Shown: positions 1 to 32,000 of the stretch, in pieces | Layout of the letters: every line of letters starts with the position of its first letter | Position numbering within the stretch: the first letter of the stretch is position 1 | DNA from: Thermoanaerobaculia bacterium | GTDB lineage: Bacteria > Acidobacteriota > Thermoanaerobaculia > Multivoradales > UBA5704 | Length of the DNA stretch: 32,000 nt | Direction: 5' to 3' | NCBI GenBank assembly: GCA_035264905.1 | Contig: DATFPH010000324.1 | Location: forward strand, 1-32,000 | Notes under the pieces: model-generated | What the model saw: the letters and a program-made list of their open reading frames with translations, nothing else | Databases searched by the model: none | Told to the model about the DNA's origin: nothing | Program-made: the position numbers and the translations under genes

Positions 1-1
1 C

Positions 2-1678
2 TTCCTCTTCACCCTCTGCGGCGGACACATCTCGCCCATCCTGGTCGGCGCCAAGAAGCTCGGCGTCCGGGTCGTGGACGTGCGCCACGAGGTGGACGCC
101 GTCTTCGCCGCCGACGCCGTCTTCCGGCTGACCGGCGTCCCTGGCGTCGCCGCGGTCACCGCCGGGCCGGGCGTCACCAACACGATCACCGCGGTCAAGA
201 ACGCGCAGCTCGCCCAGTCGGCCGTCGTGCTCCTCGGCGGCGCCGCGGCGACCCTGCTCAAAGGGCGCGGCGCGCTCCAGGACATCGATCAGATGTCCCT
301 CATCGCGCCGCACGTGAAGTGGTCCTCCACCGCCGCCACCGTGCGCGAGCTCGTCCCTCTCCTGGAACAGGCCTTCGAGCAAGCCCGCTCCGGCGTGCCC
401 GGCCCCGTTTTCCTCGAATGCCCCATCGACCTTCTCTACGACGAGGAGCTGGTGCGCCAGTGGTACGGCGCCGCCTCCAAAGGAGGCGGGATCGCCGGCA
501 CCGGCATGCGGCTCTACCTGAAACGCCACGCGAACAAGCTGTTCGCCGGGATCGACCGTGCCCGCCCCTCCGAGCCGAAGCCGCCCCGGCCGCCGGCGCC
601 CGAGAAGGGAGACGTACGCCAGGCCGCGGCGAAGCTGCGGAAAGCGAAGAAGCCGGTTTTCGTGCTGGGCAGCCAGACGGTCCTCGATCCTCTGGCCCTG
701 TCGGGGCTCGCCGTCGCGCTCGCCGCGCTCGGCGTTCCGGTCTACCTGGCGGGAGGAGCCCGCGGCCTCCTCGGCCAGGGGCACCGGCTGCAGCTCCGGC
801 ACAAGCGGAAGGAGGCCCTGCGCGAGGCCGACCTGGTCGTCCTCTGCGGTCTTCCGGCCGACTTCCGGCTCGACTACGGCCGCCAGATCAACCGCAAGGC
901 CTTCCTGATCTCGGCCAACCGCAGCGAGGACGACCTGCGCTTGAACCGCAAAGCCGACCTGCCGGTGCACGCCGATCCGGGGCTCTTTCTGCAGCGGCTC
1001 GCCGAGGAGGTGGGGGAGCAGGGGGACCGCTGGAAAGACTGGCTGGAAGGGCTGCGCGCCCGCGATCTCGAACGGGAGCGGGAGATCGCCCGCCAGTCCG
1101 AGCCGCAATCGGACCTGGTCAACCCGCTCCACCTCTGCCGCGAGATCGACCGTCTCCTGGCGTCGGACAGCGTCCTGGTTGCCGACGGCGGCGACTTCGT
1201 GGCGACCGCCTCCTACATCGTGAGCCCGCGCGCGCCGCTCTCCTGGCTCGACCCGGGCGTCTTCGGGACCTTGGGCGTCGGAGGCGGCTTCGCCCTCGGA
1301 GCCCGCCTCTGCCGTCCGGAAGCCGACGTCTGGCTTCTCTGGGGCGACGGCTCCGCCGCCTACAGCCTCGCCGAGTTCGACACCTACGCCCGCCACGGCA
1401 TCCCGGTCATCGCGGTCGTCGGCAACGACGCCGGCTGGACCCAGATCGCCCGCGAGCAGGTCGAGATCCTGAAGGACGACGTGGGGGTCGTCCTCGCCCG
1501 CACCGACTACCACAAAGTCGCCGAAGGCTACGGCGGCCGCGGCCTGGTGATCGAAAGGGATGCGGACGTCCGCACAGTGCTCGAAGAAGCCTTGGCGATC
1601 GCCCGCGCCGGCCAGCCCGTGCTCGTCAACGCCCACTTGGCGAAGACGGAGTTCCGGAAGGGCTCGATTTCGATGTGA
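2..1678 (+). CDS. Thiamine-pyrophosphate-dependent enzyme, acetolactate-synthase-like (5' end upstream of window)
   Basis: The frame is already open at nt 2: [30 protein letters not shown] precedes the ORF-track start at 74. So the gene begins outside the window. Pyr-domain motif [19 protein letters not shown]-terminal TPP-binding GDG...N motif [33 protein letters not shown]. Strong G/C third-position bias. Confidence 0.85.
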
Positions 1679-1708
1679 GCCTTGACCGGCTCTGCGATGC
1701 TCCTTAGC

Positions 1709-1945
1709 ATGTCGGACATGGACTACCACGACCGGATCGTCATCGACCCCGAGATCCGCTTCGGGAAACCCACGGTTCGCGGCACCCGCATCACGGTCGG
1801 CGATGTCCTCTCGTATCTGGCCTCAGGGATGAGCGAGGACGAGATCCTTGCGGACTTCCCCTCGCTCACCCGCGAGGACATCCGCGCCTGCCTGGGCTAC
1901 GCCGCCGAGCGGGAGCGCATCCTCTGGAGCGTTCCCGCTGCCTGA
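1709..1945 (+). CDS. DUF433-family small protein (antitoxin-like)
   Basis: ORF 1682..1945. DPEIRFGKPTVRGTRITVGDVLSYLASGMSEDEILADFPSLTREDIRACLGYA is the recognisable DUF433 signature. Start placed at ATG 1709 (MSDMDYHDR); 1682 or 1718 are also possible. No partner toxin ORF is adjacent. Confidence 0.75.
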   Translation: MSDMDYHDRIVIDPEIRFGKPTVRGTRITVGDVLSYLASGMSEDEILADFPSLTREDIRACLGYAAERERILWSVPAA

Positions 1946-3602
1946 GCCCGGCCCGAAGCTCCTGGCCTCTCCTGAGACTTCCGACCGCGAGCGCCGCTTC
2001 CTCTGGTTCCCCCTGGTCGGCTCGGTCTTCGCCGGGATAGGGCTCCGGCTGTGGAACCTGCTCGGGCAGGTCCTCGGCGGCGACGAGCTCCATGCGGTGC
2101 GGGCGGCGGTGGCGCGCACGGTGCCTGAGATCCTCACCACCTATTCGGTGGCCGACTCCTCCCTCCCCCTCACCGCGCTCTACCGCTGGCTGCTCGACCA
2201 CGGCGCGACCCTCTCGGAGCTCGCCTTCCGCGCGCCGTCGATCCTCTGCGGCGCCCTCGCGCTCGTCGTCATCCCGTACTCCTTCGCCGGGCGGGTGCCG
2301 CGCCAGGCGGTTCTGGTCTCCGCCTGGCTCGGGGCCATCTCGCCGGACCTGGTGCTCTACAGCCGCATCGCGCGTTCCTACCTGCCCATGCTTCTCAGCG
2401 GGTTCATCGCGGTCATGGCCTTCGAGGCCTGGTGGCGCACCCGCTCCTGGAAATCGGGGCTCACCTACGTCCTCTGCGGCGCGCTGGCGGTCTGGATCCA
2501 CCTCGGCGCGGCACCTTTCGTGGTGGCGCCGATCCTCTTCGCCCTCGGCGACCTGTTCACGCGGCGCGGCGAGCGTTGGGAACGGCTGCGCGGCCTGGCT
2601 GTGCTCGGTATGGCCTTGGCGCTCGCCTGTGCGGCTTTCCTCCTCCCCGCGCGCGCCTCGCTCGAACGGCTCGTCGCCAAGAAAAGCGTCGAGCAGAGCG
2701 TTCCCCTGAGCACCGTCTGGGACGTCCTCCGCCTCCAGGCCGGGACGCCCTCGCATACCGTCGCCGTCCTCTTCTGGATCGGCGCGCTCGCCGGCCTTGT
2801 CCTCCTCGTCCGCGACCGGCCGCGCTTCGGACTGTTCACGCTGACCATCGCCGCAGGCCACCTGCTGGGGCTGCGCATCCTCTCACCGCTGGGGCTGGAC
2901 CACCCGCTCCTCCTCAACCGCTACATGCTGCCGGTCCTGCCGTTCGTCCTCCTCTGGGTGGCGCACGCGCTCGGCCGGCTGTGGACGCGCAAAGCCGGCG
3001 GCTGCACCGGCTTCGTGGCGCAGCGCTATGCCACGCGCCTCCTGCTGCTGCTTCTCTTCTGGACCGGCCCCTTCCTCTCCCCGGGCTACCGCGACGGCTC
3101 CTTCATGCACCACAACGACTTCGTGGACTTCGTCCATCCGCGGGCCACCTTGCCGGACAATCTCGTGCCGGCGGTCTACCGCGACCTGCCGCGCGGTCCT
3201 GTGCTCGAAGCCCCATGGCCGACCGTCTGGGATCAAGGGCGTGTCTTCTACATCTACCAGGAGATCCACGACCGCCGGGTGCTCGTCTCGGCCCCTTTCG
3301 ACCTGCCGCGCCACCGCGGGATCGACTTCCGCAACGAGGTGCCCCCCGAGCCGCGGGCCCTCCTGGAAAGCCCGGCGCGCACCCTGATCGTCCACCTGCG
3401 CCTCCCCTGGGAAGAAGACCGGGTCCAGGCGCCGGGCCGGCCTCCAGCGCGGCCGATGCGCCTGGACGTCCGCCAGGCCTACCGCCGCGCCGGCGAGCGC
3501 CTCGCCGCTCAGCTCGTCGAAGCCTCGGGACCGCCCGACAAGACGGATGGATTCGTGCGGGTGTGGGATCTGGAGCGGGTGCGGCGAGCCCAATTGCAAT
3601 AG
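1848..3602 (+). CDS. Polytopic membrane protein, GT-C fold glycosyltransferase-like (PMT_2/ArnT-like)
   Basis: 584-aa ORF with many hydrophobic helices. An acidic motif (GGDELHAV) follows the first helix, as in GT-C (family 39/83) enzymes, and there is a large soluble C-terminal part. Start uncertain: the only canonical in-frame start upstream of the first TM helix is TTG 1848, which overlaps the DUF433 gene by 98 nt. Confidence 0.6.
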   Translation: MRTSPRSPARTSAPAWATPPSGSASSGAFPLPEPGPKLLASPETSDRERRFLWFPLVGSVFAGIGLRLWNLLGQVLGGDELHAVRAAVARTVPEILTTYSVADSSLPLTALYRWLLDHGATLSELAFRAPSILCGALALVVIPYSFAGRVPRQAVLVSAWLGAISPDLVLYSRIARSYLPMLLSGFIAVMAFEAWWRTRSWKSGLTYVLCGALAVWIHLGAAPFVVAPILFALGDLFTRRGERWERLRGLAVLGMALALACAAFLLPARASLERLVAKKSVEQSVPLSTVWDVLRLQAGTPSHTVAVLFWIGALAGLVLLVRDRPRFGLFTLTIAAGHLLGLRILSPLGLDHPLLLNRYMLPVLPFVLLWVAHALGRLWTRKAGGCTGFVAQRYATRLLLLLLFWTGPFLSPGYRDGSFMHHNDFVDFVHPRATLPDNLVPAVYRDLPRGPVLEAPWPTVWDQGRVFYIYQEIHDRRVLVSAPFDLPRHRGIDFRNEVPPEPRALLESPARTLIVHLRLPWEEDRVQAPGRPPARPMRLDVRQAYRRAGERLAAQLVEASGPPDKTDGFVRVWDLERVRRAQLQ

Positions 3603-3693
3603 ATCGGGCAACGACCAACGAGTCGCGGAAGCTTGAATCTCCACTTCTGCGGCCCCGATCGGACATGTTCAGGGGTGGGATTCCCTGGAATGC

Positions 3694-4107
3694 TCACTTG
3701 CGTTTCGTGGACTTCTTTCCGCCAGAAATATTGAGAGCGACGGCCTCGCGGATGAGCGCCTTGAACGCATTCGCGTCAATCTCCTCACCCTCGTGAATGT
3801 CGATGGCGCGCCTTACGTTCCCGTCGAGGCTCGAGTTGAAGAGCTTGGCAGGATCTTTCAAGGAAGCGCCCTTGAAGAAGGTCAGCTTCACGATCGACTT
3901 GTATGACTCTCCCGTGCAGATGCCCCCGTCATGAGACCATATCGGGGTCCCCATCCACTTCCACTCTTCCACAACATCAGGGTCGGCCTCCCTGATGAGG
4001 GCGCGCATCCTTGCTAGTGTATCGCCTCTCCAGTCACCCAACTCGGCAATCCTTTCGCTGATTAGTTGGGAGGCCGCCTCGCCTGCTGCCTTTGGTTGAC
4101 TCTTCAT
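3694..4107 (-). CDS. DUF1801 (YdhG-like) domain protein
   Basis: 137-aa ORF. EEWKWMGTPIWSHDGGICTGESYKSIVKLTFFKGASLKDP...IDANAFKALIREAVALN matches the pattern I know for the DUF1801/YdhG family. Confidence 0.7.
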   Translation of the reverse strand: MKSQPKAAGEAASQLISERIAELGDWRGDTLARMRALIREADPDVVEEWKWMGTPIWSHDGGICTGESYKSIVKLTFFKGASLKDPAKLFNSSLDGNVRRAIDIHEGEEIDANAFKALIREAVALNISGGKKSTKRK

Positions 4108-4338
4108 CTTCCTACCTTTCGTTGGGGATAGACCGCATTGCCCACGTTTCGGTTAACCGTCAGCTAGATTCGGGACCACGCAACCGCTCGGCGCAGCCGC
4201 TGAGGAGTAGGGAATGCTCGGAAGAAAACAACCCTGATCAACGTCTCCCTACATTCTGCCGTATCATCGCCGACCTCTGCTCCCCGAGGCGCCGAAGCCT
4301 CTCTATCTCATTGGTTCCACAGGACGATACGAAAGTTT

Positions 4339-4515
4339 CGCATGCTCGTCAACTCGCCGGCTTGTAGCGATATGTACATTGGATGGCGTCTACCGAGGCG
4401 TTCGTCTTATCCGTCATTTGACGATGCCGAAGGCTTGGCAGGAGGGCTTCTCCCCTGTCGATATGCACCAGGCACGCGGGTGCTCCGGGGCTTCTCCGTG
4501 TCGGCGAAGCGGCTT
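4339..4515. repeat. Copy A of a ~178-nt diverged direct repeat (partner at 10886-11063)
   Basis: Hand alignment to copy B, same orientation. First 41 nt are 35/41 identical (cgcatgctcgtcaactcgccggcttgtagcgatatgtacat). Last 29 nt are 26/29 (ggggcttctccgtgtcggcgaagcggctt). The middle is less conserved, with shared blocks ttcgtcttatccgtc and ggag-gcttct-cctgtcg-tatgc. Contains the 8-bp palindrome ATGTACAT at 4372-4379. Confidence 0.8.
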
Positions 4516-4596
4516 CGAGCTGAGGGATCACGGAACTGCGAAGCGCGTGCCTCGCAGGTTCGGTATGACGCACGCTGCGATACGTGACCAGCGCGT

Positions 4597-4960
4597 TCGA
4601 ACAGCTGACGCGTGGGAGGAGCCGAGTCGGGGCTGTCAACGTAGTTGAGGCCCTCGCCAATGGCAACAATCGCGTTGCACGGAGGAAGGAGCGCGCGTCG
4701 TAAAGCGAGCTCTCTACCAGGGTCGCGTCAGGCGCGCATGATGAGGCGAGCTCGAGCATGGCCGCGGATATGTCTATGCCGACCGCATTGTAGCCCGCCT
4801 GTGTAAGCGTGGCCAGAAATGAGCCGCTCCCACACCCCAGCTCAACCACCGTGCCGCTGTGGATTCCTGCCCGACGCAGAGTGGTGAGGATCCACTCTCC
4901 CGCTTGGCGAGAGAGCTCGCCGAAGCCGGCTTCGTCTATGCCAGTTTCCGGTGCTTGAAC
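4597..4960 (-). pseudogene. Class I SAM-dependent methyltransferase remnant (no start codon, frameshifted, C-terminus missing)
   Basis: Minus-strand translation gives IDEAGFGELSRQAGEWILTTLRRAGIHSGTVVELGCGSGSFLATLTQAGYNAVGIDISAAMLELASSCAPDATLVESSLYDA (motif I GCGSG). The homologous continuation LPPCNAIVAIGEGLNYVDSPDS is in another frame; the shift lies in the GCGCGCG run at 4691-4697. Upstream the frame closes at a TGA (4961-4963) with no ATG/GTG/TTG before the ORF-track GTG at 4849. No post-motif-II methyltransferase sequence is recognisable below about 4600. Confidence 0.65.
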
Positions 4961-5697
4961 TCACCGACGACTCCTTGTATGAGCTTGCGGTAAACGCCTG
5001 CACTATCGGATCTGTCAGATGCTGTTGGCTGGGCCGCCTCAAGGAGCGAAGCGAAATCGGCGTACGTGCTAAAGCCGATGTGCATGGTCGCAAGAATCTC
5101 CGCAAAGCGTGGCAGACTCGTGCCGAGACGAGATGGATGCCGGCTCAGAAATAGGCTAAGGTCTGTCTGAGCCGCCGCATTCTTGAGCTCAGCCGGATCG
5201 TCAAATCTTTCCTTCCATTGAGACGCGAAGTCGCCCCTACCCAGAAACCCTAAGTGATGAACCTTCTGGCGACCAGATTCAAGCTCCTCCGCAAGCCCCA
5301 GAAGAACGTACTTTAGGAGCTGGCTAATTCCACTCTTGGCCTCGATCTTCATCTCGATCGCGACAACGTTAGAATCCGACGTGAAGAAGAAATCGGGCTG
5401 GGTCGAGCCCGCCATGCCGTACGCTTCTTCGACACCTCGCCCGTGCATCCGGTGTTCACCGGAAAGGGCTCGGCCGAACAGCAGATTAAAGAACCGAGTG
5501 CGAACTGCCTCCGGCGCGAGCAGGAAGAACATGTTGAGGTTATGGTTCAAGGTTACTTCCATGGCTCGGAGGTGCGACTGGACCTTTTCCAATGAATTGA
5601 GCTTGGAGTCGATGTGCTTCTTCCTCCCGAGATGCTGCGGCTCCCAGTAGAAGAACTCGAGAGATTGATAGTAACTCTCTGTCCAAGAATCCTCCAT
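4936..5697 (-). CDS. PD-(D/E)xK (RecB/Cas4-like fold) nuclease-family protein, stand-alone
   Basis: ORF 4936..5814. Start moved to ATG 5695-5697, which has a strong SD (GGGGAGGG at 5703-5710, 5-nt spacer). Core motif QPDFFFTSDSNVVAIEMKIEAKSGISQLLKY gives D ... E-x-K followed by QxxxY, the classical restriction-endonuclease-like or RecB-family arrangement. Confidence 0.6.
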   Translation of the reverse strand: MEDSWTESYYQSLEFFYWEPQHLGRKKHIDSKLNSLEKVQSHLRAMEVTLNHNLNMFFLLAPEAVRTRFFNLLFGRALSGEHRMHGRGVEEAYGMAGSTQPDFFFTSDSNVVAIEMKIEAKSGISQLLKYVLLGLAEELESGRQKVHHLGFLGRGDFASQWKERFDDPAELKNAAAQTDLSLFLSRHPSRLGTSLPRFAEILATMHIGFSTYADFASLLEAAQPTASDRSDSAGVYRKLIQGVVGEFKHRKLA

Positions 5698-6074
5698 CTC
5701 AGCCCTCCCCCTATTTGTCGCAACCTCATACTCGATCCGGTGCCCGACGCACAACGGACAGGGATGGAGTTGAGCGAGCGGCGAGGTCCGCTCGGCTGGG
5801 TTCGCCGCCCCCACACAGGTCTACTACCGACCAGCGACCGCCCCCACTACCCCGCCCTTGAACAGCTCGAAGCAATACTACAGAAAGAGGTCCGGTATGA
5901 ACAGGCCAGTCGGCTCGCAACCGGCCGGGCTGTTGGGGCTCGGCCCTCCAAGGCAACGCCAGTGCGGAGGCGAAAACGCCAGCCCCTGGCAGAGAGTCGT
6001 GGCCGCCAGTCGCCTCCAGCCCCGAATTCCCCACGAGGTGCCACAAAGACGCGGCTTTGAGTTAGAATGGGTCT

Positions 6075-6293
6075 ATGCGAGTAACTACCGGAAGAGTCGT
6101 CAACGGCAAGATCGAGGTTCCTGACGAGGAGTTGACCGAGGGGATGGTTGTGACCATCTTGGCGCCCGAGGATCAGGGCACCTTCACCCTTGGCCCTGAA
6201 GCGGAGGCCGCCCTCTTGGCCTCGATCGAGGAGGCAGACCGGGGCGAGGTGATTTCGGGAGAAGAGCTCTTACGGGAGCTGCGGCGCGATTGA
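6075..6293 (+). CDS. Type II antitoxin (partner of the ParE-like toxin)
   Basis: 72 aa. Its stop overlaps the downstream toxin start (ATTGA, TTG 6290 / TGA 6291-6293). The C-terminal EAEAALLASIEEADRGEVISGEELLREL is typical of ParE-associated antitoxins. Confidence 0.7.
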   Translation: MRVTTGRVVNGKIEVPDEELTEGMVVTILAPEDQGTFTLGPEAEAALLASIEEADRGEVISGEELLRELRRD

Positions 6294-6601
6294 GTCCGCG
6301 GCTGCCGTTGCAAGTCACTCGCCGGGCCCGCCGCGAGATCCGGGCAGCCTCGGCATGGTGGGACGAAAATCGTCCTGCTGCACCCGACGCTTTCCGGGAT
6401 GCCATCGATAAGACATTCGAGCTAATTTGCACTCAACCGACCATAGGAGCGGTCGCAGCCAATGTCACGCTTCCTGGCGTGCGCCGCATTCTCTTAAGCA
6501 AAATTCAGTACTACCTCTACTATCGTGTAAAGAGCAACCCGCCCACGGTTGAAGTGGTGGCGATCTGGCACACGAGCCGATACCCAGATCTCAACCTTTA
6601 G
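6290..6601 (+). CDS. parE: ParE/RelE-family type II toxin
   Basis: 103 aa. TRRARREIRAASAWWDENRP...FRDAIDKTFELICTQP..G......PGVRRILLSKIQYYLYYRV....VEVVAIWHTSR is the ParE/RelE plasmid-stabilisation pattern. It has a 4-nt overlap with the upstream antitoxin. Confidence 0.8.
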   Translation: MSPRLPLQVTRRARREIRAASAWWDENRPAAPDAFRDAIDKTFELICTQPTIGAVAANVTLPGVRRILLSKIQYYLYYRVKSNPPTVEVVAIWHTSRYPDLNL

Positions 6602-7055
6602 TTCAGTTGAAGACAACCCGAGCCGGAAACTACTTCAGCATCTCCCTCTGTAAAGCTTGGACACGCAGATCCTCTGCTCGTAAATAGCGATCAATCGCCT
6701 CAAGAGCACGCGCAGATAGAAATAGCCGGCCACGTAGGTGAACCTCGCGCCTCACGACATCCTGCAGTTGTTTGCTTGTCTAAAGCAATTTCCTCAGCCG
6801 CTCGTCCTTTTGGCTTTCGGGCAGATCATGCCGCGGAGGATCCTTAAGCTCAAGCTCCCAGACTTCCTCCAGCGCGTCGCGAGCGTCGACCAAAGCTTAA
6901 GCTTAGGTATACGGCCTTCCGGAACTCCCACCGTTGCTGCTCAACCAGAGACCTCGCGAGACTATTGCCTATACTCTGCCGCTAACCTCTAATGCAGTAC
7001 TCCGCCACCGCTCGCGATGAAATCGCGAACACGAAAACAACAACTAACAGCCACG

Positions 7056-7391
7056 TCACCTGTACAGAGAGCTGATCATGACGAATGACATCCATAACGA
7101 AATCAAGCCGGCCAGGCCGGCGACAAGACTCCCTATCGCTCTGTTTATGAAAAGAACGAAACCCAAGATGTACAACAGCACTACGGCGCCAAGCAGACCG
7201 GGCGCCATCAAGATGAGTTTCGGATATCGACCAGGCGGAAACAGAGTTAAGCCAACTAGGACTGAGAAGAGGGCTATCGGAATTCCGGCCAGAAGCAAGA
7301 TCACCCCGTTATCCACATCAGTTGGGCTCTTCAGGAAACGCCCGAACCACTCTCGGTAGGTTTCCGGTTTGTTGGCTGGATCACCACTCAT
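7056..7391 (-). CDS. Small integral membrane protein (about 3 TM), last gene of the TIR cassette
   Basis: ORF 7056..7508 trimmed to ATG 7389-7391 (MSGDPANKPETYREWFGRFLK). The upstream 39 codons cover a GC-rich stem-loop and look non-coding. Hydrophobic helices: GVILLLAGIPIALFSVLVGLTLF, LILMAPGLLGAVVLLYILGFVLFI, IGSLVAGLAGLISLWMSFVMI. Confidence 0.65.
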   Translation of the reverse strand: MSGDPANKPETYREWFGRFLKSPTDVDNGVILLLAGIPIALFSVLVGLTLFPPGRYPKLILMAPGLLGAVVLLYILGFVLFINRAIGSLVAGLAGLISLWMSFVMISSLYR

Positions 7392-7435
7392 GGTCTTCTC
7401 GCTTTGCCTCCTGTGGCGCATAACGTTCCAAAGGT

Positions 7436-7478
7436 GAGCGGCGGGGGGGGCCGCACGAAGTGCGGCATCCGTCCGCTC
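7436..7478 (-). other. GC-rich stem-loop between the TIR-kinase gene and the downstream TM gene
   Basis: Perfect 7-bp stem gccgcac/gtgcggc (7450-7456 / 7460-7466) with a 3-nt loop. It is nested in an outer gagcgg/ccgctc pairing (7436-7441 / 7473-7478). No U-tract follows on the minus strand, so it is not a canonical intrinsic terminator. Function unknown. Confidence 0.4.
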
Positions 7479-7504
7479 GACCGCCTGGGTTGAACGCCAT
7501 ATAC

Positions 7505-8422
7505 TCACTTCTTTGGAAAGCGAACCGTAAACCTGGCCCCTCTAGGTCCACTACTTGTCAAGAGAACCTCCCCACCCTGTGCTGTCATCAAGCGCCGAGC
7601 CAGGTACAACCCAAAGCCACTGCCTGGTTTTGTGGAAGATCCCAAGTTGAATATTGTACTCTCTGAATGAATCGGCACGCCCGGGCCACCGTCGATGACA
7701 TGGCAGGAAATGGCAGTGCCGTCGTCTTGGCACTCGATACGGATCGTACTCTCCACAGGAGATGCATCAATTGCATTCACCGCTAGAGTCATCAAGACTT
7801 GAAATGTAGTGTTGAAAGGGACAGAAACTACAGTATCCTGAGGTACTACGCTCAAGAAATCTAACCTCTTTTTGTTTATGACAGGCCGGAGAAGGCCTTC
7901 GATTCTATCGATTACCTCATGTAGCCGAGAAAACTGCTCACCTTGTGCTCCATTCTTCCCAACCTTACTCTCAGTCTTCACGGCTAAGTTCAAGAATTGA
8001 GCTCTTTGTTGGAGAGCACCCATGAGACGCTCGTACCATCTAGGGTCCGCACGACTGACCCACTGCCACTTACGTAAGCGCTCGGGGACTTCGCATTGAT
8101 CCAACTTAAGAGGGATTACAAACATTGTACCCTCTGGCTGTTCATCTGCCAAGTCCAAGATATATCGAATCTCTTTCTGTATATACCCTACTTTACTCGT
8201 CGAATTCTGTGAAATGCACACCAAGACAATGTCAGAAGTCCGGATAGCCTTCGTAATCTCCAAATGCCAGTCCTGGCCCGGGAGTAAATCCTCCTCATCG
8301 AACCATGGCTCTATTCCATCAGCAAGAAGTTGGCCATAAAGGTCACGCACTACCGGCTTGTCCTGCGAAGAATGGCAAAGAAATACTCGCAGAAGACGCC
8401 TGGGGTCAACCGTTGCAATCAT
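7505..8422 (-). CDS. TIR domain fused to a histidine-kinase core (DHp-like + HATPase_c); no TM or classical sensor domain
   Basis: 305 aa. The TIR_2-like N-terminus is about aa 12-135: RVFLCHSSQDKPVVRDLYGQLLADGIEPWFDEEDLLPGQDW...IRTSDIVLVCISQNSTSKVGYIQKEIRYIL...FVIPLKL. The candidate catalytic Glu is E84. H-box-like FSRLHEVIDRIEGLL (H168). N-box LMTLAVNAIDA, G1 DGGPGV, F/G2 IFNLGSSTKPGSGFGLYLARRL. Typical kinase end GGEVLLTSSGPRGARFTVRFP. Confidence 0.8.
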   Translation of the reverse strand: MIATVDPRRLLRVFLCHSSQDKPVVRDLYGQLLADGIEPWFDEEDLLPGQDWHLEITKAIRTSDIVLVCISQNSTSKVGYIQKEIRYILDLADEQPEGTMFVIPLKLDQCEVPERLRKWQWVSRADPRWYERLMGALQQRAQFLNLAVKTESKVGKNGAQGEQFSRLHEVIDRIEGLLRPVINKKRLDFLSVVPQDTVVSVPFNTTFQVLMTLAVNAIDASPVESTIRIECQDDGTAISCHVIDGGPGVPIHSESTIFNLGSSTKPGSGFGLYLARRLMTAQGGEVLLTSSGPRGARFTVRFPKK

Positions 8423-8775
8423 ATTCCATCGCTTAAACTATGTGCCGAGCCGTCTGGCGTTCAACGAGATGGCGCTCACCGGCGGCGCCAGCCGTCCGGT
8501 GCAGCGCCGGGGTTCGCCGGCATTCTCTGTCTTCTCTGGGCCATCTGCTTCTCGCCGGAATCTGCCTCTCGAGATGCCCCTGCGTCACGGCGGTTCAACG
8601 GCTGCAGAAATTCTACCGCACCTCATTGTCAAGTGCCAGAGTTCCCGCGGAACCTTCCCCCGCTGTTTTGACACTGTAGGAGACTGGGAAATCTCCTCCG
8701 TCGCTCTTGTGCGCGTCCGAAGCCCTTGTAGGGAGCAGCCAGAAGGAACTTGCGGCATGGCGAAGAGGTACGCGA

Positions 8776-9066
8776 CTAGAAGGCGAGGCCCAGGAAGGGC
8801 GGTGCGAAGTACCACAAGAGTACTGAGTTGGCTGCGATGCCGATCAGGGGAATCAGAAGAGCCGCTCGGACCGGTCGGAGATTGAGCAGCATACCGACGA
8901 TGCCGGTGACCAAGCCCACCGCGCAGAGAACGACCAACAAGAGACCCGCTTGCACGAACCCCCCAAAGTCGTCGTGGCTCGCCACGCGGCCCTGCGCCGT
9001 CAGTAGGGCTGCAACCGCGATCAGGGCAGCTATCCAGGACGTATAACTCGCAACAGCGCGCACCAT
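8776..9066 (-). CDS. Small integral membrane protein (3 TM)
   Basis: ORF 8776..9090 trimmed to ATG 9064-9066, which has GGAGG (9074-9078) 7 nt upstream. Helices: WIAALIAVAALLTA, VQAGLLLVVLCAVGLVTGIVGMLL, AALLIPLIGIAANSVLLWYF. Confidence 0.65.
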   Translation of the reverse strand: MVRAVASYTSWIAALIAVAALLTAQGRVASHDDFGGFVQAGLLLVVLCAVGLVTGIVGMLLNLRPVRAALLIPLIGIAANSVLLWYFAPPFLGLAF

Positions 9067-9192
9067 CGTGTGGCCTCCGGTCTGCTCCATAAATAGTGAT
9101 GAATTGGAGAAAGTGGTCGTAGTGTCGGCGAACGTTCCTGCCGATGAGCGGCGGCTTTGCCGTCCGCTCGATCGGTCGTGTTATGCGCCGGC

Positions 9193-9672
9193 TCATCCCA
9201 GTCCAAGCAGCGAAAGTGCTCTGGCAATCGTATTGCCATGTCTCGCAAGAGCCTCCTGGGTTCTCCGGATGATTTCCCCTTTTCGCGTTTCCCTGAGGAA
9301 GCTTTCATCGTGGGCCTGTTCGGAAAGAACGGCCAAAGCTCTCCTAATGTCATCGGGATCCTTGACGCGGCCGACTTGGAGCACAACCTTCGCAGTGTCA
9401 GTCGGCCGGTCGAGCAGTTCCTCCTCAGTAATGACGATCAAGGGCGCGGCCAAGCCCTTCAGCCCATGTGTATTCTTGAAGCGTAAGTTCGTATCCTTAC
9501 CGAGCAGGACGCTGAGGTGGCAGTGCTGGGCAGGGAGATGATCGGCCAAGGTGAAGAGTGCGTCCATGAGTGTTTGCTCCGCCATCGTACGAAAGCCGTC
9601 GAGAACGACCGTCAAATAGTAGCGACAGCCTGGAGGACTGTCCCCTCCCGTCGCGATGGCTAAGCGTGCCAA
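9193..9672 (-). CDS. Receiver-like (CheY-fold-like) protein with a C-terminal Fis-type HTH that is cut short by the stop codon
   Basis: TTG start 9670-9672 with a strong SD (GGGAGG at 9679-9684, 6-nt spacer). LTVVLDGFRTM resembles CheY beta1 (FLVVDDFSTM). PLIVIT resembles beta4 (PVLMVT). RVKDP resembles the beta5 Lys (VKPF). The C-terminus EALARHGNTIARALSLLGLG resembles the first two helices of the Fis/NtrC HTH_8 ([12 protein letters not shown]...). The assignment is by eye only. Confidence 0.45.
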   Translation of the reverse strand: MARLAIATGGDSPPGCRYYLTVVLDGFRTMAEQTLMDALFTLADHLPAQHCHLSVLLGKDTNLRFKNTHGLKGLAAPLIVITEEELLDRPTDTAKVVLQVGRVKDPDDIRRALAVLSEQAHDESFLRETRKGEIIRRTQEALARHGNTIARALSLLGLG

Positions 9673-9691
9673 AATAATCCTCCCTAGTCTC

Positions 9692-9940
9692 TCAAACCTT
9701 CATCGTCTCTGTCAGGGCAATGAATTCTTGGTCACCCCTGGAACCTACAATTGCATTCGGGGCATTCGGAACCCCCACACTTAGAGTCTTCGGTTTGGTC
9801 AGTGGAACAAGAAAGGACAATCCCGCTGCGGCTAACGTGGGGCCGGTAAAACCCCAGGAGTCGACAGCGAGAAGGCTCCTAAGGCCCCATTCGAACAGGA
9901 GAAGTAGCAGAGGGAAACCGTAAATTAGCACTCCGTACAT
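9692..9940 (-). CDS. Small integral membrane protein (2 TM)
   Basis: 82 aa. ATG 9938-9940 with GGAGG (9946-9950) 5 nt upstream. Helices: VLIYGFPLLLLLFEWGL and GPTLAAAGLSFLVPL. Confidence 0.6.
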   Translation of the reverse strand: MYGVLIYGFPLLLLLFEWGLRSLLAVDSWGFTGPTLAAAGLSFLVPLTKPKTLSVGVPNAPNAIVGSRGDQEFIALTETMKV

Positions 9941-9998
9941 AGTTACCTCCTAAGCTCCTACCTACCACGCATAACGTGATTGCGGCTGAGCGGATGCG

Positions 9999-10751
9999 TC
10001 AGCAGTCCGCTCGAGCCGCCGTGTTAGCCGTCTCTTTATTTTCTGGATTCGGGAGTCGATCGTACCACTCCTTCAGTGTACGCCGACTGTAGAGCTTCAG
10101 TTGTACTTTCTGGCTCGGATGGAGACACGACAGGGAGAGACGTGGTTCCTCGCAGCCAATTCGAAGGGCCACAGCACAAATTGCTTCGCCCAGCCGCAGC
10201 CAGGCCTTCGCAGAGAGCTCAAGTACATCCTCCTTGAAAGGCTCCAGCCGCCAGACTCTCTCGACACAAGGCAAGGTATTCTCATCCTCACTGCCATCAT
10301 CATCCGGCAAAACGCCACAAATATCCTCTCCTACATTTTTGACTGCCCAAAGATAGCGGCGCATAGCCGTGTCACTATTCTGTTGAGGGTCAATGGACTG
10401 CACTAGGCCAAACTTTATACCATTCCCCTTAGTAATACCAACTGCACCTGAGCTATTTGGCAGCAGCATGCCTCTATGGACTATAAAGTCTCGATGTTTA
10501 GCCAGGAAGTGAAGAAGCGGATCGTTCCTCAGCACCTCCCGCTCTCCTCTGTACCACTCACTAAAGCCCGGCTCATTCTGAAGTTCCATGGCTATGAGTT
10601 GCGGCACCTCTTTCAGTGAGCGCAGGAATCCACCTAAACTCCACCGGAATTCGTCGGCAAAGTGGTAGTACTGCTCCATGGCATGAAGATGAAAATGCGC
10701 CTCTTCAAAGCGATCCATGGATGCAGGCGTCTTTTCCTTCAGCTTCAACAT
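9999..10751 (-). CDS. Hypothetical protein with an Rx4H motif (possible HEPN-like), first gene of the cassette
   Basis: 250 aa. ATG 10749-10751 with GAGGGT (10759-10764) 7 nt upstream. The helical N-terminal half (FEEAHFHLHAMEQYY...FLRSLKEVPQL...LHFLAKHRDFIVHRG) contains RDFIVH (aa 87-92, nt 10476-10493). This fits the HEPN Rx4-6H consensus. I cannot name a family. Confidence 0.55.
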   Translation of the reverse strand: MLKLKEKTPASMDRFEEAHFHLHAMEQYYHFADEFRWSLGGFLRSLKEVPQLIAMELQNEPGFSEWYRGEREVLRNDPLLHFLAKHRDFIVHRGMLLPNSSGAVGITKGNGIKFGLVQSIDPQQNSDTAMRRYLWAVKNVGEDICGVLPDDDGSEDENTLPCVERVWRLEPFKEDVLELSAKAWLRLGEAICAVALRIGCEEPRLSLSCLHPSQKVQLKLYSRRTLKEWYDRLPNPENKETANTAARADC

Positions 10752-10885
10752 CGAAATTACCCTCGGCGGCTAACCTTGTGTGCTTCGATGTCTCCCCACA
10801 CTCTGCCGTATTGCCGCTGGCGCCTGCTCTCATACCGCCTCGGGGCCCGCTATACAACTGATCCTTCAATATGTTACGAGGCATT

Positions 10886-11063
10886 CGCATTCTCGTCAAT
10901 ATGCGGGCTTGTGGCGATATGTACATCTGCGGCACTCGACGGGCAATTCGTCTTATCCGTCGGCGGACGACTCCCAAAGCTCCCGACGGAGGAGCTTCTT
11001 TCCTGTCGGTATGCGCCTCTCGTTCGGGTCGGCAGGGGCTTATCCGTGTCCGCGAAGCAGCTT
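10886..11063. repeat. Copy B of the ~178-nt diverged direct repeat (partner at 4339-4515)
   Basis: Same orientation as copy A (alignment in the copy A entry). Palindrome ATGTACAT at 10919-10926. TTATCC cores at 10953, 11040 and 11062, plus TTATCT at 11085 just outside the aligned block. Confidence 0.8.
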
Positions 11064-11283
11064 ATCCAGGGGGGTGTTGGGGGCTTATCTGCTCGTGAGG
11101 TGTCGGCGAGGGTCGCAGCCTTCTGGAATGCCGCCAGCGCCCCCTCGAGGCGGATGTCCGGCAGCGGCAACCTCGACGCCCCCTGGCGGGCCACGATGCC
11201 GAGGAACAGGCTGAACATCCCGGCCGGCGCGCCTCGGAGTACGTCCGCCACGGAACCCGGATTCAAGTATTCGCTCACCGGGC

Positions 11284-12207
11284 AGAAGCCTTTTCGCCGC
11301 GGGGAGTTTCCCGGTGCTCCCGGGGAGTTTCCCGCGCCTCCCGGGCAGGAGTACTTGCGTACCGGGTAAGAGCCTTTACGCCGCGGGAATTTCCCCGAGA
11401 GCCGCGGACGAAAGTACTTGCGTACCGGGTAGGAGCCTTTGGGCCGCGGGAGATTTCCCGCGAGCCGTGGGGAAGAGTACTTGCGTACCGGGTAAGAGCC
11501 CAAGAGCCCCGGGCCGAAGTACTTGCGTGCCGGGTGAGAGCCTTTGGGCCGCGAGAGATCTCCCGCGGGCTGCGGGGAAAAGTACTTGCGCGCCGGGTAA
11601 GAGCCCGAGAGCCGCGGGCGTTCGTACTTGCGTGCAGGGTAAGAGCCTTTACGCCGCGGGGAGAAGTACTTGTTTACCGGGTGAGAGCCTTTGAGCCGCG
11701 GGAGATTTCCCGCGAGCCGCGGGGAGAAGTACTTGCGTACCGGGTAATTGCCCGGTAGCGCCGGGTAATTGCCCGGGAGCCGCGGGCAACTCCCCGGGAG
11801 CCGCCGGGAGCTTCCGGCTGAACGCGGGTTGGAGACCGCGAGGCGCGGGTGAGACCCCGAGAGGTCCGGGTCAGCTCCCGGGCGGCGCTGGGCAAGACCC
11901 GCGAGCTACAGGCTGGAGCCCGCGAGCCGCGGGGCGGAACCCGGGAGGCGCGGGGGACTCCCCGGAAGCCGCGGGTCAGCTCCCGCGAAGCGCGGGTTGG
12001 CGCCCGCAACCCAAAGGCTGGAGCCGGGGAGGCGTGGACTGGAGCCCGCAAGGTCCGGGGTGGAGCCCGGGAGGCCTGGGCAAGAGCCGGCGAGCCACGG
12101 GGTGAAGCCCACGAGTCCCCGGCTGGAGCCCGCGAGGCGCGGGTCAATGCCCGAGCGACCCGGGTCTTCCTCCGCGAGCCGAAGTCTGGAGCCGGGGAGG
12201 CGACCAG
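11284..12207. repeat. Tandem array of 44 phased 21-nt units (degenerate), with 63/42-nt higher-order structure in the left half
   Basis: Units were written out by hand. The unit boundary stays in exact phase at 11284+21n at every checkpoint tested: units 4, 7, 10, 12, 15, 17, 19, 22, 27, 31, 36, 41 and 44. Right-half consensus is about TGGAGCCCGCGAGGCGCGGGT. In the left half, units 4, 7, 10, 12, 15, 17, 19 and 22 carry AGTACTTGCGTACCGGGT, alternating with AAGAGCCTTTNNGCCGCGGG and GATTTCCCGCGAGCCGCGGG types. Most units contain CCCGCG..CGCGGG inverted pairs. Confidence 0.9.
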
Positions 12208-12210
12208 GGT

Positions 12211-12243
12211 AGCCGGCGAGAGCCCGCGGCCGGTTACTTTTTT
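12211..12243 (+). terminator. Intrinsic-terminator-like hairpin + T6 at the right edge of the 21-nt array
   Basis: agccggc (12211-12217) pairs with gccggtt (12229-12235), 7 bp with one G:U and an 11-nt loop. It is followed by AC and TTTTTT (12238-12243). The orientation implies plus-strand transcription through or out of the array. Confidence 0.4.
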
Positions 12244-12319
12244 GCCGCAGCCCCTGTCTAAGAGAGTGGAGGTCCCAAGAGCGGGACCTTCGAGACCTCT
12301 GTTCTCAGGGAGGACGCCC

Positions 12320-15300
12320 ATGTTCCGGACCGTCTCGCTTCTCGGCTTGCTCGCCCTCGCCGCCGTTGGTTTGACCTCCGGCCTGGCGCAGGACAAGGCA
12401 GGCTCCGGCAGTCTCCGGCCCGCCGCTGCTGCTGCTCCCGCGACTACCGTGGCCAGCTTCACGCCGGCCTCGTTCCGATTCTCGAAGACCACGGCCGATC
12501 AACCCGAAACCGAGCCGGAGGCGCCGGTCCGCCTCACCGCGACCGACGGGACGGGTCTCTCCCTAGTCGCCCTGGAGGCGAACGGCGTGCTGGAGCCGCC
12601 GCTCGCGTTCACCGAGCTCCACCTCACCTTCGAAAACCCCCGCGACCAGATGATCGAGGGGCGGTTCCGCATCGCCCTGCCGCCGGGCGCCGCACTCTCC
12701 CGCTTCGCCATGAAGATCGGCGACTCCTGGCAGGAAGGGGAAGTGGTGGAGCGCCAGCGCGCCCGCGTGGCCTATGAGGACTTCCTCCACCGCCGGCAGG
12801 ATCCGGCGCTCCTGGAGCAGGAGGCGGGGAACGAGTTCTCGGCCCGTGTCTTCCCGATCCCGGCCCGGGGCCGTAAAGAGATCATCGTCTCCTATTCGCA
12901 CGGGCTGACCCGGGCGGACGAGCCGTACGTCATCCCGCTCCTCGGGCTCTCGGAGGTCGGCCAGCTCGACGTCCGCGTGCTCCTCGGCGAGCGCCCGGCC
13001 GGCGGTTTCCCGGAGAACACGGCGGCGAGCAACCTCGGCGGCGAGGTCCGTGACCGCCGCGTCATCGAGCTGCACAAGCGGAGCTGGACGCCGGACCGCG
13101 ACTTCGAGGTCGGCCAGGAGCAGGTCGCGGGCCGCGCCGGGCTGCGGCACGACCACCTCGCCGTGGTGCGCGTCGCGCCGGTCGTCGAATCGGCGCCGCA
13201 GGAGATTACCGGCCTCTACGTGCTCGTCGATTCGAGCGCGTCGCGCGCCCTCGGCTGGAAAGCCCAGGTGCGCCGTCTCACCGAGCTCGCCGGCGGCCTG
13301 CGCGACGGCGCCGGCAGCGCGACGCCGCTGGGTATCGCCGCGTTCGACCAGGTGGTCGTGCCGGTTTTCGAAGGCACGGCGGGCGGGTTCGGCGCCGCCG
13401 AGGTGCAGAGCCTCGGCGCCCGCCGTCCGCTCGGTGCGTCGGACCTGCAGAGCGCTCTCACCTGGCTGGCCGGCCGGCTGGGCGAGGAGCGCGCACAGTA
13501 TCCGCGCGTCCTGCTGCTGACCGACGGCGTGGCCACCGCCGGAGAGACCGAGACGCGGGCGCTCAAGGCGGCGGTACAGGCCCTGGGCGCGCAAGGCGTC
13601 GAGCGCCTCGACGTGCTGGCCGTCGGCGGGCTGCGCGACGACGCGGTGCTGCGGGAGCTGACGACCGGCAACCTGAAGCACGACGGCCAGCGCCTCGACG
13701 GTGGCGCTCCGCTCACCGAGATCTCCCGCCGGCTGACCCTCGCCAGCCGCTCCGGCATCCAGGTGGCGGTCGAGGGAGCGACCTGGGTCTGGCCCGAGAC
13801 CCTCGACGGCATCCAGCCCGGCGACCAGGCTCTGGTCTATGCCGACCTGCCGGCGGACCGGCCGCTGCGTCTCTCTCTGGCCGGCCAGCCCTTGACGCTC
13901 GCCGGTGAGCTGGCGCCCGCCGAGCGGCCTCTGCTCGAAAGATCCTGGGCGCAGGCTCGCATCGAGCGGCTGCTGCACCTGCGCGACACCGAGCACGCCG
14001 GCGACGACGACCTGCGCCGGGCTCTCGCGTTGCAGGTCACCGAGCTCAGCATCCGCCACCGGGTGCTCTCCCCGTATACCGCCCTGCTGGTGCTCGAAAC
14101 CGAGGCCGATTACGCGCGCTTCGGCCTCGACCGCCGGGCCCTCGCCGACATCCTGACCGTCGGCGCAGGTGGGCTGGACGTGCTCGCCCGGAAGCAGTCC
14201 GGCGCGTCCGGGGGGACCCGGATCGCCGTCGAGACCCGGCAATCGACGAAGACCGACTTCGATACCTTCGAAGCCCCAGGGCCCGAGGGCGAGCCTGCGA
14301 TGCCGCTCGACGTGGAGGATGGCGTCGAAGGCGGAGTCGAGGGAGGCGTGGAAGGTGGTGTGGCCGGAGGCGTGGTCGGAGGCGTTGCCGGCGGTGCGAT
14401 CGCGGTCCAGGCCACTGAGGTGCCCCCGCCGCCGATGGCCGTGCCGTCGCCCCCGCCGCCGCCAATGGCGCGTCCGCGGCCGGTCGAGTCGGACGAGGCG
14501 CCCCTGCGCGTCGGCGGAAATGAACAACCCCTGGCGGAGACCATCAGCGCCGAGACTCCGCGGCGAGACCGCGAGGAGGAGAAAAGAAAGATGGTTGCGC
14601 CGTACTCCGGGCGTTTCGCCGAGGTCATGGAGCACCTCGCCGCCGGCCGGACCGCGCGGGCGCGCGCTCGTGCCGAGGCCTGGAGCGCCGAGGAGCCGGG
14701 CGACGTGCTGGCCCTGCTGGCACTGGGCGAGGCCTGGGAGGCCGTTGGCGAGAAAACCGCGGCGGCGCGGGCCTACGGCTCGCTGATCGACCTCTTCCCG
14801 AGCCGCGTCGACATGCGGCGGCTGGCCGGCGAGCGTCTCGAACGGCTGGGAGAGGCGGGGCGCGCCCTGGCGATCGACACCTACCGGAAAGCCGTCCAGG
14901 ACCGGCCGGACCACCCCTCGGGCCATCGTCTCCTCGCCTGGGCCCTGCTGCGTGCCGGCCGTTTTGCGGAAGCCTTCGAGGCGCTCGAAACCGGCCTGGA
15001 GCAGGACTACCCCGGTGGGCGCTTCCTGGGAGCCGACCGCATCCTGCGGGAAGACTTCGGCCTCCTCGGCGCCGCTTGGCTGCGCGCCGAGCCGTCCCGC
15101 CGCGAAGAGGTCCTCGACCGCCTCCAGGCCCACCAGGCCCGGCTGGAGAGCGAGCCCTCCCTGCGCTTCGTCCTCACCTGGGAGACCGACGCCAACGACG
15201 TCGACCTCCACATCTGGGACCGTCAGGACAACCATGCCTACTTCAGCCAGAAGAAGCTGGCCTCGGGAGGCGAGCTCTACGAGGACGTGACCACCGGCTA

Positions 15301-15691
15301 CGGCCCCGAATGCTTCACCGTGCGAGGGCCGCTCGAAAAGGATGCCCTGCCCTACCGGCTCCAGGTGCACTACTACAGCCGCGGCCCTATGGGCTACGGC
15401 ATGGGCACCGTCCAGATCGTCCGGCACGACGGCAAGGGCGGGCTCACGGTGGAGCCACGGCCGTTCGTGGTGATGGCGGATGATGCGATGGTGGATCTGG
15501 GGAGGGTGGGGAGGATCTCCCTCGGTTGTTTCTGTCAGGAGTGCCTTGACATGAGCTCGGAAATCCCGCAGATTTCCTCGATGCAAACGACGCTGTTCAT
15601 CGAAGATGAAGGATTCCCGGTATTCGAGGTCCCCCCGGATGCCACGCCGATCACCGAAGAGATGGTCCGGCGAGCTCTCGAAGAGAGCTGA
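12320..15691 (+). CDS. Secreted VIT + von Willebrand A + TPR + DUF2135-like multidomain protein
   Basis: Start moved from the ORF-track 11849 to ATG 12320 (GGGAGGA at 12308-12314). This gives the signal peptide MFRTVSLLGLLALAAVGLTSGLAQ. VIT-like FAMKIGDSWQEGEVVERQRARVAYEDFL...NEFSARVFPIPARGRKEIIVSYSH. vWA MIDAS motif VLVDSSAS. TPR-like helices about 14.6-15.0 kb. DUF2135-like LRFVLTWETDANDVDLHIWDRQDNHAYF...GGELYEDVTTGYGPECFTV. Confidence 0.85.
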   Translation: MFRTVSLLGLLALAAVGLTSGLAQDKAGSGSLRPAAAAAPATTVASFTPASFRFSKTTADQPETEPEAPVRLTATDGTGLSLVALEANGVLEPPLAFTELHLTFENPRDQMIEGRFRIALPPGAALSRFAMKIGDSWQEGEVVERQRARVAYEDFLHRRQDPALLEQEAGNEFSARVFPIPARGRKEIIVSYSHGLTRADEPYVIPLLGLSEVGQLDVRVLLGERPAGGFPENTAASNLGGEVRDRRVIELHKRSWTPDRDFEVGQEQVAGRAGLRHDHLAVVRVAPVVESAPQEITGLYVLVDSSASRALGWKAQVRRLTELAGGLRDGAGSATPLGIAAFDQVVVPVFEGTAGGFGAAEVQSLGARRPLGASDLQSALTWLAGRLGEERAQYPRVLLLTDGVATAGETETRALKAAVQALGAQGVERLDVLAVGGLRDDAVLRELTTGNLKHDGQRLDGGAPLTEISRRLTLASRSGIQVAVEGATWVWPETLDGIQPGDQALVYADLPADRPLRLSLAGQPLTLAGELAPAERPLLERSWAQARIERLLHLRDTEHAGDDDLRRALALQVTELSIRHRVLSPYTALLVLETEADYARFGLDRRALADILTVGAGGLDVLARKQSGASGGTRIAVETRQSTKTDFDTFEAPGPEGEPAMPLDVEDGVEGGVEGGVEGGVAGGVVGGVAGGAIAVQATEVPPPPMAVPSPPPPPMARPRPVESDEAPLRVGGNEQPLAETISAETPRRDREEEKRKMVAPYSGRFAEVMEHLAAGRTARARARAEAWSAEEPGDVLALLALGEAWEAVGEKTAAARAYGSLIDLFPSRVDMRRLAGERLERLGEAGRALAIDTYRKAVQDRPDHPSGHRLLAWALLRAGRFAEAFEALETGLEQDYPGGRFLGADRILREDFGLLGAAWLRAEPSRREEVLDRLQAHQARLESEPSLRFVLTWETDANDVDLHIWDRQDNHAYFSQKKLASGGELYEDVTTGYGPECFTVRGPLEKDALPYRLQVHYYSRGPMGYGMGTVQIVRHDGKGGLTVEPRPFVVMADDAMVDLGRVGRISLGCFCQECLDMSSEIPQISSMQTTLFIEDEGFPVFEVPPDATPITEEMVRRALEES

Positions 15692-18150
15692 TGTTTCTTC
15701 TTCCTGATCGCAATCTCTTCCGTACGCTCTGGCTGATTCTCTCCTGCCTCGCGGCGCTCTCGTCGCCCGCCGCCGCGGACCGCCTGTCCGCCGCGGTCGT
15801 GGAGCATCTCGACAACGGCCTGACCGTCATGGTGCTGGAAGATCCCACCCTCCCCCTGGTCAGCACCCAGGTCCTCTACAAGGTAGGCGGCCGGACCGAG
15901 AGCTCCGGCGCGACCGGGCTCGCCCACTTTGTGGAGCACATGGCGTTCCGGGCGACCGAGCGCTTCCCGGATACGGACGTGGTCAGCCGCATCTACGCCG
16001 TGGGCGGCGAGTGGCACGGCTACACCTGGATCGATCAGACCACCTATTTCGAAACGGTCCCGCGCGAGCACTTGGGCCTCGTCCTCGCCATCCAGGCGGA
16101 CCGCATGGCGCGGCTGGTGATTCCGGCGGGGGAGGTCGAGGCGGAACGCAAGGCGGTGCTCACCGAGCTGCACGGTTACGAGAACGATCCGGCGAGCGTG
16201 CTTCATGATGCGGTCGCGGCGGTATCGTTCACGGAGCATCCCTATCGCAACAATGTGATCGGTTGGACCAGGGACGTGGAGCAGATCTCTCACGCCGACA
16301 TCGTGGATTTCTACCGCCGCCACTACCGGCCGGCCAACGCCGTCCTGGCCATCGCGGGCGACGTGCGGGCGACGGAGGTCCTCGATCTCGTCCGCCGCCT
16401 CTTCGGCGGCTTGCCTTCGGCCGAGCCCACGCCGCCGCCCCGGACCATCGAGCCGCCGCAGCTCGGTGAGCGGCGCGTGGAGCTGCGCGGCGCGGGAGCG
16501 CGGAGCCGGTTCGAGATCGCGTACCGCGCCCCGGCCGCGACCGATCCCGAATTCGCGGCGTTCCTTCTCCTTCAGGCCGTTCTCGCGGGCTCGACCGGTG
16601 CCAACTTCCGGCAGGACGGAGACGGTGTGACGGTCCGCCCCGGCTCGCGCCTCCATGAGATCGGAGAGGATCTCGAGACCGTCTTCGCGCCCACGGCCGC
16701 ACCCTACCTGTTCGAGATCGCCGGGACCGCCGATCCGCGGGACTCTCCGGCAGAGATCGAAGCACAGATCGAGGAGCGCATCGCGGCGCTCCGCGAGAGC
16801 CTGATCTCCGCCGAGGAGCTCGAACGTGTGCGGCGGGATCTCGCCGCCGAGCTGGTGCTCGACGTCGAGACGACCGAGGACGCGGCTCATCAGATGGCCT
16901 TTTACGAAGGGATTGGCGCGTTCGACGTCCTCCGGCATCTGCCGGAGCGGATCGCCGCGGTCACCGCCGAGGAACTGCGGCGCACCGCGCTCCGCCGCCT
17001 CCAGCCCTGGCAGCGCACGATCGGCTGGTTCTTCGCCGGAGCCCCACTGATGGCTCCACCGCCACTGCAACCGGCCGCTCCCGCGCCTTCTCCGGCGTCT
17101 TCAGCGGAAACGATCGAGCAGACCGACCGGGAGCCGATCGTCAAGCGGCTGGACAACGGGATCGCCCTCATCGCGCGCCGGGTTCCGCGCATCCCCGCCG
17201 GCCTCCTGCGGGTCGTCGTCCCCGGCAACGGAGATGATCCCGCCTGGCGGCATTCTTCGATCGAGGTTCGCTTCCAACCCGGCGGTCTCGCCCAGGCCGC
17301 CGGTGAAGCCCGCCGGTCGCTCGCTACCGCGGCATCTGAGCCGGCTCCGCCGACCTCGTCGATCGAGGATCCCGAGGCGCGGCTGAACGCCACGCTGCGC
17401 GATCTCCTGGGCGCCTCCGCCGCCCGCGTGCCGCCCGGCGCTCCGACTCCCGTGGTGATCGCCGCCGTCGGCGATCTCGACGAGACTGAGGCGATCCGTC
17501 TCCTGGAGCGGACCTTTCGAGACCTCCCGGCGCGGCGGCCCCTCCCCTCACCAGCCTTGCGGGTGGCAAAGCGTCACGAGATCGTCCACCTGCCCGGCAA
17601 GGCCCAAGCGCAGATCGGCTACGCGGTGCCGGCCCCTCCGCCCTCCGATCCCGCTGCGGACGCCTGGCGCATCCTCCTCTACGTGATGAGCCACGGCTAT
17701 GAAGGCCGTCTCGGCAAGGACCTCATCGCGCGCCGCGGCCTGCTGTACTCCATCGACAGCCGCTATCAATCCGACGGCCGGACCGCCTGGATCTCGATGA
17801 CCACGGGCGTCAATCCGGAGAACCTCGACGCCGCCCGCCAGCGGTTCACCGAGCTGATGGACGCCCTGCGCACCCAAACCCCGACCGCCGCCGAGATCAA
17901 GGAAGCGAAGCAGCACCTCCTGGGCCGGCGCCTCACCGCGCCGATGAGCAACGAAGAGATCTCCGCCTTCTACGCCCAGGACTGGATCGACCACGGCCGC
18001 CTGCTCTCCGACGAAGAGGAAGAGCGGCGCCTCCGCGGAGTGACGCCGGAGGACGTGCTCGCGGTGATCGATCGGTTTTTGGGTGGGGCGAGCGTGATTG
18101 TGGACGTTGCGGCGGCTCGCGCGCTTATGCGCTCGTTGCAATGTTATTGA
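15691..18150 (+). CDS. M16 (pitrilysin/insulinase) family zinc peptidase, fused active + inactive halves
   Basis: 819 aa. The ATG overlaps the upstream stop (TGATG). Signal-like N-terminus LWLILSCLAALSSPAAA. Inverted zinc motif HFVEH (GLAHFVEHMAFRATERFP). The second M16-like half (about aa 480-800) lacks HxxEH. Confidence 0.9.
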   Translation: MFLLPDRNLFRTLWLILSCLAALSSPAAADRLSAAVVEHLDNGLTVMVLEDPTLPLVSTQVLYKVGGRTESSGATGLAHFVEHMAFRATERFPDTDVVSRIYAVGGEWHGYTWIDQTTYFETVPREHLGLVLAIQADRMARLVIPAGEVEAERKAVLTELHGYENDPASVLHDAVAAVSFTEHPYRNNVIGWTRDVEQISHADIVDFYRRHYRPANAVLAIAGDVRATEVLDLVRRLFGGLPSAEPTPPPRTIEPPQLGERRVELRGAGARSRFEIAYRAPAATDPEFAAFLLLQAVLAGSTGANFRQDGDGVTVRPGSRLHEIGEDLETVFAPTAAPYLFEIAGTADPRDSPAEIEAQIEERIAALRESLISAEELERVRRDLAAELVLDVETTEDAAHQMAFYEGIGAFDVLRHLPERIAAVTAEELRRTALRRLQPWQRTIGWFFAGAPLMAPPPLQPAAPAPSPASSAETIEQTDREPIVKRLDNGIALIARRVPRIPAGLLRVVVPGNGDDPAWRHSSIEVRFQPGGLAQAAGEARRSLATAASEPAPPTSSIEDPEARLNATLRDLLGASAARVPPGAPTPVVIAAVGDLDETEAIRLLERTFRDLPARRPLPSPALRVAKRHEIVHLPGKAQAQIGYAVPAPPPSDPAADAWRILLYVMSHGYEGRLGKDLIARRGLLYSIDSRYQSDGRTAWISMTTGVNPENLDAARQRFTELMDALRTQTPTAAEIKEAKQHLLGRRLTAPMSNEEISAFYAQDWIDHGRLLSDEEEERRLRGVTPEDVLAVIDRFLGGASVIVDVAAARALMRSLQCY

Positions 18151-18229
18151 CGGACCTTCGCAACTGGCCTAGGGTGGAACCGATCGACCGGACAGGAGAT
18201 ACATCCTGGCTCGCGTCTGGAGGTGCCCC

Positions 18230-18751
18230 ATGAATGCGAAGCTGTTCTCGCGATATGCGATTCTCACGGCTCTTTGCGCCGTTCTCCTCGTTGGCGTGCC
18301 CCTGATGGCGGAGGACGACGACAAGGGAGAATCGAAGGCCGAGATGGCCCTCAAGAACCGCGCGACGCCCCCCAAGGCAGCGGAGATGGATGCGAACGCC
18401 ACGATCCAGGCGCTGCTCGAGAAGAAGGGGCCGGCGGACTGGTCGAACAAAAAGGGTGCTCGGTTGGAGGGGTACGTCGTTCAGGTCGAGAAAGAAGACG
18501 ACGGCGATGTCCATCTGGTCCTCGCAGCCAAGCCGGGTGAGACGAACACGCAGAGCTGGGTGATCACGGAAGTGCCAGCGGCTTTGCAGAAGAAAAAGTC
18601 CGAGCTTTCGGAAAAGTCCCTGAAATCCCTCGTTGGGCAGTACGTCAGCGTGTCCGGTTGGCTGTACCGGGAGCCCGACGGGGAGCAGGGCGATCCCCGC
18701 GGGACCCTGTGGGAGATCCATCCGGTGACCGAGATCAAGAAACTGGAGTAG
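18230..18751 (+). CDS. Secreted hypothetical protein
   Basis: 173 aa. GGAGG at 18219-18223, 6 nt before the ATG. Signal peptide MNAKLFSRYAILTALCAVLLVGVPLMA. No recognisable domain. Confidence 0.6.
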   Translation: MNAKLFSRYAILTALCAVLLVGVPLMAEDDDKGESKAEMALKNRATPPKAAEMDANATIQALLEKKGPADWSNKKGARLEGYVVQVEKEDDGDVHLVLAAKPGETNTQSWVITEVPAALQKKKSELSEKSLKSLVGQYVSVSGWLYREPDGEQGDPRGTLWEIHPVTEIKKLE

Positions 18752-18768
18752 TCCAGCCGGGCTGGGAC

Positions 18769-21306
18769 CTAAAACTCCAACGAGACCCCCGCCGAGGCGA
18801 AGAATCCGGGCCAGGGCTCCTCCCGGACAATGATCTGCCCGGATTCTTCGTCGAATTCCAGATCGTACCCGGCCACGTTCCTCCGGTTGTACAGGTTCTG
18901 CGCGTCGAGAAACAGGGTCAGCCGCCCGCGGCTGAGCTGCCATCTTCGGCTGACTCTCAGGTCGAGGCGGTGGTACTCAGGGAGCCGCTCGCTGTTGAGT
19001 GGGCCGAGGGCCGGGGCGAGCTCGGGCTCACCGTCGTCTCCTTCGACCTCCCGGACGAAGACCGGCGTTGTCGGCCAGCCGGTGTGGAAGCGCCAGGCGA
19101 GGTTCAGGTCCCACTGATGGCCGAGCTGGACGTTGACGTCGAGGTTCAGCGTGTGGCGCTGGTCGATCTGCCGCGGGATTCTCTTCCCGGCGATCACGTC
19201 GTCGGTCGTGGCATAGCCGTAGTTGACCCACCAGTCGAGCCGGCTGCCGGCCCGTCCCTGGACGAAGAGCTCGACGCCTTCGGCCGTGCCGCTCTCGGGC
19301 TCGATCCGGAAGCGGTCGAGCTCGCCTTCGGGGAAGGGCTCCAGGGGCTCGAAGAGACTTTCGTACCGCGGCCGGGGATCGGTCACGCGCCGCCGGTAGA
19401 TCTCCGCACGCACGGCCAGCGGCGGACGCGACGCCTCACTCCCGAAGAGGTGCTCGACGCCGGCGACCCAGTGCTCCGAGCGCTCCGCCGGGTAGAACCG
19501 GGTGTCGCCATCGCCGACCATCAGCTCATAGGCCCGCTGGCTCTGGTGGTAGTGGCCCCAGCCCACGCGCAGCACGCTGGAGCTTCCTAACCCCCAGGCG
19601 AGATTGGCCCGCGGGCTCCAGTCGCTGTCGCCGGTCAGCGTGTGCCGGTCGTAGCGGGCCCCCAGCTCCAGGGTGAGCGCGTCGGCCGGATGGAAGCGGT
19701 CGGAGAGATAGGCACCGAAGTACTCGTCCTGGAACTCGTCGCGGAGGGTGAAGAGCCCGGCCCGGGGCTCTGCGCGCAGCTCTCGGAACAGGCTCTCGAA
19801 GGCGCGGAAGCTGAAGTAGTCATAGTCGGCGTCGAACCGCCGGAGCTCGAATCCCGACTTGAGGAAGTGCCGCGGGCCGGCCTGGAAGTTCCACGATTGC
19901 AGCAGGCCCGCCACCGCCAGGTCCCTTCCGTCCCGCACCTCGAACTCCTTCTCCTCTTCGTCTTCTGAGCCCCGGCGGTCGCGGTCGATCCGGCTGGTGG
20001 AGAGCGCGGTGTCCACGAAGAGCCGGTCGCTCAGCACCGCCTGGTGGGTGAGCCAGAGATACGAGCTGTCGTATTCCGTGTCCAGCCGCCGGATCTCGCC
20101 GTGCCGCTCCTCGGTAAAACCGAGCCGGTCCGCGGAGTGGAGGCCGTTCGCCCGCACCGACCGTCGCGGGGTCAGCTGATCGTCCACCTTGGCGAACACG
20201 TCCCAGAAGCCGGGATCCTCCTGGCCGAAGATCCGCCCGGCGAGATCGGTGGTGCCGCGGCGGGCGGAGACGAGCCAGCCCAGGCGCTCGCCGAGCTTGC
20301 CGGCGCTCTCCAACTGGGCATCGAGGACGCTCAAGGAGACGCGGAACCGCCTGGGCTGCGACGGGGTGAGCGTCGACATTTCGAGGATCGCTCCCATCCG
20401 GTCGCCGTAGCTCGAGGGGAACGCTCCGGTAGCCAGAACCAGCCGCGCCAGGGCCGACGTGGGCACGATGCTCAAGGCGTTGTCGAAGTCCTTGAGGTGG
20501 TAGGCCTCGTACAGCTCCTGGCCGTCGAGGAGCACCTGCACCTCATCCCGGCGGCCGCCGCGCACGTGGAACTGCGCGGTGACGTCGTTCGCGGTGGTTC
20601 CGGGCAGGAGGCTCACGGCGCGGAAGACGTCACCTCCGAGGTGGGGCAGGCCAAGGATCTCGTCGCGGCTCAGCGCGAGCGGCGCCACCGGCTCCTCGTA
20701 CAGCAGGGAGATGCGGCTGGGTTGGACGGTGATCTCTTCGGTCGTGAGCGGCGCGGGCTGCAGGAGGAACGCGACGTCCACCCCGGAGCCAGGCATCAGA
20801 ACGACGTCCTGGCGCTGATCGATGACGAAGCCCGGCCGGCGTGCCTCCAGAATGTAGGTGCCCGGTTGCAGTCCCTCGATCTCGAAACGGCCTTCGGAGT
20901 CGGTCCTCGTCTCGACCCCGGTTCCGAGGACGCTCACTGAGGCGCCCGGCACCGCGGTCAGAGCCTCGCGGGAGCGGACGAGGCCGCGTAACGTCGGGCG
21001 CACGGGAGGCCGGCGTGCGGGGACGATCACCAGGCTCCCTCCCTGCTGCTCCTCCGCGGTCAGGCCGTGGGGGGCCAGGATTTCGTCGAGGATCGAGCGA
21101 GGATCGGTCGAGACCGGCGCGGCGGCAACCCGCATCTCGGGACGGACCACCCGGCTGCTGAAGACGAGCTTCAGGCCGCGCGCCTGGAGCACCAGGAGCG
21201 CGTCGGTGAGCGGCATTCCCACGGCGAGCTGCTGGGCGCCGGCCGGTGCGCAGACCAGAAGGCACGCGATGATCAGGCTCGCGAAGGATCTCCCGCCGTG
21301 CGGCAT
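18769..21306 (-). CDS. TonB-dependent outer-membrane receptor/transducer with N-terminal STN and CarboxypepD_reg-like domains
   Basis: Signal peptide SFASLIIACLLVCAPAGAQQ. STN-like LTDALLVLQARGLKLVFSS...ILDEILAPHGLTAEEQQGGSLVIVP. CarboxypepD_reg-like LRGLVRS...GASVSVLGTGVETRTDSEGRFEIEGLQPGTYILEARRPGF. Long beta-barrel ending in the aromatic terminus AGVSLEF. Start at ATG 21304-21306; TTG 21333 is the alternative. Confidence 0.85.
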   Translation of the reverse strand: MPHGGRSFASLIIACLLVCAPAGAQQLAVGMPLTDALLVLQARGLKLVFSSRVVRPEMRVAAAPVSTDPRSILDEILAPHGLTAEEQQGGSLVIVPARRPPVRPTLRGLVRSREALTAVPGASVSVLGTGVETRTDSEGRFEIEGLQPGTYILEARRPGFVIDQRQDVVLMPGSGVDVAFLLQPAPLTTEEITVQPSRISLLYEEPVAPLALSRDEILGLPHLGGDVFRAVSLLPGTTANDVTAQFHVRGGRRDEVQVLLDGQELYEAYHLKDFDNALSIVPTSALARLVLATGAFPSSYGDRMGAILEMSTLTPSQPRRFRVSLSVLDAQLESAGKLGERLGWLVSARRGTTDLAGRIFGQEDPGFWDVFAKVDDQLTPRRSVRANGLHSADRLGFTEERHGEIRRLDTEYDSSYLWLTHQAVLSDRLFVDTALSTSRIDRDRRGSEDEEEKEFEVRDGRDLAVAGLLQSWNFQAGPRHFLKSGFELRRFDADYDYFSFRAFESLFRELRAEPRAGLFTLRDEFQDEYFGAYLSDRFHPADALTLELGARYDRHTLTGDSDWSPRANLAWGLGSSSVLRVGWGHYHQSQRAYELMVGDGDTRFYPAERSEHWVAGVEHLFGSEASRPPLAVRAEIYRRRVTDPRPRYESLFEPLEPFPEGELDRFRIEPESGTAEGVELFVQGRAGSRLDWWVNYGYATTDDVIAGKRIPRQIDQRHTLNLDVNVQLGHQWDLNLAWRFHTGWPTTPVFVREVEGDDGEPELAPALGPLNSERLPEYHRLDLRVSRRWQLSRGRLTLFLDAQNLYNRRNVAGYDLEFDEESGQIIVREEPWPGFFASAGVSLEF

Positions 21307-21359
21307 CCAAGGGAGAATAGCAGGCAAACCCAACGGGGTTCCGCAATGCGGGCTGCCAG

Positions 21360-21962
21360 ATGATGAGACTCGAACGGCCGGGGCCGAACCAGGAGGAACG
21401 TGATCTCGTGGGCCGCATGCGGGCCGGGGAGGCGAGTGCGTTCGAGGCGTTTGCCGAACAGTACATTCCGGGGCTGTATCGATTCGCCAGCCGGCGTCTC
21501 GATCAGGACCGGGAGCTGACGCGGGACATCGTGCAGGCCACCGTGTGCAAGGTCATGGAGAACCTCGACAGCTACCGCGGCGAGGCGCCGCTGTTCACCT
21601 GGTTGTGCGCCTGCTGCGGCAATGAGATCGCCATGCACTTCCGGCGCCTCGGCCGGCGTCCAAGGGAGGTCGAGCTGGAGGATGCCGCAGCCGGCGGCAG
21701 CCCGGTCGCCGGACCCGAGGAGCGATTGCTGCGCGTGGAAACGGCCGAGCTCGTGCACGTGACCCTCGACCGGCTGCCGCCGAGCTATGCGCAGGCCATG
21801 GAGTGGAGATACCTGGAGGACCTCGCGGTCCCCGAGATCGCGCGCCGCCTCGAATCGAGCTACAAGGCCACCGAATCTCTGCTCTCGCGAGCCCGGAAGG
21901 CCTTCCGCGAGATCTACGAGCACCTCACGGAAGGTCCGGGCGCCGAGGAGACGGAACCATGA
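21360..21962 (+). CDS. ECF-type sigma-70 family RNA polymerase sigma factor
   Basis: 200 aa. Region-2-like EERDLVGRMRAGEASAFEAFAEQYIPGLYRFASRRL...DIVQATVCKV. Region-4 HTH LPPSYAQAMEWRYLEDLAVPEIARRLESSYKATESLLSRARKAF. Its stop overlaps the next gene's start (ATGA at 21959-21962). Confidence 0.85.
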   Translation: MMRLERPGPNQEERDLVGRMRAGEASAFEAFAEQYIPGLYRFASRRLDQDRELTRDIVQATVCKVMENLDSYRGEAPLFTWLCACCGNEIAMHFRRLGRRPREVELEDAAAGGSPVAGPEERLLRVETAELVHVTLDRLPPSYAQAMEWRYLEDLAVPEIARRLESSYKATESLLSRARKAFREIYEHLTEGPGAEETEP

Positions 21963-23023
21963 GCGAATCGGAGAAGACAGGCGCTCCTGACGAAGACGTG
22001 GTGCGCAGGCTCCTCGAAGAGGCCGGGCCTCGTCCCTCCCTCCCGCAGGACGACCTCGCCGCGATCACGCAGGCGGCGCGCGGGGCATGGTCCCAGCGCT
22101 ATGGCCGCAAGGCCTCGGCGCGGCCGGAACGGTGGTGGGTGGGGCTCGCCGCGGCGGCGGCCCTCGCCATCGCCCTCGGTCTTGTCTGGTGGTCGGCCTG
22201 GTGGTCGAGAACGTCCGAGCCGCCCCTCCCAGCGTCTCCTATCGCATCCATCGAGGTCCTGACGGGAGCCGTCCGGATGCGGGGGGCGGCCGGAGAGAGC
22301 CCGGAGCCCCTGCCTCCGGGCGCCCTCGGGCGGCCCCTGCCTGCCGGATCGGAGCTGGAGACCGGAGAAGGAGTTGGCGGAGCGGGACGCCTCGCCCTCC
22401 GCATGGCCGGGGGTCCGTCGGTGCGGCTCGACGCCGGGACCCGGGTCCGGCTCGTCGCGGCGAATTTGATCGAGCTCGACCGGGGAGCGGTCTACGTCGA
22501 CTCGGGGGCCGAGCCCGGCCGGGGAGAGATGGCGGTGCGGACGCCCGCCGGGCTGTTCCAGGACGTGGGAACCCAGTTCGAGGTGAGGATCGAGCAGCGC
22601 GGAGCGGAGGCTGTGACGCGGCTCCGGGTGAGGGAGGGGCGCGTCGACCTGGAGCGTGGAGGAGGAACCGTCACCACCGGCGCGGGCGAGGAGCTGATCG
22701 TGCGCGGTGACGGCCAGCTCGTCCGGCAACCCGCCGCCGTCTACGGACCGGAGTGGAGCTGGGTTCTCGGAACGACTCCCATGCTCGACATCGAAGGCTT
22801 GAAGGCCCGGGAGTTCCTCGACTGGATCGCCCGCGAGAACGGATGGCGCCTCGACTACGCCGACGAGCAGGCGGCCTCTCTCAGCGGCTCCACCGTGCTG
22901 CACGGCTCGATCGACCACCTGACCCTCGCCGAGGCCCCGGGCGTCGTGCTCGCGAGCTGCGGCCTCGGCCATCGCGTCTCCAGCGGGAGACTGATCGTCT
23001 TCGTCGCGGACGACGCTCAATAG
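21959..23023 (+). CDS. FecR-like anti-sigma factor / transmembrane sensor
   Basis: Start at ATG 21959 (MSESEKTG), coupled to the sigma gene. Single TM helix WWVGLAAAAALAIALGLVWW. FecR-type beta region GAVYVDSGAEPGRGEMAVRTPAGLFQDVGTQFEVRIE. Confidence 0.75.
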   Translation: MSESEKTGAPDEDVVRRLLEEAGPRPSLPQDDLAAITQAARGAWSQRYGRKASARPERWWVGLAAAAALAIALGLVWWSAWWSRTSEPPLPASPIASIEVLTGAVRMRGAAGESPEPLPPGALGRPLPAGSELETGEGVGGAGRLALRMAGGPSVRLDAGTRVRLVAANLIELDRGAVYVDSGAEPGRGEMAVRTPAGLFQDVGTQFEVRIEQRGAEAVTRLRVREGRVDLERGGGTVTTGAGEELIVRGDGQLVRQPAAVYGPEWSWVLGTTPMLDIEGLKAREFLDWIARENGWRLDYADEQAASLSGSTVLHGSIDHLTLAEAPGVVLASCGLGHRVSSGRLIVFVADDAQ

Positions 23024-23137
23024 ACCTCCAACACCCGCGAAGGATCTCCCGCCGCGCGGCATCTCAGAAAGAGAGCAGGCACGACCGATCGGGGTTGTGC
23101 CGTGCGGGTGGAAGCAACGCGAAATGGAGGTGACAGC

Positions 23138-23890
23138 ATGGCCAGAAAGGGTTTTGCAAGCGCTTTTCTCCTGAGTCTCGCTGCGGGGCTGGCCCTCGGG
23201 GGCGGCGCGGTCCAGGCACAGCCGGCGGCCGCGTTCACGGACGACTTCCGGCTGGAAGACTGCACGTTTTCCAACGAAGGGAGGAATCCTTACTTCAGCA
23301 TCGAGCCGGGAGACCGTTTCCGTTTCGAAGGAGACGAGGACGGAGAAGCGGTCGTCCTCCTCATCCGGGTCCTCGACAAAACACGCAACATCAACTTCAT
23401 CACCGAGAGCGGCGCTCATCTGCGGGTCAAGGCGCGCATCGTGGAAGAGCGGGAGTGGGTCGACGGCGAGCTGGCCGAGGTCTCCCGGAACTTCTTCGCC
23501 CGCTGCGAGGAAACGAACGACGTCTTCTACTTCGGAGAAAACGTCGACAACTATGAGGACGGAGAGATCGCCAACCACAACGGGAGCTGGCAGGCCGGTC
23601 GGGCCGGCGCTCTGCCGGGCCTCATCATGCCGGGGACCTTCCTGCTGGGCTCCCGGTACTTCCAGGAGATCGCGCCCGGAGTGGCGCTCGACCGTGGCGA
23701 GAACGTGGCCATGGGGGTCGCGATCGACGTGCCGGCGGGCTCGTTCCACCGGTGCGTTCAGGTCCGCGAAACCAGCCCTCTCGATCCGGGCGCCGAAGAA
23801 ACGAAGAGCTACTGCCCTGGCGTCGGCCTGGTGATCGATGAGGCGCTCGAGCTCGTCTCCTTCCATCTCGACGATGAGGAGGGCGAATGA
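23138..23890 (+). CDS. Secreted hypothetical protein
   Basis: Start moved to ATG 23138 (GGAGG at 23126-23130). Signal peptide MARKGFASAFLLSLAAGLALGGGAVQAQ. No recognisable domain. Confidence 0.6.
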   Translation: MARKGFASAFLLSLAAGLALGGGAVQAQPAAAFTDDFRLEDCTFSNEGRNPYFSIEPGDRFRFEGDEDGEAVVLLIRVLDKTRNINFITESGAHLRVKARIVEEREWVDGELAEVSRNFFARCEETNDVFYFGENVDNYEDGEIANHNGSWQAGRAGALPGLIMPGTFLLGSRYFQEIAPGVALDRGENVAMGVAIDVPAGSFHRCVQVRETSPLDPGAEETKSYCPGVGLVIDEALELVSFHLDDEEGE

Positions 23891-23894
23891 AGAT

Positions 23895-23942
23895 AGAGGG
23901 GTTTCCCCCTCTCCCGGTCGGTGGATGTGCGACGGGAGAGGG
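23895..23942. terminator. Overlapping GC-rich hairpins between convergent genes (possible bidirectional terminator)
   Basis: agagggg/cccctct (23895-23912). Alternative 10-bp stem ccctctcccg (23907-23916) / cgggagaggg (23933-23942). Lies between the stop at 23890 (+) and the stop at 23963 (-). No clear U-tracts. Confidence 0.35.
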
Positions 23943-23962
23943 GGACAGGGGAGAGGTCTTCG

Positions 23963-25237
23963 CTAGTCGCCGAGCCGCTGCGCCGAGATACCGGCGTGTT
24001 TGTTCGGGAAGCCTTCCCACACCGCGAGCACGCCGTCGGTCGGGTGGGCGGCGAGGGAGGTGCGGTACTGGGCGTCGACGCGGAAGGTGCTGACGTTGAT
24101 CTCGTCGCTGAACGGTGAGCCGTCGGCGTTGAGCTCGCGGCCGCGCACGGCGCGCGGGAAGCTCGAGTCCCACAGCATCCAGGCCGCGATGTACGTGCCG
24201 CGCGGCGTCGCCACGAGCGACGGGTCGTACTCGTACTCCAGGGCGCCGTGCGAGACCTCGATCTGGCCGCCGATCTTCTGGCCGGCGCTGTCGAGGCGCT
24301 GGCCGTAGATGCGGGTGCGGAGGCGCTCGCCGGTCGCGCCCTGCCACAGGACCATGAAGCCCTGGCCCTCGATGAACGCCGCGGCCGGACGGTTCTGACG
24401 GCCGGCCGTCGTCGAGTTGATCCGCTGCGCGGCGCCGAGCGCCTCACCCTGCACGCTGTAGAGCCGGCCGAAGACGCCAGGCCCGCTGCCGTCCGTCGCA
24501 TCCCAGACGATCAGCACGCGACCCGCGGAGTCGGAAGCGAGCGCGGCGTTGCCCGACAGGTCGCCGGCCGTCGGGTTCACACGGAACGGCCGTCCGAGCG
24601 GATTGCCCGACGCGTCGAGGAAGCGCGCGAAGACGCCGTCGCCGACGGTCGTGGCGGTGTTCTGGTCATCCGACTGCCAGACCACGGCGGTCGTGCCCGC
24701 CGCCGTGCGCAGCACGCGCGCCTTGCTCTGGAAGCCCGGAGCGCCCTGGCCCACCACGAGGGTGCGCCCGTTGATCTGCTGGCCGTTCGCATCGAAGTGC
24801 GCGGCGCGGATGTCCTGGGTGAGCAGGGTGCGGGTGTCATGGAACGGCACCGACTTGAGATAGGAGCGCTCTCGGGTCCAGAACACCCAGAAGGTCCCAT
24901 CCGCCTCATAGAGGACAGCCGGCTCTTTATGCGCCAACACGATACCCTCGCCGGGGATCGACGGGAGGTTCGTGTTGCCCAGCAGCCGCATCTCGGGGCC
25001 GCTCGCGGCACCGGGGTCCGCGAGAGACACCTGGCGTCCCATGATCCCGAGCCGGGTGTTGGCCCAGACCACGAGAGCACCGCCCTGGCCGTCGAGAGCT
25101 GCTACGGGGTAGCGCTGTCGCGGCGTGTCATTGACACTGATCCTCCACTCGGTTCCGACGCGGCCCGCCGCTGTGGCAAGACCGACGCCCAAAGCAACCA
25201 GCAGCAGGAAGGAGAACGCAATTCGTCGCACGAGCAC
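23963..25237 (-). CDS. Secreted repeat protein (beta-propeller-like internal repeats)
   Basis: 424 aa. Signal/TM MLVRRIAFSFLLLVALGVGLATAAG. Recurrent blocks of the type ..VVW......GI.GR......G...G..F.VN (ALVVWANTRLGIMGRQV; AVVWQSDDQ...GVFARFLDASGNPLGRPFRVN; VLIVWDATDGSGPGVFGRLYSVQGEALGAAQRIN; MVLWQGATGE...IYGQRLDSAGQKIGGQIEV; LAVWEGFPNKHAGISAQRL). Confidence 0.65.
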   Translation of the reverse strand: MLVRRIAFSFLLLVALGVGLATAAGRVGTEWRISVNDTPRQRYPVAALDGQGGALVVWANTRLGIMGRQVSLADPGAASGPEMRLLGNTNLPSIPGEGIVLAHKEPAVLYEADGTFWVFWTRERSYLKSVPFHDTRTLLTQDIRAAHFDANGQQINGRTLVVGQGAPGFQSKARVLRTAAGTTAVVWQSDDQNTATTVGDGVFARFLDASGNPLGRPFRVNPTAGDLSGNAALASDSAGRVLIVWDATDGSGPGVFGRLYSVQGEALGAAQRINSTTAGRQNRPAAAFIEGQGFMVLWQGATGERLRTRIYGQRLDSAGQKIGGQIEVSHGALEYEYDPSLVATPRGTYIAAWMLWDSSFPRAVRGRELNADGSPFSDEINVSTFRVDAQYRTSLAAHPTDGVLAVWEGFPNKHAGISAQRLGD

Positions 25238-25376
25238 CTCCTTTTGGGGGAATACAGCGTATGGTTCTATAGCATCTTAGGTGCCCAGCGAAAGACTGTC
25301 AAGCGGGGCGGACCGGCGAGAGACCGTCCTGCGGGGCTGCGGCCGAGAGATTCTCCTCGGAACGATCTTCGCTGCA

Positions 25377-26648
25377 TCAAGGGCAGGCGACGGCTGCGGC
25401 TCCCAGCGTCCCGGCGTTGCTCACCGTCATGCGGAAGCAGCTCCCGTTGGGCGATCGGAGGATCACGCCGTTGCCGACGGTGCTGACGTAGAGATCGCCG
25501 CTCGCCACCTGGAGCTTTGCCCCGGGGACCGAGGTGCCGACGCCGACCTTGCCGTTGCTCAGCACCATGAGCCGCGTGACGCCTCCCGTACGCACGCGCA
25601 GGGCATCCTCTCCGGAATCGGTGTTGACCGTGAGACGCGCCTTGGTGCCCTGGTCCGGTCCGATCTGGACCCATGCCTGGTCGTCGACCTCGAATTCCGG
25701 CGAGGCGGAGCCGGCGAGCCGCACGGTAAGCGCGTCGGTCCCGGCGGGCGGGCTGATCTCGACTGCATGCCCGTTATCGAACCGATAGGTCGAATGCGCG
25801 GTGCTCTGGTCGACTACTCCGATCCCTGAATAGTAGTTGTCGACCAGGGTCGTCTCGATCGCCGACGGACCGAGGATCACAGCCCTGCTGGTCGCATCGC
25901 AAAGATCCAGGCGCGGATCCACCCAGCACTCGAAGCGGTTGTTCGTGATGTGTGTGCTGACGGCTTCGGTGAAAATGGCGGCGTCGGAGTTGCTTTCCAT
26001 CCGAACGCCATGGATCAGAGTGTCGTTCACCACTCCCGCGTTGACACCGTAGCGCCCGGCTTGAGACGAGATGCCACCCGTGATGCGCCAGCTGTTCGAG
26101 CCCGCGGTGAGCTGGTAGTTGTCCGTATTGCTCAACGAGACGTTGCAGTTGTCGGCGAAAACCGAGAGCGAGCCCTCACCATAAACGCCGATGTCGAACC
26201 CGCGCACCACCACCTGGCGCAGGAAGACGATGTTGGATCCGGTCAGATCGATCCCGCGCGCCGAGGTCTGGAATCCGTTGATAGGAGTGAACGAACCTTC
26301 GATGTCCAGGTCCTCGATCACCACGTAAGCGTCGCCGCTTGGAGCGATCGAAAGCGCACTGCCGGCCGCGAGGCCCTGGAAGGCGAGCACGGCGTTTCCC
26401 TGGGGGCCCTTGCCCATCATGCGGAAACGTCGCGGAAGCACCAGAGGAGAGAGGTTCTGATAGTCGCGATCGACGATCAGCATCCCCCCCTCGCCGGCGG
26501 CGTTGATCGCAGCCTGCAAGGTCGGGTGTTGACTCGCGATCTCGATGTTATCGGTGAACGGTTGCGCCCCGGCCGCCGGCACCAGCGAAAAGGCGGCAAG
26601 CGCCAGCCCGAGAGCGGCACACCAGGTCGTCGTCTTTCTCATTTTCAT
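25377..26648 (-). CDS. Secreted right-handed beta-helix-like protein with a tail-fibre-like C-terminal segment
   Basis: 423 aa. Signal peptide MKMRKTTTWCAALGLALAAFSLVPAAGAQ. Short repetitive strands (IEDLDIEGS, GIDLTGSNIVFLRQVVVRGFDIGVYGEG, ADNCNVSLSN, ITGGISSQAGRYGVNAG) resemble pectate-lyase-fold repeats. The C-terminus is NGKVGVGTSVPGAKLQVASGDLYV...GVILRSPNGSCFRMTVSNAGTL. Confidence 0.55.
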   Translation of the reverse strand: MKMRKTTTWCAALGLALAAFSLVPAAGAQPFTDNIEIASQHPTLQAAINAAGEGGMLIVDRDYQNLSPLVLPRRFRMMGKGPQGNAVLAFQGLAAGSALSIAPSGDAYVVIEDLDIEGSFTPINGFQTSARGIDLTGSNIVFLRQVVVRGFDIGVYGEGSLSVFADNCNVSLSNTDNYQLTAGSNSWRITGGISSQAGRYGVNAGVVNDTLIHGVRMESNSDAAIFTEAVSTHITNNRFECWVDPRLDLCDATSRAVILGPSAIETTLVDNYYSGIGVVDQSTAHSTYRFDNGHAVEISPPAGTDALTVRLAGSASPEFEVDDQAWVQIGPDQGTKARLTVNTDSGEDALRVRTGGVTRLMVLSNGKVGVGTSVPGAKLQVASGDLYVSTVGNGVILRSPNGSCFRMTVSNAGTLGAAAVACP

Positions 26649-26872
26649 GGCTCTGCTCCTTGGTTCGCGAGGCCGATGACCCGATACGGGCGCGGGCCCC
26701 GCGGATCACGGGGAATCGCCACCAAGCAGGTCCGCCTCACGGTGCTCTTCAGAGATATAGGCTGCGCTGGACCCGCGGGTGTTACATGCAGCTGGCAGGG
26801 GTGCGGCACGCGGGCCCCTTGGCCGGTCAGCGAGGCATCTCTAGGATCGAACTTGCTGCCAGGCTCCAGGGG

Positions 26873-27715
26873 TTAGCGGAGGCCAAACAGGTACAGGAGC
26901 GCGGCATATCCGCTGGGCAGAGGCCGGGGCGGCGCCTGGAGATCCGCGTAGCGCACGGCCATTTCGAGAAAGAACCGGGCATGGAAGAACGCTTCCAGGA
27001 TCGGCCGGGTTACCTCCGTCCAGCGTGCGTTGTCCTCTGGCTCGAATCGCTTCCCGGTTCCCGATTCGATGATCTGGACGAACCAGGGGTTGAGCGGAAG
27101 GCCAGGAGCGAGCGCCTGCAGCCGGTCGCGGATCGTCCGCGTCTGATGCTGCAGCCCGTACACCTTGAAACTCTGATGGTAAAAGCGATAGACGGGGTCC
27201 TCGTAGCCCCAGTGATCGCTCGACCCTTCGAGCAGCTTTTGAAGCTCGCTCCGGTCGCGTCGCAGGCTCAGGAGCAAGGCTTCTTCGGCGTCGTCCCCGG
27301 TGGTGGCGCCTGGAGGGGTATAGGGTTCGGTTTCGAGCACGGCATCTTTAGGAGGCACCGGGAACGGCCACGGGAGCGGCTCCCAATCCAGATCGCGCTC
27401 GGGAAGGCTGGGATCAGGGCGTACTTCTTCCATAGGGCGGATCCATTCGACCTGGCCATGCGTGAAGCGGGCGACGTACTCGACCCACTCCTTGTCTTTG
27501 GACGTGTAGAACCTGATGTCGCCATGAAGCGGCCACTCGACGTCGCGGTCCGGTTCTCCCCTCCCGCCGCGCCGTGCATGGCGTATCAACCGGCCGTCCC
27601 GGGTGATCGTGTAGGTGCCGAGGAAGCACTCCAGGTCCTTCGTTTGGAACTCCAGACCCTGGTGTTCTATAACCGGGAGCGGATACTCGCAGTGGACGGT
27701 GTCGAAGAGGCCCAT
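26873..27715 (-). CDS. Hypothetical protein (two apparent modules, function unknown)
   Basis: 280-aa ORF with coding-like composition (MGLFDTVHCEYPLP...FQTKDLECFLGTYTITRDGRL...). No motif I can assign. Confidence 0.55.
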   Translation of the reverse strand: MGLFDTVHCEYPLPVIEHQGLEFQTKDLECFLGTYTITRDGRLIRHARRGGRGEPDRDVEWPLHGDIRFYTSKDKEWVEYVARFTHGQVEWIRPMEEVRPDPSLPERDLDWEPLPWPFPVPPKDAVLETEPYTPPGATTGDDAEEALLLSLRRDRSELQKLLEGSSDHWGYEDPVYRFYHQSFKVYGLQHQTRTIRDRLQALAPGLPLNPWFVQIIESGTGKRFEPEDNARWTEVTRPILEAFFHARFFLEMAVRYADLQAPPRPLPSGYAALLYLFGLR

Positions 27716-27765
27716 GGCTGACGTTCCCTCCGGATCAGATTCTGTCGCATCTTGACGTTACACAG

Positions 27766-28101
27766 ATGTTTTGGCCACCGCGGGTTGTGAACGGCGTCAG
27801 GCATGATTCGCTGACGATCTTTTTTGGCTCCGGAATCTCATTGGCGTCCGGCATCCCTGACTGGACGGGCCTCCTCCGGCAGGTGGGGCTCGATGCTGAG
27901 GTCGAAAGAGATCCCAGCGCGACCGGAGACCTGCTAACGCTGGCTGAACTCACGGCGCACGCAGTAGGGGCGGACCCGCTTCAGAGGGCGGTTCGTCACG
28001 CATTAAAACAACCGCTTCGGTTGCCGACAACCGCTCATTTCCTGCTCGCTGCGTTGCACTTGCCCTTATATGTAACCTTCCCTGATCACGATGTCGGGTG
28101 A
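27766..28101 (+). pseudogene. Truncated SIR2-like (SIR2_2 family) gene: N-terminal about 105 aa only
   Basis: LTIFFGSGISLASGIPDWTGLLRQVGL matches the N-terminal glycine-rich NAD-binding motif of prokaryotic SIR2_2 proteins (GAGxS..sGxPxW..LL). TTAHFLLAALHLPLYVT then runs up to where the TTNYD motif is expected. Instead it reads FPDHDVG-stop. Confidence 0.55.
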
Positions 28102-28250
28102 AGTTGCGGTGCTATCCGCAAAGACCATTCTCTAAGCATAACACATGCGGGAGAAAAAGAACGTACTGGCAATGCAGTCTCGTGCAACGCACAACGGACT
28201 GGTAACGAAAAGGCGTGACGGCGAGAGAGTCTCGTGGTATCCTTGCCAGC

Positions 28251-28484
28251 ATGAAGCCACTTCCCGTAGCCGAGATTTTGGAGCTCCCCGTTGCCGAACG
28301 GATGCGGCTCGTCGAGATCATCTGGGACAGCATTGCGGCGGTCCCGGAGGCCGTCCCGGTATCTGACGATCTGAAGGCCGACCTGGACCGCCGACTCGCT
28401 GAGTTTGAGGCCGATCCTGAGGCGGGCCTTCCCTGGAACGAGGTGCGTGAGCGCATCCTGCAGGGGCGATGGCGTACCGACTGA
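28251..28484 (+). CDS. Putative addiction-module antitoxin component (TIGR02574-like)
   Basis: Start at ATG 28251. MKPLPVAEILELPVAERMRLVEIIWDSIAAVPEAVPVSDDLKADLDRRLAEFEADPEAGLPWNEVRERI is the family pattern. It overlaps the downstream toxin gene by 16 nt. Confidence 0.75.
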   Translation: MKPLPVAEILELPVAERMRLVEIIWDSIAAVPEAVPVSDDLKADLDRRLAEFEADPEAGLPWNEVRERILQGRWRTD

Positions 28485-28768
28485 CTCTCTCAGCCCGGGC
28501 AGTTCGCGAGATCGGTGAAGCTTACGAGTGGTACGAAGAACAGGTGCCGGGCCTGGGACACGACCTCATCGAGATGCTGGAAGCCCTATTCGAGCTCATC
28601 GCCGGGTCGCCTGGGCTCTATGCCGAGACGCAGCGTGGAGTCCGGCGCGCACTCTTGTCGCGTTTCCCCTACGGCGTGTTCTACGCGACAAAGGGTGACA
28701 TCGTGTCCGTCCTGGGTGTCGTCCATACTTCACGCGACCCACGCCGCTGGCCCCGGCGGCTCTCCTGA
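28469..28768 (+). CDS. ParE/RelE-family type II toxin
   Basis: 99 aa. LSARAVREIGEAYEWYEEQVPGLGHDLIEMLEALFELIAGSPGLYAETQRGVRRALLSRFPYGVFYATKGDIVSVLGVVHTSRDP is the typical RelE/ParE-fold toxin pattern. Confidence 0.75.
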   Translation: MAYRLTLSARAVREIGEAYEWYEEQVPGLGHDLIEMLEALFELIAGSPGLYAETQRGVRRALLSRFPYGVFYATKGDIVSVLGVVHTSRDPRRWPRRLS

Positions 28769-28870
28769 TAATCCAGCATGCTCGCCGCGGCGCGGCATCT
28801 TTTTCCGCGCCGCGACAAGAGCCTGTCTACACCCCTCCGCGCTATACTTCCGCCGAAGGGAGAAGACCTC

Positions 28871-30811
28871 ATGGCGAAGCGCAACACCCGGCTCACCACA
28901 CCGCTTGTCCGCGAGGACGGCGTGCTCCGTCCCGCGACCTGGGACGAGGCTCTCGATCGAGCGGCGCAGGGGTTCCGTTCGGCGGTGGAGACGAAGGGGG
29001 GGCAGACGTTCGGCCTCTTCAGCTGCTCCAAGACGACGAACGAGATGAACTACCTGGCGCAGAAGTTCGCTCGGGCGGTGATCGGGAGCAACAACATCGA
29101 TAGCTGCAACCGGACCTGACACGCCCCCAGCGTCGTCGGTCTGGCGACGGTTTTCGGTTTGGGTGGCGGGACGAGCTCCTATCGGGAGATCGAGGAGACG
29201 GATGTCATTCTCCTGTGGGGCAGCAATGCCCGGGAGACGCATCCGATCTTCTTCCATCACGTGCTCAAGGGCATCCACAACGGGGCGCGGATGTATGCCG
29301 TGGATCCCCGCAGGACGTCGTCCGCGCAATGGGCCGTTGGGCATCTCCCTCTCCACGTGGGCACGGACGTGGCGCTGGCCAATGCGGTGGCGCGCGAGAT
29401 CCTTGCGGCCGGCCTGGAGAACCGCAGCTTCATCGAGAACGCGACCAGCGGCTTCGAGGACTTCCAGCGGCACGTGGAGCCCTATACCCTCGAATTTGCC
29501 GAGGGGGTGACCGGCGTGCCGGCGGCGCTGATCCGCGAGATGGCGCACGCGTATGCCCGCGCCGACCGCGCGCAGCTCTGCTGGACGCTCGGCATCACCG
29601 AGCACCACAACGCGGTGGACAACGTGCGGGCGCTGATCAATCTCTCCCTGCTCACCGGCCACGTGGGCCGCTGGGGCTCCGGGGTGTGCCCGCTGCGCGG
29701 ACAGAACAACGTGCAGGGGGGCGGTGACATGGGCGCGCTGCCCGATCGCCTGCCGGGCGTCCAGCACGTCGAGAACGATGAGCTGCGCGCCAAGTTCGAA
29801 CAGGCGTGGGGCTGCACGATCCCTCCGAAAAAGGGGCTGCACCTCTCCGGCATGTTCGAGGCGATGGAGCGGGGCGATTTCACGGCGCTCTATGTGATCG
29901 GCGAGAACCCGGCCAACTCCGAGGCGGATCAGCACCATGCGATCCATCTGCTCGAGAGCCTGGAGATCCTCGTGGTGCAGGACATGCTCCTCACCGCCAC
30001 CGCCGAGCTGGCGGACGTGGTGCTGCCGGCGGCCGCTGGGTGGTGCGAGTCCGAGGGCACGGTGACGAACAGCGAGCGCCGGGTGCAGCGTGTGCGCCGC
30101 GCCCTGCCGCCGCCTCCGGGCGTGCGCGACGACATCGAGATCCTCTGCGAGCTGGCCCGCCGCCTGGGAAAGGACCTCGGGAATCCGACGGCCGAGGAGA
30201 TCTGGGCCGAGCTGCGCTCGCTCAGCCCCGTCCACGCCGGCATGACCTACGCGCGGCTGGAGGAGCTCAACGGCATCCAGTGGCCCTGTTACGACGAGAC
30301 ACATCCGGGCGAGAGCTATCTGCACGGTCGGCTGTGGGAGAGGCCCGCTCTCGGTCCGCTGGCGCCGTTCGACTGCGTGGACCACCAACTTCCCTTCGAG
30401 GAGCTCTCGGAGGAGTTCCCCATGCGCCTGACCACGGGCCGGCGGCTGGATTCCTACAACACAGGGGTGCAGACCGGTCACTACTCCTCGCCGCTGCGGA
30501 TGGGCGAGACGATCGATCTCCATCCCGCGGACGCCCAGCGTCTGGGAGTCTCCCCGGGGGAGATCGTGCGCGTGGTCTCGGCTCGTGGCTCGGTCCTGGC
30601 GCCGGTGCGCCTGGACGATGGATTGCGGCCCGGTCTGGCCTTCATGACGTTCCACTTCCCCGACCAGGTGGCGACCAATCATCTCACCGTGGACGCCAAG
30701 GACCCGCTCTCCGGGACCTCGGAGTTCAAAGCCGCGGCGGTGCGGATCGAGCCGGTCGTGCGGCCGATCGCCGCCGCGGAGGCCACGGCGACCGCTCCGG
30801 TGGCGGTCTAA
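28871..30811 (+). CDS. fdhF: Formate dehydrogenase catalytic (alpha, FdhF-type) subunit with in-frame TGA selenocysteine; N-terminal Fe4S4 domain absent
   Basis: Track ORFs 28778..29119 and 29159..30811 are one frame, joined across TGA 29117-29119. NNIDSCNRT-U-HAPSVVGLATVFG parallels E. coli FdhF NNVDCCARV-U-HGPSVAGLHQSVG. Further matches: RGQNNVQGGGDMGALP and the C-terminal molybdopterin-binding region. ATG 28871 has GGGAGAAG upstream. The protein begins at NTRLTTPLVREDGVLRPATWDEALD, which sits about 60 aa into FdhF, after the CxxCxxxC...C cluster motif. Confidence 0.85.
29131..29149 (+). promoter_or_regulatory. SECIS-like hairpin downstream of the UGA codon
   Basis: cgtcgtc / ggcgacg stem (5 Watson-Crick + 2 wobble pairs) with apical GGUCU, beginning 11 nt after TGA 29117-29119. 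The GGUC-containing apical loop resembles the E. coli fdhF SECIS. Confidence 0.6.
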
Positions 30812-30829
30812 GGGAGAACGAGAGAACGA

Positions 30830-32000
30830 ATGGATCTGCACTTCACGGCAGACGAACCGACACCGGACGAGAGGGCGGCGATCGATGGTTGTCTCGCCGC
30901 CCTTTTCTTGAATGGTGATCCCAGACGGCGCAGACAGTATCTGCTCCCCGTCCTGCATGCGATCCAGGGGCGCGTGGGGTGGATCAGCCTGGGAGCACTC
31001 AATCATGCGTGCCGCGCCCTGGAGGTCCCCCCCGCTGAGGCGTTCGGCGTGGCCGATTTCTACGCGCTGTTCCAGACCCGGCCGCATCCGCCGGTGGCCG
31101 TGCACGTCTGCGATGACATCGGCTGCCGGTTCTCTGGCGGCGAGATCCTTTGCGGGGAGATGGAGCAGGCGATCGGTCCCGCGGGGACGAGCCCGGACGG
31201 CCGCGTCACCTGGCACCGCAGCCCCTGCCTCGGGATGTGCGAGCTCGCACCTGCGGCTTTGGTGATCGCCGCCGGAGACCCGCCGCGGGATCAGGCGCTG
31301 GCGCCGGCCACGGGCGCGGAGGTCCTGTTCGCGGCCGCCGGCCAGTCGGTCCCACCGGTCGCCCTCTCCCGCTCGGTGCCGCAGGTGGGGCAGCCCGGGT
31401 TGACGCTGTTGCGCCGGGTCGGGCAGATCGATCCTATGAGCATCGACGAGTACCGCGCAGCCGGCGGCTTCCTGGCGTTGCGCCGGGCGATCGAGATGGG
31501 CCCCGACCGGGTGGTGCGCGAGGTGATCGATTCGAAGCTGGTCGGCCGCGGCGGCGCCGCGTTTCCGACCGGACAGAAGTGGCTGGGCGCGCGCTCGGCG
31601 CCGCTGCCGCGCTATCTCGTCTGCAACGCGGACGAGTCCGAGCCGGGAACGTTCAAGGACCGCGTGATCATGGAGCACGATCCGTTCTCCCTGATCGAAG
31701 CGATGACGATCGCGGGCTTCGCGACCGGCTGCGAGCGCGGGTATCTCTACATCCGCGGCGAATATCCGCTCGCGACCGAACGGCTTCAGAACGCGATCCG
31801 CCGCTGTTACGAGCGCGGCTTCCTCGGCGAGAACGTCCTCGGGGACGGCGTGCGCTTCGAGCTGGAGCTGCGGCGCGGCGCCGGAGCCTACATCTGCGGC
31901 GAGGAAACGGCCCTGATGAATTCGATCGAAGGGCGCCGCGGCGAGCCGCGCAACAAGCCGCCGTTCCCGACGCAGGTCGGCCTCTTCGGTCAGCCCACGG
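30830..32000 (+). CDS. NuoE-like [2Fe-2S] + NuoF-like (FMN/NAD-binding) fusion, diaphorase subunit (3' end outside window)
   Basis: Not in the ORF track because there is no stop in the window. Hand translation from ATG 30830: [20 protein letters not shown]... NuoE cysteines VHVCDDIGC and [11 protein letters not shown]. NuoF motifs [32 protein letters not shown] and [31 protein letters not shown]. Starts 19 nt after the fdhF stop. Confidence 0.85.

What the first reader, a model, noticed from the sequence alone, without database searches (positions are those of the whole stretch)
7505..8422. TIR domain fused directly to a histidine-kinase catalytic core
The sequence shows a TIR_2-type N-terminus with a Glu (E84, nt 8171-8173, in GYIQKEIRYIL) at the position of the catalytic Glu of NADase TIRs. 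An H-box-like helix follows (FSRLHEVIDRIEGLL; H168, nt 7919-7921). Then come complete N, G1, F and G2 boxes (LAVNAIDA, DGGPGV, IFNLGSS, GSGFGLYLARRL). There is no TM segment and no PAS, GAF or HAMP domain. So the TIR is either the sensory input or a kinase-regulated output. I do not know of a characterised TIR-kinase fusion, so this claim rests on memory and needs a database check.
Basis: partly seen in the sequence, partly recalled or inferred. Interest (0 to 1): 0.8.

Follow-up and report, generated by a model that had tools for sequence, protein, structure and literature searches.

The report
TIR enzyme fused to orphan kinase ATP-domain
This gene joins a TIR domain that probably cleaves NAD+ to only the ATP-binding half of a histidine kinase, without the histidine-bearing part, so it is a rare, undescribed fusion that cannot signal as a normal kinase.

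Summary
The 305-aa ORF at 7505-8422 (-) is real. Residues 12-143 are a TIR_2 domain (E 9.7e-26). E84 sits at the position of the Glu in PdTIR and of residue 77 in SPARTA TIR-APAZ. Residues 166-303 are a complete histidine-kinase ATP-binding (CA) domain with N, G1, F and G2 boxes.

FSRLHEVIDRIEGLL is the first helix of the CA domain: it aligns to the CA-only ThkA construct 3a0t, and the model superposes on it at 2.2 Å. H168 is L, L, G, G in the other family members. No DHp helical hairpin and no phospho-acceptor His is present. TIR and CA are joined by a disordered linker of about 20 residues.

The CA domain comes from a subfamily whose full-length members (~950-aa kinases, P0122 with a GAF domain) do have a DHp His and an adjacent receiver protein. 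Among at least 4,946 proteins with this TIR type, only six clusters carry HATPase_c. Four lack a DHp, and one (P0075) is a full TIR-DHp-CA kinase.

The gene lies in a low-GC island (0.49 vs 0.68) with no conserved partner gene. The most likely function is a TIR NADase effector regulated by an exapted ATP-binding domain. This is a new variant of the known "TIR plus variable C-terminal domain" proteins, of moderate interest.

The parts
7505..8422 (-). TIR-CA gene, 305 codons plus stop
   Evidence: ORF and translation. The start agrees with the N-termini of P0004 and P0271. Gene GC is 0.49 against 0.68 for the window outside the island.
7994..8389 (-). TIR domain, aa 12-143 (strands and helices from βA to αE)
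   Evidence: Pfam TIR_2 E 9.7e-26. The AF2 model shows alternating β/α elements at 12-143 with pLDDT mostly around 90. It is 58-67% identical to thousands of TIR proteins that carry other C-terminal partners.
8171..8173 (-). E84 codon, the predicted catalytic Glu of the NADase
   Evidence: Aligns to the Glu in 3h16 and 7uxr and to residue 77 of the SPARTA TIR-APAZ chains. Invariant in alignments A1, A2 and.
7928..7993 (-). Flexible linker, aa 144-165
   Evidence: pLDDT below 50 at residues 152-162. Only 5-26% identity between the query and the other members.
7514..7927 (-). Histidine-kinase CA (HATPase_c) domain, aa 166-303, with no DHp
   Evidence: phmmer to the CA-only ThkA construct 3a0t, E 6.2e-10, aa 166-304. 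Foldseek to 3a0t: TMt 0.81, rmsd 2.2 Å. Pfam HATPase_c.
7919..7921 (-). H168 codon: not a phospho-acceptor, lies in the first CA helix
   Evidence: The residue is L, L, G, G in the homologs.
7775..7777 (-). N216, the N-box Asn (Mg-ATP ligand in kinases)
   Evidence: Invariant in all five DHp-less members.
7679..7693 (-). G1 box, D244-G248 (DGGPG)
   Evidence: D244, G246 and G248 are invariant.
7607..7624 (-). G2 box, G267-L272 (GSGFGL)
   Evidence: G269, G271 and L272 are invariant.
7056..7391 (-). Downstream small predicted membrane ORF (111 aa from the ATG at 7391). A functional link is unproven.
   Evidence: ORF. GGAGG lies upstream of the ATG at 7391. No family hit in any library. It is not conserved next to the homologs.
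3600..10800 (.). Low-GC island that holds the gene, probably horizontally acquired
   Evidence: GC is 0.46-0.64 here against about 0.69-0.76 in the flanks. Island GC is 0.56 against 0.68 for the rest. It contains a ParE toxin pair and ORFs with no family match.

Best explanation
This is a single-chain effector-regulator protein.

The N-terminal TIR domain is the output. It is an NAD+-cleaving or NAD+-derived signal-producing enzyme that uses E84, and like other TIR NADases it should be active only when TIR domains self-associate.

The C-terminal domain is the ATP-binding (CA) domain of a histidine kinase that has lost its histidine-bearing DHp dimerisation domain. It can still bind ATP, but the protein cannot autophosphorylate in the canonical way. 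I infer that it has been exapted as a regulatory nucleotide- or ligand-binding module that sets whether the TIR domains associate and fire.

Shown: the domain identities, the absence of a DHp and phospho-acceptor His, retention of the catalytic Glu and the ATP-binding residues, the rarity of the fusion, and its island location. Inferred: NADase activity, ATP binding, and the direction of regulation.
For: The TIR is catalytically equipped. E84 aligns with the Glu of NADase TIRs and is invariant across the family.

In this TIR family the N-terminal TIR is the constant part. It is 58-67% identical across at least 4,946 proteins, while the C-terminal partner varies: FGE-sulfatase/FGS, HTH, cold-shock, PAS, REC, EAD and others. 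That matches an effector-plus-variable-sensor layout. Kaur et al. read the C-terminal FGS domains as direct ligand binders. TIR-REC fusions with an intact acidic pocket (P0288) give a within-family precedent for TIR as the regulated output.

The CA domain lacks a DHp and phospho-acceptor His. Yet N216, D244, G246, G248, K265, G269, G271 and L272 are invariant in all five DHp-less sequences, even though the query's CA domain is only 28-36% identical to the others overall. ATP binding is therefore under selection.

The CA half evolves about twice as fast as the TIR half, 28-36% against 58-64% identity, as expected for a sensing surface.

No partner gene is conserved next to any homolog, which fits a self-contained protein. 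The gene lies in a low-GC island beside a ParE toxin pair, and P0271 lies near a PemK toxin. That is typical accessory or conflict-gene territory.
Against: There is no biochemical evidence. Neither ATP binding nor NADase activity has been tested. No known defence-system model matches beyond the TIR domain itself. The neighbouring genes are uninformative. The AF2 model gives no confident interdomain contact (pTM 0.55), so no regulatory interface is visible. Retained ATP-binding residues are equally compatible with a trans-acting kinase. P0271 has a degenerate F box and T264E, which hints at some relaxation. The family is tiny: six clusters in 5.8 billion proteins.
Confidence: 0.4

Rival explanations
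1. It is a trans-acting kinase module. The CA domain is a working kinase that phosphorylates a separately encoded DHp or HPt protein, for example the parent kinase or another TIR-family protein. The TIR would act mainly as a homotypic adaptor that recruits the CA domain to a TIR-bearing partner.
For: All ATP-binding and catalytic CA motifs are retained. The CA domain belongs to a genuine two-component kinase subfamily with a DHp His and an adjacent 552-aa receiver protein. The same TIR type is fused to REC domains (P0288, P0091) and to a complete DHp-CA (P0075). From established knowledge, isolated CA domains can phosphorylate DHp domains in trans (EnvZ domain complementation; the split CheA3/CheA4 kinases).
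Against: The window has no DHp, HPt, REC or second TIR ORF, and none lies next to the homologs except an unrelated X-TIR_2 protein beside P0004. An invariant catalytic Glu is unexpected for a pure adaptor TIR. The CA surface diverges fast, which is the opposite of what a conserved docking partner would predict.
Confidence: 0.2
2. The CA domain is a decaying relic of a former TIR-DHp-CA kinase such as P0075. Only the TIR domain matters, and the protein behaves like a TIR-only protein.
For: The DHp is absent. The CA half is much more divergent than the TIR half. P0271 has a degenerate F box and T264E. Many family members are TIR-only proteins of 150-230 aa.
Against: The DHp-less architecture, with nearly the same length (304-305 aa), persists across lineages whose TIR halves are only about 58-64% identical. 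Eight ATP-binding residues are invariant against a background of about 30% identity for the query's CA domain. The AF2 model folds the CA domain with pLDDT around 90. There are no frameshifts or stops.
Confidence: 0.15
3. The CA domain is an integrated decoy. It mimics the ATP-binding domain of the host's own kinase/receiver system. When a phage or plasmid factor that targets that kinase binds the decoy, the TIR domains assemble and deplete NAD+.
For: The CA domain derives from one specific kinase subfamily and evolves fast. Kaur et al. propose inactive enzyme domains acting as decoys in conflict systems. The gene lies in an island.
Against: This is purely inferential. No invader factor that targets such kinases is known here. 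Retention of the ATP-binding residues is not required of a decoy. I could not check whether the parent kinase is present in the source genome.
Confidence: 0.1
4. One reading: a compact but complete histidine kinase that autophosphorylates on H168, with the TIR as its input or output.
For: A His lies in a helix upstream of the N box, and all the CA boxes are present.
Against: H168 lies in the first helix of the CA fold. It is L, L, G, G in the homologs. No HisKA or DHp is detected. There is no helical hairpin to dimerise. H168 is only 48 residues from the N-box Asn, whereas in EnvZ the spacing is about 104 (H243 to N347, from memory). In related kinases the DHp His lies about 60 residues upstream of this CA domain's start.
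Confidence: 0.02

Closest known systems
Bacterial N-terminal TIR proteins with variable C-terminal domains (TIR-FGS, TIR-HTH, TIR-EAD and others), discussed as conflict-system components by Kaur, Burroughs, Iyer and Aravind 2020 (PMC7159879)
   Same: The TIR subtype is the same, at 58-67% identity. It is N-terminal and is followed by a short linker and one variable domain.
   Different: The C-terminal partner here is a histidine-kinase CA domain. That paper reports no histidine kinase domains among its vWA-associated effectors. No vWA, MoxR or STAND partner genes lie nearby.
Class I sensor histidine kinases (ThkA, HK853, ZraS, AtoS), and specifically the ~950-aa kinase subfamily represented by P0122 (GAF domain) and P0129
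   Same: The CA domain is homologous: 36-42% identity to P0122, P0129, P0130, P0134 and P0136, with the shared motifs CHVxDxGPG and LGxSTKxGxGGxGLYL. The fold matches 3a0t at 2.2 Å.
   Different: There is no DHp, no phospho-acceptor His, no sensor domain and no cognate receiver gene. The parent kinases have all of these.
TIR NADase defence effectors: SPARTA TIR-APAZ, Thoeris ThsB, AbTir/PdTIR
   Same: TIR fold, with the Glu at the catalytic position. The best PADLOC hit is the short-pAgo-associated TIR (Aga_TIR, E 1.8e-13, TIR region only).
   Different: No pAgo, ThsA, SAVED, RT or NLR partner is present. The PADLOC matches cover only the TIR domain.
SARM1 (ARM-SAM-TIR), an analogy drawn from established knowledge
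   Same: A TIR NADase whose activity is set by a fused allosteric nucleotide-binding domain in the same chain.
   Different: The regulatory domains are unrelated (ARM against a GHKL ATP-binding fold). There is no SAM oligomerisation domain. Regulation here is hypothetical.
DHp-less GHKL protein kinases SpoIIAB/RsbW (HATPase_c_2)
   Same: A histidine-kinase-like ATP-binding domain that works without a phospho-His DHp.
   Different: The HATPase_c_2 score is 23.7 bits, below the 27.4 cut-off. There is no STAS or anti-sigma partner nearby. The sequence is clearly closer to true histidine-kinase CA domains.
P0075, a metagenomic 394-aa TIR-DHp-CA protein
   Same: Same TIR type and an HATPase_c domain.
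   Different: P0075 carries an extra segment of about 90 residues with an H-box-like AAEFAHKMNNLAG. It may be a true TIR-histidine kinase. The window protein lacks this segment entirely.

Membership tests
Two-component sensor histidine kinase (class I, HisKA/DHp + HATPase_c) | DHp helical hairpin carrying the phospho-acceptor His (H box) | tested here: not met
   No HisKA-type Pfam hit. The candidate helix is the first CA helix. H168 is not conserved. Relatives carry their DHp His in a segment that is absent here.
Two-component sensor histidine kinase (class I, HisKA/DHp + HATPase_c) | CA domain with N, G1, F and G2 boxes | tested here: met
   HATPase_c E 1.5e-15. Motifs are present and conserved. 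The fold matches isolated CA domains.
Two-component sensor histidine kinase (class I, HisKA/DHp + HATPase_c) | Cognate response regulator encoded nearby or elsewhere | tested here: inconclusive
   No REC-domain ORF was found among the 20 window ORFs scanned with Pfam. The rest of the genome could not be searched.
Two-component sensor histidine kinase (class I, HisKA/DHp + HATPase_c) | ATP-dependent autophosphorylation | not testable with these tools
   Requires a biochemical assay.
Enzymatic (NADase) TIR domains | TIR fold | tested here: met
   TIR_2 E 9.7e-26 and TIR E 1.2e-8. AF2 secondary-structure pattern with high pLDDT. PDB sequence hits to 7uxr, 3h16 and the SPARTA TIR.
Enzymatic (NADase) TIR domains | Catalytic Glu at the start of helix αC | tested here: met
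   E84 aligns with the Glu of 3h16 and 7uxr and with residue 77 of SPARTA TIR-APAZ. That residue 77 is the catalytic Glu is from my memory of the SPARTA literature. E84 is invariant in the family.
Enzymatic (NADase) TIR domains | NAD+ cleavage or cyclic-ADPR production | not testable with these tools
   Requires an enzyme assay.
Known TIR defence systems (Thoeris, SPARTA, CBASS/Pycsar TIR effectors, retron-TIR, TIR-NLR) | System-specific partner gene or fused sensor (ThsA, pAgo, SAVED/cyclase, RT, STAND NTPase) | tested here: not met
   The PADLOC hits cover only the TIR region. The neighbours have no PADLOC, Pfam, NCBIfam or PHROG defence match.
Anti-sigma-factor-type GHKL Ser kinases (HATPase_c_2) | Match to HATPase_c_2 above the curated threshold | tested here: not met
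   23.7 bits against a cut-off of 27.4.
TIR-X family (conserved N-terminal TIR plus variable C-terminal domain) | N-terminal TIR of this subtype, at least ~55% identical, followed by a heterologous C-terminal domain | tested here: met
   at least 4,946 relatives at E <= 1e-10 with dozens of C-terminal partners. The query TIR is 58-67% identical to them.

The most novel reading that the evidence does not exclude
A histidine-kinase ATP-binding domain, stripped of its phospho-accepting DHp, has been recruited as an allosteric switch for a TIR NADase. It would act either as an ATP/ADP (energy-state) sensor or as an integrated decoy of the parent kinase/receiver system. A more speculative version is that the domain holds ATP next to the TIR active site as an acceptor, giving an ADPr-ATP-like signal of the kind known from plant TIRs. 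Any of these would be a new way of coupling GHKL nucleotide binding to NAD+-based signalling or cell suicide.
Probability: 0.3. Interest if true: 0.7.

Novelty: new variant of a known kind. Interest (0 to 1): 0.45.

Why it matters
TIR domains are central NAD+-consuming immune effectors in bacteria, plants and animals, and how each is switched on is the main open question for every new family. In this protein the candidate switch is the ATP-binding half of a histidine kinase, separated from the part that normally accepts the phosphate. If ATP binding controls TIR activity, this would be a compact model for nucleotide-gated TIR activation. It would also be an example of a two-component-system part reused outside phosphotransfer. 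The related P0075 protein suggests that complete TIR-histidine kinases also exist, which would link two-component signalling directly to NAD+ chemistry. The family is very small, however, and no function has been tested, so the practical impact is currently modest.

Tried and rejected
1. H168 as phospho-acceptor: rejected.

2. Word-index homolog search with the C-terminal half alone found only the protein itself. The exhaustive HMMER search was needed to place the CA domain.

3. Pattern scans of the GTDB representative genomes and of JGI metagenome contigs with the C-half alignment returned only generic kinases. L005 looked promising but is an ordinary OmpR/kinase pair.

4. Conserved neighbourhood: none. 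I inspected the contexts of P0004, P0075, P0126, P0271 and P0281.

5. The downstream small membrane ORF as a SLATT-like or pore effector: no family hit, it is not conserved beside the homologs, and its likely start at 7391 leaves a gap of about 113 nt rather than a coupled overlap. I dropped it as a partner but list it under parts.

6. L029 as independent context: rejected, because it is 99.989% identical to window 1-18350.

7. Plasmid and phage records hold no TIR-CA relative. The Enterobacter 'ATP-binding protein' that covered 86% of the query is an ordinary kinase next to a response regulator.

8. The Ea47-like annotation of the 250-aa ORF was not reproduced and gave no functional lead.

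9. Monophyly of the TIR-CA catalytic domains: a rough NJ tree puts them all inside the parent-kinase CA clade but not together. The tree is too weak to decide between one fusion event and several.

Full report
**The observation**

The ORF at 7505-8422 on the minus strand is real and encodes 305 residues. Pfam finds TIR_2 at residues 13-125 (E 9.7e-26) and HATPase_c at 207-304 (E 1.5e-15), and it finds no HisKA-type phospho-acceptor domain. The start codon agrees with the N-termini of the homologs P0004 and P0271. The fusion is not an assembly artefact. The same two-domain layout, at almost the same length, recurs in independent samples: P0004; P0126/P0354; P0271 on six contigs from JGI, ENA and Logan; and near-identical copies of the window protein in three datasets.

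**The TIR half**

An AlphaFold2 model (mean pLDDT 83.9) shows alternating strands and helices at 12-143, with the first five 10-residue blocks after the N-terminus at pLDDT around 90-94. E84 in GYIQKEIRYIL aligns with the Glu of PdTIR (3h16) and of 7uxr, and with residue 77 of the SPARTA TIR-APAZ chains. I recall that residue as the catalytic glutamate; this rests on my knowledge, not on a tool. E84 is invariant in 30 of 30 aligned family members, together with the FLCHSxxDK and WxDExxLLPGQ motifs.

**The 'H-box' does not hold**

- phmmer against the PDB aligns residues 166-304 with residues 7-147 of the CA-only ThkA construct 3a0t. This pairs FSRLHEVIDRIEGLLRPVINKKRLDF with NLNELIREVYVLFEEKIRKMNIDF.
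- In the model this stretch is helix 166-184, which packs as the first helix of the CA α/β sandwich.
- Foldseek superposes the model on isolated CA domains over about 140 columns: 3a0t at TMt 0.81 and rmsd 2.2 Å, 8dwz at TMt 0.90 and 1.8 Å.
- H168 is L, L, G, G in the other four DHp-less members.
- Between the last TIR helix (129-143) and the CA domain there is only a linker of about 20 residues. It is disordered (pLDDT below 50 at 152-162) and poorly conserved.

The protein therefore has no DHp hairpin and no phospho-acceptor histidine.

**Where the CA domain comes from**

An exhaustive HMMER search with the C-terminal half found 71,921 kinase CA domains, none closer than about 43% identity. 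The best matches form a distinct subfamily sharing CHVxDxGPG and LGxSTKxGxGGxGLYL. Its full-length members include proteins of about 950 aa (P0122 has a GAF domain). They carry a DHp-like segment with a conserved His (FLHDIRNL, LIHQLTNM) about 60 residues upstream of the point where the query's CA domain begins. These kinases sit in a conserved operon, with a 552-aa receiver-domain protein whose start overlaps the kinase stop. The TIR-CA lineage thus took only the ATP-binding domain of a genuine two-component kinase.

**How common it is**

A profile search with the four-protein alignment A1 ranks proteins that match both domains first. Among at least 4,946 proteins with this TIR type, only six clusters carry HATPase_c:

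| Cluster | Length | Layout |
|---|---|---|
| Query (P0001) | 305 aa | DHp-less |
| P0004 | 304 aa | DHp-less |
| P0126 | 276 aa (N-terminally truncated) | DHp-less |
| P0271 | 305 aa | DHp-less |
| P0281 | 359 aa | helical spacer, no clear H box |
| P0075 | 394 aa | ~90-residue insertion with an H-box-like AAEFAHKMNNLAG; possibly a true TIR-histidine kinase |

(Layouts.) Pattern scans of the GTDB species representatives and of JGI metagenome contigs found no further members, and neither did plasmid or phage records. No held paper contains both 'TIR domain' and 'HATPase'. Kaur et al. [quoted passage not shown] The 2020 TIR survey does not mention such fusions. I could not query InterPro architectures directly, and fusions involving other TIR subtypes would have been missed.

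**Family logic**

The TIR is the constant module. It stays 58-67% identical while the C-terminal partner changes: FGE-sulfatase/FGS, wHTH, GerE, sigma-70 region 4, cold-shock, PAS, CHAT, EAD, REC and others. Kaur et al. read C-terminal FGS domains as direct ligand binders and note inactive enzyme domains as possible decoys. TIR-REC (P0288, with an intact acidic pocket) and REC-TIR (P0091) fusions show that this TIR type is wired to two-component parts elsewhere.

Between the query and the other DHp-less members, the TIR halves are 58-64% identical but the CA halves only 28-36%. Even so, N216, D244, G246, G248, K265, G269, G271 and L272 are invariant in all five sequences. ATP binding appears to be under selection while the rest of the CA surface changes quickly.

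**Context**

The gene's GC content is 0.49, against 0.68 for the window outside a low-GC island at roughly 3.6-10.8 kb. The island holds a ParE toxin with an upstream small ORF and ORFs with no family match in Pfam, PADLOC, PHROGs or NCBIfam. The window has no tRNA gene and no other TIR or kinase ORF. The contexts of the homologs share nothing: P0004 sits beside an X-TIR_2 protein, P0271 near a PemK toxin, and P0281 between pheST and plsY. The protein therefore looks self-contained. The rest of the window encodes a TonB-dependent receptor with a CarboxypepD_reg domain, an M16 peptidase and a VIT-TPR protein. That suggests a diderm soil bacterium, possibly Acidobacteriota, but the taxon was not established.

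**Mechanism**

Best explanation (confidence about 0.4): a single-chain TIR NADase effector whose self-association and activity are set by a DHp-less, ATP-binding kinase domain reused as a nucleotide or ligand sensor.

| Rival | Confidence | Main point |
|---|---|---|
| Trans-acting kinase recruited through TIR-TIR contacts | about 0.2 | Supported by intact motifs and by the TIR-REC and TIR-DHp-CA relatives; weakened by the lack of any partner and by the invariant catalytic Glu |
| CA domain is a relic | about 0.15 | Weakened by motif invariance and stable architecture |
| Integrated decoy of the parent kinase | about 0.1 | Purely inferential |

All activity statements are inferred. Only the domain anatomy, conservation, rarity and context are shown.

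**Verdict**

The protein is a new variant of the known 'TIR plus variable C-terminal domain' kind. It is not a member of the histidine-kinase family in the functional sense, because the defining DHp/His feature was tested and not met. Interest is moderate (0.45). The fusion is real, rare and undescribed, and it offers a clean test of nucleotide-gated TIR activation. Against that, the family is tiny, the context is uninformative and the most striking claim (a complete TIR-histidine kinase) fails for this gene.

Noticed in passing
window 6075-6293 (+) and 6290-6601 (+): A small ORF overlapping a ParE_toxin-family ORF (E 8.8e-11). This looks like a ParDE-type toxin-antitoxin pair about 900 bp from the TIR-CA gene, on the opposite strand.
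   Followed up: partly
window 11300-12140: A dense tandem-repeat array with a 21-nt period (also 42, 63, 105 and 147), GC-rich, lying ~500 bp beyond the right edge of the low-GC island. It runs into the 5' end of the 1280-aa VIT+TPR ORF (11849-15691). The overlapping ORF translations look like heptad-like peptide repeats.
   Followed up: no
window ~3600-10800: A low-GC island (0.56 against 0.68) made mostly of ORFs with no family match. No tRNA or integrase was seen in the window. By eye, the 292-aa ORF at 4936-5814 (-) has a PD-(D/E)xK-like 'SD...VAIEMKIEAK' pattern. This was not tested.
   Followed up: partly
window 9999-10751 (-); L029 7600-8352: The 250-aa ORF upstream of the TIR-CA gene is flagged PF26900 (Phage_lambda_Ea47) in the precomputed annotation of the same-genome contig L029. 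My Pfam scan and a tblastn against phage records did not reproduce any match.
   Followed up: partly
L023 3660-12336; L024 448-9124; L025 5001-10668: The parent kinase subfamily of the CA domain lies in a conserved, apparently uncharacterised operon. The core, seen in all three loci, is a ~950-aa kinase (P0122 with weak GAF hits), a 552-aa receiver-domain protein with an overlapping start, and an unknown protein of 390-480 aa. L023 and L024 also have a 443-aa Metallophos-like protein upstream and a sigma-54 activator downstream. In L025 the operon is flanked by transposases.
   Followed up: no
P0288, P0091; L027 49-4239: The same TIR subtype is fused to receiver domains in both orders (TIR-REC and REC-TIR). 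It is also embedded in a 1,396-aa annotated 'protein kinase' on a Candidatus Chlorohelix allophototropha plasmid.
   Followed up: partly
L001 2821-3702: Directly downstream of the TIR-CA homolog P0004 is a 293-aa protein with an unknown N-terminal domain and a C-terminal TIR_2. Its TIR matches the PADLOC candidate system PDC-S66 (E 1.5e-21).
   Followed up: partly
P0002-P0351: This TIR subtype is unusually well conserved: most of the hits listed are about 55-68% identical over roughly 140 residues, out of at least 4,946 relatives, with dozens of C-terminal partners. Sources named include Chloroflexota, Acidobacteriota and an ANME-2 archaeon. This suggests strong constraint over the whole domain.
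   Followed up: no

Follow-up and report, generated by a model that had tools for sequence, protein, structure and literature searches.

Tandem repeats in bacterial genomes are usually regarded as typing markers or phase-variation switches. Among the repeat arrays with a defined molecular role are the iterons and partition centromeres of plasmids, such as sopC of F (12 repeats of 43 bp), parC of R1 (10 of 11 bp), the 20-bp repeats of pSK41, and the omega heptads of inc18, in which helically phased direct repeats bearing short inverted repeats load a dimeric protein cooperatively, often upstream of a promoter. Other repeat-built loci are regulatory RNAs, namely the CsrB and RsmZ sponges and the type III antitoxin arrays of the ToxI kind, where a few repeats of 34–45 nt are followed by a terminator and then by an endoribonuclease toxin gene. 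Minisatellites have also been reported within mobile DNA: one report describes a MITE of Porphyromonas gingivalis that carries a minisatellite inside the mobile element (PMC4596501), and an account of Helitron minisatellites in C. elegans describes repeats whose period fits the helical repeat of DNA and which work as mechanical insulators (bioRxiv 10.64898/2026.08.08.743475). Here, we describe an array from a Thermoanaerobaculia bacterium, a member of an abundant, uncultured soil lineage. The window, meaning the whole 32,000-nt stretch of DNA that was analyzed, lies on a contig assembled with MEGAHIT from an ENA metagenome, and homologs of its VIT protein assign it to Acidobacteriota, class Thermoanaerobaculia. 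We found that the array is a real, non-coding, phase-locked 21-bp minisatellite of varying copy number, and that it is one copy of a dispersed element, composed of a conserved head and an array, in one group of soil Thermoanaerobaculia. The features of the locus, in window coordinates, are as follows.

4232–4515, plus strand: partial second copy of Module A, lacking head and array, which forms the left repeat of the island (nhmmer profile positions 23–309, E = 1e-33)
10779–11130, no strand assigned: Module A of the conserved flank, common to L092, L094, and L095 (alignment with 1-nt indels)
10871–10899, minus strand: predicted sigma-70-like promoter, TTGACG-17-TAACAT, invariant in 4/4 long-flank copies
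11130–11283, plus strand: head, a conserved non-repeat (degenerate-unit) sequence ending in AAGTATTCGCTCACCGGG (nhmmer, alignment)
11263–12228, no strand assigned: full 21-nt phased array of about 46 units (lag-21 identity profile, unit table, TRF)
11284–11346, plus strand: three start units, AGAAGCCTTTTCGCCGCGGGG / AGTTTCCCGGNGCTCCCGGGG (oriented unit tables of L091, L092, L093, L095, and L096)
11347–11745, plus strand: left zone, a 63/42-nt higher-order repeat, GTACTTGCGTACCGGGTAAGAGCCTTTGNGCCGCGGGAAATCTCCCGCGNGCCGCGGGGAGAA (95% identity to the L095 ortholog)
11746–12207, plus strand: right zone, more heterogeneous units of the form NNGAG-CCCGCG-AGS-CGCGGG-N (unit table, L095 comparison)
11906–11908, minus strand: TAG, the single in-frame stop of the heptad frame (reading of open reading frames)
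12229–12319, plus strand: conserved VIT promoter/leader, abutted by the array and lying outside it (alignment with L007 and L008)

Cutting positions 11284–12207 every 21 nt gave 44 units, all in register, as the preliminary description had stated. Self-identity of the array at lag 21 was 0.544, against 0.295 ± 0.014 in shuffled sequences, and further peaks fell at multiples of 21 only (0.56 at lag 42, 0.60 at lag 63, and 0.62 at lag 105). TRF likewise returned period 21 and its multiples (21, 42, 63, 84, 105, and 147). A sliding lag-21 scan placed the borders at approximately 11260 and 12230, which adds one degenerate unit on each side. The 21-nt unit, GGAGCCCGCGAGCCGCGGGT, consists of a 5-nt variable linker, CCCGCG-AGS-CGCGGG, and one variable base. 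In the left half, three unit types are interleaved into the 63/42-nt higher-order repeat, marked by AGTACTTGCGTACCGGGT, and the unit table places this GTAC-N4-GTAC marker in units 4, 7, 10, 12, 15, 17, 19, and 22, exactly where it had first been reported. Palindromic cores differ between the zones, being CCCG-N7-CGGG in the right zone and a 20-nt CCGCGGGA-N4-TCCCGCGG every 63 nt in the left. Of the six possible pairs in CCCGCG-N3-CGCGGG, four or more are Watson-Crick in 24 of the 44 units, 16/22 in the right half and 8/22 in the left.

The objection that such an array could be an assembly artefact fails, because an independent JGI assembly carries its ortholog. This was one of six JGI loci recovered by a metagenome scan with the 24-nt marker GTACTTGCGTRCCGGGTRAGAGCC. 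The ortholog (L095) lies on a 310-kb contig, with a VIT gene of 92.7% nucleotide identity and strong third-position bias, a flank of 91% identity, a left half of the array at 95% identity interrupted by one 63-nt indel, and a right half at about 89% identity that is expanded by a 294-nt (14-unit) block present in roughly 2.7 copies. Array length accordingly differs, at about 68 units in L095 and about 45 in the window, so that the anticipated variation in copy number between strains is borne out, in steps of 63 and 294 nt. The locus thus shows what defines a minisatellite, namely tandem units of 10–100 bp in non-coding DNA whose copy number changes by whole units. The array changes length by in-register unequal recombination of units or of blocks (63 and 294 nt).

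Four further loci (L091, L092, L093, and L096) carry paralogous arrays of 66%–73% identity in other contexts, and L094 retains a stub of only 3 units. Polarity and order are the same in the six long copies, the window included: the head, about 150 nt long, comes first and is followed by the start units, the 63-nt zone, and a GGAGCC-CGCG zone. Equivalents of the start units are kept at the head-proximal end in all six, and every higher-order period is a multiple of 21 (63, 105, 147, 210, 252, and 294). The head is common to all copies of the element, with nhmmer profile positions 382–543 matching L091, L092b, and L093. L092 and L094 are mutually orthologous and differ by a 42-unit array, which in L092 is oriented opposite to the array beside the flank; L092 has an inverted pair of heads. 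Apart from this pair, we found neither terminal inverted repeats nor a transposase in the element. Head-side genes vary and are often of defence type in 5/6 loci (the window and five further copies, the ortholog L095 apart), and include UvrD-nuclease, methylase, and ResIII-S24 in L093, a PIN toxin in L091, DUF3800 in L092, DUF7019 in L094, and TIR-HATPase/Ea47 in the window. A phage or plasmid origin of the array was considered and set aside, neither unit nor head having a match in viral contigs.

The first candidate source of an exact 21-nt phase is translation, since 21 nt equals seven codons. The preliminary description held that no open reading frame spans the array, which is literally correct but understates the minus strand: the frame of the open reading frame at 10874–11503 is open from 12306 to 10877 save for the one TAG, and reads as heptads of the form xPRLxGS (YPVRKYF-SPRLAGN-LPRLKGS). 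Its conclusion that a heptad-repeat protein is unlikely stands on other tests, the frame closures offered in its support being incomplete. In this light, the minus strand might encode a decayed (pseudogenised) or unconventional family of Pro/Arg/Gly-rich heptad-repeat genes; in L092, the frame is fully open for 369 codons, and GC content in the frame is highest at the third position (0.80–0.85). Two weak matches, P0121 and P0122, were the only ones in a protein search of 5.8 billion sequences, and both are gene-caller open reading frames laid over a diverged relative of the element's repeat. Several observations run against such a gene. No ATG, GTG, or TTG start codon occurs in the heptad frame between 12306 and 12112, no gene was called over the array in the source assembly, and the frame has no Pfam match and belongs to no protein family among the sequences searched. 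The frame is broken in 5/6 long copies, by one stop in the window, one in L093, and two in L096, and by frameshifts from 1-nt indels in L091 and L095, leaving it intact only in L092, and copies also differ by 1-nt and 4-nt indels in the would-be C-terminal tail.

Measures of coding constraint agree. Period-3 Fourier power of the array was 2.4 in the left half and 0.6 in the right half, against at least 16 in the controls, namely the VIT and M16 genes and a genuine heptad-coding sequence from L087. In 23 super-repeat copies (63 nt each) drawn from six arrays, pN/pS ranged from 0.75 to 1.05 over the six frames, the heptad frame giving 0.95. Between the window and L095, substitutions by coordinate modulo 3 were 12/3/6 in the array and 30/159/41 in VIT, and the VIT indels measure 12, 3, and 6 nt. 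Several other period-21 arrays of the lineage are closed in every frame, and arrays of period 20 also occur. We therefore reject the heptad-repeat protein on period-3 power, pN/pS, frameshifts among paralogs, and the lack of homologs and of a start codon, and regard the gene family, even as a decayed one, as very unlikely. The array is non-coding, and since stops and frameshifts are tolerated, translation is ruled out as the source of the phase constraint.

A second candidate is RNA. The locus could specify a long non-coding transcript, roughly 1 kb in length, in which short hairpins follow one another in tandem, separated by purine-rich linkers (GGAG/AAGAG); such an RNA might sequester an RNA-binding protein, as the CsrB/RsmZ sponges do, or yield 21-nt pieces on processing. 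The polarity of the element and its conserved head are gene-like, consensus units are foldable (z = -2.2 to -3.1 for 84-nt pieces), GGA/GAGG motifs recur in the unit linkers and loops, and the head shows weak covariation on the plus strand (covariation term -1.16, 5 pairs). Nonetheless, the ladder of hairpins that had been envisaged from the inverted pairs did not hold up as a selected structure: stem pair 10–16 is Watson-Crick in 12/44 units, with 12.9 expected from shuffles, and none of the 16 predicted pairs of the 63-nt unit shows compensatory change among the 23 super-repeat copies. Folding is about equal on both strands. An Rfam search of the array and left flank returned no match at the gathering threshold, the best E-value (0.06, sar) being located outside the array. 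We found neither a conserved promoter at the head nor a conserved terminator at the distal end; the sole promoter-like site seen near the array points away from it. The hairpin with a U-run at 12212–12246 was rejected as an intrinsic terminator, since comparison with L095 shows it to be a non-conserved junction left by the deletion of about 186 nt. An RNA model also gives no reason for exactly 21 nt across arrays of unrelated sequence, and we consider it improbable, though less so than the gene family.

The array sits between two divergent promoters, at the junction of the core VIT-M16 operon and a low-GC island. On the VIT side, the suggestion that the array controls the downstream operon is not supported by two relatives (L007 and L008) whose VIT proteins are approximately 76%–81% identical to that of the window and which keep the VIT promoter/leader with an upstream spacer of just 220–320 bp and no array. 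Because these array-less relatives retain the promoter/leader, the array was not part of ancestral VIT regulation. On the island side, a conserved left flank of about 460 nt (10779–11240) is non-coding, given its five 1-nt indels and its substitutions of 17/17/9 by coordinate modulo 3 relative to L095; a protein tail and a known RNA were both rejected for it, on those indels and on the negative Rfam result. By eye, the flank indels appear to lie in or beside short G or C runs. Module A of this flank contains four CTTATCY motifs (10952, 11039, 11061, and 11084). The predicted sigma-70-like promoter within it faces variable cargo genes that differ by locus, from Ea47-like through TIR-HATPase in the window to DUF7019 in L094 and a membrane protein in L095.

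This context bears on the proposal that the array is the iteron origin or partition centromere of an integrated, plasmid-like replicon. Its direct repeats are of iteron length and in helical phase, with a period of exactly 21, the adjoining island is of low GC content, and the CTTATCY motifs beside it (10952–11090) loosely resemble DnaA boxes, agreeing with the consensus at 5–7 of 9 positions when matched by eye. However, no rep, par, relaxase, or integrase gene was found in the island by Pfam and PADLOC across all island open reading frames and the flanking genes, and the element occurs in at least seven copies on chromosomal contigs. The cargo varies while the array and flank stay fixed, there are no viral-contig matches, and no AT-rich unwinding region is present. 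Copy numbers of known iterons and centromeres are far below the 45–68 units of the array. The integrated-replicon proposal is thus the least probable of the readings weighed here, and we give it hardly any credence.

Only three 1-nt indels were found across approximately 285 units in six arrays. Between the window and L095, 0–1 small indels occur in about 900 nt of array, compared with 5 in 480 nt of flank; the indel rate of this adjoining non-coding flank predicts about 9 in the array, and about 1 was observed. Periodicity therefore appears constrained, as had been argued from the units alone. This depletion may partly be mutational, the array having no homopolymer runs. The evidence for selection on the array sequence itself, which comes from comparing orthologs, is modest, because divergence in the array (7.9%) is close to that of the flank (about 9%; third codon positions of VIT, 15%), and substitutions are spread evenly over unit positions (7.2% in the core and 8.4% in the rest). 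No visibly protected binding core is present within units at the divergence between the window and L095. Intrinsic DNA curvature was likewise rejected: a wedge-model calculation predicted nothing unusual, with an end-to-end/contour ratio of 0.81 and 28 degrees per 105 bp in the array, inside the range of coding controls (0.66–0.97 and 18–28 degrees).

The preference for 21 extends beyond this element. We measured self-identity at lags 8–45 in 49 Acidobacteriota loci (776 kb, obtained by VIT homology) and in 32 loci from other phyla (542 kb). Among the Acidobacteriota, lag 21 yielded 10 arrays with low period-3 power and 4 that were coding-like, lag 20 yielded 3 arrays, and lags 19, 22, and 23 none; the other phyla yielded 0 non-coding arrays and 1 coding-like array at lag 21. 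By TRF, 10/14 non-coding arrays of at least 100 nt had period 21, 42, or 63. Unit sequence is unrelated from one period-21 array to another; a short palindrome is usually present (for example, TGGCTTGAAGCCACCGCGGCT in L077/L079 and GGCAACACAGCACTGCGNNGT in L019), and in several arrays each of the six frames contains stops. Gain and loss occur between species, a second array of L077 being missing from L079. A common neighbouring gene was sought and rejected, since the neighbours, which include ABC ATPase, RHS, trypsin, PDDEXK_2, and TMEM175 genes, have nothing in common. Our literature search on 21-bp intergenic arrays found nothing specific. The array itself, being a minisatellite, is an already known kind of object; the head and array family, its position at the border of a defence island, and the lineage-wide preference for 21 bp seem to be undescribed in the literature found.

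Two explanations of the phase remain to be weighed. The array might be a functionless, possibly selfish minisatellite, begun as a short duplication beside the head and grown by slippage and unequal crossing-over, in which in-register recombination would keep the phase and a lineage-specific mutational bias would account for the 21-nt preference. The lack of an array upstream of VIT in L007 and L008, the loss or gain of whole arrays (the second array of L077, and about 42 units in L092 where L094 has none), substitutions uniform over unit positions at a divergence similar to that of the flank, and unit sequences unrelated between arrays are all in keeping with this. Against it stand the depletion of small indels relative to the flank and the conduct of the six paralogous copies, which at 66%–73% identity each keep at least about 40 units in the same zonal order, with three 1-nt indels in about 285 units. 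So does the sharp period-21 peak across unrelated sequences; to our knowledge, no mutational process gives such a peak with nothing at 19, 22, and 23. We hold this neutral reading to be possible, if on the unlikely side, and it ranks close behind the one that we favour.

That favoured reading is of an array acting at the level of DNA, phased to two helical turns, which loads a protein or serves as a boundary. A sharp preference for 21, with none at 19, 22, or 23, is what a two-turn constraint of B-DNA predicts, and is predicted neither by RNA hairpins nor by neutral slippage; on these grounds, we infer that the array works at the DNA level, not through an RNA or a protein. A 21-bp repeat spans two turns of B-DNA, which would set the palindromic cores all on one face of the helix and so could offer a long scaffold for the side-by-side, cooperative binding of a candidate dimeric or architectural DNA-binding protein. 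The resulting complex might separate the island promoter from the core VIT promoter, as a boundary or insulator; alternatively, it might provide a homology platform for swapping the adjacent cargo. We offer this scaffold only tentatively, as the foremost of several readings and short of an even chance, because neither a protected core nor unusual curvature was found, nor a partner protein, with no rep, par, or regulator gene linked to the array. As unit sequence differs from one period-21 array to the next, a shared function would require either many specific proteins or a single protein that reads shape.

A broader proposal is that Thermoanaerobaculia possess a genome-wide class of non-coding arrays sharing nothing other than the 21-bp period, of which the head and array element would be a specialised member that forms a protein-coated or mechanical boundary of defence islands, shielding core promoters from the variable, low-GC cargo or supplying homology for its exchange. 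We regard this as speculative and rather improbable in full. Its interest lies in the behaviour of this array and of a dozen unrelated ones, which have a two-turn period and tolerate many substitutions and few small indels. If this proves genome-wide, it would indicate a constraint on DNA geometry, and thus that some protein or physical mechanism recognises phase and not sequence. Core genes and exchangeable defence cargo meet at one family of these arrays, which may offer a handle on how such islands are delimited and exchanged; the boundary reading, if true, would make it a bacterial counterpart of satellite-based insulators. Should the arrays be neutral, the sharp preference for 21 nt would still point to a lineage-specific mutational process worth identifying.

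Compared with the systems described at the outset, the array shares with iterons and centromeres its direct repeats with short inverted repeats in helical phase, but differs in having no linked rep or par gene, in its 45–68 heterogeneous units where those systems have 3–12, and in being chromosomal and multi-copy. As in CRISPR loci, a leader-like conserved head precedes a long periodic array whose distal units are more degenerate, with defence genes close by; here, however, the units abut, the repeat taking up all 21 nt and leaving no unique spacers, the period falls well below that of a repeat plus spacer, and no cas genes or domains were found near the array by Pfam or PADLOC. The GC-rich, extragenic palindromic units recall the REP/BIME sequences of many intergenic regions, although those follow one genome-wide consensus and stand singly or in alternating inversion, whereas the array is strictly direct and tandem, with array-specific units. 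Repeat-built regulatory RNAs likewise have tandem, hairpin-capable short units with GGA-containing linkers; unlike CsrB, RsmZ, and ToxI, the array has far more copies, no linked toxin or CsrA gene, and no covariation, and is known from DNA alone, and in contrast to ToxI it has a period of 21 and VIT and Ea47-like genes as its neighbours. With the Helitron minisatellites, as the account of them goes, the array has in common an origin in a dispersed element, a period tied to the helical repeat, and a proposed physical boundary, and the likeness is one of analogy only, those repeats having a 10-bp period in eukaryotic chromatin (bioRxiv 10.64898/2026.08.08.743475). The closest match is with bacterial minisatellites and VNTR loci, which are also non-coding, head-to-tail arrays of 10–100-bp units that change copy number between strains by unequal recombination, and which can be multi-copy when borne by a dispersed element; the case reported from P. 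gingivalis is of a minisatellite within a mobile element (PMC4596501). What sets the present array apart from these is that each copy keeps a conserved head and ordered unit types, that small indels are depleted, and that many unrelated arrays of one lineage share the period of 21.

The helical-phase interpretation of the main array, the non-coding 21-nt-period repeat at window 11263-12228, rests centrally on period-21 arrays elsewhere in the lineage. Non-coding arrays of this period were common among the comparison loci (L-numbers) from Thermoanaerobaculia/Holophagales MAGs, and loci from other phyla had almost none; the arrays, listed here, had unit sequences unrelated to one another:

L015 5027-5300 and 13826-14281
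L017 17-230 and 20252-20525
L019 6462-6770
L025 22135-22380
L039 21100-21445
L077 2255-2485 and 2570-2820
L079 3025-3277
L008 9860-10050

One of the L015 arrays is directly adjoined by a PD-(D/E)XK "transposase" gene (Rpn/YhgA-like, PDDEXK_2; 5346-6341, minus strand), which is a possible lead to a recombination enzyme acting on period-21 arrays. Non-coding arrays of period 20 were found in two further loci:

L016 4274-4451
L046 7181-7324

The L016 unit, GCGGTTTTTAAGGCTCCGGC, contains a phased T5 tract, and a codon-based origin of these arrays is therefore disfavored. In L023, units of 117 nt, a period that is not a multiple of 21, build up a non-coding array of 1.2 kb immediately downstream of a VIT ortholog (13783-15026). 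Two predicted database proteins weakly matching the minus-strand heptad frame of the main array, P0121 and P0122, consist of GSYPLNMYFYPRLSG repeats followed by PVSEYF, and are probably spurious open reading frames called over a diverged relative of the non-coding head + array element.

To the right of the main array, the region 5' of the VIT gene comprises the blocks CCGGTTACTTTTTT...CCTGTCTAAG...GAGGTCCCAAGAGCGGGACC, and its conservation across three loci is far above that expected from the protein identities of 76-81%:

window 12229-12319, ~90-nt VIT 5' region
L007 3330-3420, the same region
L008 5910-6000, the same region

This region combines a promoter with a leader that may be structured. 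Between the array end and the VIT promoter, the window (12218-12228) is without ~186 nt held by its ortholog L095 (1625-1813, window orientation), and this deletion created a fortuitous terminator-like hairpin. Within the VIT gene, a 12/24-nt coding repeat (window 14321-14391), corresponding to a GGVEGGV stretch found across orthologs, accounts for the many lag-12 autocorrelation hits.

On the other side, the array is flanked by a conserved non-coding module of ~460 nt:

window 10779-11240, flank module
window 4232-4515, second partial copy
L092 3-444, flank module
L094 5683-6140, flank module
L095 5560-6046, flank module

The module holds an invariant, outward-facing promoter (TTGACG-17-TAACAT), and a low-GC cargo gene, different in each of the four loci, begins at most ~30 nt from its edge. 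The module resembles a fixed expression platform, or a hotspot, for exchangeable cargo of defense type. Cargo of the low-GC island includes a TIR + HATPase_c protein (window 7505-8350, minus strand), whose TIR domain matches PADLOC models for Argonaute-associated TIR proteins; the small ORFs neighboring it yielded no known families. The 32-kb window contains five CTTATCY motifs, and every one lies within one of the two module copies (10952, 11039, 11061 and 11084 on the plus strand, these four within 140 nt, and 4406); they could be protein-binding sites, loosely resembling DnaA boxes.

A second array type, eight copies of GGGGATCACCGTGATCCGGTC with 90% matches between copies (TRF), adjoins the module in two loci:

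L092 568-735
L094 6430-6600

It holds inverted ATCAC/GTGAT heptad-like motifs, which are reminiscent of the heptads to which the inc18 omega repressor binds.
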